Assembly: GCA_964449235.1 (NCBI GenBank)
Contig: CAYVAX010000003.1
Span: 1-51,872, forward strand
Direction of reading: 5' to 3'
DNA from: an uncultured Candidatus Saccharibacteria bacterium
GTDB lineage: Bacteria; Patescibacteriota; Minisyncoccia; RBG-13-40-8-A; JAUWHN01
Length of the DNA stretch: 51,872 nt
The translations under genes were made by a program, and so were the position numbers. Numbering within the stretch: position 1 is the stretch's first letter; every line of letters begins with the position of its first letter. Positions 1 through 51,872 of the stretch are shown piece by piece. The notes under the pieces are model-generated. The model searched no databases. It saw only the letters and a list, made by a program, of their open reading frames with translations, and was not told where the DNA came from.

Positions 1-4
1 AAAT

Positions 5-1135
5 TTAAATTTCATAAACTTTTTTATAGCGTTGAAATGCAGACTTCTTTTCTTTGTTGGTTATTTTACTTTTTTTAATCCCCTGCTCAATAATTCCTAA
101 AGTTTTATCATAGACACGCCTATTAATCGAAAAAGGGGTTCCATCTTTGCCCCCCATAGCAAACGAATATCTGGCCGGATCCTGATAAGAAGGCTTTGCT
201 CCGTAAATTAATTCTGAAACTAATGACAATGCTCTGACAGTCATTGGGCCTACTCCTTTAGTCATCAATAGCTGCTCAAAATTTTTCGGAGTTTGTTCAT
301 GGGCTTGGTATAAAATCTTTTCCAAATATTTGCTTTTACTAAAATTTAAATCTCCAGTTAATTTCGGCAAAACATCATCTCCAGGCATATTTAATTTTTT
401 AAACAGGCTGGATTGACCGGTTTGTTTTTCCCGAATAAGCTTTAGATCTTTCATCAATGTTCTGTAACCATCCTTAACTAATTCCGTACTAACCTTTTTA
501 TTTTCAGCACTTGTTTTCGAAACAAGATTTAAAGGTTTTAATTTTAAATCTGAAGAAATGCCAGTATGAGGTTCTTCAATAAAATCATTAATACCTTTAG
601 AAAACCAATGATATCTTCGGGCTTGAGAATGTTGTTCGTTCATTCCCTGCTGAATTACTGTCCAGCTCCCAGCCTTGGTAAATAAGAAATTGTGATGATA
701 AAGCTGAAATCCGTCCTGAATAGTAGCATTGTCTACCTTGGCACTGATTTTTGAAGAATAAACAAGCTTATCCGCTTGATCTTGAGAAAAAGAAAGCTTG
801 TCTGCCCATTGAATAATTTGATTAGGTGTTTTTCGAGAGGTTTTCCCTTTTCCTCCGCAAATAAAAAGTCCTATTTCATCTTCCATCCCTCGGATACCTT
901 CTTTAAGAGCAGCAGTAACAGTAGTAGTCAAACCACTGGAATTCCAATCGAATGCCAGTACGCAACCCAAGGATTGAAACCAAGTGGGATCAGAAATCCG
1001 TTGTAAAAATTCTTCAGCGCCAAATTCTTCAACAATCGCTCTCACAATGCCTCGAGAGAGTTTTGTCATTCGTTCAAATAACCACTTAGGACAAGTGCCA
1101 TAATCTAATGGAAAACTAGCGATTCCGGTTTTCAT
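5..1135 (-). CDS. DUF763-family protein (function unknown)
   Basis: 376-aa ORF. The N-terminal string FPLDYGTCPKWLFERM..IVEEFGAEEFLQRISDPTWFQSLGCVLAFDWNSSGLTTT matches the DUF763 signature as I remember it. Confidence 0.7.
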   Translation of the reverse strand: MKTGIASFPLDYGTCPKWLFERMTKLSRGIVRAIVEEFGAEEFLQRISDPTWFQSLGCVLAFDWNSSGLTTTVTAALKEGIRGMEDEIGLFICGGKGKTSRKTPNQIIQWADKLSFSQDQADKLVYSSKISAKVDNATIQDGFQLYHHNFLFTKAGSWTVIQQGMNEQHSQARRYHWFSKGINDFIEEPHTGISSDLKLKPLNLVSKTSAENKKVSTELVKDGYRTLMKDLKLIREKQTGQSSLFKKLNMPGDDVLPKLTGDLNFSKSKYLEKILYQAHEQTPKNFEQLLMTKGVGPMTVRALSLVSELIYGAKPSYQDPARYSFAMGGKDGTPFSINRRVYDKTLGIIEQGIKKSKITNKEKKSAFQRYKKVYEI

Positions 1136-1206
1136 GTTTCTTTTTGTTTTTATTCGCGCACTTTTTAGCTATAAACCCGCTGGGAGTTCTATAAGCCGTC
1201 TTCCCT

Positions 1207-1383
1207 TTATGGGTTTTTTTGGATGCGTACTTTTTCATAATCAGTTCTTAAACTTTGTTGTTCAATAAATTTATTAAAACTATTAACGCTCTTAAAGATG
1301 GTAATCATGAAGATGATTACTACGATTGAAATAATTGCAAGAGCAACTTTGGTTTCTAATTGAACAAGTAAAATATTGCGCAT
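1207..1383 (-). CDS. small single-pass membrane peptide (58 aa), hypothetical
   Basis: Below the ORF-track cutoff. ATG at 1383 lies 2 nt after the rtcB stop. It reads MRNILLVQLETKVALAIISIVVIIFMITIFKSVNSFNKFIEQQSLRTDYEKVRIQKNP, with TAA at 1207-1209. It has one hydrophobic helix and no homology claim. Confidence 0.3.
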   Translation of the reverse strand: MRNILLVQLETKVALAIISIVVIIFMITIFKSVNSFNKFIEQQSLRTDYEKVRIQKNP

Positions 1384-1385
1384 AA

Positions 1386-2822
1386 TTATTCTCCTTTAAT
1401 TACTGCCAATGGCTTTAAGCGAGCAACTTTTTTGGATAACCCTGCTTGATGGACAACTTCAATCACGTCATCAATGTTTTTATAAGCCAGAGGAGCTTCT
1501 TCGGCAATTCCCCGCATAGAACGACATTTAACCAAGATCCCTTGTTGTTTTAATTGTTTGACCACTTGTTCTCCTCTATTTTTTTTCATTGCTGCGTGAC
1601 GGGACATTGCCCGGCCAGCGCCGTGGCAAACAGTGTGCCATGCTTCTTTTGAAGCTTCTGTCCCGGCCATGATATATGAAGGAGTTCCCATTGATCCCGG
1701 AACTATTACTGGCTGACCCACCTGCTTATATTTTTCAGGAATTTCAGGATGCTGAGGAGGAAATGCTCGAGTAGCCCCTTTTCTATGAACAATTAATTTT
1801 ATTCTCTGTCCATCAACTTCATACTCTTCAATCTTGGCTATATTGTGAGCAACATCATAAAGTAATTTAAGGCCCGCTTTTTTCCCCAGTACTTTCTTCC
1901 AAGCTTTTCTAATATAATAGGTTGTCATATGTCTGTTCGACCAAGCGAAATTGCAAGCAGCTGACATTGCTTTAAAAAATCTCTGGCCTTCCGGAGAATT
2001 GAATGGCACGCAGGCTAACTCTCTATCTGGCAACTTTATGTTATATTTTGATAGAGCTTTCATAACTACTTTCAAATAATCTGTACAATTCTGATGACCA
2101 AGCCCTCTAGATCCGGTATGTATCATTACTACTACCTGGTCCTTAAATAATCCAAAAGTCTTAGCTGTTTCCTTGTCAAAAATTTCGTCAACTCTTTCCA
2201 AGGAACAAAAATGATTGCCGCTACCCAAAGTTCCAAGTTGATCTCGTCCTCTATTTTTGGCATGTATCGAAACCATAGAAGTATCAACTTGTTCTAGTTT
2301 TCCTTTTTCTTCACAATTTTCAATATCTTCCTTTTCTCCGTATCCTTGTTTAACTAAATAGGGTACACCGCCTTCTAAAACTCGCTCAATCTGTTCAACT
2401 GATAACTTTGCTTGTCTTCCTCTCCCTAGTCCCGAAGGAACCTCCCTTTGCATTTCTGTAGCTATTTTATCTAAAAACGATGTAATATCCTTAACAAAAT
2501 ACTCTGTTTTCAGTATTCTGATTCCGCAATTTTGATCATATCCCACGAATCCAGGTGAAATTACTCCATCGGGTAGCTTCATTGCTCCCACACCTCCAAT
2601 TGGCGGACCGTAGCCCTGATGGCAATCGGGCATAGCTATAGCATAGTTTATAATTTCCGGCAGTGTCGTGCTATTTACCAGTTGCACTAAAGCTTTTTCC
2701 TCTATATCTCTCCATATTTTATCTGAGGCATAAATACGTGCCGGCACTCGCATATCTTTCCTATAACTTCTAGGAATTTCCCGCAAATAATTATTAACTT
2801 TTACAAACTTATCTTTTATCAT
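1386..2822 (-). CDS. rtcB: RNA 3'-phosphate/2',3'-cyclic phosphate ligase RtcB (archaeal-length form)
   Basis: 478 aa. RtcB landmarks present: PDCHQGYGPPIGGV, GSGNHF, HTGSRGLGHQ, PGSMGT, CHGAGR. Its start overlaps the upstream stop as ATGA. Confidence 0.95.
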   Translation of the reverse strand: MIKDKFVKVNNYLREIPRSYRKDMRVPARIYASDKIWRDIEEKALVQLVNSTTLPEIINYAIAMPDCHQGYGPPIGGVGAMKLPDGVISPGFVGYDQNCGIRILKTEYFVKDITSFLDKIATEMQREVPSGLGRGRQAKLSVEQIERVLEGGVPYLVKQGYGEKEDIENCEEKGKLEQVDTSMVSIHAKNRGRDQLGTLGSGNHFCSLERVDEIFDKETAKTFGLFKDQVVVMIHTGSRGLGHQNCTDYLKVVMKALSKYNIKLPDRELACVPFNSPEGQRFFKAMSAACNFAWSNRHMTTYYIRKAWKKVLGKKAGLKLLYDVAHNIAKIEEYEVDGQRIKLIVHRKGATRAFPPQHPEIPEKYKQVGQPVIVPGSMGTPSYIMAGTEASKEAWHTVCHGAGRAMSRHAAMKKNRGEQVVKQLKQQGILVKCRSMRGIAEEAPLAYKNIDDVIEVVHQAGLSKKVARLKPLAVIKGE

Positions 2823-3616
2823 ATCTTTGCTTTGTTGTTTCTAAGACGCCACAATCTCATCTTAACGCTTCTTTCAGTTCTTTTAAGATGATTACAGCTT
2901 TCTTCTAAGGTATGGCTTAAGATATATTTATCTTGTTGATCATCCCAAAATTTTTGGAAAACTCTTTTCAGATCCTTTGGTCTCTTCCATTTTAACACTG
3001 TTTTTGCATTTCTCAATTTTCGTTTGAGTGCCAAGCAATTTGGGTAATATAAATAGTTTATAAACTGCTGAGCTCTTTCTCTGTTAACCATTATATTATA
3101 AATATTATCTCTCGTATTTCTGTTTAGCCTTTTTCTTTCTCCCGTAATCTTCTCAATGATAACGAGCAAGTAATTTTTCAAATCTTCACTTTTAACTGTC
3201 AAACTAGCAAAAGGAACATTCTTAGCTGTAGTGCCCACACTGCCATCTCCATCTAATAATCCCCTAATGTAGTCTTTTTTACAAAAATCACTTTCGGGAG
3301 GAGAAACTATTTCTGATTTTTTACCGCAAGGAAGTCCTAAATTGTTAATTTCTTTGCGAAAATTCCAATTATATATGCTAAAAATATAGCTCCGGTGATT
3401 CTTTTTAAAATTTGTATCTCTGTTTCTTGATTTTATTGAACAATAAATAGAAGAAAATAAATTTTTAAATGACTTTAATATATGTAAATCTCTTTCACCC
3501 ACTTCAATTTCTAATTTCCCTCTATTCCTAGTAGATTTCCTTAGCGTGCCATCAGCTTGCGTAAATCCAAAAAAATACGAATGCTCAGGAATTTTAAGGT
3601 TTATATATTTCCCCAT
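2819..3616 (-). CDS. free-standing double-motif LAGLIDADG homing endonuclease with C-terminal HTH-like tail
   Basis: 265 aa. Two LAGLIDADG-type motifs (YFFGFTQADGT and YIRGLLDGDGSV). The C-terminus RTERSVKMRLWRLR resembles a sigma-r4/LuxR-like helix-turn-helix. No intein splicing blocks are present. Confidence 0.85.
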   Translation of the reverse strand: MGKYINLKIPEHSYFFGFTQADGTLRKSTRNRGKLEIEVGERDLHILKSFKNLFSSIYCSIKSRNRDTNFKKNHRSYIFSIYNWNFRKEINNLGLPCGKKSEIVSPPESDFCKKDYIRGLLDGDGSVGTTAKNVPFASLTVKSEDLKNYLLVIIEKITGERKRLNRNTRDNIYNIMVNRERAQQFINYLYYPNCLALKRKLRNAKTVLKWKRPKDLKRVFQKFWDDQQDKYILSHTLEESCNHLKRTERSVKMRLWRLRNNKAKI

Positions 3617-3644
3617 AAATTTTAGTTATAAATTATACTAATTA

Positions 3645-3653
3645 ATTATACCA
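3645..3653 (-). promoter_or_regulatory. extended -10 promoter element (TGGTATAAT) for the endonuclease-rtcB unit
   Basis: The minus strand reads GTGGTATAAT about 29 nt upstream of ATG 3616. The -35 is weak. The same 10-mer occurs at the tyrS leader promoter. Confidence 0.45.
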
Positions 3654-3669
3654 CTTTATAGAAACAAAT

Positions 3670-3704
3670 AAAAAAGTAGGGGTGATTAATTTCCCGCCCA
3701 CTAC
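3670..3704 (-). terminator. intrinsic terminator downstream of the archease gene
   Basis: Minus strand: GUAG(U)GGG, a 14-nt loop, CCCCUAC, then UUUUUU. Confidence 0.55.
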
Positions 3705-3807
3705 TAATATATTTTATTTTTATCGTATTCTCTGCTTACCTATTTCAGAGGCTAATCTAAACCTTCTTTTAAAACCAAGTCGTGTTAATACATTTATTTT
3801 ATTATGT

Positions 3808-4215
3808 TTATACATCAAACAATATATCTACTTGATAAATATTATTTTTCTTTTTAATTTCCACATCGTGATAAGTTGCTGCTTTAATATCCTCACCGAA
3901 AGATTCAATTTTATTTCCCTCTAATTCTCCCTGTAATTGGCTGTCGGAAAAGTTTTTAAATTTAATATCATTATATACCTCTCGATTAGTTTCAGTTAAA
4001 TACAAAACTTCATTTAAAAAATCAATTAACAACGCATTTAAATCCAAAGAGTTCACTTCTATTTTCCGACACACAGATTTTCCTTTTCCGCTGAATTTCA
4101 AAATTGCTGTCATCCCTTTAACTGCATTCAAAAATAATTCCTGTTTAGTGTTACCGAAAACTCTGATTTTAGTATCAGCAGTATGAGGTAAAATTTTAAA
4201 TTTTTGGTTATTCAT
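3808..4215 (-). CDS. archease (RtcB activator family)
   Basis: 135 aa. The N-terminal FKILPHTADTKIRVFG matches the archease HTAD motif. The C-terminal KAATYHDVEI is also typical. It lies near rtcB. Confidence 0.85.
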   Translation of the reverse strand: MNNQKFKILPHTADTKIRVFGNTKQELFLNAVKGMTAILKFSGKGKSVCRKIEVNSLDLNALLIDFLNEVLYLTETNREVYNDIKFKNFSDSQLQGELEGNKIESFGEDIKAATYHDVEIKKKNNIYQVDILFDV

Positions 4216-5497
4216 AAAGTTCTTGAAGTTCTTCCCGGGTCACTTTGCGATCATCCCAGGATTTTTTTTGAGAACCAATAACTAAAGTCTGTTCGGTTCC
4301 CTTGCCTAAAATTAACACTAGATCGTCAGGTTTTGCAGATTTCAAAGCTGTTTTAATTGCTAATCGGCGATCAGCTATTTTTTTCACTTCGGAATGGCCC
4401 TTCATTCCTTTTTGAATATCTTTTAAAATCTGATCTGGATTTTCGTCATAAGGATCTTCGTTGGTTAAAATAACTAAATCTGAATATTTATCGGCGATTT
4501 TTCCTAGATCCGGGCGTTTCCATTTATCCCTTCCTCCGCCAGCAGAACCAAAAACAGAAATTATTCTTTGATTTTTGAATAAATTTCTTGCTAATTCAAA
4601 GACTTTTTTAAAAGAGTCCGGAGTGTGGGCCAAATCAATAATTACTTTAAATTTTTGCCTCTGATCAATGAATTCCATTCGTCCGGGAATAGTTTTAATC
4701 CTTTGTAAGACCTGGCTGATAATCTCCGTTTTTATCTTTTGAGAAAGAGCAAGGCAAATGGCAAATGAGATGTTGTATAAATTAAACTTGCCTAACAGCG
4801 GTGATTCAAATTTTAAATTATTTGCTGAAAATTCTATTCCCTGAGAAGATAATTTGTAATCAGTAATTTTTAAAAAATAATCAATGCATTCGGACCGGCG
4901 TTCTAATTTTGGATTTAAACTATATCCATATTTTTTATTAACCCCGGGCTCTAAAAAATATTTCACGTTCGGATCATCAAGATTGTATATCCCTATTCCA
5001 TTCTTTTGTTTAGCTGTTTTTTTAAATAACTTAAGTTTAGCTTTGCGATAATTTTCAAATCCCCCGTGAGCTTCTAAATGCTCGGGAGCTAAATTAGTAA
5101 ATCCGGCAACATCAAAATCAATAAATTTATGACGAAATTGTTTAATACCTTCGGAAGTAACTTCTAGCAAGGCGTGAGTACAGTTTTGTTTTACCATCTT
5201 GGCTAATAATTTTTGAATCAAAAATCTTCCGGGCATAGTCATATGGTAAGGATTAAGCCATTCCCGGGATCCGATTTTAAGGGTAAGGGAGGAAATCCAC
5301 CCCACTTTATATCCACTCTTTTCTAAAATTTTTCCACTCAAAACTACTCCTGTTGATTTTCCTTTAGTGCCTGTGATCCCGATTACAGTTAGTTTTTTAG
5401 AAGGAAACCCATATATCAACGCGCCTAAAAATGCCCAGCAAAAATGATACCAGCTAATAATAAATTCGGGAACAATTCTCTTTAGTAATGATTTCAT
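4208..5497 (-). CDS. Mur ligase family protein, MurE-like, lacking the N-terminal UDP-binding domain
   Basis: 429 aa. GITGTKGKST P-loop, TNLAPEHLEAHG, VFGSAGGGRDKWKRP, TNEDPYDENP and LGKGTEQ are colinear with MurE. The first ~35 aa are hydrophobic (IISWYHFCWAFLGALIYGF). Confidence 0.8.
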   Translation of the reverse strand: MKSLLKRIVPEFIISWYHFCWAFLGALIYGFPSKKLTVIGITGTKGKSTGVVLSGKILEKSGYKVGWISSLTLKIGSREWLNPYHMTMPGRFLIQKLLAKMVKQNCTHALLEVTSEGIKQFRHKFIDFDVAGFTNLAPEHLEAHGGFENYRKAKLKLFKKTAKQKNGIGIYNLDDPNVKYFLEPGVNKKYGYSLNPKLERRSECIDYFLKITDYKLSSQGIEFSANNLKFESPLLGKFNLYNISFAICLALSQKIKTEIISQVLQRIKTIPGRMEFIDQRQKFKVIIDLAHTPDSFKKVFELARNLFKNQRIISVFGSAGGGRDKWKRPDLGKIADKYSDLVILTNEDPYDENPDQILKDIQKGMKGHSEVKKIADRRLAIKTALKSAKPDDLVLILGKGTEQTLVIGSQKKSWDDRKVTREELQELYE

Positions 5498-6360
5498 TTA
5501 AATTTCTTAATTAATTTGTAAGCTTGATACCATCCGAATTTAAAAATCAAATCATAACCCGAAGGATAAACCCTTAAACAATGTTTAAAATTCTGCTTGC
5601 AAAATCCTGTTTTAAACCGGGTAACTCCGGGCCATTTTTCTTGATCGATTCCCCAAAAATCGTACTCAATACAACTTTGCTTCTTGGCTTTCCTAATCTG
5701 CTCCCATTGTAATAAATGAGGAGCCATTAATTTTCGATATTTGTAATCAGAAGTTCCGTGAAGATAAATAGCGGTTTGATTGTAAAACAGGACTATATTC
5801 GCAGCAATAACTTTCTGATTGTAAATCGCCACAAATAACTCTAATCCTGGAATATCCAGCATTCTCTGGTAATACTGTTGAGGATAAGCTTTGAATTGAT
5901 CGCGCTCGGTTGTTTTCTGAAGTAATTTCCAGAAATATTCAAATTTGGTTTTATCGGATTTAACTTTTACTCCTTTTCTTCTTGCTAATCGGATATTATA
6001 CCTCGTCTTGTGATGCATCTGTTCTAATAGTTCTTTCTCAGGTTTTGTAATATCTAGAATCAAACTTTTCCGGGGCTGAATATTTGTTGACTGTTTAAAT
6101 TTATTCTTTTTATCAATTTTTTCCGGTTTTTCAGTCGGTTCTAATTTCAAAAAAATTGAATTTTCCTTTTTAGCAATATTTTTGATCTGCTGTAAAAACT
6201 GTTCAGATAAAAAATCTCCTCCGCAGCGCGGGGAATAAAGATAGCTTTTTTTAAACGGAAGCTTATGTTCAATAATCAACAGTCCATTTATTCTCCAGGT
6301 TTTACGACCCAATGATTGTTGAAACTTCTCCCAGTGCTTGGATTGTAAAAAAGAATTCAT
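5494..6360 (-). CDS. FemAB-family peptidoglycan aminoacyl/peptidyl transferase
   Basis: 288 aa. The start MNSFLQSKHWEKFQQSLGRKTW and the overall pattern are typical of FemX/FemAB-family proteins. ATGA overlap with the Mur ligase gene. Confidence 0.75.
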   Translation of the reverse strand: MNSFLQSKHWEKFQQSLGRKTWRINGLLIIEHKLPFKKSYLYSPRCGGDFLSEQFLQQIKNIAKKENSIFLKLEPTEKPEKIDKKNKFKQSTNIQPRKSLILDITKPEKELLEQMHHKTRYNIRLARRKGVKVKSDKTKFEYFWKLLQKTTERDQFKAYPQQYYQRMLDIPGLELFVAIYNQKVIAANIVLFYNQTAIYLHGTSDYKYRKLMAPHLLQWEQIRKAKKQSCIEYDFWGIDQEKWPGVTRFKTGFCKQNFKHCLRVYPSGYDLIFKFGWYQAYKLIKKFK

Positions 6361-6364
6361 AAAC

Positions 6365-6931
6365 TTATCTACCTAATAGCTTAAGTGCTTCCCGAACTCG
6401 ATTTTCCACTCCTTTAATTTTATCAGGAACTTTTTTTAATGTTTCCCGAGACTGTTTAAGTTTGTACCCTAAACTCATCAAGGCATCAATGGCTTCACTG
6501 TCTGAGCCTGTTTTTTGATCTTTAAACTTATCCCCAATTTTATTCCTTAATTCTAAAATAATTTTTTCAGCCATTTTTTTGCCAATCCCGGAAACTTTAG
6601 TTAAAATTTCACTTTCTTCATTAACAATTGCTCTTTTAAGAGTGTTAATCGTAACTGCATTTAAAACGCTCAATCCTCCTTTGGGCCCAATTCCGGAAAT
6701 AGAGATAAGCAATTCAAAAATTTCTAATTCTTCGGGTTTTAAAAATCCATACAGCTCCATGGCATTTTCTCGAACATGAAGATGGGTGTACAGCTTGATT
6801 TTCTCTTTTTTATTAGACAAATTCTTGAATGTGTTTCCGGAAATATATACCTTGTATCCTACTCCGCTTACTTCCAGAATAAGGTATTCGTTAGTGCTAG
6901 ATTCAATTTTTCCCTTCAATAAGGCAATCAT
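6365..6931 (-). CDS. ruvA: Holliday junction branch migration complex subunit RuvA
   Basis: 188 aa. MIALLKGKI...LEVSGVGYKV start, HhH region ISGIGPKGGL / VSGIGKKMAEKI. Confidence 0.9.
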   Translation of the reverse strand: MIALLKGKIESSTNEYLILEVSGVGYKVYISGNTFKNLSNKKEKIKLYTHLHVRENAMELYGFLKPEELEIFELLISISGIGPKGGLSVLNAVTINTLKRAIVNEESEILTKVSGIGKKMAEKIILELRNKIGDKFKDQKTGSDSEAIDALMSLGYKLKQSRETLKKVPDKIKGVENRVREALKLLGR

Positions 6932-7054
6932 ACCTTTATTTTAACTTTTATTCGGGTTTGAATCAAGAAAGTGGATACAGGGCTATTGCAAAATTTTAAG
7001 AGTATGATACTCTACAATGATAAGTACTTTTAAAATTTAAAAAGGAGGAAACCG

Positions 7055-8134
7055 ATGAAAATAGCGGTATTAGGATCTGGAAATGGCGGAATTGCCATTG
7101 CTGGTTATTTAGCAATTAAAAATTTTGAGATAAATCTTTACAGCCCTTTTTGTGAAGAAATTGCACCTCTCAGACGCAATAAGGTTATTCAACTGCAAGG
7201 AAAAATTAAAGGATCCGGAAAATTGAATTTAGTTACCAACAACCTTGAACAAGCAATCGAAAATGCAGAATTAATTATGGTCGTTGCCCCTGCTTTTGCC
7301 CACCAAACAATCGCCAAAGATTGCGCGCCGTATTTAAAGAACGGCCAAGTCATTATTCTCAATCCCGGACGAACTGGCGGAGCATTGGAATTCAATCAAA
7401 CTCTCAAGAACATGAACGTAACCGCAAATGTAACTATTGCTGAAGCTCAAACTCTAATTTATGCCTGCCGAAAAGTAGGCGCTAACCGGGCAATAATCCA
7501 TGGGATTAAAAATAAAGTTTCTTTGGCAGCATTGCCTGCAACAAAAACTTCAGAAGTTATTAATAAAATCCGGACCGGATATCCTCAATTCATAGCTGCT
7601 AAAAATGTACTGGAAACTAGCTTTGATAATATCGGAGCAGTTTTCCATCCAGCAATAATGTGGGCTCATCGAGATCGAATTAGTCGCAAACAGGATTTCT
7701 ACTTTTACCAAATCAGCAAACAGACTGCGAACATTCTGGAAGAAATAGACAAAGAAAGATTAGAAATTGCAGCCGGATTTGGCATTAAATTAAAATCAGC
7801 TGAACAATGGCTAACCGAGACATACAATATTAAAGGAGCAAACCTATATCAGAAATTGGTTAACAATCCTGCCTATGCAAATATTAAAGCTCCTAAAAGC
7901 ACTAATGTAAGACAGGTTCTGGAAGATGTTCCTTACGGCTTAGTGCCAATTGTCCTGTTTGGTAAATTGGAAAATCTTCCGCGAACAAATTCAGCTTTGA
8001 CTGTAAACGCCTGGAAGATGGTATTGAAAAAAGATTTTTGGAAGCAGGGTCGAAATTTAGAACGTTTAGGCCTTGCAAATATGAATATTCGAGAAATAAA
8101 GAAGTTTGTGAACCGAAAGGAAGGCATAAAATGA
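7055..8134 (+). CDS. NAD(P)-dependent octopine/nopaline (opine) dehydrogenase-family oxidoreductase
   Basis: 359 aa. Rossmann start MKIAVLGSGNGGIAIAGYLA. A central TIAEAQTLIYACR and FDNIGAVFHP pattern is typical of this family. Strong SD (AAAGGAGGA) lies 7-8 nt upstream. Confidence 0.75.
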   Translation: MKIAVLGSGNGGIAIAGYLAIKNFEINLYSPFCEEIAPLRRNKVIQLQGKIKGSGKLNLVTNNLEQAIENAELIMVVAPAFAHQTIAKDCAPYLKNGQVIILNPGRTGGALEFNQTLKNMNVTANVTIAEAQTLIYACRKVGANRAIIHGIKNKVSLAALPATKTSEVINKIRTGYPQFIAAKNVLETSFDNIGAVFHPAIMWAHRDRISRKQDFYFYQISKQTANILEEIDKERLEIAAGFGIKLKSAEQWLTETYNIKGANLYQKLVNNPAYANIKAPKSTNVRQVLEDVPYGLVPIVLFGKLENLPRTNSALTVNAWKMVLKKDFWKQGRNLERLGLANMNIREIKKFVNRKEGIK

Positions 8135-11100
8135 GTGAACAAAAAGATAAACCAAACAATTCTCCTAAAAAAAGGATAATTGGAAGTTCAGTAAAGCCCT
8201 GTGTTCATGATCTGGGAATTAGAAATTTTATAAAAGCAATGAAAAGTGTAGACTCCAGTTGTTTTGGTTTTGATCTCGGAGTTGCTGATATTGATAAAAT
8301 TATTGCAGTTCTTCAAGAAACTAAACGACCGGGGTTAATTATGGGAATATCTTTTCGATTAGGAGTTACAGGACTTAAGAAAACCATTGAAGAGTTTATT
8401 GAGAAGATTTATAAAGCAAAACTGGACCCTAACAGGAGTGGGATAAGATATGCATTTGGAGGAACTGTTCCCGGAGCAAATCTTATTCGTGCAATGACTG
8501 GCCAGCCGATCAGAAAAGACCCGTTTGCCAAGCAAGAACAGAAATACGACTTAGAAAAAGTTATTCAGGAATGCAAAGGAAATTCTAAATTTAAAAATTT
8601 CTTTGAATTAATTGCAGATACTAAAACCAAAAGCGAAGAAATTGTAGAATTTGCCCAGCCAAGCAAGGTAAAGGCAAGAAAAGAAACTGAGCCTGCTCAA
8701 AATTTAGTTGATCGCATTAAGCAAGTAAGAGAAAAAGAAAATCGAGCATTGCGCAGAGTGCATATCGGAATTGCAGGAAAATTAAAAAACACCATAAGAG
8801 ATATTGAGAAGATTACCAAAGAGAATGTCTGGGATATCATCTCTATTGCTCCTGACCAGTGGGCACAGCAATATCTCTGGCACTTTATCAATCAGGAAAA
8901 GGATCCTAAAAAATATCCATTTGCTCAAGGCGGATGCCCGATTAGATCCAAGCAGGATTTGATTGATCTTAAAAAAGTTTCTCAATGTGGAAATCATCCC
9001 TTAATGCGAATCTATTCCGGAACTGATAAGCTTATAGAGATCGGAAAGATATTTGATGAAACAATTAATATCTGTTTTCCGGCTGTACCTATTTTCTGGT
9101 ACAACCAATTAGATGGTCGAGGCCCAATAGCGATTAAAGAAGGAATTGCCGAACACCAGAAAGTTATTAAATTCTGGGGAAAACGAAATAAACCTGTAGA
9201 GATTAATGACCCTCATCAATGGCAATTGCGAGAATCCAGTGATGAAATTTATGTGATTGATCACCTTCTCTGCGCATTAACTGCAAAGCAGAATGGTGTT
9301 AAAAATTACATCATGCAAATGATGTTTAATTTGCCACCGAAAATAAGCCCTAAAAATGACTTAGCAAAAATGAAAGCTGCTTATGAATTGATCCGATTGC
9401 TCGAAGACAAAAATTTTAAAATTATCAAAGAAACTCGCGGAGGCTTATCTTCATTCCCGGATGATCTTGACGAAGCAGCTGGGCATCTTTCCGGAGGAGC
9501 GATGTTGCAACTGCACATGAATCCGGACATCATCCATATTGTCAGTAAAAGCGAAGCCCATCATGAAGCAGGAGCTAATGATATTATTGAGAGCTGTAAA
9601 CATATTGAGGGTATTGAAAAAATGTTTAAATCCGGCGCACCCAATATTTGGAAAGACAGAGAAATCCAGAAAAGAAAATTAGAATTAAAACGAAATGCCG
9701 TATACACTTTGCTAAATATCGCCCTTATTGGTGAATATCAGGGAGAATACAAGGAAAAAACTGCTATTAAAAATTTTGATCAATTTTTAACAGATGAAAA
9801 GGAATGTTCAAAAGTATTAAAAAGCTTGTTTAACTCTAAGAATTATCGTAATAAGAAATGCAACCTGGTTAATTCCGATGTCTTGGATTTATGCTTGCGA
9901 ACTGGACTGTTGCAGGCGCCCGTACTTGCAGATATTGATAAAAGATACACAATGGTAACTAAATGTGAAACCGAAGTTATCAACGGAGCTTGCAAAACAG
10001 TAGAATTTAATGGAGAAAAAGTTGATAATGAAATCCAAAGAGTTAAAAAAGCAATGCAGTATCTTGAAGAGCAAATCATGGGGAAAAAGGTTCGTCACAA
10101 AGGAGAAAAACTTGGTCGCGGCATTTCCAAGGAGAAAGTTTTTAAAGCTAGAAATGCTATTGGAATCCCTAAGTTTCATAACAAAAAAGTGCTGGTTGCC
10201 GATTTCGGAAGCACATTCACTAAGCTAGCTTCATTTAATACCAATAACCTTCGGGATATAAAATTCAATTATGTTCCCACTATTGTTGATAATCTAGAAA
10301 AATGCCTGGCTCATGGGCTAAGTACAATGAATAAAAGAATTAAAATCGATAACCTCAGAGGAGAAGAATTAACATCAGCGCTGGCAGAACAATTAAGTAA
10401 ATACGATCTAAAATTGGCCTCCAGTAGCGCTAAGGGGGGACTAAAAACAGTTACGGTCGCAGCAAGTAGTGAAAGTCATAAACCAGCAGAACTAGCCGCA
10501 TTTAAAGCTGGAGGAAAAATATTAGCCTCTTATACCGGCAAGTTAACTAAAGAACAGGCTCAAAAGATTTACCAAAAAGATAAGCCAGAATTGATCTTGC
10601 TTACCGGCGGAGTTAATCGCGGAGGAAACACAGATATTGTTGAGCATAACGCCAGACAAATCGCAGAGTATGCTAAACTAGCTGAATATGCCAAATACGG
10701 TGTTCCTGTGGTTTATGCTGGTACTACTGACGCTCATAGACAGGTTGCTCACATCTTTGCAGAAAAAAATATCTATGTAAAATGGGCAAACAATGTAATG
10801 CCGGAAATCAACGAATTTGATATTGACACTGTGGAAGGTGCCGTTAATAAATTATTCCGAGAGATTATTGTCAAAGGAAAAGGATTTGACAAAGTTCAAC
10901 AACATTTTGATTTAGGATTGCTTCCAACACCAGTAGCAGCCTTATGGGGAATTAACCTTTTGGCCTGCGGTTATGGAGAAAAACATCTTGGATTAAAAGA
11001 CATCTTTGCTATTGACATCGGCGGATGTACAACTGATGTATTTAGAGTTCTTTTCCGAAAGAACCCTCTTTACGAAGGAAAAGATAATCGCCGGACCAGA

Positions 11101-11772
11101 GACTTAGAACCTAACTTACCTCCAGTTACCAGAAGAGTAGAAGGAAAATTTGGTCTCAGCTTTAATGCAATAAACCTGACCGATGTTAACCGCTGGAAAG
11201 AAGGTAAATCTTCAAAGTTTATTAATGAACAATTCCAGAAAATTCATTCTCGATATGCTGGAAAAGATAATAGCGTTCTTGCCAAATTTTTCAATCCCAA
11301 AAGAAAACAACCGATTGATGTTGCTGAATATCTGAAATACCTTTCTAGCAATCCCGGATTTATTCCTAAAACTAAACAAGAAAGCACAGTAAGCGCACTA
11401 ATTGCAAACGAGATATTAAAGGCTTGTAGTAAAAATAACTGTGGAACTATCGAACCCACAGAGACTTATTATCTACAGAAAGGCATTAACTTTTTAAATA
11501 TGCCCTGTACCGTACTGCTCATTGGAGGAACTGTTTATCATAAATGTAAAGAAAATAGCGCTGATTCTATAAGAGATTTAGAAATTATTGCTAAAGGAGT
11601 GCTATTCAATGAAGAAGAGCCAGATATTCTTAGACCTGATTACCGCAACGCTACTATACTCGCTGATAAAAATTACTTTATTTCCATTATCGGCGGACTG
11701 TACGGCAAGCTAGATCCAAAACGAGCTTTAAAAATAATGAAGAATAATTTGAAAAAAATAGAAATAAAATAA
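8131..11772 (+). CDS. fusion protein: cobalamin-binding (GlmS-like) + methylaspartate-mutase E-like TIM barrel + MutL/GlmL-like ASKHA ATPase
   Basis: The ORF track starts at 8038. I place the start at ATG 8131, which overlaps the upstream TGA as ATGA. That gives 1213 aa. Motifs: IIGSSVKPCVHDLG, then GlmE-like landmarks, then VLVADFGSTFTK and AIDIGGCTTDV (see findings). Confidence 0.7.
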   Translation: MSEQKDKPNNSPKKRIIGSSVKPCVHDLGIRNFIKAMKSVDSSCFGFDLGVADIDKIIAVLQETKRPGLIMGISFRLGVTGLKKTIEEFIEKIYKAKLDPNRSGIRYAFGGTVPGANLIRAMTGQPIRKDPFAKQEQKYDLEKVIQECKGNSKFKNFFELIADTKTKSEEIVEFAQPSKVKARKETEPAQNLVDRIKQVREKENRALRRVHIGIAGKLKNTIRDIEKITKENVWDIISIAPDQWAQQYLWHFINQEKDPKKYPFAQGGCPIRSKQDLIDLKKVSQCGNHPLMRIYSGTDKLIEIGKIFDETINICFPAVPIFWYNQLDGRGPIAIKEGIAEHQKVIKFWGKRNKPVEINDPHQWQLRESSDEIYVIDHLLCALTAKQNGVKNYIMQMMFNLPPKISPKNDLAKMKAAYELIRLLEDKNFKIIKETRGGLSSFPDDLDEAAGHLSGGAMLQLHMNPDIIHIVSKSEAHHEAGANDIIESCKHIEGIEKMFKSGAPNIWKDREIQKRKLELKRNAVYTLLNIALIGEYQGEYKEKTAIKNFDQFLTDEKECSKVLKSLFNSKNYRNKKCNLVNSDVLDLCLRTGLLQAPVLADIDKRYTMVTKCETEVINGACKTVEFNGEKVDNEIQRVKKAMQYLEEQIMGKKVRHKGEKLGRGISKEKVFKARNAIGIPKFHNKKVLVADFGSTFTKLASFNTNNLRDIKFNYVPTIVDNLEKCLAHGLSTMNKRIKIDNLRGEELTSALAEQLSKYDLKLASSSAKGGLKTVTVAASSESHKPAELAAFKAGGKILASYTGKLTKEQAQKIYQKDKPELILLTGGVNRGGNTDIVEHNARQIAEYAKLAEYAKYGVPVVYAGTTDAHRQVAHIFAEKNIYVKWANNVMPEINEFDIDTVEGAVNKLFREIIVKGKGFDKVQQHFDLGLLPTPVAALWGINLLACGYGEKHLGLKDIFAIDIGGCTTDVFRVLFRKNPLYEGKDNRRTRDLEPNLPPVTRRVEGKFGLSFNAINLTDVNRWKEGKSSKFINEQFQKIHSRYAGKDNSVLAKFFNPKRKQPIDVAEYLKYLSSNPGFIPKTKQESTVSALIANEILKACSKNNCGTIEPTETYYLQKGINFLNMPCTVLLIGGTVYHKCKENSADSIRDLEIIAKGVLFNEEEPDILRPDYRNATILADKNYFISIIGGLYGKLDPKRALKIMKNNLKKIEIK

Positions 11773-11779
11773 ACAAGCA

Positions 11780-11815
11780 AAGAAGGCTTCAAAAAAAGAA
11801 GCCTTCTTTTTTTTA
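11780..11815 (+). terminator. intrinsic terminator
   Basis: AAGAAGGCUUC, loop AAAAAAA, GAAGCCUUCUU, then a U-run, 8 nt after the stop of the fusion gene. Confidence 0.85.
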
Positions 11816-11824
11816 CCTTTGCGG

Positions 11825-11853
11825 TTGCAAAAATATATATATAATGTTAATAT
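11825..11853 (+). promoter_or_regulatory. candidate sigma70-type promoter of rpsT (near-leaderless)
   Basis: TTGCAA, a 17-nt spacer, then TAATAT. The -10 ends 9 nt before ATG 11863 and no SD is visible. Confidence 0.4.
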
Positions 11854-11862
11854 ATTTATATC

Positions 11863-12156
11863 ATGCCAATCACTACAAGCGCTAAAAAAGCATTACGCCA
11901 AAACAAAATAAAAAACGCACAGAATCTAAAAACAAAAAAGAAATACAAGGATGTTATAAAAAATATCCAAGAGTTGGTATTGGAGAAAAAAAATAAGGAA
12001 GCAGAAAAATTACTTCCCAAGGCTTACAAAGCAATAGATAAGGCAGCTAAAAAAGGAATGATCAAAAAAAATACTGCTTCCAGAAAAAAATCTCGATTAA
12101 CAAAATTAATCAATCGTTCTAAAGCTGTGCCAAAAAAATCTCCAAAGCAGGCTTAA
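11863..12156 (+). CDS. rpsT: 30S ribosomal protein S20
   Basis: 97 aa, very basic. The MPITTSAKKALRQNKIKN start is typical of bS20. Confidence 0.9.
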   Translation: MPITTSAKKALRQNKIKNAQNLKTKKKYKDVIKNIQELVLEKKNKEAEKLLPKAYKAIDKAAKKGMIKKNTASRKKSRLTKLINRSKAVPKKSPKQA

Positions 12157-13072
12157 GTTTTAATTTTCCGGTTTTCACCTGAATATCTATTTCCAATAAT
12201 TGGTTATAGATATTTTTTAAATCTTCAAAGTTAAAATTTCTTGCCTGATAACTTGTTTTTTTAGCTACAAACGGATGAATATTTGCTTTTTTAGATAACA
12301 AATAAACTGGGTGTTTCTGGTCTAATAACTGCCTAATTTTAATTAAATTTCTAAACTGATAGACAAAGCGATTAAATAGATATTGTTCATCGCCTCCTTG
12401 TTTTAAATAATCTTGAGTTAATTTTAAAGCTCGTTTTTTATTCTTCTCTCCTAAAGCGTCAATAATGTTAAAAATATTAATGTCAATTTCTGGCTTTACT
12501 AATTGCTGAATATCTTCGGCCTTAATTTGTTTGTCTTTCTGATTGGACTTATAGGAAAGTAATTTATCAATTTCATTGCTCATCCGCCAGAGATCATTGC
12601 CGATATATTCAATTAAAATTCTGATCGCCTGGGCGTCAATTTTTCCTTCCTGCTGTTGGATATATTTTTCAGTCCACTTTTTTAATTTTGAAGAAGAAAG
12701 TAATTCAAACTTTTGAGTTTTGGCTTTTTTATTTAAGAACTGAGCTAGCTCATTCTTAAGATCAACTTGTTCTACCCAAAAAACTATAATTGTATTCTGG
12801 TCTTTGATTAATTTTCTCTTTTTTAAATGATCTAATAATTTTTGCTGGAGGTTGTCTGACTGCTTAAATGCTCCTTTAACAACAATTAATTTTTTTTCGT
12901 CAAACATTGAAACTGTTTTAATTGCTTTTTCAAAATCTTGCAGGTCTTGTTCCTCAAGATTTATATCAATAAAATTTAAGCCACTTTGGTGGCGCTTTTT
13001 ATATCTCTCAATTATTTGATTCAGCTTCTGACGAGACCGGTATGTGTCTTTTCCAAATAAAAAATATATCAT
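12119..13072 (-). CDS. holA: DNA polymerase III delta subunit
   Basis: 317 aa. The start MIYFLFGKDTYRSRQKL and overall helical C-terminal pattern resemble HolA. Its 3' end overlaps rpsT convergently by 38 nt. Confidence 0.75.
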   Translation of the reverse strand: MIYFLFGKDTYRSRQKLNQIIERYKKRHQSGLNFIDINLEEQDLQDFEKAIKTVSMFDEKKLIVVKGAFKQSDNLQQKLLDHLKKRKLIKDQNTIIVFWVEQVDLKNELAQFLNKKAKTQKFELLSSSKLKKWTEKYIQQQEGKIDAQAIRILIEYIGNDLWRMSNEIDKLLSYKSNQKDKQIKAEDIQQLVKPEIDINIFNIIDALGEKNKKRALKLTQDYLKQGGDEQYLFNRFVYQFRNLIKIRQLLDQKHPVYLLSKKANIHPFVAKKTSYQARNFNFEDLKNIYNQLLEIDIQVKTGKLKLKPALEIFLAQL

Positions 13073-13101
13073 AACCTTATGTTAAGATTAGCAAAATTTT
13101 A

Positions 13102-13129
13102 GAAAAAAATAAAAGAGGATAAACCTCTC
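13102..13129 (-). terminator. candidate intrinsic terminator
   Basis: Minus strand: AGAGG, loop UUUAU, CCUCU, then UUUAUUUUUUU. It lies about 165 nt downstream of the AAA ATPase stop. Confidence 0.45.
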
Positions 13130-13293
13130 TAAACTCCTATTTGATTTTCTCCTTTTCTTTTCTGTTGTTTTCAATAAGCGGGAAATAGAGGGGAAGAACA
13201 GGAATATGCAATGTGTTTTATAGGATTAAACAAATTAGAAACTTCGAATTTCCCGCTTTGATTCCGCTCTGTTTTTTTGATAATCTTTTAAGC

Positions 13294-14526
13294 TTATTTA
13301 TAAACAGATTGCCAGGGATAGAAAAAATTTACACCTGCTAACTTTTTTTTATCAACAAAATCAAAGCCCATTAAGCAGGTTTTGGTATTTGGATAATAAT
13401 TTTTAAATTTGTTCAGGGTGAATCTGTCTTTATTTCTAACACTAATCTTAACTTCGCAAGCTAATAATTTAGAGTCTTGCTCTATAACAAAATCGATTTC
13501 TTCCTTTTGGGTTGTTCTCCAAAAATGAATATTCTCAGAATCTATATTTTTCCTAAAATTAGAATAAACTGCTGTTTCTAAGTCTCTGCCTTCAAGGGTT
13601 GTTGGAAATCTGCCCTTTTCAAGAATGCTTTTTAATCCCGAATCTTCAAAATAGATTTTAGGCATTTTTATCAATTCAGAACGAATATTGCGATGAAAAG
13701 GCAAAATTAATTTTATAACATAAGTGTTTTCCAGAATCATTAAGTAGTTTTCCAATGTCGGTCGAGCAATATCAGTGGTATTCGCTAATTCTAAAACATT
13801 AATCATCGAGCCCGATTGGGGAGCCAGAATTTTTAGTAACTTATTAAATTTATTAATATCACCGACTCTAGCTAGATCTCTAATATCTTTTTTCAAGTAG
13901 GTATTAATAATTTGCTTTAGCAATTGCTCTTTGATTTCGTTTGAACTTTCCAGAGCTATTCTTGGATAACCTCCATAAAATACAAATTCTTGAAAAGTTT
14001 TTTTCAATTGTTTAATTACTATCTTATCGTTGGTATTCAAATCATATTTTAATTCCCTAAAAGCTAAAAATTCTTCAAAATCCAGCCCGAAAAGCTCAAA
14101 ATCGATTGTTCTCCCAACTAAACTTTCTTTAAATTTCGACTTGATTTCAAAGCTTGATGATCCAGAAACAATTAATTTAATTCTTTCTTTTTCATGGTCG
14201 AAAAAATACTTTAAAAAAGAAGAGGGATTTTCTAAATACTGAATCTCGTCGATAAACAAAAAAATCTTTTTCTTGAAGTCACATCCAATTGATTTTAGAT
14301 GTTCAACTGTTTGTTTTACACCAGAATTACAAAGCTCTACCAATTCAAAATCTTCTAAATCAAAATAGATAATATTTGAAGAGGGATTTTCTTTTTTTAA
14401 TTCCTGTATTAGAATCTTAAGAAGAGTGGTTTTCCCAGTTTGTCTTGCTCCATGAATTACAATAATCTCAGGAATATTTATGGCTTTTTTAATTTTAGGA
14501 AGAATTTTTCTGGGATAAATTTTCAT
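13294..14526 (-). CDS. AAA-family ATPase with C-terminal DUF4143/PD-(D/E)xK-like domain
   Basis: 410 aa. Walker A GARQTGKTT, Walker B LFIDEIQ. C-terminal EIDFVIEQD...ACEVKIS is nuclease-fold-like. Confidence 0.85.
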   Translation of the reverse strand: MKIYPRKILPKIKKAINIPEIIVIHGARQTGKTTLLKILIQELKKENPSSNIIYFDLEDFELVELCNSGVKQTVEHLKSIGCDFKKKIFLFIDEIQYLENPSSFLKYFFDHEKERIKLIVSGSSSFEIKSKFKESLVGRTIDFELFGLDFEEFLAFRELKYDLNTNDKIVIKQLKKTFQEFVFYGGYPRIALESSNEIKEQLLKQIINTYLKKDIRDLARVGDINKFNKLLKILAPQSGSMINVLELANTTDIARPTLENYLMILENTYVIKLILPFHRNIRSELIKMPKIYFEDSGLKSILEKGRFPTTLEGRDLETAVYSNFRKNIDSENIHFWRTTQKEEIDFVIEQDSKLLACEVKISVRNKDRFTLNKFKNYYPNTKTCLMGFDFVDKKKLAGVNFFYPWQSVYK

Positions 14527-14656
14527 AGTGTTATAAAAGTTTAGGCATCGTCATAAAAATAGAAGTAGATATTGAATTTAATTAATTCAAGCAGACATTT
14601 TGTTTACTAATTCCTTAAAGTTTTTATCAAGTAATTCATAACAATTTGCTACCTAC

Positions 14657-14686
14657 AGTATACAAAAAATTGTAAAATTTTGTCAA
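14657..14686 (-). promoter_or_regulatory. candidate sigma70-type promoter for the AAA ATPase gene
   Basis: Minus strand: TTGACA, an 18-nt spacer, then TATACT. Confidence 0.5.
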
Positions 14687-14723
14687 GTGTTAATAACTTT
14701 TTACTCTAAAATTCCTCTTTATA

Positions 14724-14760
14724 TTAAAAAAATGCACTACTCAAAAAAAGATAGTGCATT
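14724..14760 (-). terminator. intrinsic terminator
   Basis: Minus strand: AAUGCACUA, a 12-nt loop, UAGUGCAUU, then a U-run. Confidence 0.7.
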
Positions 14761-14932
14761 CCAATAGTCAAAAGTCGAATAAAATCCCTTTTGGCAATGT
14801 TTGCAGAAGTGAACCACTCTACCCCTAAAGGGATAAAGCTTCCTGCTTCATAGTCGAGAGCAACCTCTCAACTCCACAGGCATAAAATTTTGCTAAACAT
14901 TGATAGCTTTTTTAGCGTTCTATCTCTTTTAT

Positions 14933-15994
14933 TCAATGATTAAATTTTGGTTCCCACCTTACATTTGTATCTGGTTCTACAATTTCTATCCAAATTTTAC
15001 CAGGAACAAATTTAATTTCTTTTCCTTTTTGATCTAAGAAGTATAGCTTGGTGAATTGATAGCTTCCTTCTTTTTTCCAGGTCCCCTTTATTTCCTCTCC
15101 ATTCCGATAAACAATCAATGATCCAGTTCCCTCCACATCTACGTCATTGTAATACGGACCTTCAATTTGTCTTGATTTTGCACGCATAATTACCACATTT
15201 TTAACCGTTACTTGCTGATTGGTCAATTTATCTATTTCAGGAGTACTGCCCCGCCAACGCTTATATGCATTGCTAGCAGAGTCGTATTCGTAATAAACTG
15301 CGTAATTTCCAGTATAGCCAACAGTTAATTTTGCAGTTAGATTTTCTGGTTTTGGATTCTTAATATGAGGATAGCCCTCAAATTGATTGCTTAATCGATA
15401 TCCCAGTTTCTGGGCTGCATTTATTAACTTATCCATGGAAGTAAATCCATTATGGGGAGCAGGTAAATAAGACTTTCTCCAAAAGGTGCTATAAGGATTT
15501 TTAAGGGCGTCAATATTGTCGATTATGCCAGCATTAAGTTTGTCAAGGGCAAAATGCGACCCTCCCCAATGAGCATAAATAGCATCCAATCCCATTGCTA
15601 ATGGAATGAAGTCATGCCGAGCACTGCGCACAGAGCCAATCTCTTCTGGCTGCTCACAGATATATACAGCCATCATGCGAGTAATACTTCCAGTAATTAC
15701 CGGCATTTCAATCACTAAATCTGCTGCCCCAACTCCGGATAAAGGGCGGGTAATGGAATCCTCGGCCAACATTACTGCAATTGGCCGGCGATTATAGTTT
15801 TCACATTTTACACCTGTAACTGGATTGGGTTGTCCTTGTTGCTGGGATTTGCCTTCAGTATTATTTTCGGTTTCTGAATCTTGCAAATCAGAGCTGATTA
15901 TATCAACACTCCTGCCTCCCAATTGCCAGAAAAGAACAATCGCAATTACAACTACGATTGAGGCAATAATATAAATTTTTATTTTCTTTGACAT
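14933..15994 (-). CDS. DUF3048-family (YerB-like) membrane-anchored protein
   Basis: The ORF track starts at 16063. I prefer ATG 15994 (MSKKIKIYIIASIVVVIAIVLF, a signal anchor). RPIAVMLAEDSITRPLSGVGAADLVIEMPVITGSITRMMAVY matches the DUF3048 pattern as remembered. Confidence 0.7.
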   Translation of the reverse strand: MSKKIKIYIIASIVVVIAIVLFWQLGGRSVDIISSDLQDSETENNTEGKSQQQGQPNPVTGVKCENYNRRPIAVMLAEDSITRPLSGVGAADLVIEMPVITGSITRMMAVYICEQPEEIGSVRSARHDFIPLAMGLDAIYAHWGGSHFALDKLNAGIIDNIDALKNPYSTFWRKSYLPAPHNGFTSMDKLINAAQKLGYRLSNQFEGYPHIKNPKPENLTAKLTVGYTGNYAVYYEYDSASNAYKRWRGSTPEIDKLTNQQVTVKNVVIMRAKSRQIEGPYYNDVDVEGTGSLIVYRNGEEIKGTWKKEGSYQFTKLYFLDQKGKEIKFVPGKIWIEIVEPDTNVRWEPKFNH

Positions 15995-16782
15995 TTTGGA
16001 CAAAAATATGTTCCCCGGCCACCAACAGTAATTCTTTTTATAGGTGTGCCGCAGACTAAACAAGGCTTTCCTTGCCGACCATATACTTTGTGCTTAAGAG
16101 TATAATTTCCAGCTTGTCCGGATAACTGCACGTATTCATCAATCGATGATCCTCGATGCAAAGTAGCTTGTTTTAAAACTTTTTTTAATTCTTTAAATAA
16201 TAATTGTTTTTCCTTGTCAGACAAAGAATTGACTTTTTTTTCAGGGTGAATTTTGGCTCTAAATAGTGCTTCTGCAGCATAAAGATTTCCCACTCCGGCA
16301 ATAAAAGATTGGTCCATTAGTAGAGATTTAATTTTCTTCTTTCTTTTAGAGAGCTTTTGTTTAAATTTTTGAAGAGTTAAATCTGATGGCTCCGGGCCTA
16401 GATTTTTAATAAACGGCAATAATTTCCAATTATCAACTATTTTCAACTCTCCAAGCAATCGCTGGTCATTAAAATCTAAAATTTTTTCATTAGAAAATTT
16501 AAAGCTAACTCTGCTTTTTTCAGCATTCCCGGGATAAATTAGTTGGCCGGTCATTCTGAGATGAATAGTTAAAAATTTATTTGAAGATAATTTTATAATC
16601 AAAAGCTTGCCCTTCCTTAAAACCGATTTTATAGTTTTTCCGGTTAATTGTTTGCTAAATTCGCTCTTGGTTAGCCCCTTGATTACCCTGGGGTTATTAA
16701 TAATCACTTGTTTAATCTTGTTTCCGATAACTGCTTTTCCTAGCTCTTGTTTAATTGTCTCCACTTCTGGTAATTCCGGCAT
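15979..16782 (-). CDS. mutM: formamidopyrimidine-DNA glycosylase
   Basis: 267 aa. MPELPEVE N-terminus, and a C-terminal zinc finger CLVCGTPI...GRGTYFCPKCQ. Confidence 0.92.
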   Translation of the reverse strand: MPELPEVETIKQELGKAVIGNKIKQVIINNPRVIKGLTKSEFSKQLTGKTIKSVLRKGKLLIIKLSSNKFLTIHLRMTGQLIYPGNAEKSRVSFKFSNEKILDFNDQRLLGELKIVDNWKLLPFIKNLGPEPSDLTLQKFKQKLSKRKKKIKSLLMDQSFIAGVGNLYAAEALFRAKIHPEKKVNSLSDKEKQLLFKELKKVLKQATLHRGSSIDEYVQLSGQAGNYTLKHKVYGRQGKPCLVCGTPIKRITVGGRGTYFCPKCQRK

Positions 16783-18079
16783 ATGGTTGCATTTCTCCCC
16801 AATTATCCCCTATGTTTATATCCACCACCAGAGGAATGTTGGAAATTACTTTTACTTGTTTAAAAATTGGATGCTTTAAAATATTTTCCATGGTTTGCTT
16901 GATAATTTTTGTTGCTTTTTCAAGTTTATCCTGCTCAATTTCAAAAACTAATTCATCATGAACCTGAAGCAGCATTTTTGCTGACGCTGGTAATTTTTTA
17001 TCTAATTCCACCATTGCTACTTTAATAATCTCGGCACTGGTTCCTTGAATGGGCATATTAATCGCCATTCTTTCTGAACTTTGACGAAGATAATAATTTG
17101 AAGAATTAATTTCCGGCAAGTAACGTTTTCGATCTAAGATTGTTTTTACATAACCTCTTTTTTGAGCTTGTTTCTTGGTTTGCTGGATATAGTTATAAAC
17201 TCCGGAAAAGTTATTCATATATTCTTCAATAAACTTTTTAGCTTGCTGATAAGTAATTCCCGCTGCTTCTGCAAATCCAATCGCGCTCATCCCGTAAAGA
17301 ATGCCAAAATTTAATGCTTTTGCCTCATATCTCATTTTAGGAGTAACCTTGTTTATAGATACATTATTCACCTCCGCAGCTGTGATTTTGTGAATATCCT
17401 CGCCGCGTTCAAAAGCATTGATCATTTTCCTATCTTCAGCTAAATAAGCAGCAATCCGAAGTTCGATTTGTGAATAATCAGCAGAAAGAAGTTGATTTCC
17501 TTTTTTAGCAATAAAGCATTTTCTGATTTCTTTGCCCCATTCTCCCCGCACAGGAATGTTTTGCAAGTTAGGGTCAGAAGAAGAAATGCGCCCAGTGCTA
17601 GTTCCTAGTTGATGATAGTTGGTGTGTATTCTTTGTTGATTATCAACTTGGTCCGGAAGAGGATCAATGTAGGTAGTCTTTAATTTCATTAATTCCCGAT
17701 ACTTTAAAATCAGTTCAATTATATTGTGCTTTGATTTTAATTTCTGAAGCTCAGAAGCAGCAGTAGAGATTACCCCTCCAGGAGTTTTTTTAAGACCTTG
17801 CGTGGAAATCTTTAATTTTTTAAATAAAATCTGAGAAAGTTGCTGGGAAGAATTAATATTAAATTTTGTATCTGCCAATTTATATATCTCTTTTTCTAAT
17901 TCCTGAAGGCGGTGAGATATTTTTTTAGAAAGCTTTTTTAAAAAAGCAATGTCTAACTTGATTCCTCTTGTTTCCATTTTTTTCAAAACCGGTAATAATT
18001 TTTTTTCTAATTCATAAATAGCTCCAGGAAAAATTCCTTGCCGATAAGCGTCTTGGATCTGTTTTAGCCTTTGTTCCAT
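16751..18079 (-). CDS. polA: DNA polymerase I, polymerase domain only
   Basis: 442 aa. Family A motifs ADYSQIELRIAAYLA, RYEAKALNFGILYGMSA, LQVHDELVFE. There is no 3'-5' exonuclease domain. It is in frame with the upstream 5'-nuclease ORF. Confidence 0.9.
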   Translation of the reverse strand: MEQRLKQIQDAYRQGIFPGAIYELEKKLLPVLKKMETRGIKLDIAFLKKLSKKISHRLQELEKEIYKLADTKFNINSSQQLSQILFKKLKISTQGLKKTPGGVISTAASELQKLKSKHNIIELILKYRELMKLKTTYIDPLPDQVDNQQRIHTNYHQLGTSTGRISSSDPNLQNIPVRGEWGKEIRKCFIAKKGNQLLSADYSQIELRIAAYLAEDRKMINAFERGEDIHKITAAEVNNVSINKVTPKMRYEAKALNFGILYGMSAIGFAEAAGITYQQAKKFIEEYMNNFSGVYNYIQQTKKQAQKRGYVKTILDRKRYLPEINSSNYYLRQSSERMAINMPIQGTSAEIIKVAMVELDKKLPASAKMLLQVHDELVFEIEQDKLEKATKIIKQTMENILKHPIFKQVKVISNIPLVVDINIGDNWGEMQPYAGITRSGDN

Positions 18080-18094
18080 AATATATTTTAAATC

Positions 18095-18982
18095 TTAAAT
18101 TGCAGACAGTTGCCGACTGGGTAACCTGTTTATTAAACTCTTAAAATTTAATTTTTGAAAGAGTTTAATTACTTTTTTAGTGTCATAGTCTTCTGTTCGA
18201 CATTTTTTTAAATCAAACTTTAAGGGCACATCACATTTGATTGTAGCTAATTTTTTGCTAAACATTGCTTGATCTTTATTATCCAACAATTTCTTTTTCA
18301 GTCCTTCAGAAATATGTTTTGGATCTTCTTTTTTTAGCTGGGCATATAAATTATTTATAGTCTTAAATTCTTTTAAAAGATCAATGGCTGTTTTTTCTCC
18401 TACTCCTGGAACTCCGGGAATATTATCTGAAGGATCTCCTTTTAATCCTTTAAAATCTAACAACTGCTCTGGTTTCAAGCCATATCTTTGTTTAACTTTT
18501 TGAGGATCGTAAATCACAGTATCGGTTATTCCTTTTTTCAAAGTATACACCTTGGTATGATCATCAACTAATTGCAAGGTGTCTAAATCACCAGTAACAA
18601 TTACATCTTCAATCTGCTTGCCTGTTTTTTTGGTTATTGTTCCAATAATATCATCGGCTTCAAATCCTTCTTTTTCAAAAATAGGGATGTTGAATGCTTT
18701 TACCATCTGTTTTACAATCGGGAATTGATGAATAAGCTCTTCTGGCGTTTTTGGCCGCGTCGCCTTATACTCCTCATATTCTAAATGGCGAAAAGTGGGC
18801 TTGGCAAGATCAAATGCAGTAATAATGTAGTCTGGTTTTAAATCTTTTAAAATCTTCAATAAAATAGAGGTGAATCCATATACAGCGTTCACTAATTTCC
18901 CCTGCTCAGTTTTTAATGGTGGCAAGGCGTGGAAACCGCGATGAACTAAAGCATTAGCATCAATTAAAACAAGCCGTTTCAT
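18095..18982 (-). CDS. 5'-3' exonuclease / flap endonuclease (Pol I N-terminal domain)
   Basis: 295 aa. MKRLVLIDANALVHRGFHA start, TGDLDTLQLV, H3TH GDPSDNIPGVPGVGEKTA. Confidence 0.9.
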   Translation of the reverse strand: MKRLVLIDANALVHRGFHALPPLKTEQGKLVNAVYGFTSILLKILKDLKPDYIITAFDLAKPTFRHLEYEEYKATRPKTPEELIHQFPIVKQMVKAFNIPIFEKEGFEADDIIGTITKKTGKQIEDVIVTGDLDTLQLVDDHTKVYTLKKGITDTVIYDPQKVKQRYGLKPEQLLDFKGLKGDPSDNIPGVPGVGEKTAIDLLKEFKTINNLYAQLKKEDPKHISEGLKKKLLDNKDQAMFSKKLATIKCDVPLKFDLKKCRTEDYDTKKVIKLFQKLNFKSLINRLPSRQLSAI

Positions 18983-18985
18983 GTA

Positions 18986-19438
18986 TTAATAGTTAATAGT
19001 TATTTTCCTTTGATTGTTGGCAACAACTTCAAATTTAATCCAAATAGTATTTTTAGGAAGCAGAGATTTAACTTTTTCTGCCCATTCGATTAACAATACA
19101 TTCTTGGGATTATCAATTATCTGTTCAAAGTCCAGATCTTTTAAATGTTTAGGTTTATCCAGGCGATAACAATCAATATGGTAAAGGTAGTTAAGCTGAG
19201 GAATGCTAATTTTGTAACCTTTAAGCAGGACAAATGTAGGACTGGTTAACCGTTGCTTAATCCCTAATTCTTGAGCAAATCCCTGAACAAAGTTAGTTTT
19301 CCCGCTTCCTAATTCCCCTTCTAAGCCAATAACCAACGCTTCCTTGATATTCAAACGTTTTTGTTGAATTTCCTTGGCTAATAAAGAGGCGACTTTTTTA
19401 GTTTCAGCCTCATTGGCAGTAATCATCTCAATCATCAA
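18986..19438 (-). CDS. tsaE: tRNA t6A biosynthesis ATPase TsaE
   Basis: 150 aa. GLEGELGSGKTNFVQG P-loop, SPTFVLL, HIDCYRL. Confidence 0.85.
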   Translation of the reverse strand: MMIEMITANEAETKKVASLLAKEIQQKRLNIKEALVIGLEGELGSGKTNFVQGFAQELGIKQRLTSPTFVLLKGYKISIPQLNYLYHIDCYRLDKPKHLKDLDFEQIIDNPKNVLLIEWAEKVKSLLPKNTIWIKFEVVANNQRKITINY

Positions 19439-19519
19439 CTTTAATAGTAGCAGATTTTTAACCTAAAAACAAAAATTTAGCAATTTAAGCATTAAATATA
19501 GTTATTCACAATTTTACAG

Positions 19520-19548
19520 TTGACCTTTTTCTAATTTTAAATTAAAAT
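19520..19548 (+). promoter_or_regulatory. candidate sigma70-type promoter
   Basis: TTGACC, a 17-nt spacer, then TAAAAT, about 30 nt upstream of ATG 19580. Confidence 0.45.
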
Positions 19549-19579
19549 AGATAGATAATTTTAATGTACATTACTTAAA

Positions 19580-20707
19580 ATGGACGGAACAAAACAACAA
19601 ATAGCAAGGTTAATTAACAAAAGCAATAAAATCCTTATAGCTACCCCAGAAAACGCTTGCGGAGATGCTCTTGGAAGCGCTTTAGCTCTTGCTAATACTA
19701 TCAAAAAGCTGAATAAGAACATTCAGGCTATTATCCCTGAAAGCTTACCTGAAAAATTTAAATTTCTAAACGAATATTCAAAAACAAATCCCCTTTCTTA
19801 CCACCAGCTTAAAGAAAGGGAGTTTGTTTTAACTGTAAAAAATCCTCAAAATCATATTAACAATCTTTATTACCAAAAAGATGAGGGGCTTTTGCATATT
19901 TACCTGGGAGGAAAAAATGAAATTAAAGAAAATGATTTTGAAATTAAGCGAAATCATCCTTTTGATCTCGTTTTTATCATTAAAAGCCGGGATTATGAAA
20001 GATTAGGAAAAATTTTTGAATATAATCCGGAATTATTTATTGAAACTCCGGTGGTGAATATAGATAATCATCCTGATAATGAGAATTTTGGGGAAATAAA
20101 TTTAACAGATATTACCTCCAGTTCAGTTTCAGAAATAGTAATGAATTTAATTCATTTTATAGACAGAAACTTACTGGACAAGGCCATTGCCACCCAAATT
20201 CTCGCAGGATTAATAGACGCTACTAATAATTTTCAATATCCAGGAACAAATCCTCGAACATTTAATAATGCTGCGATATTAATCAACCGTGGAGGTGATC
20301 AACAAAAAATCATTCGTTATTTTTACAAAACAAAATCAATTAATTTCTTACGTCTATGGGGAAGAATACTTCATCAACTTTCTCAAGATAGGAAAAATAA
20401 ATTAGTATGGGGGAAAATACAGGAAAAAGACTTTCAGCAAACTAATACCCGGCCCGATCACGCCATTCAATCCTTAGAAGAAATTAAAGCTCATTTTCCA
20501 AACATGAAAACAAGTTTTCTAATTTGGAATCATAATAATGCAATTGAAGGAACAATTTATTCTTCAAGCTTTAAAATCATTAAAAAGATTTCCCTTGAGT
20601 TTGGTGAAAAAATAAATGCGAATAATGCAGTTAATTTTAAAGTCAACAGTAATAATCTAGAAAAAACAGAAAAACAACTGCGAGATTTGATAATTGCAGA
20701 GAAATAA
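19580..20707 (+). CDS. DHH/DHHA1-family (NrnA-like) protein with degenerate catalytic motifs
   Basis: 375 aa. The layout is colinear with NrnA. However, motif I reads TPENACGDALGS, motif III reads DNH (20063-20071) instead of DHH, and no GGGH is seen. Confidence 0.6.
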   Translation: MDGTKQQIARLINKSNKILIATPENACGDALGSALALANTIKKLNKNIQAIIPESLPEKFKFLNEYSKTNPLSYHQLKEREFVLTVKNPQNHINNLYYQKDEGLLHIYLGGKNEIKENDFEIKRNHPFDLVFIIKSRDYERLGKIFEYNPELFIETPVVNIDNHPDNENFGEINLTDITSSSVSEIVMNLIHFIDRNLLDKAIATQILAGLIDATNNFQYPGTNPRTFNNAAILINRGGDQQKIIRYFYKTKSINFLRLWGRILHQLSQDRKNKLVWGKIQEKDFQQTNTRPDHAIQSLEEIKAHFPNMKTSFLIWNHNNAIEGTIYSSSFKIIKKISLEFGEKINANNAVNFKVNSNNLEKTEKQLRDLIIAEK

Positions 20708-20721
20708 GCTAAAATTAAGTT

Positions 20722-22407
20722 ATGAGTATAAAAAAAGACAATCGGAAAAATAAAACGGAGGCAAAATTAAGAAAAATCCGCCGCGAGGAAGAAGAAGAAA
20801 AAACCAAACAAAAAGCATCTGAATTGGGGATTCCGTATTTGGACTTAGCCACGGTTCCTATCAACCCTTCAGGATTGCAAATTATTCCCCTGGATCAAGC
20901 TAAAAAGGCAAACCTGTGCATTCTCCAAAAATTTGGACGTTCGCTAAAAATAGCAGCTAATGATCCTAAAAGCAAGCAAGCAAAAAAAGCTTTAGATGAT
21001 TTAAAAAAGAAAGGATTTTCTTTTAAGCTGTTTTTAGTTTCACAATCAAGCCTGGAAACTGCCTGGAAAAGATTTAAACAGGAAACAGAAAAACGGAAAG
21101 AAATAAGCAGGCAAGTAGAAATTACCTCTGAAAGATTAAAAGAATTCCAAAAAGAAATAGACACTTTTAAGGACATTCAAAATAAATTTGAGGCAATTTC
21201 TAAGATGACTACTACAGAGATGATTGAAGTAATTTTAGCAGGAGCATTAAAAACTGAATCCTCTGATGTTCATCTTGAAACCAAAGAAAAAGAAGTCCGA
21301 TTAAGGTTCAGGATTGATGGAATCCTTCAAGATGTAACTCAAATTCCCAGCAATCTATACCATAATATCCTTTCCCGAATAAAAGTATTATCAGAATTGA
21401 AAATTAATGTTCATGACACTCCTCAAGATGGACGATTTTCAATTGTAATCGACAATCAGGAAATTGAAATTCGAACTTCAATTATCCCCAGCGCTTATGG
21501 AGAGAATATTGTACTGAGGATTTTAAACCCAAACACTATTGGTTTAGAATTAAAAGACCTGGGACTGGAAAAATATGCCCTGGAGATAATTAATAAGCAA
21601 TTAAAAAAACCCCATGGAATGATTGTAAATACCGGACCTACAGGTTCAGGTAAAACCACCACCTTATATGCCTTTGTTAAGCGTGTTAACAATCCGGAAA
21701 TCAAAATAATTACCTTAGAAAATCCAATTGAGTATCATTTACAAGGTATTGAGCAAACTCAAATCAAGCCAGATAAAGAATATACTTTTGCTAGCGGTTT
21801 AAGAGCTATTTTACGCCAGGATCCAGATGTTATCCTTTTGGGAGAGGTTAGGGATAATGAAACTGCAGAAACAGCAATTCATGCTGCTTTAACCGGCCAT
21901 TTAGTGTTTACCACTCTGCATACCAATGATGCTGCCGGAGCAATTCCCCGCCTGATTGATATGAAGGTTAATGCAAAATTAATTCCTTCTGCTCTCAATC
22001 TGGTGATTGCTCAAAGATTGGTGCGGAGAATATGTGAAAATTGTGCTCAAAAACACAAACCAAGCTCAACAGAAATTAATCGTTTAAAACAAACCTTAAA
22101 AACTGTTCCCAAGAATATTAAAAATAAATATCCGAACATAGATCAGAATTTAACTCTTCTAAAAGAGGGTAAGGGTTGTAAAAAATGTAATTTTACTGGA
22201 TATAAAGGGCGAATTGCAGTAATTGAATTATTTGTTATTGATGAAAAAATGGAAGAAGTTATTATCAAAGCTCCTTCAATCACAGAAATCAAACAGGCAG
22301 CAATTAAACAAGGAATGATCACTATTAAGCAAGATGCTATTTTCAAGATCTTAAATAAAATCACAACCATAAAGGAAGTAGAAAGAATTTTGGGATTATT
22401 AGAATAA
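20722..22407 (+). CDS. pilB: type II/IV secretion / type IV pilus assembly ATPase (GspE/PilB family)
   Basis: 561 aa. Walker A GPTGSGKTTTLYA, ILLGEVRD, His box TGHLVFTTLHTN, tetracysteine CENC...CKKC. Confidence 0.9.
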   Translation: MSIKKDNRKNKTEAKLRKIRREEEEEKTKQKASELGIPYLDLATVPINPSGLQIIPLDQAKKANLCILQKFGRSLKIAANDPKSKQAKKALDDLKKKGFSFKLFLVSQSSLETAWKRFKQETEKRKEISRQVEITSERLKEFQKEIDTFKDIQNKFEAISKMTTTEMIEVILAGALKTESSDVHLETKEKEVRLRFRIDGILQDVTQIPSNLYHNILSRIKVLSELKINVHDTPQDGRFSIVIDNQEIEIRTSIIPSAYGENIVLRILNPNTIGLELKDLGLEKYALEIINKQLKKPHGMIVNTGPTGSGKTTTLYAFVKRVNNPEIKIITLENPIEYHLQGIEQTQIKPDKEYTFASGLRAILRQDPDVILLGEVRDNETAETAIHAALTGHLVFTTLHTNDAAGAIPRLIDMKVNAKLIPSALNLVIAQRLVRRICENCAQKHKPSSTEINRLKQTLKTVPKNIKNKYPNIDQNLTLLKEGKGCKKCNFTGYKGRIAVIELFVIDEKMEEVIIKAPSITEIKQAAIKQGMITIKQDAIFKILNKITTIKEVERILGLLE

Positions 22408-22417
22408 AAAATTCCCG

Positions 22418-22598
22418 TCTATTAATCTGTAGACAATAAAACTTTGGCTTGGGAACCAAGAGTCTAGAATTTTTCTGAGGAATATCACAGTTAAACTGCC
22501 AACAAGGACAGGACCAAGATACCCGAAGCTAAAAAAAATTCCAAAGGATACCAAATAAAATGAATACGCGGTAACCTTATTGCCTACAGATAAATAGA
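22418..22598. repeat. 22-nt inverted repeat pair enclosing 137 nt (candidate structured RNA or MITE-like element)
   Basis: TCTATTAATCTGTAGACAATAA (22418-22439) against the reverse complement of TTATTGCCTACAGATAAATAGA (22577-22598): 20 of 22 positions match. An inner CTTTGG/CCAAAG pair and a CUUGG-GAA-CCAAG hairpin are also present. Confidence 0.4.
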
Positions 22599-22656
22599 AA
22601 GGAATTAATTGTTAACATTACATTATAGCAAACTGGTTTAAATTTGTCAACAGTTT

Positions 22657-24981
22657 ATGAATACTGACCCCCGAAAGCAACAAGAGGATCAAAATTTAGA
22701 CACCAGTCTCCGTCCTCTAAATTTTGACGAATATATTGGACAGAATAAAATAAAAAAGAGCCTCAAGATATTAATTGAGGCTGCTAAACAGCGAGGTGAA
22801 GTTACTGACCACCTGCTTTTTTATGGTGGCTCGGGATTAGGTAAATGCATTAACCAAAATAGTATAATATTCTCAGAGCAGGGCATAATTCCTCTTGGCC
22901 AGGTTGGAAATTTAAAAAAGAAAGGTTTTCAAAAAAAACAGATGGAAGTTTATTCTAATCCAGGGCCTCAAAAAACTTCTCATTTTTACAATAATGGAAA
23001 AAGTAGAACAATCAAAATCCGAACTCATCAAGGATATGAATTAGAGGGAACTTCAAATCACCCTATAGTTGTTCTAAACAGAAAAGGAGAGAAAGAGTTT
23101 AGAGAGCTCAAAGACATCAAGAAAAACGACTATGCCGCTATTCAAAGAGGGCAGAATTATTTTGGAACAAAAATTAAACTGCCTGAATTCAATTTCAAAA
23201 TTAAAGAAATGAACAAGTATGACTACGGTGCTTATAAAATACCGAATAAAATGACTCCTGAACTGGCTAGACTGTGTGGTTATTTAATCGGAGACGGATA
23301 TATAAGTTCTAAAGGTAGTAGAGGCGCTGTAGCTTTCTATAATAATGAAAAAGAAATTTTAAAAGATTTCCAAAAATTATGGTTCAAGGTTTTTGGACAG
23401 AAGCCAACAATAAAAAAATGGAAGACCAAATGCCCGGTTATTAGAGTTACAAATTTAAAATTCAGACAGTTTCTTGCAAGCATAGATATCCCTTTCTCTG
23501 TAGCAGCAAATAAAAAAATTCCGTCATCTATCAAAGTTGCTCCTAAAGACATTGTAAAAGAGTTTTTAAGCGCTTATTTCGAATGCGATGGTCATATTAG
23601 GCCGGATTGCAGACAAATCGATGTTTCGTCTGCTTCAAAACAGCTTATTAAAGAAATTCAAATTATTTTATTAAATTTCGGCATTGTTTCAAGAATTTAT
23701 GAAGATTTTAGCAAGTCAAACAAAAAAAGTTACTGGCGACTATATATTACTGGCGGAGATGTAGATATTTTTAACAAAGAAATCGGTTTTATTTCTTCCA
23801 GAAAAAAATATGCACAAAAAAACTTTAAAGCAAAAGTTAATACAAATAAAGATTTAGTTCCATATGCAAGGGAAAAAATAAAAAAACTTAGAAGGCAATT
23901 AATAACACTTAGAAAACAATTAGATAAAAAAGGGTATCGTGAATCTAACCGCAAGCAAGTATCTCAAACAGAAATACATAAATGTCTTAAATTTATAAAA
24001 AGCGCTATAAATGAAATTCAAAAAAAAGCTGAACAAGTGAAAAAAATAAGTGACCCCGGTATTTTTTGGGATAAGATTGAACAAATAGAAAAAGGATTTG
24101 CCCATACTGTTGATTTTTCTATTCCCTCAAATCATACTTTTTTTGCAAACGGCTTTATAAACCACAATACTACTCTAGCCCATATCATCGCCAAAGAATT
24201 AAACTCAAATATTAAAACCACTTCCGGACCGGCAATTGAAAAAGTTGGCGATTTAGCTTCAATTTTAAGTAATCTGGAAGAAGGAGATATCCTATTCTTC
24301 GACGAAGCTCACCGATTAAATAAGCTTATTGAAGAAGTTCTTTATCCGGCAATGGAAGAATATAAGCTGGATATCATTATCGGCAAAGGCCCTTCAGCAA
24401 GAACCCTGCAATTGAATCTCCCCCGATTTACATTAATCGCTGCTACTACCAGAGTGGGGCTTCTTTCTTCTCCGTTAAGAAACCGATTTGGGGCCACTTA
24501 CCAATTAAACTTCTACAGCACCAAAGACATTGAACAAATTATTCAACGTTCAAGTAAAATATTGGGAATAAAAACAGATCCTTTGGGAATTAAAAAAATT
24601 GCTAAACGAGCAAGATTTACTCCTCGAGTTGCTAATCGATTATTAAAACGAACAAGGGATTATGCTCAAATAAAAGGGCAGGGAGTAATCACTAAAGAGA
24701 TTGCCGAGCAAGCTCTAAAAATGCTAGAGATAGACGAATTGGGATTAGAACAAGCAGACAGAAATATTCTGAAAGTGATTATTGAAAAATTTAATGGCGG
24801 TCCAGTGGGATTAAGCTCTATTGCCGCTGCTGCTTCTGAAGAAAAAGATGCAGTCAGTGATATTTACGAGCCGTATTTAATGTGTACTGGCCTTTTATCC
24901 CGCACACCCAAAGGAAGAATTGCAACCAGGCGTGCTTACGAGCATTTAAAAATTGAACCCCCTCAAGATCGTTTAGTATAA
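22657..24981 (+). CDS. ruvB: Holliday junction DNA helicase RuvB, interrupted by an intein
   Basis: 774 aa. The exteins total 333 aa and are colinear with RuvB: ...[11 protein letters not shown] | [11 protein letters not shown]..., Walker [11 protein letters not shown], sensor [17 protein letters not shown]. Confidence 0.95.
22846..24168 (+). mobile_element. 441-aa class 1 intein with LAGLIDADG homing endonuclease domain, inserted in the RuvB Walker A loop
   Basis: It begins at Cys (TGC 22846) after GLGK. Block B is [18 protein letters not shown] motifs are [12 protein letters not shown] and [12 protein letters not shown]. The terminal [10 protein letters not shown] ends at 24168, and the +1 residue is Thr. 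Confidence 0.9.
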
Positions 24982-25010
24982 ATTAAATAACTTAATAGAG
25001 TTAATATTCG

Positions 25011-25034
25011 GGAGGGATTAACCCTTCTTTTTTT
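25011..25034 (+). terminator. candidate intrinsic terminator after ruvB
   Basis: GGAGGG, loop AUUAA, CCCUUC, then U7. It ends immediately before ATG 25035. Confidence 0.45.
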
Positions 25035-26447
25035 ATGAAAAAAATAATTTACTTCCTCTTAATATATCTCCTATTACTCCCCTTAACCACAAACGCAACT
25101 GTGGTTATTAATGAAATTTGTTGGATGGGTACAGAAAATTCTGCTAATGATGAATGGATTGAGCTTTATGCTGACCAACAAACAAATTTAGATGGTTGGA
25201 TTTTGGAATCGAAAGATGGAACTCCGAGTATAAGATTGGAAGGCAATATTCCTGCTCAGGGATATTTTCTTATAGAAAGAACTGATGACAATTCTGTGCC
25301 CAATATTCCTGGAGATCAAATCTATACAGGAGCGTTGTCTAATTCTGGAGAACATCTTCAACTTAAAGATAATAATCAAAATTTAATTGACGAAATTAAT
25401 TGCAGCCAGCAATGGATTGCTGGAGATAATTCCACAAAACAAACCATGGAAAGAACTGGCGATAGCTGGCAAACAAGCTTAGACCCTCACGGCACGCCTA
25501 AAGATGAAAACAGCGCCCTGCAAGAATTCGTGGAGCCTGAGCAATTTCAACGATCTGAGCAAGACAATTCTGAAGCTGAAAACCAGCCACCAATTGCCAA
25601 TGCCGGCAATGATATTGTTGGATTTGTTGATCAAATAATCATTCTTAATGCTTCTCGCTGTTATGACCCCAATAATGATCTTTTAAATTATCAATGGAAT
25701 CTAGGAGATGGAGAAATTAGCAATCAGGCAGTAACTGAACACAAATATGCTCATCCAGGAGAATTTTTGGTCTCATTAACTATTTCTGACAATTCTTATT
25801 CAGACACAGACACAATCAAAGTCAATATTTATCCTAAAGAAATAATGATCAATGAGTTTATTCCTGATCCTGAGGGAAAAGACTCCGAACAAGAATGGAT
25901 TGAGATATATAATAATCTTGATCAAGCTATTGATCTTTCTGGCTGGTTTTTAGACGATGAACCCGAGGGAAGCAACCCCTTTATGATCCCCGAAAATAGC
26001 TTAATCCCTCCAAAAGGATATTCGGTATTTTCTCGCAAAACAACAAAGATTGCTTTAAACAATGACAGTGATCAAGTAAGATTGCTCCTTCCAGACAAAA
26101 ATGTATTTCAAGAAATCAGTTATCAACAAACTGAACAAGGAAAGTCTTTGGCTAAAAGTCCGCAAGGATTTGTCTATAGCGTACCCACGCCTGGATTTTC
26201 AAATAGCAGCGGGATTGAGCAAGAAAAAATTAATTCTCAAAAAACAGCTCAATCCACCTCTGCAAATAGTCAATCTAAACAACAAAGCCCCCCTAAAAAG
26301 CTTGACTCTGAACAAAAATACTATAACCTTGCAGACTTAGAAAATTCAACTAATAGCAATAGTAAATTTATCCTTATTCTTGCAGCAATCGCAACTGCCA
26401 TATTCATTATCGGAATTTTAAAGCTTAGAAGCCGTAATAATTCTTGA
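25035..26447 (+). CDS. membrane-anchored surface protein: lamin-tail domain - PKD domain - lamin-tail domain
   Basis: 470 aa with a signal peptide. LTD signatures VVINEICWMGT..NDEWIELY and IMINEFIPDPEG..EQEWIEIYN. PKD-like PIANAGNDI...YQWNLGDGE...HKYAHPGEFLVSLTISD. C-terminal TM helix. Confidence 0.7.
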   Translation: MKKIIYFLLIYLLLLPLTTNATVVINEICWMGTENSANDEWIELYADQQTNLDGWILESKDGTPSIRLEGNIPAQGYFLIERTDDNSVPNIPGDQIYTGALSNSGEHLQLKDNNQNLIDEINCSQQWIAGDNSTKQTMERTGDSWQTSLDPHGTPKDENSALQEFVEPEQFQRSEQDNSEAENQPPIANAGNDIVGFVDQIIILNASRCYDPNNDLLNYQWNLGDGEISNQAVTEHKYAHPGEFLVSLTISDNSYSDTDTIKVNIYPKEIMINEFIPDPEGKDSEQEWIEIYNNLDQAIDLSGWFLDDEPEGSNPFMIPENSLIPPKGYSVFSRKTTKIALNNDSDQVRLLLPDKNVFQEISYQQTEQGKSLAKSPQGFVYSVPTPGFSNSSGIEQEKINSQKTAQSTSANSQSKQQSPPKKLDSEQKYYNLADLENSTNSNSKFILILAAIATAIFIIGILKLRSRNNS

Positions 26448-26480
26448 CTTTTAAGCTATGTTTTGAGAAAATACAAATAT

Positions 26481-27020
26481 ATGTCAGGGCATTCAAAATG
26501 GTCAAAAATTAAACATAAGAAGAAAGCAACTGACAAAAAGAAAGGTAAAATCTTTAGCAAAATAGCAAAGATGATATCTGTGGCTGCCCGCAAAGGAAAT
26601 GATCCCGAAACCAATCCGGATTTAAGAATGGCTATTGAAAAAGCTAAGTCTATAAACATGCCCAATGATAATATTGAAAAAGCAATTCAAAAAGGATCAG
26701 GAAAAGGAGAAGAAGGACAATTAGAAGAAATGAATTATGAAGCTTATGGTCCCAATGCTACTCCTCTGATTATCAAAACTATGACCGATAATAAGAATCG
26801 GACTTTGGCGGAAATAAAAAATATTTTAAACAATTTTGACAGCAAGCTTGCTGAATCCGGAAGTGTTAAATATTTATTTAATAAAAAAAACGGTGAATGG
26901 ATAGCAAAATATACTACAGAATTAAACAACCAAAAAGTGAAGCAACAGTTAAAGAAACTTTTTGAACAGCTTCAAGAGCATCAAGACGTAGAACAGATTT
27001 ATTCTAATGTAAACTTTTAG
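26481..27020 (+). CDS. yebC: YebC/PmpR-family protein (short form)
   Basis: The ORF track starts at TTG 26463. I prefer ATG 26481 (MSGHSKWSKIKHKK, the canonical YebC start). At 179 aa it is shorter than the ~240 aa typical of the family. Confidence 0.85.
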   Translation: MSGHSKWSKIKHKKKATDKKKGKIFSKIAKMISVAARKGNDPETNPDLRMAIEKAKSINMPNDNIEKAIQKGSGKGEEGQLEEMNYEAYGPNATPLIIKTMTDNKNRTLAEIKNILNNFDSKLAESGSVKYLFNKKNGEWIAKYTTELNNQKVKQQLKKLFEQLQEHQDVEQIYSNVNF

Positions 27021-27023
27021 TCC

Positions 27024-27488
27024 ATGGTAATTTTAGGCATTGACCCCGGGACTGCAAGAATAGGGTTCGGAGTCATTAATAACAACCAAAAATTAAAATT
27101 AATCGGATATGGTTGCATACAAACGCCTAAAACTTTAAAAAACCCTCAAAGACTAGCTGAGCTCGAAAATCAATTACGCCAGATAATTAAGAAGTATAAG
27201 CCTGAAAGGGTAGCTGTAGAAGATCTTTTCTTTTTTAAAAATTTAAAAACAGCAATTAGTGTCAGTCAGGCTCGAGGAGTAATTTTATTAACAGCAGCAA
27301 AATCAAAAATTCCGATTTTGGAATATACTCCCTTGCAGATAAAACAAGCTGTAACCGGCTATGGCCGAGCAGAGAAAAAGCAAGTCCAGAAAATGGTTAA
27401 GATGATTTTAAATTTAAAAAAGATTCCTAAGCCTGACGATGCTGCTGATGCTTTAGCAGCAGCAATCTGCTGCGCACATTCAATATAA
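27024..27488 (+). CDS. ruvC: crossover junction endodeoxyribonuclease RuvC
   Basis: 154 aa. MVILGIDPGTARIGFGVI, VAVEDLFF, PDDAADALAAAIC. Confidence 0.92.
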   Translation: MVILGIDPGTARIGFGVINNNQKLKLIGYGCIQTPKTLKNPQRLAELENQLRQIIKKYKPERVAVEDLFFFKNLKTAISVSQARGVILLTAAKSKIPILEYTPLQIKQAVTGYGRAEKKQVQKMVKMILNLKKIPKPDDAADALAAAICCAHSI

Positions 27489-27490
27489 TT

Positions 27491-28150
27491 ATGCCTTTAA
27501 TTGTCGACTACATGACCGCTCAGGGCGTACCAGAGCTCTCTCTGGTGTTTTTTCTAATGCTTCCGGTAGTAGCAACCGTTATTAGCTTTGCCCGTCAAGT
27601 TATTGGAATTAAAGCCTTTGGTTTATACGTCCCTTTAATCATTACTTTTGCTTTTTTGGCTACTGGAATTAAATATGGAACAGTAGTCTTTTTACTTACA
27701 TTAATTGTGGGAACTGGAATGAGATTTATTTTAAGAAAAATCCGACTTTTATACTTGCCTCGGATGGCACTTACATTAATAACAATTACTATCTCGATTT
27801 ATGTCCTGTTTTTAATTGCTATCCATTTCGATAAAATTGGATTTGTCCAGGTTGCAGTATTCCCAGTGCTAATTTTGGTCATCCTCTCAGAAAAATTCAT
27901 TGCCACACAAATCCATAGAGATAACCGAGTAGCAATTATTCTAACTTTAGAAACTCTAATCCTGGCAACAATCTGCTATTATTTAATCACCTGGGTTGGT
28001 TTTCAACAATTCGCGCTTAATTACCCCTTAATTGTCATCGGAGGAGCAATTGTTATAAACTTATTGCTTGGTCGCTGGACAGGATTAAGATTAACCGAAT
28101 ATATTAGATTTAAAGAGGTTGCAAAACAGATAAAGAAAACTAAAAAATAA
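27491..28150 (+). CDS. 7-TM membrane protein of the type usually fused to an inactive transglutaminase
   Basis: 219 aa with seven hydrophobic helices by eye. The N-terminal LPVVATVISFARQVIGIKAFGLYVPLII pattern resembles the 7TM_transglut family. It is adjacent to a RimK-related ATP-grasp, as in known operons. Confidence 0.55.
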   Translation: MPLIVDYMTAQGVPELSLVFFLMLPVVATVISFARQVIGIKAFGLYVPLIITFAFLATGIKYGTVVFLLTLIVGTGMRFILRKIRLLYLPRMALTLITITISIYVLFLIAIHFDKIGFVQVAVFPVLILVILSEKFIATQIHRDNRVAIILTLETLILATICYYLITWVGFQQFALNYPLIVIGGAIVINLLLGRWTGLRLTEYIRFKEVAKQIKKTKK

Positions 28151-28154
28151 CTGC

Positions 28155-29480
28155 ATGTTCAAATCACTTAAGAACTACCAGCAGCTGTTAGGAATTAATA
28201 AGCGAAATCTAAAATATATAAAGCCCTCTAATTCCCGGAGGGCTATTCGTATTGCAGATAATAAATTGTTAAATAAGCGATTTTTAGTTAAACATTCCCT
28301 GCCAGTAGCTAAAACTTACGCTGTTATAAGCAAAAGGGCAGAATTAAACAATTTTAATTGGTCAACTTTACCAAAAAGCTTTGTATTAAAACCTAATCGC
28401 GGAATGGGCGGAGAAGGAATTTTAATTGTTTACGGTAAGATAAAGAAAAAAGACCCTAAGGATGCTCCGGTTTGGGTTCAAGCTGATCGTTCTAAAATAA
28501 CCATTCCTGATCTTGATGATTATGTTTTAAATATTTTAGATGGTAAATACTCTAGAAATCAAGTTCCAGATATTGCTATTTTCGAAGAACGGTTAAAATT
28601 ATTAAGAATGTTTAAACCTTATGCTTTCCGAGGAGTTCCTGATATTCGTATTATTGTATACAACTCTGTGCCAATTATGGCTGAATTGCGATTACCCACT
28701 AAAGAATCACAGGGAAGGTCTAATCTGCACTTAGGAGGAGTGGGAGTAGGAATTGATATGGCCACAGGATTAACTATTGCTGCTGTTTGGCATGGAAAGT
28801 TAATTAAATATCTTCCAGGAACTCGAATTTCCTTATTGGGGATAAAAATCCCTAAATGGAAAACATTATTAGAATTAGCAATTGAGTCTCAAAAAGCTAC
28901 GGGCATTGGTTTCTTAGGCGTAGATATTGGTTTAGACCGAGAAAAAGGCCCTGTAATCTTAGAATTAAATGCCCGCGCTGGCCTCTCTATTCAAGTTGCT
29001 AATTTAACTCCTCTATATTCACGACTGAAGAAAGTAGAAGGGTTGAATGTAAAATCAACAAGGCAGGCAATCCGTTTATCACAGGATTTGTTCGGTGGAC
29101 AGATAGAAGAAGAGCTGGAAGAACTTTCCGGAAGAAAAATCATTGGAATTAAAGAAAAAATACAGTTGATAGACAAGCAAGGAGAAAAATGCGAAGTAAT
29201 CGCAAAAGTGGACACAGGTGCTTATCGAACCAGCATTTGTAAATCATTAGTTAAAAAAATAGGGATTACTGACGCTATTAAGCATAAAAAAGTGAGAAGT
29301 TCTTTAGGGAAAAAGGAAAGACCGATCATTGACCTTTCCTTTCTTTTAGATAAAAAAAGAGTTTCTACAGAGGCATTTATTGCAGATCGTAGAAAAATGA
29401 AATACGATGTAATCATCGGCAGAAAAGATTTAAAAAAATTCTTAGTTGATCCTGCAAAAAATATATTAATTAAAAAATAA
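28155..29480 (+). CDS. alpha-L-glutamate-ligase-like (RimK-related) ATP-grasp fused to a RimB-type retropepsin-like domain
   Basis: 441 aa. The N-terminus LLGINKRNLKYIKPSNSRRAIRIADNKLLNK plus VLKPNRGMGGEGI and ILELNARAG match the ATP-grasp family. The C-terminal ~115 aa (from about 29130) carry KVDTGAYRTSI (DTG at 29211-29219) and VIIGRKDL. Confidence 0.7.
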   Translation: MFKSLKNYQQLLGINKRNLKYIKPSNSRRAIRIADNKLLNKRFLVKHSLPVAKTYAVISKRAELNNFNWSTLPKSFVLKPNRGMGGEGILIVYGKIKKKDPKDAPVWVQADRSKITIPDLDDYVLNILDGKYSRNQVPDIAIFEERLKLLRMFKPYAFRGVPDIRIIVYNSVPIMAELRLPTKESQGRSNLHLGGVGVGIDMATGLTIAAVWHGKLIKYLPGTRISLLGIKIPKWKTLLELAIESQKATGIGFLGVDIGLDREKGPVILELNARAGLSIQVANLTPLYSRLKKVEGLNVKSTRQAIRLSQDLFGGQIEEELEELSGRKIIGIKEKIQLIDKQGEKCEVIAKVDTGAYRTSICKSLVKKIGITDAIKHKKVRSSLGKKERPIIDLSFLLDKKRVSTEAFIADRRKMKYDVIIGRKDLKKFLVDPAKNILIKK

Positions 29481-30982
29481 TGGTTATTCAAGATTCAAAA
29501 ACATTAAAAAAATTCTTTAAGCGCAATGTCAAGTTCCCAATTTTTGGAGCAGGAGTTTATCCTTTTCATCGGTTGGGTCCGGAAGATTTTGTTTCCGATT
29601 ATCGAATCTTGACTTTAAGAAGAAGTTTGGACGGAGAGCTGATAAAAAAGGATCTAAACGTCCAAACTATTGAAAAAGGCTTAGGAAGAAAGCACATTAG
29701 AAAGCCAAGAAACGCAACCACGATTTTAAAACATCCTAAAATAAAAAAATATTTAAAGAAATTCAAGAACGTAAATATTTTAGTTTATAAGCCCTCTTCA
29801 AGAATGGAAAGGCACTGTGAAAAAAATAACTGGAATTTACTTATCCCTCGCTTTAAATTTGGTAAAAAGCTATTTGAAAATAAAATTAAATTCAGAGAAA
29901 TCTTAGAAAAAATTGATGTTCCTGCTCCTCCAGGGAAAGTTACCAGCCTGGACAAACTTCATTATGGTCATTTAATTAATAGCTACGGACTTCCCTTTGT
30001 AATCCAGCATCCAACCAAAGGAGGAGGAAAAGGAACTTTTTTTATTAACACCAAAGAAGACTTTGATAAAGCATACAAAAAATTAAAGCATCCTACCCAT
30101 CAAACTTATTTAGGCGAAAAAGAAGAAAAACCAGCACCAGAAGTAATTGTGGCCAAATTTATTGAGGGCCCATCTCCAAGTATTACCGGATGCGTTACTA
30201 AACACGGAATCTTATCTACGAATTTACAATATCAGATACTGGACATCCCCCAACTTTATAACCCCGCAAAAGGCTCGGGACTATTTTGCGGGCATGATTG
30301 GAGTTTTTCAAAATTTCCAAAAGAAATTGAAAACCAAGCTTATCGTATTGTGGAAAAAGTCGGAAACTATTTTAAACAAAACAACTACAAAGGAATTTTC
30401 GGCCTGGATTTTATAATGAACAAAGATACCAATAAACTTTACGTTACTGAAACCAATCCCCGCTTATTAGGATCATTCCCAGTATTGCCCATGGTCCAGG
30501 CTAAAAATAAAGAGCCATCAATTTTAGGATTTCATATCTTAGAGCATTTAAATATTGATTATGCTATGGATATAAAAAATATTAACGATTTAATGAGAAA
30601 ACCAAAACGAGGAGCACAGATGATTCTACACAACTTAACTGGTCGATGGACCAGAATCGGAAAAACAGTCAAGCCGGGTATTTACGAGCTTGATAGAAAT
30701 GGAAAAATAAAATTTTTGAGATCGGGTTATAAGCTTCAGCATCTTAAACGAAAAACTGAATTTTTAATAACTGGCGGAATTTTAATTAAAAAATCTCACC
30801 TTAGTCCCAACAGAAGATTATGTAGAATTTTAACCCTGGGAAAGGTTCTAGAAAATTATCAGCAATTAAATCCATGGGCGCAAACAATTGCAGAAGCAGT
30901 CTATAAAACATTTCATCTAAAACCTATAAAATTCATAAAGTTCAAAAAAATATTTGCTCCTAATTTTTTAGCAAAAGGATAA
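29480..30982 (+). CDS. ATP-grasp domain protein, unassigned specificity
   Basis: 500 aa. The central FVIQHPTKGGGKGTFFI, VIVAKFIEG and FGLDFIMNKDTNKLYVTETNPRL fit the ATP-grasp fold. The first ~150 aa are unassigned. One-nt overlap (TAATG) with the upstream gene. Confidence 0.6.
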   Translation: MVIQDSKTLKKFFKRNVKFPIFGAGVYPFHRLGPEDFVSDYRILTLRRSLDGELIKKDLNVQTIEKGLGRKHIRKPRNATTILKHPKIKKYLKKFKNVNILVYKPSSRMERHCEKNNWNLLIPRFKFGKKLFENKIKFREILEKIDVPAPPGKVTSLDKLHYGHLINSYGLPFVIQHPTKGGGKGTFFINTKEDFDKAYKKLKHPTHQTYLGEKEEKPAPEVIVAKFIEGPSPSITGCVTKHGILSTNLQYQILDIPQLYNPAKGSGLFCGHDWSFSKFPKEIENQAYRIVEKVGNYFKQNNYKGIFGLDFIMNKDTNKLYVTETNPRLLGSFPVLPMVQAKNKEPSILGFHILEHLNIDYAMDIKNINDLMRKPKRGAQMILHNLTGRWTRIGKTVKPGIYELDRNGKIKFLRSGYKLQHLKRKTEFLITGGILIKKSHLSPNRRLCRILTLGKVLENYQQLNPWAQTIAEAVYKTFHLKPIKFIKFKKIFAPNFLAKG

Positions 30983-32007
30983 TGATCTACTTTATCAATA
31001 ACCCCAAACAGCCAATATCTTTAGAAGACATCTACGATCATCGAAATATCTATTTACTAGCAAAATCTGCTTTAGAGAAAAAAATTAACTGTGAGCTCTT
31101 GTTACGACCAAGAAAAAACCAGCGTGATATTATATTTTTACGATTTGCAAAAAGTAAAAACAAAAAATGGTTTGGATGTGAACAAGGGTTTTTTAATTCT
31201 AAAGCAAGCTGCGACTTTTGTTTATATAAATATCTGACGAATGATTTATTAAAAATATTAAAATTCCCTCTTCCTCAGTCTCAAAAAATCAAAAACATTA
31301 AGCAGTTAAACAATCTTCCAATTAACCCTCCCTGGGTAGTAAAACCATCTTCTGGCACTCAGGGAAAAGATGTTATTGTGAAAATAGAAAAATATATTAA
31401 TCTTAAAAAAACTTGCAATAAACTTTTATTAAAATATCCCAGTTTAATAGTTGAAAAATTTATCCCAGGAAATGATTATAGATTAATGGTTCTCGAAAAT
31501 AAGTTTTTAGCAGCAATAAAAAGAGTGCCTCCATCTATTAAAGGAGATGGTAAGCACAGTTTAAGAGAACTTATAAATATTACCAATAAGAAAAGAGGGA
31601 AGCTTAAGAAAAAAGACACCCCTTATTTAAAACCAATAAAAATTGACTGGGAATTAAAACATACTCTTAAAAAACAAGAATTATTTTTAAAATCAATCAG
31701 CCCTGAAAATAAAAAAATAAAACTAAGAGAAAACGCTAATTTCTCCAGCGGAGGAACAGTTATAGATGTAACTCATAAAGTACATCCTGAAAACAAAAAA
31801 ATAGCCCTGAAAGCAATACATGCTTTAGGACTAAAAATTGGAGGAGTGGATATAATTTTAAAAGATATTAGCAGGCCAATAACTAAAACTAATGGAAAAA
31901 TAATCGAAGTAAACAGTTCTCCTGGCTTATGGCCACATCACTTTCCGAATTATGGTAAAAGCCAGCCAGTAGCCAAAGAAATCATTAATTATTTATTCAG
32001 TAAATAA
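30982..32007 (+). CDS. stand-alone ATP-grasp ligase resembling the cyanophycin synthetase G domain
   Basis: 341 aa. WVVKPSSGTQGKDV, VEKFIPGNDYRLMVLENKFLAAIKRVP, LRENANFSSGGTVIDVTHKVHPEN and GLKIGGVDIILKDISRP..GKIIEVNSSPG are colinear with the CphA ATP-grasp region as remembered. No Mur-ligase-like M domain. Confidence 0.75.
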   Translation: MIYFINNPKQPISLEDIYDHRNIYLLAKSALEKKINCELLLRPRKNQRDIIFLRFAKSKNKKWFGCEQGFFNSKASCDFCLYKYLTNDLLKILKFPLPQSQKIKNIKQLNNLPINPPWVVKPSSGTQGKDVIVKIEKYINLKKTCNKLLLKYPSLIVEKFIPGNDYRLMVLENKFLAAIKRVPPSIKGDGKHSLRELINITNKKRGKLKKKDTPYLKPIKIDWELKHTLKKQELFLKSISPENKKIKLRENANFSSGGTVIDVTHKVHPENKKIALKAIHALGLKIGGVDIILKDISRPITKTNGKIIEVNSSPGLWPHHFPNYGKSQPVAKEIINYLFSK

Positions 32008-33213
32008 TTAAACAATTTTTCTAAATCTTCTTTTCCCTGCCTGGATAACCATTCCTTTTTTTAAAGGAATTTTTTGTTTCCAATCTTTAATAACTTTATT
32101 ATCTATTTTTACTGCTCCCTGGATTATTAATCTTTTTGCCTCTGTTTTAGAAGAAGCAAGGTCAGTTGCAGTTAATATTGTAGCTGTATCAGAAATTCCT
32201 TTTAGCTCGTTCCGGGAAAAGGTCTTAATCTCTGAAGGAGTTTTTTTCTGTTTAAAAACACGATTAAATTCTTTTTCGGTCTTTTCTGCGACAGTTTTAG
32301 AATGATAAATTGAAACAATTTCTCGAGCCAATTTAGCTTTATCATCGCGAGGATTATTTTTCTGTTTCTTAATTTTCTCAATTTCTTTCAAAGATAGATC
32401 TGTGCAGAGTTCAAGTCCTAAAAAAATTAATGAGTCTGGCCAGGACATAACTTTTCCATACATTTCTTTAGGAGTTTCATTTAAATTAATAACATTTCCT
32501 TCTGTTTTGCCCATTTTCTTTCCAGTAGAATCTTCTAATATCTTAGTAGTCACAACAAATTTTTCTTTATTCTTGAGTTTATCTATTAAATCTCTTCCTC
32601 TGAGCATATTAAAGGTTTGGTCATTTCCTCCCACTTCCAAATCTATATCCATAGCAACGCTGTCATAGGCCTGGAATAAGGGGTAAAGAAATTCAGCTAA
32701 TACAATTGGTTTGTCTTTTTTAATTCTTTTTTGGAACATATCCCGAGCTAAGAATTGCTGAATAGTAAAATTAAATGCCAAATCAATTACACTTAATGAA
32801 CTTAATTTTTTATTCCATTCACTATTTCTCTTCAGCTTGGCAGGATTTTTACCAGAGAAATTTAAAATTTTACCAGCTTGTTTTTTGTAATTCTTTAAGT
32901 TTTTCTCCACTTCTTGTTCAGTTAATTTCTTTCTAACTGCAGCTTTATCTGTAGGATCACCAATCAAGGCAGTAAAATCTCCGACTAGAAAAATGATTTC
33001 GTGACCTAATTGTTGAAATTGAGCTAACTTTCTAATTTGAATTGCATTTCCTAAATGAAGATTAGGGGAGGTAGGGTCAAATCCACAATAAACCCGAATT
33101 TTTTTTCCGGATTTTATTTTTTTTTCTAATGCTTTCTTGTTAGGATAGATTTTTTCTACCCCTTTTTCTAAAGCTTTATCTATTAATTTTTGATTTGTAA
33201 TAACTTTGCTCAT
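32008..33213 (-). CDS. tyrS: tyrosine--tRNA ligase
   Basis: 401 aa. HIGH motif (NLHLGN), KMSKS motif (KMGKT), C-terminal S4 domain (AKRLIIQGAVKIDNKVI). Confidence 0.9.
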   Translation of the reverse strand: MSKVITNQKLIDKALEKGVEKIYPNKKALEKKIKSGKKIRVYCGFDPTSPNLHLGNAIQIRKLAQFQQLGHEIIFLVGDFTALIGDPTDKAAVRKKLTEQEVEKNLKNYKKQAGKILNFSGKNPAKLKRNSEWNKKLSSLSVIDLAFNFTIQQFLARDMFQKRIKKDKPIVLAEFLYPLFQAYDSVAMDIDLEVGGNDQTFNMLRGRDLIDKLKNKEKFVVTTKILEDSTGKKMGKTEGNVINLNETPKEMYGKVMSWPDSLIFLGLELCTDLSLKEIEKIKKQKNNPRDDKAKLAREIVSIYHSKTVAEKTEKEFNRVFKQKKTPSEIKTFSRNELKGISDTATILTATDLASSKTEAKRLIIQGAVKIDNKVIKDWKQKIPLKKGMVIQAGKRRFRKIV

Positions 33214-33355
33214 GTTTATAATATATCATAATTTCCGTTATTAGAATAATGATTTTAATCATTTTAACTATTTTTGTCTATGAATTTAATAAAATATAAT
33301 TAAATTAATACTCGGTTTTTGATTAAATTTATGACCCTTCTTTTATTATAACGTT

Positions 33356-33399
33356 TTATTGTAATAATTTACAATAATTATTGTAATAATTTACAATAA
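33356..33399. repeat. perfect tandem duplication of a 22-nt palindrome
   Basis: TTATTGTAATAATTTACAATAA occurs at 33356-33377 and again at 33378-33399. Each unit is a 9-bp inverted repeat (TTATTGTAA/TTACAATAA) around 4 nt. Confidence 0.9.
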
Positions 33400-33427
33400 A
33401 AAACGCCAGTTGTAGTTAAAACCAGCG
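33398..33427 (-). terminator. intrinsic terminator ending the tyrS leader
   Basis: Minus strand: CGCUGGU, a 10-nt loop, ACUGGCG (two G-U pairs), then UUUUUU. Confidence 0.6.
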
Positions 33428-33622
33428 CCATTATCTTATTCTTAATCCTGCCAGACTTTAGCAGGAGGTAGAAAGGAGGTGTCTTTTCCGTGTTAACCTA
33501 AATTTTACTAAAGTCTAGTGAGTACGAAAAGAGCAGTTTAAATATCACTCTTAGGATAAAATTTTAATATTCATTTGTGGATATAGGGCACTCTAATATT
33601 TCTAATATCCATAAGGACTACA
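33428..33622 (-). promoter_or_regulatory. structured 5' leader RNA upstream of tyrS (riboswitch/attenuator candidate, possibly T-box-like)
   Basis: It lies between a near-consensus promoter and a terminator. There are mutually exclusive helices: AGACUUUAG/CUAAAGUCU against CCUGC/GCAGG. A UAC triplet sits at the 3' side of a loop closed by AGUGA/UCACU. The canonical T-box 14-mer is not recognisable by eye. Confidence 0.45.
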
Positions 33623-33628
33623 TTATAA

Positions 33629-33656
33629 ATTATACCACACTGACATTTTTTGTCAA
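33629..33656 (-). promoter_or_regulatory. near-consensus sigma70 promoter with extended -10
   Basis: Minus strand: TTGACA (33651-33656), a 16-nt spacer ending in TGG, then TATAAT (33629-33634). Confidence 0.7.
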
Positions 33657-33693
33657 GGTTTTCAAGTAAGTATATTTGTTTTAGAATAATAAT

Positions 33694-36300
33694 ATGGCTA
33701 GACATCGAAAACCTAATTTCTGGACAAAAATAAAATTAGCGTTATACACCAGAAAACATAAACAAAAAAGGCGCTGGCTAAAGCGACTATTTGTTATTGC
33801 CCTCTGGCTATTTATCATCGGCTGTATTGGAGTATTAATCGTTTTTGCTTACTACTCCAAAGATCTTCCCAACCCAGATAAGCTTGCCCAAAGACAGGTT
33901 GTACAATCCACAAAAATTTATGACCGCACAGGTGAAATTTTGCTTTATGACATCCACGGAGAAGAAAAAAGAACAGTAGTAGACTTTGAAGAAATTCCTC
34001 AATACATGAAAGACGCCACCATTGTTATTGAGGATGATAATTTTTATCATCATTTCGGACTTGATTTCAAAGGAATTTTGAGAGCGTTCTGGGCGAATAT
34101 AAAAGGGCAGCGAATTTTACAGGGAGGATCAACAATTACCCAACAATTTATTAAAAACGCGATTCTCTCTCCAGAAAGAACATTAACCAGAAAAATTAAA
34201 GAAGCAATTTTAGCTATTGAGCTAGAAATTAAATATTCTAAGGATCAAATTCTAGATTTCTATTTAAACCAGGTTCCTTACGGATCCAATGCTTATGGCG
34301 TAGAAGCAGCAGCAACGACTTTTTTCAATAAACACACTCAAGAGCTAACATTAGCAGAATCAGCATTATTAGCAGCATTACCTAAGGCCCCCAGCTATTA
34401 TTCTCCTTATGGTTCTCGCCCTGAACAATTAAAAGCCAGGCAAGAACATATTTTAGATCGAATGGTAGAATTTGGATATATTAATTCTGGACAAGCAGAA
34501 CAGGCGAAACAAGAGAAACTAGAATTCGCAGCTAAAACTCAAGGAATAAAAGCGCCTCATTTTGTAATGTATGTTCGAGAATATTTAGATGAACGATATG
34601 GAAGAAATTTTATTGAGAAAAAAGGATTAAAGGTGTATACCACTATTGATTGGGAGCTTCAAGAATTAGCTGAACAAGTAGTTTCTGAAATTGCAGAGAA
34701 AAATAGAAAAAATCACAACGCTCATAACGCTTCTTTAGTAGCTATAGATCCTAACAGCAACCAAATTTTAGCTATGGTCGGATCTAAAGACTATTTTGGA
34801 GAACCAACTCCTGAAAATTGCATTTCTGGAAAAACCTGTTTATTTGATCCCAATGTGAATGTAAGTATTAGATTACGTCAGCCTGGATCTTCATTTAAAC
34901 CTTTTGCATATGCTACTGCATTTAAAAAAGGATATACTCCAGAAACAATAATTTTTGATTTAGAAACTGAATTTAGTACTTCTGAAATTAAGAGTTATAA
35001 GCCTAGAAATTATGATGAAAAATTTAGAGGACCAGTAACTTTTCGAAAAGCATTGGCGCAATCACTTAATATTCCAGCAGTAAAAGTATTGTATTTAGCA
35101 GGGGTTAATGAAACTATAAACACGGCCGAGGATTTAGGAATCACAACTTTAAAAGATCGCTCACGTTATGGTCTATCTTTAGTTCTCGGTGGAGGAGAAG
35201 TAACTTTATTGGAAGAAACTTTTGCATTTTCGGTCTTAGCAGCTGAAGGAGTAAAAAATTATCCTACTCCAGTATCAATTATTAAAATAGAAAATCAAGA
35301 AGGAGAAGTTTTAGAAGAATATAAGAAACAGTCAACTAGAGTTTTAGATGAACAAATAGTAAGATTAGTAACTGATATTTTATCCGATAACCAAGCACGA
35401 GCACCAATGTTTGGTGAATATTCCAGCCTTTATTTAGGAGAACGACCTGCAGCTGCTAAAACTGGTACTACTCAAGAATATCGAGATGGTTGGACTGTAG
35501 GATATACCCCTTCTTTAACAGTAGGTGTTTGGGCGGGAAACAATCACCCTGTTTCTATGCCTCGAGGATCAGGAGCAGCTGTTGCTGCCCCTATTTGGAA
35601 TAAATTTATGACCCAGGCTTATAAAATAAAATCAGAAAATAATCAACAAACGGAAATTAAAAATGAGTTTAAATTACCAAAAGAAATTGAATATTTTACT
35701 GAACCTCGAGAAATTGAAACTGACAAACCTATTTTAAATGGAAATTTTGCTAATGAAATTACAGCAGAAGTAGATAAAGTTTCTGATAAATTAGCTACAG
35801 AATACACTCCTCCGGAATTAATTATTGAAAAAGTTTATCGAGAAGTCCATTGTATTTTATATTATCTAAATAAAAACAACCCCCAAGGAGATGGAAATAG
35901 TCGAAATGATCCTCAATTTAACAACTGGGAACCTCCAGTCATTAAATGGGCTCTTTCTTCAGAAAGAAAGGAAGAATACAATACGCCTCCTCCTCAAGAA
36001 TATGATGATGTTCATAGTGAAAAAACCTGGCCTGAAATTAAAATAGAATATCCAAAAAATAATGAGAAAATAAAAGATAATACAATTAAAATAAGAGCTT
36101 CAGCTGAAGCTCCTCTAGGATTTAAACAAATTGATTTCTTTTTTGATAATAAATTAATAGGAACAGACAGAACTAAACCCTATCAAGTATATTATTCTAT
36201 TCCTGATGATCTTGAACAAGGAGAATATCAAATTACAGTTAGAGTATACGATCAATATGGTGCTCGGCAAGAAGATGTGATTACAATATTCAAATATTAA
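33694..36300 (+). CDS. class A penicillin-binding protein (glycosyltransferase + transpeptidase) with C-terminal Ig-like extension
   Basis: 868 aa with an N-terminal TM anchor. GT51 motifs EDDNFYHHFG and GGSTITQQ. Transpeptidase motifs SSFK and KTGT. Confidence 0.9.
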   Translation: MARHRKPNFWTKIKLALYTRKHKQKRRWLKRLFVIALWLFIIGCIGVLIVFAYYSKDLPNPDKLAQRQVVQSTKIYDRTGEILLYDIHGEEKRTVVDFEEIPQYMKDATIVIEDDNFYHHFGLDFKGILRAFWANIKGQRILQGGSTITQQFIKNAILSPERTLTRKIKEAILAIELEIKYSKDQILDFYLNQVPYGSNAYGVEAAATTFFNKHTQELTLAESALLAALPKAPSYYSPYGSRPEQLKARQEHILDRMVEFGYINSGQAEQAKQEKLEFAAKTQGIKAPHFVMYVREYLDERYGRNFIEKKGLKVYTTIDWELQELAEQVVSEIAEKNRKNHNAHNASLVAIDPNSNQILAMVGSKDYFGEPTPENCISGKTCLFDPNVNVSIRLRQPGSSFKPFAYATAFKKGYTPETIIFDLETEFSTSEIKSYKPRNYDEKFRGPVTFRKALAQSLNIPAVKVLYLAGVNETINTAEDLGITTLKDRSRYGLSLVLGGGEVTLLEETFAFSVLAAEGVKNYPTPVSIIKIENQEGEVLEEYKKQSTRVLDEQIVRLVTDILSDNQARAPMFGEYSSLYLGERPAAAKTGTTQEYRDGWTVGYTPSLTVGVWAGNNHPVSMPRGSGAAVAAPIWNKFMTQAYKIKSENNQQTEIKNEFKLPKEIEYFTEPREIETDKPILNGNFANEITAEVDKVSDKLATEYTPPELIIEKVYREVHCILYYLNKNNPQGDGNSRNDPQFNNWEPPVIKWALSSERKEEYNTPPPQEYDDVHSEKTWPEIKIEYPKNNEKIKDNTIKIRASAEAPLGFKQIDFFFDNKLIGTDRTKPYQVYYSIPDDLEQGEYQITVRVYDQYGARQEDVITIFKY

Positions 36301-36585
36301 TCATCTTACTTTACTAACAATATCTTTTACTACTGATTCTTCTAATTCTTTATTTATTCTATTTTTAATTCCTTGTTTGCGAAGTTGGATTTCATTGGAT
36401 AATACAGAATTTGCACAATTTATTTGAATAATTGAATTTTTAAAAAAAGCGGCTTTTGCCTGATCTGTATCAAAAGCCTCTTTTAATATTCGATTAGTTA
36501 TTTCACAAACTTTTACTGCTTCTAGTTGTTGCTTTATTTCCTTACGTTTAAGAAATTTGGAAATAAGAGATTTAATTGGAAGCAT
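36301..36585 (-). CDS. DUF721/DciA-like protein
   Basis: 94 aa immediately downstream of dnaN. Size, position and the FKNSIIQINCANSVLSNEIQLRK pattern fit DUF721. Confidence 0.55.
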   Translation of the reverse strand: MLPIKSLISKFLKRKEIKQQLEAVKVCEITNRILKEAFDTDQAKAAFFKNSIIQINCANSVLSNEIQLRKQGIKNRINKELEESVVKDIVSKVR

Positions 36586-36586
36586 A

Positions 36587-37726
36587 TTACAATTTAATTG
36601 GCATTATTACATAAATAAATTTGGAATCATCTACAGGCGTTAATATTCCAGGATTAGTTTCTCCATTTAATCCTAAACTTACTTTATTACTATTAATACC
36701 ATTTAAACCATCTAAAAGATATTTATGATTGAAAATAATTTCTACTTCTTTTCCTTTTATTTCTGATTTTAATTCTGAAACATTTTCTCCAGTTTCCGTA
36801 TCTTGAGCATAAATTTTAATTAAAGATTTTTTAGGAATAACCTTTAACCTTATATCATTAATTCTACTGCTAAATAAACTGGTAACTTTAACTGCCTTTA
36901 AAAATTTATCTGTATCTACTTTTAAACTAGTTTCAAATTTATCAGAAATAAGTTGTTTATAATTAGGATAAGACCCTTCAATTAATCGAGAAATAATTTG
37001 AGAATTAGAAGTTTTGAATAATATTTGATTTTGCTCAACTGACATTTCTACTATTGTATCCTCTTCCTCGCTAAGAATTCTCATTAATTCCTGTATTGTT
37101 CTTGAGGGTACAATAATTGATTTTTTAAATTTTGCTTTTTTATCAGAAGATAAACTTATTTCTTTCTTATTTTTACCAATTAAAATAGTTTTTTCACCTA
37201 ATCGAAAACTATCTGTAGTTACAAATTTAATTTGCTTAGGATTAATATCAATTAGCACTCCTGAAATTTCCGGCCGAATATCAGAAACAGAACTAAAGTT
37301 TATTATTTGGCTTAAAGCTTTATTTAATTTATCAGCTTTTATTTTTAATATTGGCTTACTTTTTATTTTAGGAACAATAGGAAATTCTTTAGCTCCAACT
37401 CCTTTAATGCTAGATTTAAAATTTTCGCATTTTATCTGAAGAGAGTTATTTTTATTACTTTTTATTTCTACTTTTTTATCTGGAAGATTATTCACCAGAT
37501 CACTAAATAATTTTGCAGGTATAGTAATTTCTCCATCTTTTTTCACTTTACAGGGACTCCAGTGAAGAATTGCAATTTCTAAATTAGTGGCTACTAATTT
37601 AAGTTGTTTATTTTCTATTTTTAATAAAATATTATTTAAAATTGGAAGAGTTAAATTTTTTCCAATAATATTTTGAATAATATTAATTCCTTTTTTTAAG
37701 TTTTTTTGTAAAGCAGTTATTTCCAT
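36587..37726 (-). CDS. dnaN: DNA polymerase III beta sliding clamp
   Basis: 379 aa. The N-terminus LPILNNILLKIENKQLKLVATNLEIAI is typical. It lies downstream of dnaA. Confidence 0.9.
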   Translation of the reverse strand: MEITALQKNLKKGINIIQNIIGKNLTLPILNNILLKIENKQLKLVATNLEIAILHWSPCKVKKDGEITIPAKLFSDLVNNLPDKKVEIKSNKNNSLQIKCENFKSSIKGVGAKEFPIVPKIKSKPILKIKADKLNKALSQIINFSSVSDIRPEISGVLIDINPKQIKFVTTDSFRLGEKTILIGKNKKEISLSSDKKAKFKKSIIVPSRTIQELMRILSEEEDTIVEMSVEQNQILFKTSNSQIISRLIEGSYPNYKQLISDKFETSLKVDTDKFLKAVKVTSLFSSRINDIRLKVIPKKSLIKIYAQDTETGENVSELKSEIKGKEVEIIFNHKYLLDGLNGINSNKVSLGLNGETNPGILTPVDDSKFIYVIMPIKL

Positions 37727-37965
37727 ATTTTTGAAGAATAATAATTATTAGTTTCTTAAATTTAAATAAATATTATTATTATTAAGGATTAAATTTCTGG
37801 GGAAAAGCTAATAATTTAGCTTAGCTAACCATACTTTTATAGATAAGAAATTGAGGAGATATTGTGTAGAAGATTGGTAATAAAATAGGATAAAATTATA
37901 GTTATTGAATTAACTTAAAATTACTACCTGTTTCTCCACAATTTTTAAATAAACTTATTAACAAG
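37727..37965. other. dnaA-dnaN intergenic region, possible oriC part
   Basis: 239 nt and very AT-rich. One 8-of-9 DnaA box TTCTCCACA at 37932-37940, plus weaker matches. Confidence 0.3.
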
Positions 37966-39351
37966 TTATGAAATGTTATTGTATAGACGTTGACAGATTA
38001 AATTCAATTCTTCTTCAAAGTCAGTATTATTCTCTTTTTCTTTTTCTACTTTTTCACAAGCGTAAATAGCAGTAGTATGGTCTCTTCCTCCTAGTTTTGA
38101 TCCAATAAAAGGATAAGAACTTTTTAATTCTTTACGTAATAAGTACATTGCAATCTGTCTGGGTTTTACAATTTCTTTTTTTCTACTTCTATTAGTTAAA
38201 TCCTTAAAATCAATGTCATAAAAATCAGCTACTGCTTTTATAATTTGTTTATGTGTAGTTCTTTTTTGAGGATTGGAAATAATAGTTTTAAGAATTTTTA
38301 CTACTTGTTTTTTATCAGGAACAGTATTATTTAATCTTATAAACGCAATCACTCTATTTAACGCTCCTTCTAATTCCCGAATATTTTTTTGGATATTAGA
38401 AGCAACATAATTTAAGATGTCGTCAGGTAATTCCAAATCCAATTCCTTTAACTTTGTTTTTAAAATTACAACCCTGGTTTCAAAATCCGGCCATCCAATA
38501 TCAGCAATCATTCCTCCTTCAAATCTCGATCTTAATCGTTCTTCGATGGTAGGAATTGCTTTAGGTGGCCGATCACTACTTAAAATAATTTGTTTATTGT
38601 TCTCATAAAGAGTATTAAAAGTATGAAAGAATTCTTCTTGAGTTTTTTCTTTACCTGCTAAAAATTGAATATCATCAATTATTAATGTATCTACCTTTCG
38701 GTAATGATTTTTTAATTTATCCATTTCATTACTAGAAATAGCGGAAATAACATCATCAGTAAATTTTTCCGAAGAAACATAAATAACTTTCTTTTTCTGT
38801 TTTTTATTTCCAAATAATTCATTTCCAATTGCTTGTAAAAGATGTGTTTTTCCTGTACCTACTCCGCCGTAAATAAAAAGTGGATTATAAGTATGAGCAG
38901 GCTTTTTTACTACTGATTGTGCAGCCGCATGTGCTAGTTCATTAAAAGATGCGATAACAAAATTATTAAAAGAGTAACGGGAATTTAAGTTGGTTTCTTT
39001 ATCTATTTCTATTTGATCTAAATCAAGCTGTTCTTTAGGAAGTTGAGTTTTAATTTTTTCTTTTGAATCTTTTTTCTTTGTCTGTTTACTGGGTTTAACT
39101 TCCTGCCTGGACTTAATAGTATAGTTTACTTCTTTAATCTCCTTGGAAATATTTCGCAGAGCTTTAAGAATTAACTTATTATATTTATTTTCCAACCACT
39201 CTCTAGTAAAAGCATTAGGCACGCTAATTGTAACCTCTCCTTTTTTCTTGAAAAGGATGTCTGTGTTCTTAAACCAGGTGATATAATTTGCTTCAGAAAT
39301 AGAAAGTTCTATTTCACCTAAAGCAGTTTGCCAGAGTTCTTGATTAGTCAT
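37966..39351 (-). CDS. dnaA: chromosomal replication initiator DnaA
   Basis: 461 aa. Walker A GGVGTGKTHLL, Walker B LIIDDIQFL. C-terminal DNA-binding domain GGRDHTTAIYACEKV. Confidence 0.95.
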   Translation of the reverse strand: MTNQELWQTALGEIELSISEANYITWFKNTDILFKKKGEVTISVPNAFTREWLENKYNKLILKALRNISKEIKEVNYTIKSRQEVKPSKQTKKKDSKEKIKTQLPKEQLDLDQIEIDKETNLNSRYSFNNFVIASFNELAHAAAQSVVKKPAHTYNPLFIYGGVGTGKTHLLQAIGNELFGNKKQKKKVIYVSSEKFTDDVISAISSNEMDKLKNHYRKVDTLIIDDIQFLAGKEKTQEEFFHTFNTLYENNKQIILSSDRPPKAIPTIEERLRSRFEGGMIADIGWPDFETRVVILKTKLKELDLELPDDILNYVASNIQKNIRELEGALNRVIAFIRLNNTVPDKKQVVKILKTIISNPQKRTTHKQIIKAVADFYDIDFKDLTNRSRKKEIVKPRQIAMYLLRKELKSSYPFIGSKLGGRDHTTAIYACEKVEKEKENNTDFEEELNLICQRLYNNIS

Positions 39352-39505
39352 ACTATTACAAAAGTAATCTTTAATTAAAAATAAGTCAATAGCTTAATTT
39401 TGTTAAAAAATTGTGGACTGACTGGGGATAAGCATAAAAGTTGACCCCAGCCTTCACTTAATGTTAATCTAAAAGTAATAAAAAATCAAATTAATTTCAA
39501 AAATC
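39352..39505. other. rpmH-dnaA divergent intergenic region, possible oriC part
   Basis: Gene orientation diverges here. An 8-of-9 DnaA box TGGGGATAA lies at 39423-39431. A CTGGGG...CCCCAG hairpin lies at 39422-39450. Confidence 0.35.
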
Positions 39506-39646
39506 ATGGGCAAAGCTATAACTTACAAACCAAAAAAGAAAAAAAGAAAAAGAACTCACGGATTTATTAAACGAAAAAAAACAAAATCTGGGAAACGAAT
39601 TTTAAATCAACGCAGAAAAAAAGGTAGAAAACGTTTAACAGTTTAA
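39506..39646 (+). CDS. rpmH: 50S ribosomal protein L34
   Basis: Not in the ORF track (46 aa). [46 protein letters not shown]. It sits in the canonical position upstream of rnpA. Confidence 0.9.
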
Positions 39647-39649
39647 TTT

Positions 39650-39982
39650 ATGCTTCCCAGGAAAAATAGACTTCGAAAAAAAAATGATTTCAAGTTAGTT
39701 TTTAAAAATGGAAAAACCATTAATGATGAATTGTTTTTTTTAAAGGTTAAAAAGAATAATTTAGGAATTAATAGGGTCGGCTTTGTTGTCGGTACAAAAA
39801 TATCAAAAAAAGCAACTCTTAGAAATAAAATAAAAAGAAGGTTAACAGAAGTCATTAAGCAAAACTTAGACAAGATTGAATCCGGGCTTGATATAATTGT
39901 GGTTGCTAAACCCAAAGTGATTGATAAAAATTATTTGGAGATTAAACAAAGCGTAGATAATTTATTTAAACAAGTAAAGTAA
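39650..39982 (+). CDS. rnpA: ribonuclease P protein component
   Basis: 110 aa. MLPRKNRLRKKNDFKLVFKNGK. It follows rpmH. Confidence 0.9.
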   Translation: MLPRKNRLRKKNDFKLVFKNGKTINDELFFLKVKKNNLGINRVGFVVGTKISKKATLRNKIKRRLTEVIKQNLDKIESGLDIIVVAKPKVIDKNYLEIKQSVDNLFKQVK

Positions 39983-39985
39983 TTA

Positions 39986-40207
39986 GTGAAGTCAGTATTA
40001 TTAACTACAATTAAGATTTATAAAAAAGTTTTGTCCCCTGTTTTGCATTATCTAATTCCGGGATCTGGTTGCCGATTTTATCCCACTTGTTCAGTCTATA
40101 GCCATCAAGCAATTAAAAAATATGGAGTTATAAAAGGATCTTCAAAAGGTATAAAGCGAATATTAAAATGTCATCCCTTTAATTCTGGAGGATACGATCC
40201 TGTTTAA
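39986..40207 (+). CDS. yidD: membrane protein insertion efficiency factor YidD
   Basis: 73 aa with a GTG start. [26 protein letters not shown]...CHPF..GGYDPV. Confidence 0.9.
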
Positions 40208-40212
40208 AAAAT

Positions 40213-40932
40213 ATGGAAATAATTTCTACGATCTTTAATCAAATTCTCTATAAGCCTTTATTTAATTTATTGGTAATTTTATATAATGCTATTCCTGGAC
40301 ATGATTTTGGGATAGCGATTATTTTAATTACACTGTTAATCCGATTTGTATTATTTCCTCTTTCCAAAAAAGGAATCAAGTCCCGGAAATCAATGGAGAC
40401 TCTTCAGCCAAAGATAAAAGAGCTTCAAAAGAAGTACAAAGACGACAAACAAGAACAATCCCGAAAACTAATGGAGGTTTATAAAAAAAATAAAGTTAAT
40501 CCTGCTTCTGGATGTTTGCCTTTAATTGTCCAATTGCCAATTTTGATTGCTCTTTACCGGGCATTTATGGGCGTAACTGATTCTGGCAATTTGGATTTAC
40601 TGTATTCATTTGTTAAAAATCCTGGTTTTATAGATCCCTCCTTTTTGGGTATAATAGATTTATCAAAGGCAAATGTGGTATTAGCAGTTTTAGCCGGAAT
40701 ATTCCAATTTATTCAGAGTAAATTAATGTTTAAATCCAGCTCTCCTTCTAAATCTACTGGTGGAAATAAAATGGCAAGCATGCAGAAAACCATGGGCCGC
40801 CAGATGACTTATTTCATGCCTTTAATTACTATCTTTATTGCATTAAAATTACCAGCCGGTCTCCCCTTATATTGGGCAGTGAGCACTTTATTTGGTATTG
40901 GAGAATATTGGCTGGTTCATCGTGATGAGTAA
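40213..40932 (+). CDS. yidC: membrane protein insertase YidC (short Oxa1-type)
   Basis: 239 aa. LLIRFVLFPLSKKG, MQ..QPKIKELQKKYK, GCLPLIVQLPILIALY. Confidence 0.9.
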   Translation: MEIISTIFNQILYKPLFNLLVILYNAIPGHDFGIAIILITLLIRFVLFPLSKKGIKSRKSMETLQPKIKELQKKYKDDKQEQSRKLMEVYKKNKVNPASGCLPLIVQLPILIALYRAFMGVTDSGNLDLLYSFVKNPGFIDPSFLGIIDLSKANVVLAVLAGIFQFIQSKLMFKSSSPSKSTGGNKMASMQKTMGRQMTYFMPLITIFIALKLPAGLPLYWAVSTLFGIGEYWLVHRDE

Positions 40933-41383
40933 AAAGAAAATTATCAAAAAAATAACCCAAGAGTTATTTAAAAAAATGACTTTTAAGGATGCGATTGTGG
41001 AAGTTGAAAAACAGAAAAAATCTTCAGCATTAATGATCAATGTCCAAGTCAAGCGAGCCAATAGGCTTATCGGTCAAAGCGGTTCCAATCTTAAAGATCT
41101 CCAAAAGATTTTAAGAATATTAATAGCTAAGAAAATTCCTGAACCACCCTTGTTTTTATTAGATATTAATAATTACAGAGAGCAAAGAGAGGAATTTTTA
41201 AAAGGACTGGCTAAAGAATTAGCCGAGCAAGTAGTTGAAAATAAGAAATCAGTTATGCTTCAGCCAATGTCTTCTTATGAACGAAGAATTATTCATTTAG
41301 AGTTAGCAGAAAATAAGGAGGTAGCTACGGAAAGTATTGGGCAAGAACCGGTCAGAAGAGTGGTTATAAACCCTTATGAATAA
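40925..41383 (+). CDS. jag: Jag/SpoIIIJ-associated KH + R3H RNA-binding protein
   Basis: The ORF track starts at 40892. I prefer ATG 40925 (MSKKKIIKK), which overlaps the yidC stop. R3H motif MSSYERRIIHLEL. Confidence 0.8.
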   Translation: MSKKKIIKKITQELFKKMTFKDAIVEVEKQKKSSALMINVQVKRANRLIGQSGSNLKDLQKILRILIAKKIPEPPLFLLDINNYREQREEFLKGLAKELAEQVVENKKSVMLQPMSSYERRIIHLELAENKEVATESIGQEPVRRVVINPYE

Positions 41384-41391
41384 AATTTATT

Positions 41392-42825
41392 ATGGGATTA
41401 ACTGCTAAGATTGCTTACAATACAGCAATTTCCACGATAGGAAAAATAATTGGGGTTGCTCTTTCCTTGATAAGTATTGGGTTTATTGCTCGCTATTTAG
41501 GCCAAGAAGGATTTGGAAGTTATTCCTTAATCTTGGCCTTTTTATCTATCTTCAATGTTTTAGCTGATTTTGGCCTTTACTCTTTAATGGTTAGAGAAAT
41601 TTCTCGTCCTAATGCTGATGAAAAAAAGATTGCCAGCAATATATTTAGTTTAAGAGTAGTGATATTAATAATTTCCTTAGGAATTGCTTTTGGTGCTGTT
41701 TGGTTTTTTCCTTATCCACACATAGTTAAGATCGGGGTTGGCATTGGAGCAATTGCTTTTTTACTTCTTTCTGCTTCCCAAGCATTAATGGGAATATTTC
41801 AAAAGTATTTACATACTGACCGTCCAGCGCTAGCAGAGGTAATTGGGAGAGGAGTTCAGTTGTGCTTGGTGATTATTTTCATTCATTTCAATTTAGGATT
41901 AATTGCTATTTTATTAGCCTTGATTGCAGGCTGTTTTTTTATTTTTATCCTTAATATATATTTTGCTAGAAAATATATTCCTGTAAGATTAAGCTTTGAT
42001 TTTTATTATTGGAAAAAGTTAATTAAAACTGCTTTTCCAATTGCAGTTTCAATTGTTTTAACCTTGATTTATTTTAAAATTGATAGCGTATTTCTTTCTT
42101 TGGGAATCATAAACAGGTCTTCAGCTAGTCCTATTTCAGACGTAGGAGTGTATAATATCGCCTATAAGGTATTAGAAGGATTGATTTTTTTCCCAAGCAT
42201 GTTTGTAGGATTAATCATGCCTTTACTTTCTAAACATGCTTTTAGAGATCAAAAAAAATTCAAACAAGTTTTTCAAAAAGGACTGGACACATTATTAATA
42301 TTTATTGTCCCTGTAATAATTGGACTTTTTCTTTTAGCGTCGCCAATTGCAGTTTTAATTGGAGGAAAAGAATTTATTGCTTCGGGGTCGGTATTAAAGA
42401 TTTTAAGCTTTGCTATTGGAATTATTTTCTTAGGCAGTTTATTTGGCCAGACAATTGTAGCTTTGAATAAGCAAAAAATAGGGGCTTGGATATTTTTTGC
42501 AGGAATGGTGTTTAATATTGTTGCAAATTTAATTTTTATTCCTAAATATTCCTATTTAGGAGCAGCATGGACTACTGTGTTTACAGAATTATTGGTTACA
42601 GTTTTAATGCTCATCTTAATTTGGAAAACCATTTCTTATTTCCCCTCATTTAAAATTATTTTCAAAGCATTATTTGCAGGCATAACAATGGGAGCAGCAA
42701 TTTACTATTTTCAAACTCTAAACTTGCTATTTCTAGTTTTATTAGGAATAATTGTTTATTTGTGTGTCCTGTACGCAGTTAAAGGAATTAAAAAACAGGA
42801 ATTATTGATGTTAATAAAAAAGTAA
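41392..42825 (+). CDS. MOP-superfamily flippase (Wzx/MurJ-like)
   Basis: 477 aa, polytopic with about 12-14 TM helices. The N-terminal pattern is typical of oligosaccharide/lipid II flippases. Confidence 0.65.
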   Translation: MGLTAKIAYNTAISTIGKIIGVALSLISIGFIARYLGQEGFGSYSLILAFLSIFNVLADFGLYSLMVREISRPNADEKKIASNIFSLRVVILIISLGIAFGAVWFFPYPHIVKIGVGIGAIAFLLLSASQALMGIFQKYLHTDRPALAEVIGRGVQLCLVIIFIHFNLGLIAILLALIAGCFFIFILNIYFARKYIPVRLSFDFYYWKKLIKTAFPIAVSIVLTLIYFKIDSVFLSLGIINRSSASPISDVGVYNIAYKVLEGLIFFPSMFVGLIMPLLSKHAFRDQKKFKQVFQKGLDTLLIFIVPVIIGLFLLASPIAVLIGGKEFIASGSVLKILSFAIGIIFLGSLFGQTIVALNKQKIGAWIFFAGMVFNIVANLIFIPKYSYLGAAWTTVFTELLVTVLMLILIWKTISYFPSFKIIFKALFAGITMGAAIYYFQTLNLLFLVLLGIIVYLCVLYAVKGIKKQELLMLIKK

Positions 42826-42835
42826 TTGAAGAATT

Positions 42836-43993
42836 ATGACAAAATTGTTAACTTTGGGAGTATATTTAATAACATTTTGTTTACCGTTATATTTATTAAG
42901 GTTTAAATTATTTACAATTCCAACTACAGTTTTGGAAATAAGTATATACATCTTGTTTATTACCTGGCTAATCTCAAGATTATTTCAAAAAAAACAAAAA
43001 AGCATACAGTGCAGAAAAATACTTTTACCAATCCTTTTAATATTTATTGGAGTTAGCTTATCTACTGTTCTTTCTTCAGATTTAAAAGTTAGTGCAGGGA
43101 TTTGGAAGGCCTGGTTTGTTGATCCTCTGCTGTTTTTTATTGTATTCATCGCAGTCATTAAAAATGCTAACAAGGCTAAATACGTTATTTACAGCTTGTT
43201 CCTGTCAGGATCAACAATGGCAATTATTTCTTTAATTTATTTAATTTCAGGCAAGCTGGATGCGGTTAATCGCTTACAGGCGGTATATAACTCTCCTAAT
43301 TACTTGGGAATGTATTTAGCCCCAGCATTAATTATTGGAGTTTGGATTATTATTCAAAATAGGATTTACAATAAAAACAAAACTAATTTATTTTTTAAAA
43401 TAATCCCCTGGATTTTGAGTGCAATAATTCTTATTTCTCTATGGCATACTCAGTCCTATGGTGCTGGGATTAGCATTATTCTGGCAGTAAGCATAGGCTT
43501 GCTGGTTAAAATCTTTAAATCTCATAGAAAAGCAGCCTGGGGGATATTGATTGCTGCGGTGATATTTGTATCGGTTTTGGGGTTGTTTTCTGTAAACGCT
43601 AAAAGCTCTTCTTTGGGAGCGCGCCTAATTATTTGGGAAAAAGTATTGAGTATATATACACAAAATCCAATTTTAGGAATTGGCCCGGGAACACTTGGAA
43701 ATTATTTCCCTCCTTATCCTCAATGGGGCGTTCCTCAGCCACATAACGTTTTCTTAGCCTTCCTGCTCCAAACTGGGATTGTTGGGTTTATAGGATTTAT
43801 CTGGCTGTTAATTTGGTTTTTTAAAACAGGGCTAAGAAACTTGGAATTAAATAATTTGAATTTGGGATTGATTTTTCTAATGAGCTATACTTTAATCCAC
43901 GGATTAGTAGATACTACTTACTGGAAAAATGATTTAGCAGTAATGTTTTGGGTGATTACGGGGTTGATGCTTATTTTAAACAAGAATAATTGA
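42836..43993 (+). CDS. O-antigen ligase/polymerase-family (Wzy_C) membrane protein
   Basis: 385 aa, polytopic. PILGIGPGTLGNYF...PHNVFLAFLLQTGIVGF is typical of Wzy_C. Confidence 0.7.
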   Translation: MTKLLTLGVYLITFCLPLYLLRFKLFTIPTTVLEISIYILFITWLISRLFQKKQKSIQCRKILLPILLIFIGVSLSTVLSSDLKVSAGIWKAWFVDPLLFFIVFIAVIKNANKAKYVIYSLFLSGSTMAIISLIYLISGKLDAVNRLQAVYNSPNYLGMYLAPALIIGVWIIIQNRIYNKNKTNLFFKIIPWILSAIILISLWHTQSYGAGISIILAVSIGLLVKIFKSHRKAAWGILIAAVIFVSVLGLFSVNAKSSSLGARLIIWEKVLSIYTQNPILGIGPGTLGNYFPPYPQWGVPQPHNVFLAFLLQTGIVGFIGFIWLLIWFFKTGLRNLELNNLNLGLIFLMSYTLIHGLVDTTYWKNDLAVMFWVITGLMLILNKNN

Positions 43994-44015
43994 AAACAAT
44001 TACATGAATTAATTT

Positions 44016-44042
44016 AAAAACCCTCTTTTTCAGAGGGTTTTT
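44016..44042. terminator. bidirectional intrinsic terminator between convergent genes
   Basis: AAAAACCCUCU, loop UUUUC, AGAGGGUUUUU. A and U runs lie on both sides. Confidence 0.8.
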
Positions 44043-44065
44043 AAAATACAATGTTTTTAAATATC

Positions 44066-45244
44066 TTATAGCTCAATACTGTATAGCAGTCCATCCTGTT
44101 TGTTTATAAAGAAGAGGTAATCTTCTAATGGCGAAAGAAATAAATTTACAGCATCATAAGTTTCAGCTGCATCTTTTTCCCAGGGTTCTAACAGAATAGT
44201 TTTTTCTCCAGTTTCCAAGTTTATTTTCCAAAACTCATCATCGCTTACAAACGTTCCTTTATAAAAATCGTCGGGCAAAATATTTGCCTGATCTATATTT
44301 TTAGAAACAGCGCAGAAAACAGTACGATTATCTTGAGACCAGACACATTTTTCTGCAAATCCAGACATTGCCAAGCTAGTTTCATTGCTCCCGTTTTTTA
44401 GGGCTACATATAAACTGATACTATCTCCTCCTTTATTAGTTTTAGAATAAAGAAGCTTATCCCCCTGAGGAGACCATTTTACACTTAACCCATAAACGCC
44501 GGATAAAACCTTAGCAAGGCTTTTAGTCAAGGGATTAACTAAGAAAAAGGAGCTTTCAGTCAAGCCAGAAGGCTTTTCATAAAATGCTATTCCAGAAGGA
44601 GTCCAGTCTAAATTTACATTCTTCATTCTAACGTCTAAAATGTTTTGCCAGTTACTCCCATCAGGATTAGCAATGCTGATATTATTAGCATCACTATTAT
44701 CGTTAGTATATTGATAAGCAATCCTAGTTCCGTCTGGAGACCAAGCAATACTCTTGATGTGATCCCCAAAAGAAAATGTCTCTTTGCTGCTATAATCATA
44801 TATCTGTTTTTTCACAGCCCCTTGATTGTTTTGAGTAATAGTTATTACTTTACTTTTATCCGGAGACCAGATAATATCTTTTAGATTTTGAAGGTTAATT
44901 TCCGTTCTTAGAGTTAAACCTGAACCGTCAAAAGATGATTGCCAGACATTCCCGTTATACTGGCTGTAGTAAACGACTTTTGTTTGGTCAGCAGATAAAG
45001 TTGGTCCCAGTACTTTTTCCGTGCTAATAGCATTAAGTTTTAATTCTGGACTGGGAGCAGAAGTCTTCTCTTCTTGGCCGGGTTCAAATTCTCCTTGCTC
45101 GCCTTCGGGAAATTTTCCTTCTTTTCCTTCTTCCCCTTCTTTTCCCTGATGTTTGAAAATAAAATTGTAAACCAGCAAAGAGATTAATCCCAGAATAAGG
45201 ATGATTATTAAAATTATTAAGATTTTTTTAAGATAAGTGTTCAT
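44066..45244 (-). CDS. membrane-anchored TolB-like (PD40/WD40-like) beta-propeller protein
   Basis: 392 aa. N-terminal TM helix and a G/E/K-rich linker. Repeated WSPDKSKV, WSPDGTRIAY, WTPSG, WSPQGDKLLY and WSQDNRTVF blades. Confidence 0.65.
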   Translation of the reverse strand: MNTYLKKILIILIIILILGLISLLVYNFIFKHQGKEGEEGKEGKFPEGEQGEFEPGQEEKTSAPSPELKLNAISTEKVLGPTLSADQTKVVYYSQYNGNVWQSSFDGSGLTLRTEINLQNLKDIIWSPDKSKVITITQNNQGAVKKQIYDYSSKETFSFGDHIKSIAWSPDGTRIAYQYTNDNSDANNISIANPDGSNWQNILDVRMKNVNLDWTPSGIAFYEKPSGLTESSFFLVNPLTKSLAKVLSGVYGLSVKWSPQGDKLLYSKTNKGGDSISLYVALKNGSNETSLAMSGFAEKCVWSQDNRTVFCAVSKNIDQANILPDDFYKGTFVSDDEFWKINLETGEKTILLEPWEKDAAETYDAVNLFLSPLEDYLFFINKQDGLLYSIEL

Positions 45245-45264
45245 GTATAATAGTGATTAATATA

Positions 45265-45654
45265 TTACCAGGGCAAAGTTATCCCTAACTTTAATAAATC
45301 CGGGTTGATATAATGGAGGATTAGCCAGCTTCCCAGCAACAACAACAGCCCCAATAAAGCAGAAGTAATTCGTTCTTTTGCCTGAGCTGCTTTTTGCGGA
45401 TTCCCAGTAGCTGTAACTAGCTCAAATCCAGCAATGATCATTGCTAAAAATCCAGTTATACCTACAATTCCCAGGGAGAATATAAAGATGTATTTGATGA
45501 ATTGCGGCAATCCAAAGTCTTCATCTCCAGGCTTGCAATCTCCATGTTCGCAAGCAGGCAATTCTGGATAATCTTCAATTATGGTTTCATAAGCCTGAGC
45601 AGAGAAACCAACAAACAGGAGAAATAAAATGGTTATTATTAAAATCTTTTTCAT
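45265..45654 (-). CDS. T4SS pilin-like (VirB2/TrbC-type) small membrane protein
   Basis: 129 aa. A signal peptide, then two TM helices joined by the loop TATGNPQKAAQAKERI. This is the pattern of the pilin family common next to VirB4 in CPR and Gram-positive systems. Confidence 0.55.
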   Translation of the reverse strand: MKKILIITILFLLFVGFSAQAYETIIEDYPELPACEHGDCKPGDEDFGLPQFIKYIFIFSLGIVGITGFLAMIIAGFELVTATGNPQKAAQAKERITSALLGLLLLLGSWLILHYINPDLLKLGITLPW

Positions 45655-45665
45655 GTATATAGTTA

Positions 45666-46451
45666 TTAGTATATTTCTATATTTATCACTTTTTGAATTC
45701 GCTGATCCCGCTCTTGTTTATTAGTCGCACTCACTTTTAATTTTTCTTTAAGTGTTCCTTCTACCTCCTTATTAACAATCTTTAAGCCAAAAATATTTGC
45801 AGTTAAGGAAGATTCTTCAACTGATTTTTCTCCTAAGCTCCATTCAAATTCTAAATCTCGGACACTGTTAATATTAAAGAAGTATGGAATAGCTGAAAAA
45901 GAAAACTCTTTTTCAGATTGAACTTTAAAACTTTTAGCAGAAGCAAAGTATGGCAAATTAACTTCGGAATTATCTCGTTTGTAAATTACTAGTTCGGGAG
46001 CAGTAACTGGAATAGACATTGACCTTTCCAGATAAAATGAACGGCTTTCATTGAATATTTTTACAAGCACATCATGGGAAGCATGATTTCCTCTGCGAAT
46101 GTAGAATTGCAAGCGGTCTTGGCCGTATCCAGACTTAGCTTCTTGAAAAACATCATCTAAAAACCAGCTATATTTTAAGTTTTGAGAGTTTCCGCCAGTA
46201 ATATCTAGGTCCACTTCCACGATTATAGAGCTTCCTTTAACCGGCAATGCCCTCCCCTGATAGCCAAAGGGGACATAACTGTCTGCTGACCAATAGAGAT
46301 CAACACTATTTAAAGTAATATTTTCTTCACTGTCACTGGGATCTTGATAAATAGTTTCTTCAATAAGCGGGACACTCCCTAGTTGGCTCCAAAGAGCCAA
46401 AGGGACGGACAGGAAAAAGAAAATTGTAGTAATAAAAGCTATTTTCCTCAT
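45666..46451 (-). CDS. secreted hypothetical protein (two beta-rich repeats)
   Basis: 261 aa with a signal peptide. An internal repeat is hinted by YSWFLDD... and FEWSLGEK.... No family recognised. Confidence 0.45.
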   Translation of the reverse strand: MRKIAFITTIFFFLSVPLALWSQLGSVPLIEETIYQDPSDSEENITLNSVDLYWSADSYVPFGYQGRALPVKGSSIIVEVDLDITGGNSQNLKYSWFLDDVFQEAKSGYGQDRLQFYIRRGNHASHDVLVKIFNESRSFYLERSMSIPVTAPELVIYKRDNSEVNLPYFASAKSFKVQSEKEFSFSAIPYFFNINSVRDLEFEWSLGEKSVEESSLTANIFGLKIVNKEVEGTLKEKLKVSATNKQERDQRIQKVINIEIY

Positions 46452-46918
46452 TTTTTAAGTTTGCTTAATTTTTTAGTAATTCCTTTTTTTCGCACCTTCT
46501 TAGCTCCGTGAGCAATAGCGGCGCGACCAATTTTTTTTCTTCTCAGCCAGAGGTAGATGATATAAAGGGTCCAAAATCCAATCATTCCTATTGGAGAAAG
46601 CTCGCCAATAAAGGCAGCAAACAACACATACACAGGATCTCTTCGGGGATTAGGCAATTGCTGAAGTTTAATCTCGATAAATGCCCAAAGCCCCAGGAGC
46701 ATTGGAATATCAACAATGCGGGCAATAATTGCTCCAAAGCCAGTTAAGTCTAATAAGTCTACAATATCAACAATAATTGCAGCTAAAAGAACAATAATCC
46801 ACTCTGCTGTATTTATATTAAACTCTCTTTCTTTTGGCTTCGGAGCTGAACCCTTTTTTTTCTTATCCAAATTTCTTGCCTGGTTGAGTTCACTTTCAAA
46901 TTTCGTTTCTTTATTCAT
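46448..46918 (-). CDS. small polytopic membrane protein, hypothetical
   Basis: The ORF track starts at 47020. I prefer ATG 46918 (MNKETKFESE), which overlaps the VirB4 stop by 8 nt. That gives 156 aa with 3-4 TM helices and a basic tail. Confidence 0.45.
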   Translation of the reverse strand: MNKETKFESELNQARNLDKKKKGSAPKPKEREFNINTAEWIIVLLAAIIVDIVDLLDLTGFGAIIARIVDIPMLLGLWAFIEIKLQQLPNPRRDPVYVLFAAFIGELSPIGMIGFWTLYIIYLWLRRKKIGRAAIAHGAKKVRKKGITKKLSKLKK

Positions 46919-48728
46919 GATTATTACTTTCAGCTTTAGCGAATTCTTGTTTAGCTTTTTCAATTTCAAGTAATTGTTCAGGGTTGGAAGTAATAATTTG
47001 GTCTTCAGTATAGGAAGCAACTACTTTAATAGCAACATGCTTAAGTCCGGCAAAAAAGATTCCTTCTCCTACTTCTGATTCTAATAATAAATATTTTTCT
47101 TCATCAGTTAAATTAAAAGTTTTTTTAACAACATCAATAGTTGCCGGCGATTGTTTAAATAATACTTGCATGGAAGAATTAGTAACAATCGGCTTTCCAT
47201 AAGGAGATTGCATAAAATCAGGGATATCTTGGGTAATTGTAGTTAGGCCTAAATAATATTTTCGGCAGCGTTTGGCAATTCCGTGAAGAAAAGAAGCTCC
47301 AGATTCATATTTCATTAACCACCAGGCTTCGTCAACGATCAATAAGCGTTTTTTAAGTTCAGAGCGGATCAGGTTCCAGATATAATGGAGGATTAAATAC
47401 ATTGCTACTGGTCGCAATTCTTCTTCCATGTCTCTAATACTGAACACCACCAATTTCTTGCCTGTAATATCAATATTTGTAGGCCTGTTAAGAAATCCTG
47501 AAAAACTTCCTTCAGTATACTTGCCTAGCTTCTTAGCCATTGATTCTCCTCCCTCCATTCCTTCTAAAATTGTTTTCAAGTCTGAAAGCAAAGGAGGGGT
47601 AACCTTGCTGAAATCAGCATCAGGAGTAATATCCCGGGAAGCATAAGTTTCAGTTAGGGCTTTGTCTAAAATGGATTCTTCTTCAGCAGTTAATTCTCCA
47701 AAAATAATTTTTAAGAGTCCAGTAAGCTCAATAATGTTTCCGCGCAAAATATCTTCAGGAGACTCTTCTGGGCCGGGCCTAGTTAAGTCAAAGGGGTTAA
47801 TATGGTCAGGAGAGTTTAAAGATATTTTAAAATGTCCTCCGCCAACTGTTTCTGATAAATATTGGTATTCATTTTCAGGATCAATAGCAATTACATCTGT
47901 TCCAAACATTAATGAGCGAAGAATTTCTACTTTTTGAAAATAGCTTTTACCTGAGCCAGCTTTTCCAAAAACACAACAATTAGCATTTTCTAAAGAAAAT
48001 CTATCAAACAAAATTAAGCTGTTGTTATGACGATTAATTCCGTAAAGAATCCCCTTATTAGAACTTAAGCTCGAAGAGACAAACGGAAAAGAAGTAGAAA
48101 GAGGAGCGGAATTCATAGAGTTGGTGACAAACAGTTTATCTTCTCCTAGTGGAAAAGTGGAACTTAGGCCGTCGGCTTGCTGGAAAAGAGCTACTTTTGT
48201 ATTAATCATTCGAGCGTCAAGCATGGAAGTAATTTCATCTTCTGTTTCATCAACTTCTTTAAGGGATTCTCCATAGATTGTGATATATAAAGAGTATTTG
48301 AAAAATTTTTCTGTTCCCTGGATTAATTTGTCTCGCAGGGACTCAATATCATTACGCGCAGTTTCCAGCATTGGATTTCGCACTTTCCCTTTTTCCTGCT
48401 CTACAGCAATTTGAGATTCAATTTGAGTAAGCTTTTTCTTTAATTTTTTTAATAATGCTCCTGTATCTGTAGGATGAATGAACATTGAAATATCTACAGA
48501 TTTAGGGAAATTAATAATCGGGCTTAACCAATTAACATTAAGATAACGCGGATAATTGACAATGAATAAAGTGCGAGCAAATTTCTTTCCTAGTTGTATG
48601 TTATTTGAAGAAATTTTAAGAGCAGAAGGAGCAATAACATTGTGCAATCCTGCTGGGCCAGTAGTTATTTGAGCTTCTTCAACATTTTCTAATTTGGAGT
48701 TATTTTTTTTATGTTTTGACAAAGGCAT
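46911..48728 (-). CDS. VirB4/TraE-type conjugation/secretion ATPase (lacking the first ~200 aa of full-length homologues)
   Basis: 605 aa. IAPSALKISSNNIQLGKKFARTLFIVNYPRYLNVNWLSPII is typical of Gram-positive VirB4. Walker A GKAGSGKSY, Walker B LLIVDEAWW. Confidence 0.85.
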   Translation of the reverse strand: MPLSKHKKNNSKLENVEEAQITTGPAGLHNVIAPSALKISSNNIQLGKKFARTLFIVNYPRYLNVNWLSPIINFPKSVDISMFIHPTDTGALLKKLKKKLTQIESQIAVEQEKGKVRNPMLETARNDIESLRDKLIQGTEKFFKYSLYITIYGESLKEVDETEDEITSMLDARMINTKVALFQQADGLSSTFPLGEDKLFVTNSMNSAPLSTSFPFVSSSLSSNKGILYGINRHNNSLILFDRFSLENANCCVFGKAGSGKSYFQKVEILRSLMFGTDVIAIDPENEYQYLSETVGGGHFKISLNSPDHINPFDLTRPGPEESPEDILRGNIIELTGLLKIIFGELTAEEESILDKALTETYASRDITPDADFSKVTPPLLSDLKTILEGMEGGESMAKKLGKYTEGSFSGFLNRPTNIDITGKKLVVFSIRDMEEELRPVAMYLILHYIWNLIRSELKKRLLIVDEAWWLMKYESGASFLHGIAKRCRKYYLGLTTITQDIPDFMQSPYGKPIVTNSSMQVLFKQSPATIDVVKKTFNLTDEEKYLLLESEVGEGIFFAGLKHVAIKVVASYTEDQIITSNPEQLLEIEKAKQEFAKAESNNHE

Positions 48729-48733
48729 AAAAT

Positions 48734-49363
48734 TTAATTGCTGGGGTTATAGAATTCGTAAAATAATCGAGTTATCTGTTTGTTATTTAAAAGAGTAGTT
48801 TTAATTCCCAAGCTTTTCAATCCCGTACTTACATGACTTACTCTTTGCATTAACTGGTCTTTGTATTGCTTGAATTTTTCTTGAGAAATTCCGGGTTCAG
48901 TTTTTTTAGACTTTATTAACGGTTGAATAACTTGCTTGATTTTGTCAGTAATTTTTTCCTGTTTAATTCCCGTAGGATTATATGAAAGGACGATATAAAA
49001 AGATTTATTCATAATATCTGTAAGCTCAACAAAGCGTTCAATAAAGTCAATATATTCCAAAGTTTGAGCGTGAAGAAGTTCGTTTTCCTGAACTTTAGCT
49101 AATTGCCGGATTTGCTCTAGATAACTGTCAATGTTTAATGCCCGGGAACTAACTAAAATTTGAATTGGAAAATCCAAAGAGTTAAGAAAACTCTGAAAAC
49201 GGCCGATAATTGCTTTTTGCTCATCAGCACTTTTAAGTTCGAAATTAACACTGGAAGCAATGCTTATTGCTTTTAAGCCGCCATTTTTTAAAATAGCGAT
49301 ATTATCTTTAATTTCTTTAACTTCAACAAATTTTTGACTGGGAGTAACAGATTTAATATCCAT
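48734..49363 (-). CDS. protein resembling the extreme N-terminal region of Gram-positive-type VirB4
   Basis: 209 aa. VEVKEIKDNIAILKNGGLKAISIASSVNFELKSADEQKAIIGRFQSFLNSLDFPIQILV resembles the N-terminus of Tn916 Orf16/ConE-like VirB4 proteins as remembered. It ends 5 nt before the ATPase ORF. Confidence 0.45.
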   Translation of the reverse strand: MDIKSVTPSQKFVEVKEIKDNIAILKNGGLKAISIASSVNFELKSADEQKAIIGRFQSFLNSLDFPIQILVSSRALNIDSYLEQIRQLAKVQENELLHAQTLEYIDFIERFVELTDIMNKSFYIVLSYNPTGIKQEKITDKIKQVIQPLIKSKKTEPGISQEKFKQYKDQLMQRVSHVSTGLKSLGIKTTLLNNKQITRLFYEFYNPSN

Positions 49364-49380
49364 AAGTAATATTTATTTGA

Positions 49381-49788
49381 TTATAGCCCTGTTTTCCATT
49401 GAACTTCTTCGAGCTCATTTGCCTTGGGGGCCTTTTCTGCAGATTCTGATTTTTCTGGCTCTGCCTTTTTAATTATTTGAGGTATTGGTTCCTGCTCAGG
49501 TGTTTTAGGACGTTTCTTTTTCCAGGCGTAAACATTGGGCTTGGTTATAAATCCAAAAACATTAAGAATCATTTGTCCAAATGATTGGTGATTTACTCTA
49601 TAAAAAGCAATTAAAACAGTGATTAAAGCAACTGGAATTGCTACTAAGATAAATACAGCTGTTTTTAAAATTTCAAAGAGGATAAAAAGGATTACTCCCC
49701 CAATAAGCAAAACAATGAATTGTTTTAAAGTAAAAGGGCCAATAACCTTATCTTTAATATCCAAATATTGTGGAACCTGAAATTGCAT
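49381..49788 (-). CDS. PrgI/VirB3-like two-TM protein
   Basis: 135 aa. MQFQVPQYLDIKDKVIGPFTLKQFIVLLIGGVILF followed by a second TM helix. It sits in the classical position upstream of VirB4. Confidence 0.55.
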   Translation of the reverse strand: MQFQVPQYLDIKDKVIGPFTLKQFIVLLIGGVILFILFEILKTAVFILVAIPVALITVLIAFYRVNHQSFGQMILNVFGFITKPNVYAWKKKRPKTPEQEPIPQIIKKAEPEKSESAEKAPKANELEEVQWKTGL

Positions 49789-49811
49789 TATCTATTGTCT
49801 TTTTTAAATAA

Positions 49812-50927
49812 TTATTCTTTATCTGACAAATCAATTACATTGTCCTTGCGAGTTTTTGGCTTTGGTGCTTCAGGAATAGGCCTTTTCTTTGCTTTCTCAA
49901 TGTCCTCTTTCATTGTTCTTATTTCATGAGGGGGGATTTTAGCTGTTTTAGGCTTGGCCTCGGGTTCAGGTTCAGGTGCAGGTTTTTGTTTAGGTTGTGA
50001 TTTTTTAACGGGCTCGGTTTTAATCTTTTCTTTTTTAGGCAAAGAAGGGTGAAGCTCTCGTTCTTTCTCATATGGAGATATTTTTTTTCTCCAGGGAGAA
50101 AAGAAATCCGGTTTTTCTTTGTTTGTTTTTGATTTTTTTTCTGGAATCTCTTTTTCTTTTTTTTGCTCTTCTTTTTCTTTCTCCTTTTTTTTAGTTATTT
50201 CCTCTAATTTCTTTTGATCCTTTTTCTTTTCTTGCCTGGCCGGAAGCTTTATTTTTTTCTTTCCCTCCTCTTCAGGCAAAGGCACTCCCAGGCCTTTAAA
50301 ATATTCTTTTAAACTGACTTCGCTTACATTCAAATATGGCAATGGAGGGCTGATTTTTATGTAATCATAAAAGGTCAATAAAGAAGAAAGAAATCTTTTT
50401 TCTTTTTCATCAATATCTGCTGAGCTTTTGCTGATGAATTTAGTTCTTTCAAGGCTGCTGTTTTTTCTTGCTCCGAATTGGTTGTCATAATCATTAAGCC
50501 ATTGGCTGACTGTTTTTTTATCGATTTTTTCCTGGTTTTCTTTAAGGCGGGTAATAACTTCTCTTCGGAATTGATCCCAGGTGAATACAGATTTAACTGC
50601 TAAATAATCCTTTGTTTTTTGTTCAACATCTATTCCTTTTTTAAGTGCTTTTAAATAATGGCTTTGGATTAATTGTAATAACTGTTCGTCAGTTAAATAG
50701 GGAATAGCAGTGAATTTTAATTGTGCAATAATTCTTTGATATTGCTTATATATCTCCGGAGAAGAATCAATTAAACTTCGAGTTTGCCGTTCTATTTTTT
50801 TAACCAAACTCCAAGCAGAAGACATTTGATTATGAATAGCAATGTCATTAGCGATTGCCTTAATTTTTTCCAATATCCCCGAATCGCTTAATTGCTCGGA
50901 AGTTAATTGTGCGATTTTGATAGTCAT
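49812..50927 (-). CDS. hypothetical protein with K/E/P-rich low-complexity C-terminal half
   Basis: 371 aa. An N-terminal ~220-aa globular part is followed by KKKDQKKLEEITKKKEKEKEEQKKEKE...PAPEPEPEAKPK. No family recognised. Confidence 0.45.
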   Translation of the reverse strand: MTIKIAQLTSEQLSDSGILEKIKAIANDIAIHNQMSSAWSLVKKIERQTRSLIDSSPEIYKQYQRIIAQLKFTAIPYLTDEQLLQLIQSHYLKALKKGIDVEQKTKDYLAVKSVFTWDQFRREVITRLKENQEKIDKKTVSQWLNDYDNQFGARKNSSLERTKFISKSSADIDEKEKRFLSSLLTFYDYIKISPPLPYLNVSEVSLKEYFKGLGVPLPEEEGKKKIKLPARQEKKKDQKKLEEITKKKEKEKEEQKKEKEIPEKKSKTNKEKPDFFSPWRKKISPYEKERELHPSLPKKEKIKTEPVKKSQPKQKPAPEPEPEAKPKTAKIPPHEIRTMKEDIEKAKKRPIPEAPKPKTRKDNVIDLSDKE

Positions 50928-50948
50928 TTTTAATTAAGTTATTTAAGT

Positions 50949-51872
50949 TTAACCAAATTCTCCTGGTTTGTGTTTTTTTCTGGATTCTTTAAATTCTTTT
51001 TCGCTGGGCTCGGTTATGACCTTAGTTTCTGATTTACCTCCCCCTTTGCCAGTAAGAGATTTTTTAATTTCTCCAATCCATTGTTGAGCAATATTTGCCT
51101 GTCCAGGATCCTTACCCCTCACTTCATCAATTGCTTGTTGAATTTGATTTTCTCCTTCAATGAGGCGTTTTTTGTTAAACGTAGACATGTTTTCTACTAC
51201 CTGCTTAACATCTTCTCTTTCTAAGTTTTGAAGGATTGTTTTAAAGGAATTAGACACTTGCACTGGCTTGCCATTACGTTCATTAAAGAAAATTCGAGGA
51301 TGCATTGTTTTCCATCTTGCTTCCGGGCTAGTCTTCATTATTTTCTCTCCTCCTTTTTCCCCAAGCCTAGACTCTAAAGTCCAATTCATCATTTTTTTCT
51401 GAGGGTCATAACTTACCAAGTCACTGTATTGAGGAAGCCCAGCAGCCTTAGCAGCGTTTCCAAATCTGGCTGCAAAACTAATTGCCTCTTTTTCGTCGGA
51501 AATGGAGTTTTTAATAAATTGTTGTGCAGCTTTCGGGCTGGTCTCGTGTTTGTATTTTGCTCCCAATTCTGTATCTTCAAAGATCCCGTTCTCGTCAGCT
51601 CGAGATGCTAATTCTAGCATCCCGGCTTTAAGTTTGTCCATATTATTTGATTTTCGAGCAGCTTTTACTTGATCAACTAAAGCATCTTTGCCAAGATCCT
51701 GCTTTCTTAAATTTGACCTTTCTTTATCAACGGCAAAATCATGAGCGCGTTGCTCATAAAAAGTTTTATCTTTTCCCAAGCTTAGATATTTATTGAACCT
51801 ATCCCGCCAAGCACCAATAGCAGGTTCGTAAGCTTTTCGTTCTTTTTCTTCCCTTCTTTGTTTCCAGGCCTG
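50949..51872 (-). CDS. hypothetical protein, 5'-partial (runs off the window)
   Basis: The ORF track begins at TTG 51779. The frame stays open upstream to position 51872 (QAWKQRREEKERKAYEPAIGAWRDRFNKYLS...), so the true start is probably outside the window. No family recognised. Confidence 0.45.
   Translation of the reverse strand, partial: QAWKQRREEKERKAYEPAIGAWRDRFNKYLSLGKDKTFYEQRAHDFAVDKERSNLRKQDLGKDALVDQVKAARKSNNMDKLKAGMLELASRADENGIFEDTELGAKYKHETSPKAAQQFIKNSISDEKEAISFAARFGNAAKAAGLPQYSDLVSYDPQKKMMNWTLESRLGEKGGEKIMKTSPEARWKTMHPRIFFNERNGKPVQVSNSFKTILQNLEREDVKQVVENMSTFNKKRLIEGENQIQQAIDEVRGKDPGQANIAQQWIGEIKKSLTGKGGGKSETKVITEPSEKEFKESRKKHKPGEFG

Follow-up and report, generated by a model that had tools for sequence, protein, structure and literature searches.

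The window, i.e. the whole stretch of 51,872 nucleotides that was analysed, harbors a two-gene operon on the forward strand, flanked by ruvA (minus strand) and rpsT. An opine dehydrogenase (ODH) gene is followed by a gene for one long polypeptide with three modules, termed S, E and L. The features are as follows.

7041-7048, + strand: Shine-Dalgarno sequence AAAGGAGG, 6 nt upstream of the ODH start codon ATG 7055 (direct sequence reading)
7055-8134, + strand: opine dehydrogenase (ODH) gene, 359 aa (PF02317, 1BG6 match)
8131-11772, + strand: single-chain S-E-L gene, 1213 aa (gene calls)
8170-8625, + strand: S module, B12-binding Rossmann-like domain, aa ~14-165 (family profile, PF02310 in relatives, AF2 secondary structure)
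8200-8217, + strand: C24-V-H26-D-L-G29, cobalamin His-ligand loop in a variant form, Cys taking the place of the Asp in DxHxxG (family conservation, profile alignment)
8740-10080, + strand: E module, GlmE-like (beta/alpha)8 barrel, aa ~204-650 (Foldseek, PF06368 in relatives, conservation in three subfamilies)
10189-11748, + strand: L module, MutL/GlmL-type ASKHA ATPase, aa 687-1206 (PF13941, NF040745, core motifs)
11779-11815, + strand: intrinsic terminator, 12-bp stem and 7-nt loop (hairpin 11779-11809), then a T-run

The ORF list of the window gives the long reading frame as 8131-11772 (+), 1213 aa, with its ATG at 8131. An independent gene call on the identical Logan contig yielded the same 1213 aa. 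The start codon overlaps the ODH stop codon as ATGA (8131-8134), and GGAAGG is located ahead of it at 8119-8124. Translational coupling of the S-E-L gene to the ODH gene via this overlap is inferred from sequence alone. The first-pass annotation, made without database searches, had described this reading frame, its ATGA overlap and an isolated two-gene operon with a Shine-Dalgarno sequence in front and a terminator behind. These claims held when the coordinates were re-derived. Its eleven peptide landmarks were all located in the 1213-aa protein (aa 16-37, 72-78, 109-115, 267-277, 289-299, 387-396, 440-449, 472-483, 617-631, 687-698 and 960-970).

Domain architecture of the 1213-aa protein

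The chain comprises a B12-binding Rossmann domain, a GlmE-like TIM barrel and a MutL/GlmL ATPase, in this order. An hmmscan against Pfam, named as a check in the first-pass annotation, was not significant for PF02310 and PF06368; PF13941 was matched, as was PF02317 by the ODH. Since the window protein alone remains below threshold, the S and E assignments rest on a family profile, Pfam matches of homologues and the predicted fold.

The S module carries the landmarks S74-x-R76-L77 and F109-G-G111. Taken alone, the window protein scores 14.4 bits against PF02310 (cut-off 32.1; E 0.034), and 26 of 28 family members match that domain at E<=0.01. A profile of the 28 sequences matched corrinoid and B12 domains in the PDB, i.e. 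4jgi (4.5e-10), MttC (5e-8), MetH (2e-5) and GlmS (1e-4). In the ligand loop, C24, H26 and G29 are invariant in 72 sequences, and V25 is kept in at least 90%; H26, G29, R76 and G111 are invariant in the family. The profile alignment places Cys24 on the Asp of the DxHxxG motif of 4jgi, MttC and MetH. Cys24 is invariant in the window subfamily and in a subfamily with S and E modules only, thus the Asp position of the His-Asp relay is not kept there. A third subfamily (25% identity) retains the canonical D-x-H-T-x-G, with Asp in 17 of 18 members. This retention and the invariance of H26, G29, R76 and G111 suggest that the loop is under selection as a cobalamin ligand loop. Cobalamin binding itself is inferred, without experimental or ligand-level evidence. 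Aminomutases anchor PLP through a Lys in the Rossmann domain; the family alignment showed no conserved Lys in this domain.

For the E module, no match of PF06368 (Met_asp_mut_E) to the window protein was obtained. The domain is matched by 17 of 28 family members at E<=0.01, and its gathering score of 26.6 bits is passed by only some relatives (P0056, 37.9 bits; P0071, 28.9 bits). The AlphaFold model (pLDDT 85.5, pTM 0.81) identified glutamate mutase epsilon as top PDB match in Foldseek (6h9e_B/1cb7_B; E 2e-13, TM 0.67 on target). Other AdoCbl isomerases followed, with lysine 5,6- and ornithine 4,5-aminomutases as the next structures (E 4e-9 to 4e-8). Identity to GlmE is only 13%, and phmmer searches of PDB sequences with the 1213-aa protein and with P0056 did not find GlmE. 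An hhalign comparison of the family alignment with GlmE was colinear over ~360-380 columns and all eight strands, but its E values of 0.21 and 0.48 fall short of significance. When GlmE was replaced by a profile of 20 of its close homologues, a default run returned only a spurious 10-column match; the homologues retrieved were at least 78% identical to one another, too alike for a useful profile.

Polar barrel residues kept across the superfamily are R209, H211, Q246, R293, Y295, D328, R330, E357, N359, R367, D371, Q396, R436, H469 and E475. Arg66, Arg100, Arg149 and Glu171 are the substrate residues of GlmE (1CCW/1I9C). In the low-confidence hhalign alignment (E 0.2-0.5), the three arginines correspond to H211, Q246 and Y295; Glu171 is opposite a gap. 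Two residues ahead of the positions aligned to Arg66 and Arg149 are R209 and R293, respectively. As far as this alignment can be trusted, free glutamate may not be the substrate. The mutase is uncharacterised and is termed glutamate-mutase-like; it is not demonstrably a glutamate mutase.

The L module matches PF13941 (MutL) with E 5e-73 at aa 687-1206, covering profile positions 1-449 of 450. NF040745 was matched at 240 bits. The NCBIfam names matched are GlmL and the ornithine-degradation Or-4 protein, and the scores stay below the equivalog cut-offs (240 vs 475; 158 vs 204). By these scores the module is a MutL family member, not a GlmL equivalog. The ASKHA motifs DFGSTFTK (aa 691-698) and DIGGCTTD (aa 962-969) are present, and their core residues (DFGST, K; D-x-GG-x-TTD) are invariant in 18 fused homologues. 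The AF2 model of this domain is moderate (pLDDT 73.6). Foldseek returned weak matches to ASKHA folds and to a flavodoxin-like insert, and no reactivase structure was among them. A MutL accessory is not known to us beside anything other than AdoCbl mutases. No MutL gene was found within 8 kb of the S-E-only and third-subfamily loci.

The first-pass annotation had proposed the module order S-E-L, which held, by Pfam for MutL and by family profile, homologue matches and AlphaFold model for S and E. Its complete MutL/GlmL-type ATPase was confirmed by the full profile and the intact motifs. The GlmE-like barrel was supported by AlphaFold/Foldseek and by PF06368 in relatives, but not at the level of a direct Pfam match. 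The GlmE substrate Arg/Glu residues, whose conservation it had proposed to check, are not conserved in the sole, low-confidence alignment. The GlmS-like S module held in part, the B12 motif being the invariant C-V-H-x-x-G and not DxHxxG.

Opine dehydrogenase partner and conservation of the cassette

The window ODH matches PF02317 with E 5e-32 (111.5 bits) and Arthrobacter CENDH (1BG6) over its full length with E 3e-65. The catalytic triad is present as H198/R286/D291, equivalent to His202/Arg292/Asp297 of ArODH. An N-terminal GxGxxG, PF02317 and the triad together satisfy the criteria of the opine dehydrogenase family. Among partner ODHs of the mutase genes, the His/Arg/Asp triad was found in at least 71 of 73.

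The specificity signature for acidic amino acids is likewise present. Arg and Gly at ArODH positions 111 and 198 have been shown by mutagenesis to switch ODHs to a preference for L-Asp/L-Glu and pyruvate (Telek et al., 2024; PMC10787698). The window ODH has R106 and G194 at these positions. Arg occurs at position 111 in 70 of 71 partners and Gly at position 198 in 71 of 71, and the pair is present in 5/5 partner ODHs of the third subfamily. The characterised metagenomic ODHs (mODHs) of that study share 37-42% identity with the window ODH. Two of them, mODH-45 and mODH-47, share 70-80% identity with ODH genes that immediately follow S-E genes. L-Glu is accepted by the mODHs with 35-96% conversion for five of six, and Asp is converted at least as well as Glu by five of six (PMC10787698). 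For mODH-582, a KM of 24.8 mM and a kcat of 0.9 per s have been reported with Asp (PMC10787698), values suggesting that Asp is a surrogate substrate. In the supplement of that paper, 3-methylaspartate was not seen on the substrate list.

The mutase-ODH pair is a widespread conserved cassette with strict gene linkage. Of 84 non-redundant loci, 79 have an ODH gene beside the mutase gene, adjacent on the same strand in 77 and within 1 kb in two more; the remaining five are truncated by contig ends. A stop/start overlap of the two genes is frequent. An ODH alignment across all types was too divergent for a locus search. In the reverse direction, a mutase gene was present at 55 of 62 informative metagenome loci picked by ODH motifs alone. 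About 11% of R/G-type ODHs lack a mutase, and these adjoin genes for a Na+/glutamate symporter, a TRAP dicarboxylate transporter and the enolase superfamily. The linkage spans three subfamilies and occurs in Chloroflexota, Bacillota, Asgard archaea, cultured Thermoanaerobacterales and polysaccharide-synthesis clusters; in the third subfamily it recurs inside polysaccharide clusters. The mutase family is present in at least 555 species-level genomes and forms 248 clusters at 50% identity (E<=1e-30), and the pair is found in hundreds of genomes of bacteria and Asgard archaea. Methylaspartase was not a neighbour among the recurrent neighbour families profiled over the 84 loci; the ODH is found in that place. 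The contexts are mixed, i.e. ABC importers, glycan clusters and stand-alone units, therefore the direction of flux is not fixed by context.

Two other assignments were considered and dropped. A cell-wall role had been suggested by Mur ligase/Fem, Ddl, D,D-carboxypeptidase and AsnB genes near a few loci, but these neighbours are not recurrent, and Asgard archaea carry the cassette too. The ~620-aa subfamily was not retained as 2-methyleneglutarate mutase; its members are unnamed or called 'cobalamin-binding protein' and are located in glycan clusters.

The host genome is of the CPR/Patescibacteria type. CPR bacteria generally lack cobamide synthesis. No cobalamin riboswitch was matched in an Rfam scan of the 52-kb window, and no B12 uptake or adenosyltransferase genes were detected among most of its larger ORFs, which were profiled.

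Regarding the first-pass annotation, an octopine/nopaline-dehydrogenase-family partner held by PF02317 and 1BG6, and so did the ODH as sole operon partner instead of methylaspartate ammonia-lyase. The close, biochemically characterised relatives preferring acidic amino acids (PMC10787698) are an addition. The metabolically minimal host was confirmed as CPR-type, with B12 genes absent from the profiled window ORFs. The pairing is not peculiar to this genome, as the survey of 84 loci shows. That no single-chain S-E-L mutase or such a pairing has been characterised held in the literature searched, including glutamate mutase, AdoCbl, methylaspartate and Asgard, where no published description of either was found.

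Proposed function and rival readings

The two genes may form one functional cassette, in which the 1213-aa protein would act as an adenosylcobalamin-type radical isomerase. In the N-terminal Rossmann domain, His26 is predicted to ligate the cobalamin in the 'base-off/His-on' mode. The substrate bound by the TIM barrel would be a poly-carboxylate, an acidic amino acid, on which the barrel would perform a 1,2 carbon-skeleton shift like that of glutamate mutase. The fused MutL ATPase may serve as an in-cis reactivase swapping the damaged cofactor. The co-translated ODH, a putative NAD(P)H enzyme for acidic L-amino acids and pyruvate, would tie the mutase to an N-(1-carboxyethyl) amino acid. In this scheme, the mutase would interconvert L-glutamate and a 3-methylaspartate-type product, and the ODH would interconvert 3-methylaspartate, pyruvate and NAD(P)H with N-(1-carboxyethyl)-3-methylaspartate. 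Run towards synthesis, the ODH would draw the mutase equilibrium forward, as methylaspartase does in clostridia. Run towards breakdown, the pair would convert an imported opine to pyruvate, glutamate and reduced cofactor, which would suit a fermentative CPR cell. This reading, in which an AdoCbl rearrangement of the glutamate/3-methylaspartate type is coupled to making or cleaving an N-(1-carboxyethyl) opine, is narrowly favoured, with a probability of about 0.55. Architecture, fold, gene linkage and ODH signature have been shown for the cassette; AdoCbl radical turnover, substrate identity, direction and the reactivase role are, like cobalamin binding, inferred.

It is possible that the mutase acts on the opine itself. 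The ODH would form N-(1-carboxyethyl)-L-glutamate and the B12 enzyme would rearrange the N-substituted glutamyl skeleton. The arginine claw of GlmE and Glu171, its amino-group ligand, are not conserved in the sole alignment obtained, and five Arg/Lys positions common to the three subfamilies (R209, R293(K), R330, R367, R436) are compatible with three carboxylates. The acceptance of L-Glu by the mODHs (35-96%, 5/6) also fits. On chemical grounds, an N-alkyl group should leave the glycyl radical no less stabilised than it is in the mechanism of glutamate mutase. However, the residue mapping rests on a low-confidence alignment, and Asp conversion at or above that of Glu in 5/6 mODHs fits an aspartate-like native substrate such as 3-methylaspartate better. 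If true, AdoCbl enzymes would gain a new class of substrate, secondary-amine tricarboxylates. A different AdoCbl isomerase, aminomutase-like or of the 2-hydroxy/2-methylene-glutarate type, whose product is only incidentally an ODH substrate without any Glu/3-methylaspartate chemistry, appears unlikely. In its favour, the lysine 5,6- and ornithine 4,5-aminomutases are next-best structures (E 4e-9 to 4e-8), the active-site residues are, as far as they can be aligned, unlike those of GlmE, and the PF06368 matches are weak. Yet GlmE is both the top structure and the sole substrate-barrel Pfam family matched, the Rossmann domain has no conserved Lys, and the ODH signature points to acidic amino acids.

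There is little to recommend a corrinoid methyltransferase or 'methionine synthase' using methyl-cobalamin and not radical chemistry. The B12 profile does score 4jgi, MttC and MetH ahead of GlmS, and archaeal and Anoxybacter members carry the NCBI-sourced name 'methionine synthase'. Against this, Pfam detected no methyltransferase, pterin-binding or homocysteine-binding domains, and the corrinoid helical cap domain is absent because the Rossmann domain begins at ~aa 14. The barrel matches AdoCbl isomerases throughout the Foldseek list, and MutL is fused. Equally remote is an ODH-family protein serving as redox or activation partner for cobalamin and not as a metabolic partner, or a Cys-variant Rossmann domain that has lost B12 binding altogether, in a protein with a function unrelated to B12. 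The Asp-to-Cys exchange, the absence of B12 genes from the profiled window ORFs and the general lack of cobamide synthesis in CPR bacteria could be cited for it. But triad and specificity residues are kept in essentially all partners, whose close relatives are active opine dehydrogenases, His26, Gly29 and Gly111 are invariant, and a sister subfamily has the canonical Asp.

Beyond the coupled glutamate/3-methylaspartate reading lies a bolder one, which we would sooner doubt than accept. It holds that the cassette belongs to an unrecognised cobalamin pathway with a new AdoCbl mutase superfamily (three subfamilies, Cys- or Asp-type loop), obligate coupling to acidic-amino-acid ODHs, and a new branched opine, such as N-(1-carboxyethyl)-3-methylaspartate, that is made or degraded, or an opine that is itself rearranged. 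Some bacteria would build the branched opine into surface polysaccharides, whereas Chloroflexota, Asgard archaea, Thermoanaerobacterales and the window CPR bacterium would import and ferment it.

The cassette points to an undescribed B12-dependent pathway. An additional AdoCbl-dependent isomerase family would be notable, such enzymes being seldom discovered, and this one reaches Asgard archaea, CPR, Chloroflexota and cultured, tractable thermophiles. Pairing with an ODH of known specificity determinants narrows the unknown function to chemistry centred on Glu, 3-methylaspartate, pyruvate, NADPH and AdoCbl. If the proposals are true, a physiological role would be given to the 'unprecedented' acidic-amino-acid ODHs, so far described only as biocatalysts. 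A natural single-chain mutase-reactivase, a natural Cys variant of the His-Asp cobalamin ligand relay and a minimal-genome CPR bacterium reliant on scavenged cobamide would also be at hand.

Comparison with known systems

Lysine 5,6-/ornithine 4,5-aminomutase (1XRS, 8T0V, 3KOW) and the methylmalonyl-CoA mutase family form a second structural tier (E 4e-9 to 1e-5). The design of TIM barrel and B12 Rossmann domain is common to them and the window protein, which lacks the PLP-anchoring Lys, CoA-binding features and any Pfam match to those families. The 2-methyleneglutarate mutase of Eubacterium barkeri has barrel and B12 domain on one chain, with a MutL-like gene nearby. An engineered GlmE-GlmS fusion from Marsh's laboratory reportedly also combines barrel and B12 domain on one chain. 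Neither is known to us to have MutL fused in cis or an opine dehydrogenase partner.

The window ODH shares its catalytic triad with ArODH (CENDH, 1BG6) and with mODH-45, -47, -48, -49, -55 and -582 from hot-spring metagenomes, and with these mODHs the Arg/Gly pair for L-Asp/L-Glu and pyruvate (PMC10787698). ArODH, with Ala/Asn in place of this pair, has a preference for hydrophobic amino acids. The mODHs were treated as orphan biocatalysts, and genomic context, B12 and a mutase are not mentioned in that paper (PMC10787698).

The closest system is glutamate mutase, GlmS/GlmE with GlmL (MutS/MutE/MutL), from Clostridium cochlearium and C. tetanomorphum (EC 5.4.99.1; 1CCW, 1CB7, 1I9C, 6H9E). It has the same three modules, its barrel is the top structural match and colinear on all eight strands, and the His ligand loop is located in the Rossmann domain. 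The modules are three proteins in clostridia and one S-E-L polypeptide in the window, at ~13% identity. The window protein has CVHxxG instead of DxHxxG, and Arg66, Arg100, Arg149 and Glu171 are unmatched in the low-confidence alignment. In the window family, methylaspartate ammonia-lyase is absent from the recurrent neighbour families profiled, and an opine dehydrogenase is the obligate neighbour.

Two-gene unit and host

The unit comprises the genes of an opine dehydrogenase (ODH) and of an S-E-L protein, a single chain combining a B12-binding Rossmann domain, a GlmE-like TIM barrel and a MutL/GlmL ATPase.

7041-7048, plus strand: Shine-Dalgarno sequence AAAGGAGG, 5' of the ODH ORF
7055-8134, plus strand: ODH ORF, 359 aa
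Eight bases 5' of ATG 8131, plus strand: GGAAGG, preceding the S-E-L ORF
ATG 8131, plus strand: start/stop overlap ATGA with the TGA of the ODH ORF
ATG 8131 to 11772, plus strand: S-E-L ORF, co-oriented with the ODH ORF
11779-11815, plus strand: terminator 3' of the S-E-L ORF, a 12-bp hairpin followed by a T-run

The overlap, the Shine-Dalgarno sequence, the terminator and the flanking genes, ruvA (opposite strand) and rpsT, identify the pair as an isolated two-gene operon. This claim of the first-pass annotation held, and all its quoted peptide landmarks were located at the expected residues. Gene calls for the pair were identical on an identical Logan contig. The GC content of the cassette (~36%) is near that of the window.

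The nearest named relatives of DnaA are from Candidatus Portnoybacteria, Paceibacterota and Patescibacteria (64-69% identity), and the profiled window ORFs represent housekeeping, cell-envelope and a few unassigned genes. The host is therefore a CPR bacterium. The search for cobalamin uptake and adenosyltransferase genes proposed earlier was run on the profiled window ORFs only; none of these was recognised as a gene for B12 transport or an adenosyltransferase, and the window contains no cobalamin riboswitch. Among 5.8 billion proteins, a single close homologue was found (74% identity, ODH fragment upstream), followed by Chloroflexota and Bacillota proteins at 42-47% identity, so that the cassette seems rare in CPR. 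Lateral acquisition is possible.

Further features were observed in the window. A RuvB of 774 aa (22657-24981, plus strand) has its P-loop domain interrupted by an intein with a LAGLIDADG_3 homing endonuclease. An RNA-repair-like string (5-4215, minus strand) comprises DUF763, RtcB ligase, a LAGLIDADG_3 ORF and archease; the free-standing LAGLIDADG_3 ORF (2819-3616) overlaps the RtcB start. DNA polymerase I is encoded as separate ORFs for the 5'-3' exonuclease and the polymerase domain (16751-18982, minus strand), in which no 3'-5' exonuclease domain was detected. The genes dnaN and dnaA (36587-39351, minus strand) adjoin a trough in GC content (24.5% at 36-38 kb), and ~36-40 kb is likely the chromosomal replication origin region. 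A TraG/VirB4-like P-loop ATPase of 604 aa (46911-48728, minus strand) is located amid unassigned ORFs, possibly as a remnant of type IV secretion or competence.

Domain assignment

Pfam assigned MutL to the S-E-L protein (PF13941, E 5e-73, aa 687-1206, profile covered in full) and Octopine_DH to the short protein (PF02317, E 5e-32), as had been expected for both. The C-terminal part falls into the GlmL family of NCBIfam, yet under the equivalog cut-offs. Its ASKHA motifs are invariant among 18 fused homologues compared; its AF2 model was mediocre, with weak matches to ASKHA and flavodoxin-like structures. The first-pass annotation had regarded the lack of a significant B12-binding or GlmE-family profile match as refuting. 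By direct search this is nominally the case, because the first 686 residues gave no significant Pfam match (B12-binding, E 0.034; Met_asp_mut_E, none). Direct search of PDB sequences also found nothing for this part.

More sensitive methods nonetheless rescue the S and E assignment. Residues 1-690 as query retrieved 230 relatives. A 28-member family profile matched Rossmann domains of corrinoid proteins, MetH and GlmS (4jgi, 4.5e-10; MttC, 5e-8; MetH, 2e-5; GlmS, 1e-4). PF02310 was matched by 26 of the 28 members and PF06368 by 17; the score of one homologue (P0056), 37.9 bits, exceeds the gathering threshold of 26.6. Modelling with AlphaFold from 72 sequences (pLDDT 85.5, pTM 0.81) gave glutamate mutase epsilon as top PDB match (6h9e_B/1cb7_B, E 2e-13, TM 0.67, 13% identity), followed by lysine 5,6-aminomutase, ornithine 4,5-aminomutase and the methylmalonyl-CoA mutase family. 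Since family profile, Pfam matches of relatives and predicted fold agree, the S-E-L order is real: a single chain joins a Rossmann domain of B12 type, a barrel resembling GlmE and a MutL ATPase, as first claimed.

Genetic linkage and dehydrogenase specificity

An Octopine_DH gene adjoins the mutase gene, encoding an S-E-L or S-E protein, in every locus first inspected (Chloroflexota and Bacillota MAGs, Anoxybacter fermentans, Promethearchaeota). When each GTDB species was represented by a single genome, relatives were found in at least 555 genomes. Among the top 80 are Anaerolineae, Bacillota, Bipolaricaulota, Atribacterota, Zixibacteria, Poribacteria and several Asgard phyla, with Thermoanaerobacter thermocopriae, Caldanaerobacter subterraneus and Tepidanaerobacter acetatoxydans as cultured strains. 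Among 84 non-redundant loci, the ODH gene is adjacent on the same strand in 77 and within 1 kb in two (frameshifted assemblies); in five, the contig ends on the side in question. The neighbourhood survey suggested earlier thus showed that the pairing is not unique to this genome. Searched exhaustively with a profile, 1.84 billion representative proteins yielded 248 clusters at E<=1e-30. The cassette is a widespread, uncharacterised mutase/opine-dehydrogenase pair, a wider finding than first supposed; B12 binding is inferred.

Three subfamilies occur. S-E-L proteins (~1200 aa) are mostly partnered by a divergent ~407-aa ODH encoded upstream, often together with an SBP_bac_5/Opp-type ABC importer and an RpiR regulator, sometimes with a peptidase C45 gene. 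S-E-only proteins (~545-585 aa) have a CENDH-like ODH as partner and no MutL gene within 8 kb. In the window, an S-E-L protein is paired with a CENDH-like ODH, as in a few Anaerolineae loci. In some Chloroflexota, S-E-only and S-E-L paralogues, or two ODH types, are found together in a single locus (L057, 3705-5381 and 7824-11669; L032; L053). The third subfamily (~600-636 aa, ~25% identity), detected by the exhaustive search, is again accompanied by an ODH gene, either overlapping or no more than 3 kb away. It is set in polysaccharide clusters with flippase, Wzy, DegT aminotransferases, glycosyltransferases, ATP-grasp ligases and an AsnB-like gene. Loci L093-L098 represent such polysaccharide or O-antigen-like clusters of Rikenellaceae, Clostridiales and marine bacteria. 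To our knowledge, no cobalamin-type enzyme has been described in glycan synthesis.

An ATPgrasp_ST gene directly adjoins the mutase gene in the Rikenellaceae loci L093 and L094. The window itself encodes a 7TM_transglut membrane protein, an ATPgrasp_ST+Zn_protease fusion and two more ATP-grasp genes (27491-32007, plus strand); a link of this cluster to the cassette product is conceivable. Cell-wall genes near the cassette are a Mur ligase and a FemAB-like gene in the window (4208-6360, minus strand), Ddl in Tepidanaerobacter (L064, 4929-6038), and AsnB with a D,D-carboxypeptidase in Caldanaerobacter (L082, 9712-12490). This proximity may be chance, because the cassette is also present in Asgard archaea.

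The window ODH aligns in full length with Arthrobacter CENDH/ArODH (1BG6, E 3e-65). Its catalytic His/Arg/Asp triad (H198, R286, D291) is kept in at least 71 of 73 partner ODHs. Six ODHs from hot-spring metagenomes (mODHs) favour L-aspartate, L-glutamate and cysteate with pyruvate and NADPH, unlike all earlier ODHs; reciprocal double mutants attributed this preference to Arg at ArODH position 111 and Gly at 198 (Telek et al., 2024; PMC10787698). The window ODH shows the Arg/Gly pair (R106, G194); the corresponding residues of ArODH are Ala and Asn. Partner ODHs of both types carry Arg in 70/71 and Gly in 71/71 cases, third-subfamily partners in 5/5. Based on the sequences in the supplement, mODH-45 and mODH-47 share 70-80% identity with ODHs encoded directly downstream of S-E genes in Chloroflexota (L077, L087, L072); the window ODH shares 37-42% with five mODHs compared. 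Gene context, B12 and a mutase go unmentioned in the publication, whose supplement does not list 3-methylaspartate as substrate. Without this being realised, the ODH half of the cassette has been characterised already.

Among 80 metagenome loci selected by ODH motifs alone, a mutase gene was adjacent in 51, nearby in four and absent from seven; 18 were too short to decide. The mutase-less Arg/Gly-type loci are L102, L106, L109, L129, L138, L159 and L175, and neighbours were profiled in five. OCD/mu-crystallin, mandelate-racemase/enolase-superfamily, TRAP DctM (dicarboxylate) or Na+/glutamate symporter genes in L102, L106, L109 and L175 suggest alternative routes around the same acidic opine. 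L129 has a glycosyltransferase as sole next-door gene. The linkage of mutase to ODH is obligate, and the ODH bears an acidic-amino-acid signature.

Proposed pathway and comparison with glutamate mutase

The favoured reading, held at about 0.55, is a Glu/3-methylaspartate-type AdoCbl mutase coupled to an ODH opine step; cobalamin binding, radical chemistry and substrate are inferred. His26 would ligate cobalamin, AdoCbl homolysis would drive a 1,2 shift of glutamate-mutase type in the skeleton of an acidic amino acid, and the MutL module would reactivate the mutase in cis. The ODH would join the mutase substrate or product to pyruvate or free it from pyruvate. In one step, the mutase would interconvert glutamate and 3-methylaspartate. 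In the other, the ODH would interconvert 3-methylaspartate, pyruvate and NAD(P)H with N-(1-carboxyethyl)-3-methylaspartate. This scheme fits best because the mODHs prefer aspartate over glutamate, with poor kinetics on aspartate (mODH-582: KM 24.8 mM, kcat 0.9 per s; PMC10787698). The glutamate mutase equilibrium favours glutamate about tenfold. Reductive condensation would thus pull synthesis, the task of methylaspartase in clostridia. In reverse, an imported opine would yield pyruvate, glutamate and NAD(P)H. Speculatively, the contexts suit both directions, synthesis in glycan clusters and catabolism in ABC-importer operons; for stand-alone units the direction remains undetermined. The characterised ODH half makes this a concrete, testable hypothesis for what would be, if true, a new cobalamin-dependent pathway.

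Possibly, the substrate of the mutase is the opine itself; a tricarboxylate would be compatible with the five conserved basic residues and with the GlmE claw, which is unmatched in a non-significant alignment. An AdoCbl isomerisation of another kind is unlikely. Least probable are a corrinoid methyltransferase, as the name 'methionine synthase' implies, and a non-B12 or redox-partner role, both poorly supported.

Alignment of the family with a true GlmE sequence from PDB was colinear over ~360-380 columns and reproduced the landmark pairs of the first-pass annotation, though without significance (E 0.2-0.5); a profile of close GlmE homologues brought no improvement. The substrate residues were not matched in this non-significant alignment: Arg66, Arg100 and Arg149 correspond to H211, Q246 and Y295, and Glu171 to a gap. 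R209 precedes the Arg66 position by two residues, as R293 does the Arg149 position. The initial observation is confirmed overall and its interpretation supported, but the S-E-L protein is not a demonstrable member of glutamate mutase proper. The polar barrel lining of the family is strictly conserved (R209, H211, Q246, R293, Y295, D328, R330, E357, N359, R367, D371, Q396, R436, H469, E475). The third subfamily retains these residues plus the canonical D-x-H-T-x-G. The S-E-L ligand loop is an invariant C24-V-H26-x-x-G29, in contrast to DxHxxG of glutamate mutase, with Cys24 exactly on the Asp in the profile alignment. Compared with glutamate mutase, the S-E-L protein may represent a variant AdoCbl isomerase, its AdoCbl chemistry being inferred, with a real chance of new chemistry.

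What the first reader, a model, noticed from the sequence alone, without database searches (positions are those of the whole stretch)
27491..32007. Operon of a 7-TM protein plus three different ATP-grasp amidoligases (one with a retropepsin-like domain), fused onto yebC-ruvC
Four genes are packed with 0-4 nt spacers or 1-nt TAATG overlaps (29478-29482 and 30980-30984). They start 2 nt after the ruvC stop. The first is a bare 7-TM protein of the kind normally fused to an inactive transglutaminase. The second is an alpha-L-glutamate-ligase-like (RimK-related) ATP-grasp carrying a RimB-type retropepsin-like domain. The third is a 500-aa ATP-grasp with an unassigned N-terminal ~150 aa. The fourth is an ATP-grasp resembling the cyanophycin synthetase G domain. 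The two-gene core (7-TM/transglutaminase plus RimK-related ligase) is a known but functionally uncharacterised association. The version here has three distinct amide-bond-forming ligases, a built-in protease-like domain, and no precursor peptide gene or exporter. It looks like a machine for non-ribosomal synthesis and trimming of an amino-acid polymer or a peptide tail on a protein or cell-envelope target. Its placement inside a housekeeping operon argues for a core rather than accessory role.
Basis: partly seen in the sequence, partly recalled or inferred. Interest (0 to 1): 0.75.

Follow-up and report, generated by a model that had tools for sequence, protein, structure and literature searches.

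The report
Cut-down Rlo-type peptide ligase/protease operon
This is a stripped-down version, from tiny Patescibacteria, of a poorly understood bacterial membrane system that builds and trims acidic peptide chains; it is real and strongly conserved, but only two of its four genes are constant and its product is still unknown.

Summary
Four tightly packed genes follow ruvC, and the domain calls are correct: a 7TM protein, an ATPgrasp_ST ligase fused to a retropepsin, a 500-aa ATP-grasp, and an ATP-grasp like the cyanophycin-synthetase G domain.

The system is a Patescibacteria (Parcubacteria group) variant of the Rlo system (RloA/B/C) described genetically in Pseudomonas in 2025. Here RloB is reduced to its membrane bundle. 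The RloC-type ligase is fused to an intact, unsecreted RloA/RimB-type protease.

Across 54 lineages only ruvC–7TM–ligase/protease is constant (42/42 and 41/42). Gene 3 follows in 24 of 38 lineages. A true gene 4 orthologue occurs in 2 of 38. The downstream slot otherwise holds interchangeable ligases and peptidases (RimK-like, CphA-G-like, MATCAP/QEGLA, M17, RimK-GNAT, MurF-like), and 35 of 38 lineages carry at least one.

Fused proteins elsewhere tie gene 3 to the core: gene 2 plus gene 3 in one chain, MATCAP plus gene 3, and retropepsin plus gene 3.

Most likely the module makes acidic (Glu-rich) peptides or peptide tails at the membrane, cuts them, and probably hands them outward. The substrate and product are unknown. 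I classify it as a new variant of a known kind, of moderate interest.

The parts
26463..27020 (+). yebC (short form, about 180 aa); probable first gene of the transcription unit. The true start is probably the ATG at 26483 (MSGHSKW...).
   Evidence: PF20772/PF01709 and NF001030 E 5e-62. Sequence read. Precedes ruvC in the related loci that reach far enough upstream.
27024..27488 (+). ruvC; its stop codon lies 2 nt before gene 1.
   Evidence: PF02075 E 6.5e-53; NF000711 at 235 bits, above the 163 cut-off. Found upstream of gene 1 in 41 of 42 lineages, median gap 5 nt.
27491..28150 (+). Gene 1: stand-alone 7-helix membrane protein, equivalent to the C-terminal membrane bundle of RloB. It has no transglutaminase-like domain. 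Predicted N-terminus outside, C-terminus inside.
   Evidence: PF14402 E 2e-26; NF052267 RloB positions 316-507 of 508 only. 29% identity to Legionella RloB residues 316-505. In RloB the hydrophobic block starts at about residue 311. AF2 model pLDDT 86 with 7 long helices. No PDB fold relative. Present in 42 of 42 lineages.
28155..29090 (+). Gene 2, N-terminal part (aa 1-312): RloC-type ATP-grasp amide ligase (alpha-L-glutamate-ligase-like).
   Evidence: PF14397 E 2.7e-61; TIGR02291 E 1.3e-75 but 254 bits, below the 314 cut-off. 36.8% identity to Legionella RloC over aa 11-313. ATP-grasp motifs invariant (LKPN K79, FEER 143-146, ELN 270-272).
29091..29138 (+). Gene 2 linker (aa 313-328), FGGQIEEELEELSGRK: a near-invariant acidic stretch between ligase and protease.
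   Evidence: Invariant F313 G314 G315 E318 E322 S325 G326 in alignment A1. A similar 'EKIEELEEEQ' occurs in the distant fused protein P0408. Its role (self-cleavage site or pseudo-substrate) is inferred only.
29160..29477 (+). Gene 2, C-terminal part (aa 336-441): compact retropepsin-like aspartic protease domain of the RimB/RloA type. It has no signal peptide. The catalytic DTGA is at aa 353-356 (nt 29211-29222).
   Evidence: PF05618 E 1.5e-9; NF052264/52262/52263/52261 RloA3/RloA/RloA2/RimB; TIGR03698. PDB 9g58/9g59. K351, D353, G355, A356 and R412 are invariant; R389 is nearly invariant.
29480..30982 (+). Gene 3: 500-aa three-domain ATP-grasp of the biotin-carboxylase/PurK/PurD/L-amino-acid-ligase structural type. 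It is a frequent but not universal partner of gene 2.
   Evidence: NF005096 aligned full length, E 6.5e-48 but 163 bits against a 684 cut-off. AF2 pLDDT 90.8. Foldseek TM 0.5-0.68 at 12-15% identity. Present in 24 of 38 lineages. Fusions with gene 2, retropepsin, MATCAP and RimK-like domains.
30982..32007 (+). Gene 4: stand-alone ATP-grasp equivalent to the G domain of cyanophycin synthetase, a ligase type that extends a peptide at its C-terminus. It is a rare accessory gene.
   Evidence: TIGR02068 positions 204-472, E 8e-76. PDB 7lgn E 1e-40 with the ANxSxGGT and EVNSSPG motifs aligned. The only orthologue at 50% identity or more is in L008 (60%); CphA-G-like genes at 29-40% identity occur in 5 more lineages.
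32008..33213 (-). tyrS, convergent; marks the downstream boundary of the cluster (0-nt spacer).
   Evidence: ORF; junction. It is the conserved boundary gene in most related loci.

Best explanation
This is a reduced Patescibacteria version of the Rlo system (RloB membrane protein, RloC ATP-grasp ligase, RloA retropepsin), extended by swappable extra ligases.

Proposed mechanism:
1. The N-terminal ATP-grasp of gene 2 uses ATP to join amino acids, most likely glutamate in alpha-linkage. It makes either a free acidic oligo- or polypeptide or a tail on the C-terminus of a target.
2. The retropepsin domain fused to its C-terminus dimerises and cuts within acidic runs. This would limit chain length and release product, as RimB does for RimK.
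3. Gene 1, the 7-helix bundle, docks the ligase at the inner face of the membrane. Docking would use its conserved cytoplasmic loop (RLLYLPR) and C-terminal helix (GLRLxEYxRF). Gene 1 most likely passes the product outward.
4. Gene 3 and gene 4 are further ligases that activate a carboxylate to add, prime or cap with other residues. Other lineages use RimK-type or CphA-G-type ligases instead, and MATCAP or M17 exopeptidases for trimming.

Shown here: gene order, the domains, intact catalytic motifs, conservation, and the gene fusions.
Shown in the literature for homologues only: polyglutamate cleavage by RloA and RimB, stimulation of RimK by RimB, and suppression of rloA defects by loss of rloB or rloC.
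Inferred: glutamate as the substrate, docking to gene 1, export, and the specific roles of genes 3 and 4.
For: Domain identities:
- Searches give the profile assignments.
- Gene 2 aa 11-313 is 36.8% identical to Legionella RloC, which lies in a canonical retropepsin / inactive-transglutaminase-7TM / ligase operon.
- Gene 1 is 29% identical to the membrane bundle of that RloB. The cytoplasmic motifs are shared: LRLLLVPR and GYRLLELVRF in RloB.

Protease integrity:
- The catalytic DTGA is invariant across 31 homologues.
- The K-x-D lysine (K351) and two arginines (R389, R412) align with residues of the solved RloA structures. By offset these correspond to K46, R114 and R137, which bind polyglutamate in RloA (PMC12239564).

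Conservation:
- Gene 1 is present in 42 of 42 lineages and ruvC in 41 of 42.
- Median gaps are 2-5 nt, and in 12 lineages gene 1 and gene 2 overlap by 26 nt.

Functional linkage of the extra genes:
- 35 of 38 lineages have at least one further ligase or peptidase after gene 2.
- Fused proteins include P0408 (ATPgrasp_ST + retropepsin + gene-3-type ATP-grasp), P0412 (retropepsin + gene-3-type), P0365 (MATCAP + gene 3), and P0438/P0453 (RimK-like + gene-3-type).

Literature on homologues:
- RimB cleaves polyglutamate and stimulates RimK about four-fold (PMC11957791).
- Deleting rloB or rloC rescues the triple rloA mutant, and RloA is periplasmic, so the RloB/RloC-dependent product must reach the periplasm (PMC12239564).
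- Disrupting an RloB homologue in Shewanella changes membrane-vesicle output (PMC12096838).
Against: - No product or substrate has been identified for any RloC-type ligase, so glutamate specificity is extrapolated from RimK and from the protease's specificity.
- Gene 2 scores below the curated TIGR02291 cut-off (254 against 314 bits).
- The 7TM fold has no solved relative (best Foldseek E = 1.1), so a transport role has no structural support.
- Here the protease is cytoplasmic, whereas RloA is periplasmic. The Pseudomonas logic (cleave after export) therefore cannot simply be carried over.
- No acidic-tailed candidate substrate lies in the window.
- Three lineages have nothing in the accessory slot, so genes 3 and 4 are dispensable for the core function.
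- The survey covers one clade only, at 52-76% identity to gene 2.
Confidence: 0.5

Rival explanations
1. The system modifies a cytoplasmic protein tail, like RimK/RimB. The ligases add and the peptidases remove residues on the C-terminus of a protein such as ribosomal protein S6. The 7TM protein only anchors or regulates the enzyme, for instance in response to osmotic or membrane state. Nothing is exported.
For: - The protease domain has no signal peptide and is fused to a cytoplasmic ligase, as in the RimBK hybrids (PMC11957791).
- RimK-family genes occupy the accessory slot in several lineages, and one is fused to a RimI-like acetyltransferase (L070).
- MATCAP-type C-terminal carboxypeptidases occur in the slot or fused to gene 3. 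This recalls cycles that add and remove residues on a protein's C-terminus.
Against: - The ligase is of the RloC type (TIGR02291, E 1e-75), not the RimK type (TIGR00768, 48 bits against a 143 cut-off).
- The membrane partner is present in 42 of 42 lineages, and no membrane partner is described for RimK systems in the two papers read.
- In Pseudomonas the RloB/RloC-dependent product must reach the periplasm.
- No acidic-tailed protein is encoded nearby.
Confidence: 0.25
2. The system modifies the cell envelope or peptidoglycan precursors. The ligases add amino acids to a lipid-linked or wall-bound acceptor such as a stem peptide or a surface glycopolymer, and the 7TM protein handles that lipid-linked intermediate.
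For: - A class A penicillin-binding protein lies 1-5 kb downstream in nearly all lineages.
- A MurF-like ligase occupies the slot in L084.
- rlo mutants in Pseudomonas show cell-shape and ampicillin phenotypes.
- The Pfam name of the ligase family refers to association with sugar transfer.
Against: - PBP1 is separated from the cluster by the convergent tyrS, so it is not co-transcribed.
- PBP1 is also part of a wider syntenic block that may carry no functional meaning.
- The MurF-like gene appears in one lineage only and could be the housekeeping murF (233 bits against a 289 cut-off).
- The protease's conserved basic residues point to polyglutamate-like chains, not stem peptides.
Confidence: 0.1
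3. Genes 3 and 4 are unrelated neighbours (primary-metabolism ATP-grasp enzymes, or cyanophycin-like storage) that sit next to a two-gene Rlo-like module only because the genome is compact.
For: - Gene 3's best named match is a 'biotin carboxylase' model, and its fold resembles PurK, biotin carboxylase and PurD.
- Gene 4 is present in only 2 of 38 lineages.
- Compact genomes pack unrelated genes tightly; gene 4 and tyrS abut with 0 nt between them.
Against: - Gene 3 scores far below every curated cut-off (163 against 684 bits).
- Independent fused proteins join gene-3-type domains to gene 2, to a retropepsin, to MATCAP and to RimK-like ligases.
- Gene 4 has only the G domain of cyanophycin synthetase, with no M or N domain.
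- The slot is filled by a ligase or peptidase in 35 of 38 lineages.
Confidence: 0.05

Closest known systems
RloABC operon of Pseudomonas aeruginosa and other Gammaproteobacteria (Lormand et al. 2025, PMC12239564); an example was read here on a Legionella adelaidensis plasmid (L088)
   Same: - The same three protein modules sit in one operon: a 7-helix membrane bundle (PF14402), an ATPgrasp_ST / TIGR02291-type ligase, and a PF05618 retropepsin with DTGA.
- Gene 2 is 37% identical to RloC and gene 1 is 29% identical to the RloB bundle.
- The basic residues that bind polyglutamate in RloA appear conserved.
   Different: - There is no inactive-transglutaminase domain and no N-terminal anchor on the membrane protein.
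- The protease is not secreted. It has no signal peptide and no disulfide pair, and it has a flap region about 30 residues shorter. It is fused to the C-terminus of the ligase through a conserved acidic linker.
- Gene order is membrane protein, then ligase-protease, rather than protease, membrane protein, ligase.
- Extra ATP-grasp ligases follow.
- The cluster is embedded after yebC-ruvC.
- The host is a Patescibacterium, whereas that paper reports 96% of RloB hits in Proteobacteria.
RimK/RimB and the RimBK hybrid (Little et al. 2025, PMC11957791)
   Same: A cytoplasmic ATP-grasp ligase is paired or fused with a retropepsin-like endopeptidase. In that system the ligase makes poly-alpha-L-glutamate and glutamylates S6, and the protease cleaves glutamate runs and stimulates the ligase.
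   Different: - RimBK has the protease at the N-terminus; here it is at the C-terminus.
- The ligase here is of the RloC type, not the RimK family (48 bits against a 143 cut-off).
- No membrane partner is described for RimK systems in the papers read.
- A haloarchaeal RimK-type protein with the same ligase-then-protease order was found in passing (L089).
Cyanophycin synthetase CphA1, G domain (PDB 7lgn, 7lg5)
   Same: Gene 4 aligns over the whole G domain (E 1e-40) with the catalytic loop motifs conserved. From general knowledge of CphA1, this domain activates the C-terminal carboxylate of a peptide and adds an amino acid.
   Different: It has no N domain and no Mur-ligase-like M domain, so it cannot make cyanophycin by itself. 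It scores 256 bits against the 850 cut-off.
Eukaryotic tubulin-tail enzymes (TTL/TTLL ATP-grasp ligases with MATCAP carboxypeptidase); an analogy in enzymology only
   Same: ATP-grasp ligases that add residues to an acidic C-terminal tail work alongside a MATCAP-family (PF08014) carboxypeptidase. MATCAP/QEGLA genes lie between gene 2 and gene 3 in several lineages, and one is fused to gene 3.
   Different: There is no evidence that the substrate here is a protein tail, and this window has no MATCAP gene. The comparison rests on my own knowledge of the eukaryotic system.
PgsBCA / CapBCA poly-gamma-glutamate synthase; a functional analogy from my own knowledge
   Same: An ATP-dependent amide ligase works with small integral membrane partners to make and export an anionic amino-acid polymer, and a dedicated peptidase trims it.
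   Different: The protein families are unrelated (Mur-ligase-type PgsB; different membrane proteins), and the linkage there is gamma.

Membership tests
Rlo system (RloA/RloB/RloC) | RloC: cytoplasmic ATP-grasp matching TIGR02291 at or above its cut-off | tested here: inconclusive
   TIGR02291 E 1.3e-75 over positions 10-311 of 317, but 254 bits is below the 314 cut-off. 36.8% identity to Legionella RloC.
Rlo system (RloA/RloB/RloC) | RloB: inactive transglutaminase domain (PF14400) fused to the 7TM bundle (PF14402) | tested here: not met
   Only PF14402 is found. NF052267 matches positions 316-507 of 508 at 74 bits against a 900 cut-off. Legionella RloB has both domains.
Rlo system (RloA/RloB/RloC) | RloA: separate, secreted retropepsin with a signal peptide and a conserved disulfide | tested here: not met
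   The protease is the C-terminal domain of the ligase and gene 2 has no N-terminal hydrophobic segment. Only one invariant Cys (C362) lies in the domain. RloA models score 27-29 bits against cut-offs of 210-280.
Rlo system (RloA/RloB/RloC) | Catalytic D-T-G-A motif and basic residues lining the substrate channel | tested here: met
   K351, D353, G355, A356 and R412 are invariant; T354 and R389 are at least 90% conserved in 31 sequences. They align with the RloA structures 9g58/9g59.
Rlo system (RloA/RloB/RloC) | Membrane protein, ligase and protease encoded together in one operon | tested here: met
   Gene 1 and gene 2 are adjacent in 42 of 42 lineages, with a median gap of 4.5 nt.
Rlo system (RloA/RloB/RloC) | Role in tolerance of low-osmolarity stress, and suppression of protease loss by loss of the ligase or membrane protein | not testable with these tools
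   This needs genetics, and no cultured host is available.
RimBK hybrid / RimK family | RimK-family ligase (TIGR00768 at or above 143 bits) | tested here: not met
   Gene 2 scores 47.9 bits and gene 4 scores 57.1 bits.
RimBK hybrid / RimK family | RimB domain at the N-terminus of the ligase | tested here: not met
   The protease domain is at aa 336-441, C-terminal to the ligase. The RimBK domain order is given in PMC11957791.
Cyanophycin synthetase (CphA1) | N, G and M domains in one protein; TIGR02068 at or above 850 bits | tested here: not met
   Gene 4 covers only model positions 204-472 and scores 256 bits. PDB alignment is to residues 179-463 of 7lgn.
Biotin carboxylase / PRK06524 (NF005096) | Score at or above the curated cut-off (684 bits) | tested here: not met
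   Gene 3 scores 163 bits, though aligned full length. Its fold matches the general biotin-carboxylase/PurK/PurD class at 12-15% identity.
ATP-grasp superfamily (genes 2, 3 and 4) | ATP-grasp fold with the conserved Lys, glycine-rich loop and E-x-N metal-binding motif | tested here: met
   Pfam ATP-grasp hits for all three genes. Gene 2 has K79 and ELN 270-272. Gene 3 has GGGKG 181-185 and E324-x-N326-x-R328 and a confident model. Gene 4's EVNSSPG aligns with CphA1.

The most novel reading that the evidence does not exclude
Parcubacteria-type Patescibacteria carry, next to their replication and recombination genes, a minimal membrane-coupled machine that synthesises and exports a peptide without a template. 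The machine would build an anionic heteropeptide on or outside the cell, serving as a functional stand-in for teichoic acids or a capsule, or as an interface with the host. Its composition would be set in each lineage by the swappable ligases and peptidases in the slot after gene 2. The conserved acidic linker in gene 2 would act as a built-in pseudo-substrate or self-cleavage switch for the fused retropepsin.
Probability: 0.2. Interest if true: 0.8.

Novelty: new variant of a known kind. Interest (0 to 1): 0.55.

Why it matters
The biochemical job of the Rlo system is an open question. It affects osmotic tolerance, cell shape, biofilm formation and antibiotic sensitivity in Pseudomonas, yet neither the ligase's product nor the membrane protein's role is known.

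The Patescibacteria version is a natural minimal form, and it makes three points:
- The transglutaminase-like domain is dispensable and the 7-helix bundle is the essential partner.
- The protease can act in cis from the cytoplasmic side.
- The fusions and the variable slot reveal new partners (the gene 3 family, MATCAP, CphA-G-type and RimK-type ligases).

That gives concrete constructs for in vitro reconstitution. For Patescibacteria biology, it flags a conserved ATP-consuming module retained in very small genomes, which suggests it contributes to envelope or surface function.

Tried and rejected
The survey therefore relies on metagenome contigs chosen for similarity to gene 2, which biases it toward one clade.
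- The listing of cluster members gave almost no organism names.
- Foldseek of the gene 1 model against the PDB gave no significant match (best E = 1.1, an RnfA-like subunit).
- The promoter scan found no more sites than in shuffled sequence (45 against 43), so it gives no evidence for or against an internal promoter. One TG-extended match lies just upstream of yebC.
- A scan of window ORFs for acidic C-terminal tails or acidic runs found only an internal EEEEE in the PilB-like ATPase, so no candidate substrate emerged.
- The Iyer et al. 2009 amidoligase paper (PMC3268129) is not held. What I say about it is from memory.
- There are no relatives on viral contigs and no match to defence-system models, so I rejected mobile-element and defence readings.
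- No tRNA or Rfam element occurs in the window.
- I considered and rejected assigning gene 3 as biotin carboxylase or PurK, and gene 4 as cyanophycin synthetase, because the scores fall far below the cut-offs and required domains are missing.

Full report
**Observation.** The junctions are as described. The ruvC stop is followed by 2 nt and the gene 1 ATG. The gene 1 stop is followed by 4 nt and the gene 2 ATG. TAATG overlaps lie at 29478-29482 and 30980-30984. The gene 4 stop also abuts the stop of the convergent tyrS with no spacer.

- Gene 1: PF14402 7TM_transglut, E 2e-26.
- Gene 2: PF14397 ATPgrasp_ST (E 3e-61), TIGR02291 (E 1e-75), and PF05618 with the RloA/RimB retropepsin models in its last ~105 residues.
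- Gene 3: generic ATP-grasp models plus a full-length but sub-threshold match to NF005096.
- Gene 4: the G-domain region (positions 204-472) of cyanophycin synthetase, E 8e-76. CphA1 structure 7lgn is its best solved relative (E 1e-40).

None of the genes reaches the curated cut-off of a primary-metabolism enzyme.

**What is known.** NCBIfam's model names led to two 2025 papers. Lormand et al. (PMC12239564) named the Pseudomonas operon rloABC. RloA is a secreted dimeric retropepsin that cleaves runs of eight or more glutamates. RloB is an inner-membrane protein with a periplasmic inactive transglutaminase domain and seven helices. RloC is a cytoplasmic ATP-grasp. Loss of all three RloA paralogues causes low-osmolarity lethality and defects in cell shape, biofilm formation and antibiotic resistance. 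Deleting rloB or rloC suppresses these defects. Little et al. (PMC11957791) showed that the cytoplasmic homologue RimB cleaves polyglutamate tails and stimulates poly-alpha-glutamate synthesis by RimK about four-fold. They also showed that RimB-RimK hybrids exist, with the protease at the N-terminus. A canonical trio on a Legionella plasmid allowed direct comparison. Gene 2 residues 11-313 are 37% identical to RloC. Gene 1 is 29% identical to RloB residues 316-505.

**Anatomy of the core.**

*Gene 1.* Gene 1 corresponds to the whole hydrophobic bundle of RloB. In Legionella RloB the hydrophobic block begins at about residue 311, and the preceding Pfam positions are not hydrophobic. Gene 1 therefore lacks the N-terminal anchor, the transglutaminase-like domain and the juxtamembrane linker, but not any helices. 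It has seven hydrophobic segments. The K/R-rich loop between segments 3 and 4 (RKIRLLYLPR) and the K/R-rich C-terminal tail put the N-terminus outside and the C-terminus inside. This matches RloB, whose periplasmic domain precedes the bundle. The most conserved features are the cytoplasmic RLLYLPR loop, the C-terminal GLRLxEYxRF helix, and polar residues in the helices (R35, E134, K135, Q140, E154). The first two are shared with Legionella RloB. The AF2 model is confident (pLDDT 86) but has no significant relative in the PDB.

*Gene 2.* Gene 2 has no signal peptide or membrane segment. Its ligase motifs and the protease DTGA are invariant in 31 homologues. The lysine two residues before the catalytic Asp (K351) and two arginines (R389, R412) align with the solved RloA structures. 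By their offsets from the catalytic Asp they correspond to K46, R114 and R137, which bind polyglutamate in RloA. That mapping is an inference. The protease domain is about 30 residues shorter than RloA between the DTG and ERP motifs, which is the flap region. A near-invariant acidic linker (FGGEIEEELEEISGR in the consensus) joins the two domains, and a similar linker occurs in a distant fused relative. Because these proteases recognise acidic runs, the linker could be a self-cleavage site or a pseudo-substrate. This was not tested.

**Genes 3 and 4.** The gene 3 model (pLDDT 90.8, pTM 0.91) aligns over about 470 columns with PurK, biotin carboxylase, PurD, PurT and the dipeptide ligase BacD. 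TM-scores are 0.5-0.68 at only 12-15% identity. The 'unassigned' N-terminus is therefore the usual pre-ATP-grasp domain, and the fold does not reveal the substrate. The family has 228 clusters (at 50% identity) with E ≤ 1e-30. Gene 4 is a stand-alone G domain with the catalytic loops conserved. From general knowledge of CphA1, this domain extends a peptide at its C-terminal carboxylate.

**Conservation.** The gene 2 fusion has thousands of relatives (3336 with E ≤ 1e-10 among the candidates scored). Where named, they are Patescibacteria, Parcubacteria or Portnoybacteria. Gene 1 and gene 3 relatives carry the same labels. I surveyed 87 loci, which dereplicate to 54 lineages.
- Gene 1 precedes gene 2 in 42 of 42 lineages with enough upstream sequence, and ruvC precedes gene 1 in 41 of 42.
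- Median gaps are 5 nt (ruvC to gene 1), 4.5 nt (gene 1 to gene 2, with a 26-nt overlap in 12 lineages) and 2 nt (gene 2 to gene 3).
- Of 38 lineages with at least 2 kb downstream, 24 have gene 3. Only 2 (the window and L008) have a gene 4 orthologue.
- The remaining lineages carry other genes in the same slot: RimK-family ligases, CphA-G-like ligases at 29-40% identity to gene 4, MATCAP/QEGLA carboxypeptidases, an M17 aminopeptidase, a RimK-GNAT fusion, or a MurF-like ligase. Three lineages have nothing there.

The conserved unit is therefore two genes plus a variable slot for ligases and peptidases, not the four-gene set. The survey is limited to relatives at 52-76% identity. These share a larger syntenic block (ruvB, LTD/PKD protein, yebC, ruvC, cluster, tyrS, PBP1), so adjacency to ruvC may be inherited order rather than functional coupling.

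**Linkage of the accessory genes.** Fused proteins found with gene 3 as query tie it to the core:
- P0408 (926 aa; its cluster was seen on several contigs) combines ATPgrasp_ST, a retropepsin and a gene-3-type ATP-grasp. This is gene 2 plus gene 3 in one chain.
- P0412 combines a retropepsin with a gene-3-type domain.
- P0365 combines MATCAP with gene 3 (55% identity).
- P0438 and P0453 combine RimK-like ligases with a gene-3-type domain.
- P0377 adds a GNAT domain.

This argues strongly against gene 3 being an unrelated neighbour.

**How it most likely works.** I propose the following.
1. The gene 2 ligase domain polymerises acidic residues, probably glutamate, either free or on a C-terminus.
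2. The fused retropepsin dimerises and cuts these runs, limiting their length and releasing product, as RimB does for RimK.
3. Gene 1 holds the enzyme at the membrane through its conserved cytoplasmic motifs and probably passes the product outward.
4. Genes 3 and 4, or their alternatives, add other residues, and exopeptidases trim.

The outward step is inferred from Pseudomonas. There the protease that relieves RloB/RloC-dependent toxicity is periplasmic while the ligase is cytoplasmic. It is also consistent with the envelope phenotype of a Shewanella RloB mutant. Patescibacteria are thought to lack an outer membrane (my own knowledge), which could explain why the protease has moved into the cytoplasm as a fusion.

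Shown here: architecture, motifs, conservation and fusions.
Shown in the literature: the biochemistry and genetics of homologues.
Inferred: substrate identity, docking, export, and the order of action.

**Rivals.**
- A purely cytoplasmic protein-tail modification, with the 7TM protein as anchor or sensor. This is supported by the RimK-type, RimI-like and MATCAP genes in the slot.
- A cell-wall or envelope precursor modification. This is supported by the nearby PBP1, a MurF-like gene in one lineage, and the Pseudomonas shape and ampicillin phenotypes.
- Chance adjacency of genes 3 and 4. For gene 3 this is largely excluded by the fusions.

**Novelty and verdict.** No paper in the searched library describes this Patescibacteria form. 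Lormand et al. describe RloB as 96% proteobacterial. The modules themselves are known, so I file this as a new variant of a known kind. It fails the membership tests for a canonical Rlo operon on the transglutaminase domain and the secreted protease, and it fails the RimBK test on domain order and ligase family. It nonetheless very probably works like these systems. Interest is moderate (0.55). The system is real, ancient within its clade and informative as a minimal form, but its product remains unknown.

Noticed in passing
window 22657-24981 (+): RuvB is 774 aa because an intein with a LAGLIDADG homing-endonuclease domain (roughly residues 65-504) interrupts the P-loop region. Relatives in L001 and L004 have an uninterrupted RuvB of 337-340 aa.
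   Followed up: partly
window 26463-27020 (+): YebC is about 180 aa, against a profile length of 245. The match stops at profile position 137, and the relatives are equally short. The real start is probably the ATG at 26483 (MSGHSKW), not the TTG at 26463. A TG-extended promoter-like match lies at 26444-26472.
   Followed up: partly
window 25035-26447 (+): A secreted or anchored protein with lamin-tail (LTD) and PKD domains and a C-terminal hydrophobic anchor. It is conserved between ruvB and yebC in most related loci.
   Followed up: partly
window 36587-39351 (-): dnaN and dnaA lie about 5 kb downstream of the cluster, as they also do in L001. The whole block therefore sits close to the probable replication origin.
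   Followed up: no
L089 4236-5621 (Halorarius halobius plasmid): A haloarchaeal 461-aa protein has a RimK-type ATP-grasp followed by a C-terminal retropepsin domain with DTGA. This is the same domain order as gene 2 and the reverse of the published RimBK hybrid. It lies next to a succinylglutamate desuccinylase/aspartoacylase-family gene.
   Followed up: partly
L070 6864-8258: In one lineage the slot after gene 2 holds a RimK-family ligase fused to a RimI-like (S18-alanine acetyltransferase-type) GNAT domain. This hints at a link to ribosomal-protein modification.
   Followed up: no
L058 4191-5249; L081 8892-10001; P0365: Bacterial MATCAP/QEGLA (PF08014, TIGR02421) carboxypeptidase genes sit between gene 2 and gene 3 in several lineages, and one is fused to gene 3. 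Its eukaryotic namesake removes the C-terminal tyrosine of tubulin.
   Followed up: partly
window 8038-11772 (+): A 1244-aa protein whose C-terminal 520 residues match PF13941 ('MutL protein'); the N-terminal 700 residues are unassigned.
   Followed up: no
window 46911-48728 (-) and 20722-22407 (+): A TraG/VirD4-like P-loop ATPase and a PilB-type T2SSE ATPase. The latter contains the only acidic run (EEEEE) found in the window.
   Followed up: no
L007 (CAZVDC010000002.1): This record is titled 'uncultured Candidatus Saccharibacteria bacterium', yet it shares 70% identity in gene 2 and full synteny with the Parcubacteria-type loci. The label may be loose.
   Followed up: no

Follow-up and report, generated by a model that had tools for sequence, protein, structure and literature searches.

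What a cluster of VirB4-like secretion or pilus genes represents, when it stands without any gene for DNA transfer, is the question raised by positions 44066-51872 of the 51,872-nt stretch of DNA analysed here (the window). The analyses indicated, with a probability of about 0.78, that these positions hold the downstream two-thirds of a chromosomal Patescibacteria-type T4SS locus in its Parcubacteria/Paceibacteria form, vertically inherited and derived from monoderm (MPF-FATA) conjugation machinery through the loss of its DNA-processing partners. As to function, we infer a VirB4-driven pilus or conduit for host contact.

The ORF analysis placed all nine co-directional minus-strand genes where the initial annotation had put them (Table 1), with spacers between successive genes of 21, 23, 17, 5, -8, -4, 11, and 20 nt, the 8-nt overlap being that of the family H start with the virB4 stop. 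The cluster has a GC content of 0.352, compared to 0.330 for the remaining window. The bidirectional terminator proposed at 44016-44042 was also recovered, as a slightly longer hairpin that folded strongly on both strands (-16.8 and -18.3 kcal/mol; z -6.8 and -6.3), and none of 200 shuffles was as stable; a simple terminator scan did not report it because the scan prolongs the stem into the A/T runs. This hairpin is common to the T4SS cluster and a convergent Wzy_C gene. The remaining window consists of housekeeping genes, including dnaA, dnaN, rnpA, yidC, jag, PBP1, TyrRS, RuvABC, and PolA, and no relaxase, T4CP, or integrase was found in the window, which covers only about 52 kb of the genome. 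These observations agree with the initial opinion that the cluster is not a conjugative element. A PilB-like ATPase at 20722-22407 indicates that type IV pilus machinery is also encoded.

Table 1. Features of the T4SS cluster and its terminator, in the order of transcription.
Feature	Position	Strand	Size	Characteristics
Family C, 3' part	50949..51872	-	307 codons	C-terminal hydrophilic domain; the polytopic channel protein is TrbL/VirB6-like and "extended"
Family D	49812..50927	-	371 aa	No TM helix or signal peptide; N-terminal domain of ~210 aa and K/E/P-rich tail
PrgI/VirB3-like small membrane protein (E)	49381..49788	-		Two adjacent TM helices
TrsD-type protein (F)	48734..49363	-	209 aa	VirB4 N-terminal domain as a separate gene
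VirB4 ATPase (G)	46911..48728	-	605 aa	C-terminal and motor part; profiles and Walker motifs
Family H	46448..46918	-	156 aa	Small polytopic membrane protein; hydrophobic segments
Family I	45666..46451	-	261 aa	N-terminal hydrophobic helix (signal peptide/anchor), disordered linker, two predicted tandem Ig/FN3-like beta-sandwich domains
VirB2-like T4SS pilin (J)	45265..45654	-	129 aa	Minimal form; signal peptide, two hydrophobic helices, basic loop between them
Family K	44066..45244	-	392 aa	N-terminal TM anchor, E/G/K-rich linker, TolB/PD40-type beta-propeller
Intrinsic-terminator hairpin, bidirectional	44013..44045	.		14-bp stem between A and T runs

Profile searches bore out the pilin, PrgI, and VirB4 assignments, all of which passed curated thresholds. 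The pilin matched T4SS_pilin (Pfam PF18895; 34.4 bits, cutoff 26.6), and the alignment with relatives revealed that it ends directly past a conserved INPDL motif. The pilins of relatives, of 120 to 646 aa in total, often extend past the second membrane helix as a variable Cys-rich C-terminal domain, which would sit on the pilus surface. The PrgI protein matched PF12666 (39.6 bits, cutoff 27) and was present in all 74 relatives with enough flank. The VirB4 ATPase matched P-loop_TraG (93 bits), AAA_10, and DUF87 in Pfam and, in NCBIfam, conju_CD1110 (353 bits, cutoff 325), of which it covers only profile positions 177-733 of 752; its Walker A (GKAGSGKS, residue 255) and Walker B (LLIVDE, residue 462) motifs are both intact. 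The CD1110 family is named for a family of conjugal transfer ATPases. The best 120 database matches listed for VirB4 were 66-92% identical and all named ones among them were Patescibacteria; plasmid-borne relatives reached at most 36%, and the nearest of these lie on Firmicutes/Actinobacteria replicons, most of them typed as conjugative. The separate VirB4-N-terminal-like ORF that had been proposed proved to be of the TrsD type, with a precomputed Pfam match (PF26593, TraC-like) and sub-cutoff NCBIfam matches to CD1110 (positions 23-128) and to the TrsD model (24 bits, cutoff 200). A separate ORF of ~210 aa occurred in 75 of 77 relatives, and the split of VirB4 is thus conserved and not a frameshift.

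The absence of a VirB6-sized channel protein, as initially stated, did not hold. The 5'-partial ORF, open to the window edge, aligned end to end with residues 401-713 of a 713-aa protein of the closest relative (L089; 58% identity, E 1e-127), which carries a precomputed TrbL match (PF04610), and with residues 392-660 of the family C protein of another relative, L003, at 33% identity. A third orthologue (L005) matched TrbL at 26.0 bits (cutoff 25.9) and the CD3337/EF1877 mobilome membrane protein family (E 7.7e-5). The orthologues have seven TM helices in their N-terminal part, and family C was present in all 56 relatives with enough flank. These alignments identify the ORF as the C-terminal tail of a TrbL/VirB6-like channel protein of ~713 aa, cut by the contig end, where the N-terminal ~400 residues with the TM domain are lost; the window appears to be the entire contig, the longest one with this VirB4 measuring 51,872 bp. 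Since a VirB6-like protein is present, the description of the cluster as minimal or stripped-down was overstated, the conserved locus comprising 11 genes.

Family D is K/E/P-rich, as had been noticed: these residues make up 58% of its last 161 positions, and the tail closes with a short conserved motif. Neither this protein nor 34 family members matched a Pfam or NCBIfam family, and homology to other proteins was not detectable; of the 70 relatives whose flank sufficed, 46 have an orthologue. The protein evolves fast, its identity to the L003 orthologue being 48%, compared to 88% for VirB4 of the same pair.

Among the proteins encoded downstream of virB4, family H had no Pfam, NCBIfam, or PDB match and no detectable homology to anything, was unrelated to the pilin or PrgI families according to hhalign, and was detected in 57 of 80 relatives. 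Family I likewise lacked a Pfam or NCBIfam family, and all of its homologues (110 of 110) were unnamed or "hypothetical". Its AlphaFold2 model (mean pLDDT 85.8, pTM 0.73), compared with the PDB by Foldseek, resembled generic tandem Ig/FN3 proteins such as Hoc, PECAM-1, SGBP-B, RbmA, and NCAM. The model thereby predicts a surface-exposed tandem Ig-like protein, an assignment added by the present analysis. Family K, which occurred in 60 of the 65 relatives whose flank was long enough, conformed to the membrane-anchored TolB-like propeller proposed earlier, with a TM helix at residues 8-26, a match to the TIGR02800 TolB propeller (E 1e-11, far under the equivalog cutoff) and weak Pfam matches to PD40, DPPIV_N, and Peptidase_S9_N; a peptidase domain was absent.

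The comparison with 82 distinct related Parcubacteria/Paceibacteria loci, from species-representative genomes and metagenome contigs, revealed one gene order: A (TSP3 protein), B (DUF4141 protein), C (VirB6-like), D, PrgI, TrsD, VirB4, H, I, pilin, and K. This order is kept in relatives labelled Portnoy-, Azam-, Giovannoni-, Yanofsky-, Sungi-, Zambryski-, and Terrybacteria, and, where the flank was sufficient, A occurred in 43 of 45 and B in 41 of 48 relatives. The locus is recurrently flanked by rsmA-lnt and, at its opposite end, by wzy/flippase-jag-yidC-rnpA-dnaA-dnaN. In four relatives, whose VirB4 shares 70-92% identity with the present one, the region just beyond the window end, where the initial annotation had considered that transfer genes might lie and had expected the cluster to continue, holds three more cluster genes followed by Lnt, RsmA, and UvrD, and no relaxase, coupling protein, or integrase was present in the annotated flanks of these four. 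VirB4 was 57-92% identical across relatives, with the identities of neighbouring proteins dropping in step. Compared to L003, VirB4 was 88% and the neighbouring proteins 33-70% identical, which is the pattern of a system long resident in the genome whose accessory parts evolve fast. Six accessory families are specific to the lineage of the present locus, which is a further addition of this analysis.

The cluster is thus a further copy of the chromosomal, non-conjugative T4SS/pilus locus that adjoins the replication origin in most ultrasmall Patescibacteria (CPR). The initial call was correct but not new, because the system was described in 2023-2025, and it has ceased to be an unexamined curiosity. 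The survey of T4SS across 3,035 Patescibacteria genomes by Quinonero-Coronel et al. (2025, Microb Genom; PMC12102498) defined a Patescibacteria VirB4 clade with TrsD, PrgI, VirB6, and PF18895 pilins, no relaxase and a position near dnaA, reported the Paceibacteria locus close to dnaA, dnaN, rnpA, and ksgA, and detected, in most Patescibacteria, T4CP homologues at sites distant from virB4. A VirD4-type coupling protein may likewise be encoded elsewhere in the present genome. The present copy shares with this clade the VirB4, the separate TrsD-type N-domain protein, PrgI/VirB3, VirB6/TrbL, the VirB2-like PF18895 pilin, the chromosomal site near the same genes, and the lack of relaxase and T4CP at the locus, without essential difference. 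In Southlakia epibionticum, a Saccharibacterium, Tn-seq showed that the T4SS and pilins are essential for epibiotic growth (Wang et al., 2023, Cell; PMC10633639). Tubular structures that may be T4SS pili were described at a parasite-host interface (bioRxiv 10.64898/2026.06.21.733656). The S. epibionticum locus has a 6-gene pilin array, compared to one minimal pilin here, and an NTF2-like protein in Table S2 (PMC10633639). H, I, pilin, and K follow virB4 here, whereas a peptidase and a lysozyme are found in the Patescibacteria clade (PMC12102498); the accessory families D, H, I, and K, and the upstream A and B, are not named in that paper, the text of which has zero mention of TolB, PD40, or propeller.

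Among other systems, those of the MPF-FATA type (pCF10 Prg/Pcf, pGO1 Trs, C. difficile CTn elements) share the VirB6-VirB3-VirB4 order, a CD1110-family VirB4, and a monoderm architecture without outer-membrane core proteins, and pGO1 also the TrsD-like protein. Unlike them, the present locus lacks a relaxase, T4CP, VirB8-like (NTF2) protein, and VirB1-like hydrolase, has a VirB2-like pilin, and is chromosomally fixed rather than carried by a mobile element, and its VirB4 stays at or below the 36% identity to plasmid-borne homologues given above. The PrgI, TrsD, and VirB4 proteins map in order on VirB4_plasma, the NCBIfam model of the Mycoplasma ICE VirB3-VirB4 fusion (Mbov_0397), at positions 28-117, 104-253, and 280-893, and the pilin reaches 39.8 bits on the Mbov_0395 pilin-like model (cutoff 40); a pilin-like gene beside VirB4 therefore exists also in another wall-less/monoderm lineage. 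The three segments are, however, separate genes here, the scores lie under the equivalog cutoffs, and the Mycoplasma system belongs to a mobile ICE. The present analysis also adds a similar core, likewise relaxase-less and pilin-bearing, on the 898-kb replicon NZ_CP062975.1 of Pontibacillus sp. ALD_SL1 (Bacillota), with, in this order, two pilin-like genes, an 8-TM VirB6-like, a PrgI-like and a TrsD-like gene, and a VirB4 of 36% identity; its genes match the family HMMs (E 1e-19, 2e-20, 7e-13, 4e-14, and 1.6e-49). The annotation shows neither a relaxase nor a T4CP up to 9 kb to each side of this core, and the typing of the replicon is non-mobilizable. It differs in a 1050-aa M23 peptidoglycan endopeptidase after virB4, in the lack of families A, B, D, H, I, and K, and in its chemotaxis and flagellar gene flanks. 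T4SSs that are non-conjugative and T4CP-less include H. pylori ComB (DNA uptake), archaeal Ced (import), and Bordetella Ptl (toxin export). They set a precedent for VirB4-driven machines that need neither relaxase nor coupling protein and either import DNA or export proteins delivered by Sec (PMC12857230), but their accessory components are unrelated to the present locus, ComB and Ptl are diderm with VirB7/9/10 cores, and the CedB model is only weak on the present VirB4 (53 bits, 700-bit NCBIfam cutoff).

A dedicated import machine like ComB or Ced, in which the T4SS channel would take in DNA, RNA, or nucleotides of the host, is a tentative alternative, on the doubtful side. Nucleotide synthesis is missing from these genomes, and an import function would explain why relaxase and coupling protein are absent at the locus. 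This hypothesis is favoured in PMC12102498, and an RNA-feeding lifestyle was noted alongside VirB4 monophyly (bioRxiv 10.64898/2026.06.21.733656). The remote likeness to CedB speaks against it, as does the lack of a recognised DNA-binding or nuclease component in the locus. The T4SS of S. epibionticum is essential, whereas its DNA uptake by way of comEC is dispensable (PMC12857230), which would still allow import. It is unlikely that the locus encodes a T4CP-independent exporter like Ptl, releasing or injecting into the host proteins such as the Sec-exported A, B, or I or the disordered D. Wang et al. (PMC10633639) proposed protein export as an option, several operon products have signal peptides or anchors, and the much faster divergence of D and the VirB6 C-terminal domain than of the motor is often a host-interaction pattern; yet none of the operon proteins showed an effector-like enzymatic domain, the joint conservation of A, B, I, and K resembles that of structural parts, and a recognisable secretion signal is missing from D. 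Less probable again is a pure adhesion filament, in which VirB4 would only build a VirB2-type pilus for attachment, without transport. The pilin score above the family threshold, the Cys-rich domains of relatives' pilins, and the likeness of the tandem-Ig and propeller proteins to adhesin modules would suit such a filament. Type IV pili, however, are the known adhesion organelle in Saccharibacteria and their machinery is present in this genome too, and translocation is suggested by the VirB6-type channel protein, which the locus has kept and which bears a large additional domain. Finally, a decayed integrated conjugative element or plasmid remnant, its relaxase, T4CP, and integrase lost or just outside the window, is already largely refuted and hardly credible, for the name of the CD1110 family and the conjugative typing of most replicons with the nearest plasmid-borne VirB4 stand against nine intact, tightly coupled ORFs, one and the same 11-gene order at the same oriC-adjacent chromosomal site in 82 loci, flanks (lnt, rsmA, uvrD / dnaA) without transfer genes, a GC content that matches the host genome, and identities that fall in step as expected for a resident system.

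For the resident Patescibacteria-type T4SS, the VirB6-like C, PrgI/VirB3 (E), and the two-piece VirB4 (F and G) would form the membrane translocon and motor, and VirB4 would pull the Sec-inserted VirB2-like pilin (J) out of the membrane and assemble it as a polymer, either a pilus or a tube. Gram-positive systems have wall-spanning VirB8/VirB1 parts, which may be replaced here by the envelope proteins H, I with its tandem Ig domains, and K with its anchored propeller, and by the secreted A and B encoded upstream; no VirB8-like or VirB1-like component was identified at the locus, and this envelope role is therefore proposed from location, topology, and co-conservation only. The bacterium is presumably epibiotic, and the resulting structure would touch its host cell and may act as an attachment organelle and/or a relaxase-free conduit for macromolecules.

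The ORF listing reproduced the nine co-directional minus-strand genes recorded in the initial annotation, with spacers between successive genes of 21, 23, 17, 5, -8, -4, 11, and 20 nt and the most upstream ORF open to the window edge. The cluster ends in a hairpin that it shares with a convergent Wzy_C gene. This hairpin was absent from the consensus terminator scan list, but direct folding showed that it is real and, as had been proposed, bidirectional, since it folds on both strands (-16.8 and -18.3 kcal/mol, z ~ -6.5). The GC content of the cluster was 0.352 as compared to 0.330 elsewhere in the window. Eight of the cluster genes have their 5' end inside the window (44066-50927); no recognisable Shine-Dalgarno motif was found in the 20 nt before their start codons, and their leaders are A/T-rich.

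Positions of the type IV secretion cluster, of other genes in the window and of features in related loci (letters denote gene families of the conserved locus)
Feature	Location	Strand	Product or remark
Gene cluster	44066-51872	minus	nine genes
C	50949-51872	minus	VirB6-like, 5'-partial
D	49812-50927	minus	K/E/P-rich, 371 aa
E	49381-49788	minus	PrgI/VirB3
F	48734-49363	minus	TrsD-type, 209 aa
G	46911-48728	minus	VirB4
H	46448-46918	minus
I	45666-46451	minus	261 aa
J	45265-45654	minus	VirB2-like pilin, 129 aa
K	44066-45244	minus	propeller protein
Hairpin at cluster end	~44013-44045		44016-44042 in the initial annotation
dnaA	37966-39351		4.7 kb from cluster
RtcB-archease region	1386-4215
RtcB RNA ligase	1386-2822
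LAGLIDADG_3 ORF	2819-3616		265 aa
Archease	3808-4215
Octopine_DH-like dehydrogenase, then 1244-aa ORF	7055-11772
DNA polymerase I, two ORFs	16751-18982
Family A polymerase domain	16751-18079
5'-3' exonuclease	18095-18982
PilB/GspE-type ATPase	20722-22407		T2SSE + MshEN
RuvB with intein	22657-24981
PKD + lamin-tail-domain protein	25035-26447
7TM_transglut protein, then three ATP-grasp enzymes	27491-32007
Family J pilin, related locus L003	13010-13837
Family J pilin, related locus L005	13032-13865
Family B, L003	2755-5754
Family B, related locus L077	3173-4300
Pontibacillus locus	NZ_CP062975.1 347328-367109		genes at locus positions 4474-14027

Pfam and NCBIfam searches upheld the reading of three of these genes as a PrgI/VirB3-like protein, a VirB4-N-terminal-like ORF and the VirB4 ATPase. 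The VirB4 protein matched P-loop_TraG, AAA_10, and DUF87 in Pfam and scored 353 bits against the NCBIfam model conju_CD1110 (equivalog cutoff 325), in keeping with an MPF-FATA affinity, covering only profile positions 177-733; both Walker motifs, A (GKAGSGKS) and B (LLIVDE), are preserved intact. The part missing at its N-terminus is supplied by ORF F, which aligns to positions 23-128 of CD1110 and 104-253 of VirB4_plasma, also matches TrsD and belongs to the precomputed family PF26593 (TraC-like); 75 of 77 relatives likewise encode it as an ORF of its own. Protein E matched PrgI (PF12666, 39.6 bits against a cutoff of 27) and aligned to positions 28-117 of VirB4_plasma, a Mycoplasma VirB3-VirB4 fusion model. 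This mapping of profile positions indicates that E, F, and G together represent VirB3 plus a VirB4 in two pieces. Against the CedB model, VirB4 reached 53 bits (cutoff 700 bits), far under its CD1110 score, and thus is not assigned to the archaeal Ced-type ATPases.

The pilin assignment of J was likewise supported, as the protein passed the cutoff of T4SS_pilin PF18895 (34.4 against 26.6 bits); with the Mycoplasma-ICE "Mbov_0395 pilin-like" model it scored 39.8 bits, where the cutoff is 40. Its topology comprises a signal peptide and two hydrophobic helices (hydrophobic segments 4-22, 56-74, and 96-114), joined by the basic loop GNPQKAAQAKER. Members of this family range from 120 to 646 aa among the relatives, and in most of them a conserved INPDL motif is followed by a variable, Cys-rich extension at the C-terminus; the window holds a minimal form, although pilins of 275-277 aa are encoded in its close relatives L003 and L005. 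Because the extension comes after the second membrane helix, it would lie on the pilus surface.

The initial annotation had described the cluster as minimal and had seen no VirB6-sized channel protein; the second statement was wrong, and the first is not upheld. In four relatives sharing the neighbourhood (VirB4 92, 88, 83, and 70% identical to that of the window), the gene upstream of D encodes a 660-756-aa protein with seven N-terminal transmembrane (TM) helices and a TrbL/VirB6 match in Pfam (26.0 bits in L005, cutoff 25.9); a further match of this protein is to the CD3337/EF1877 mobilome membrane family. The 5'-partial ORF of the window represents the C-terminal 307 residues of this protein, aligning end-to-end with residues 401-713 of the TrbL-positive, 713-aa VirB6-like protein of the closest relative (58% identity, E 1e-127). 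It was thus the end of the contig that made VirB6 seem to be lacking. Farther upstream of this gene, the relatives encode a secreted protein of ~950-1000 aa (family B) and a TSP3-repeat protein of ~335 aa (family A), followed by Lnt, RsmA, and UvrD, in line with the expectation that the cluster continues beyond the window. The window is apparently a complete contig, since 51,872 bp is also the length of the longest contig with this VirB4. Regarding the strain itself, only two short Logan contigs carry the exact VirB4 protein and both lie inside the window, the exact protein D has no database record, and a 36-nt pattern taken from the end of the window had no exact match in JGI metagenomes.

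Scanning one genome per GTDB species yielded 80 loci, whose labels include Portnoy-, Azam-, Giovannoni-, Yanofsky-, Sungi-, Zambryski-, and Terrybacteria; with iterative HMMs for each gene family, nearly all of them showed the order A-B-C-D-E-F-G-H-I-J-K. Presence was counted in 82 non-redundant loci, for each family in those with enough flank. The core families were found in 74/74 (E), 75/77 (F), 56/56 (C), and 60/73 (J) loci, and the accessory families in 43/45 (A), 41/48 (B), 60/65 (K), 57/80 (H), 54/77 (I), and 46/70 (D); some orthologues of H, I, and D were probably missed owing to the strong divergence of these three families. Identity to L003 was 88% for VirB4, 70% for the pilin, 67% for K, 63% for F and I, 55% for E, 48% for D, 37% for H, and 33% for the VirB6 C-domain. 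The best 120 VirB4 matches listed were 66-92% identical, every named one from Patescibacteria; identity in the 80 loci was 57-83%, which leaves a gap between at least 57% in Patescibacteria loci and at most 36% in plasmid homologues. By this gap, the window protein would probably fall within the monophyletic Patescibacteria VirB4 clade.

In the plasmid collection, the best relative of the window VirB4 is 36% identical and is encoded by a non-mobilizable 898-kb replicon from Pontibacillus sp. (Bacillota). The locus there has the order pilin, pilin, VirB6-like, PrgI-like, TrsD-like, VirB4 (CD1110), M23 endopeptidase; the Patescibacteria family HMMs match all of its core genes, genes for chemotaxis and flagella lie on its flanks, and no relaxase or type IV coupling protein (T4CP) was found within 9 kb. 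From this gene content, a pilin-bearing, relaxase-less module also occurs in Bacillota. The locus may belong to a sister or donor lineage of the module, and it bears on the origin of the Patescibacteria system and its pilin.

Among the accessory proteins, K was confirmed as a membrane-anchored TolB-like beta-propeller, in which an E/G/K-rich linker connects the TM anchor to a propeller of the TolB/PD40 type. Protein I had 110 homologues, all unnamed. Its AlphaFold2 model from 65 homologues (pLDDT 85.8) showed two beta-sandwich domains that follow an N-terminal helix and a disordered linker, and its Foldseek matches were generic tandem Ig/FN3 proteins only, so that the model predicts a surface Ig-like protein. 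A VirB8-like or VirB5-like identity of I was ruled out, since the confident model contains two Ig/FN3-like sandwiches and not an NTF2 fold; a VirB9-like identity lacks support because the top 50 Foldseek matches contained no VirB9 structure. Proteins H and D gave no match in Pfam, NCBIfam, or PDB sequences (Pfam scan of all members of both families). Comparisons among the ten accessory families with hhalign (e.g., H with the pilin or PrgI) returned only overlaps of TM segments and signal peptides and showed no kinship of H or D with another family in the locus, and profile searches of I, H, and B against PDB sequences returned only weak Ig-like or coiled-coil noise.

Family B consists of conserved secreted proteins of 370-1000 aa with invariant cysteines and a coiled-coil region (L003, L077, and others). 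It directly precedes the VirB6-like gene in 41 of 48 loci, a position that resembles virB5-virB6 and trbJ-trbL. Many members match DUF4141, some of them above its cutoff (up to 33.7 bits, cutoff 30), over the first ~35 residues only, the same part that weakly matches TrbJ (E 1.3e-3). AlphaFold2 predicted an all-alpha structure of low quality (pLDDT 64), which gave no Foldseek match to a VirB5/TrbJ-like protein, a hydrolase or any other fold, and for this reason B is regarded only as a candidate VirB5-like tip protein.

These components suggest a membrane machine formed by the VirB6-like protein, the VirB3-like protein E and the split VirB4 (F+G), in which VirB4 would pull pilin J from the membrane and polymerise it. 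The envelope-spanning part would be built or decorated by H, I, K, A, and B, and the organelle would mediate host contact and possibly transfer of macromolecules in either direction. Within such a scheme, the sequence data accord alike with dedicated nucleic-acid import, with Ptl-like protein export and with a pure adhesion pilus. Profiles for VirB8-like (NTF2-fold; PrgL/TcpC/TraM) proteins and VirB1-like hydrolases (PrgK/TrsG/CD419) matched no cluster protein. In Parcubacteria/Paceibacteria, the lineage-specific proteins K, I, H, B (possibly VirB5-like), and A could have taken the place of the module with which Gram-positive T4SSs span the wall (VirB8/VirB1). Together with the VirB2-like pilin, often with a variable C-terminal domain on the presumed pilus surface, this would represent a previously undescribed monoderm pilus-bearing T4SS architecture, in which the fast-evolving, signal-less, K/E/P-rich D could be a substrate or adaptor; we consider this proposal as a whole rather unlikely.

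All 44 window ORFs of at least 100 aa were scanned, and no relaxase, T4CP, or integrase was found among them; those outside the cluster are all housekeeping genes. A relaxase and a VirD4/TcpA-type coupling protein were also absent from the annotated 10-kb flanks of the four relatives, whose upstream flanks contain housekeeping genes. On the downstream side, the window and the relatives alike carry Wzy_C, flippase, Jag, YidC, RnpA, DnaA, and DnaN, and in relatives of many candidate phyla the locus is fixed between rsmA/lnt and the jag-yidC-rnpA-dnaA block. This fixed position speaks against a mobile element, for which an integrase, att sites and a patchy distribution would be expected. The view that the cluster is not a conjugative element and has no transfer genes nearby stands, and an ICE remnant is essentially excluded by the missing transfer genes and the fixed chromosomal site. 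The operon is resident and passed on vertically, as opposed to a mobile element in decay.

Further genes of the window were noted. The PilB/GspE-type ATPase indicates that a separate type IV pilus machinery is present, and a protein with PKD and lamin-tail domains is encoded near it. RuvB contains an intein with a LAGLIDADG homing-endonuclease domain (Intein_splicing and LAGLIDADG_3 between RuvB_N segments). The LAGLIDADG_3 ORF between rtcB and archease shares 4 nt at its end with the start of rtcB; it might encode a free-standing homing endonuclease or be a remnant. DNA polymerase I is divided into two ORFs, in which no 3'-5' exonuclease domain was detected. One of the three ATP-grasp enzymes that follow the 7TM_transglut membrane protein has a Zn_protease domain, and this cluster may be a peptide-ligation or modification system. 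The 1244-aa ORF matches PF13941 "MutL" (not the mismatch-repair MutL) in its C-terminal half only, and its N-terminal ~700 residues have no family assignment.

A survey of 3,035 Patescibacteria genomes (Quinonero-Coronel et al., 2025; PMC12102498) recovered 2,425 VirB4 proteins, which group as a clade within MPF-FATA and usually occur alongside TrsD, PrgI/VirB3, VirB6, and PF18895-type VirB2-like pilins. Most of those loci have no relaxase, T4CP homologues are mostly far away, and in Paceibacteria and Microgenomatia the locus lies near dnaA, dnaN, rnpA, ksgA, and rpmH (PMC12102498). The window locus agrees exactly with this system in components and setting, and hence the finding correctly identifies a system that was known before; the locus type is already described, the novelty is low, and no new principle is added. 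The first interpretation was thus largely right apart from the VirB6 claim and the "minimal" label. The propeller is not mentioned in that survey (PMC12102498), and families H, I, K, D, A, and B are presumably the unannotated genes of its synteny figure. The residual interest of the locus, a clean Paceibacteria-type example, lies in these uncharacterised accessory proteins, which provide a defined list of six co-conserved partner families for structural and genetic work.

To our knowledge, no T4SS other than that of Patescibacteria has been shown to be essential for the organism that carries it. In Southlakia epibionticum, Tn-seq showed that a homologous locus, including the pilins, is essential for growth on the host (Wang et al., 2023; PMC10633639), a requirement known only for strain ML1 of this species. 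A 2025 FEMS review considers a possible pilus-forming conduit and calls the system "perhaps the most exciting newcomer" to the T4SS superfamily (PMC12857230), and a 2026 preprint reports tubular structures at the parasite-host interface that may be T4SS pili (bioRxiv 10.64898/2026.06.21.733656). This class of system is probably central to host exploitation by ultrasmall episymbiotic bacteria.
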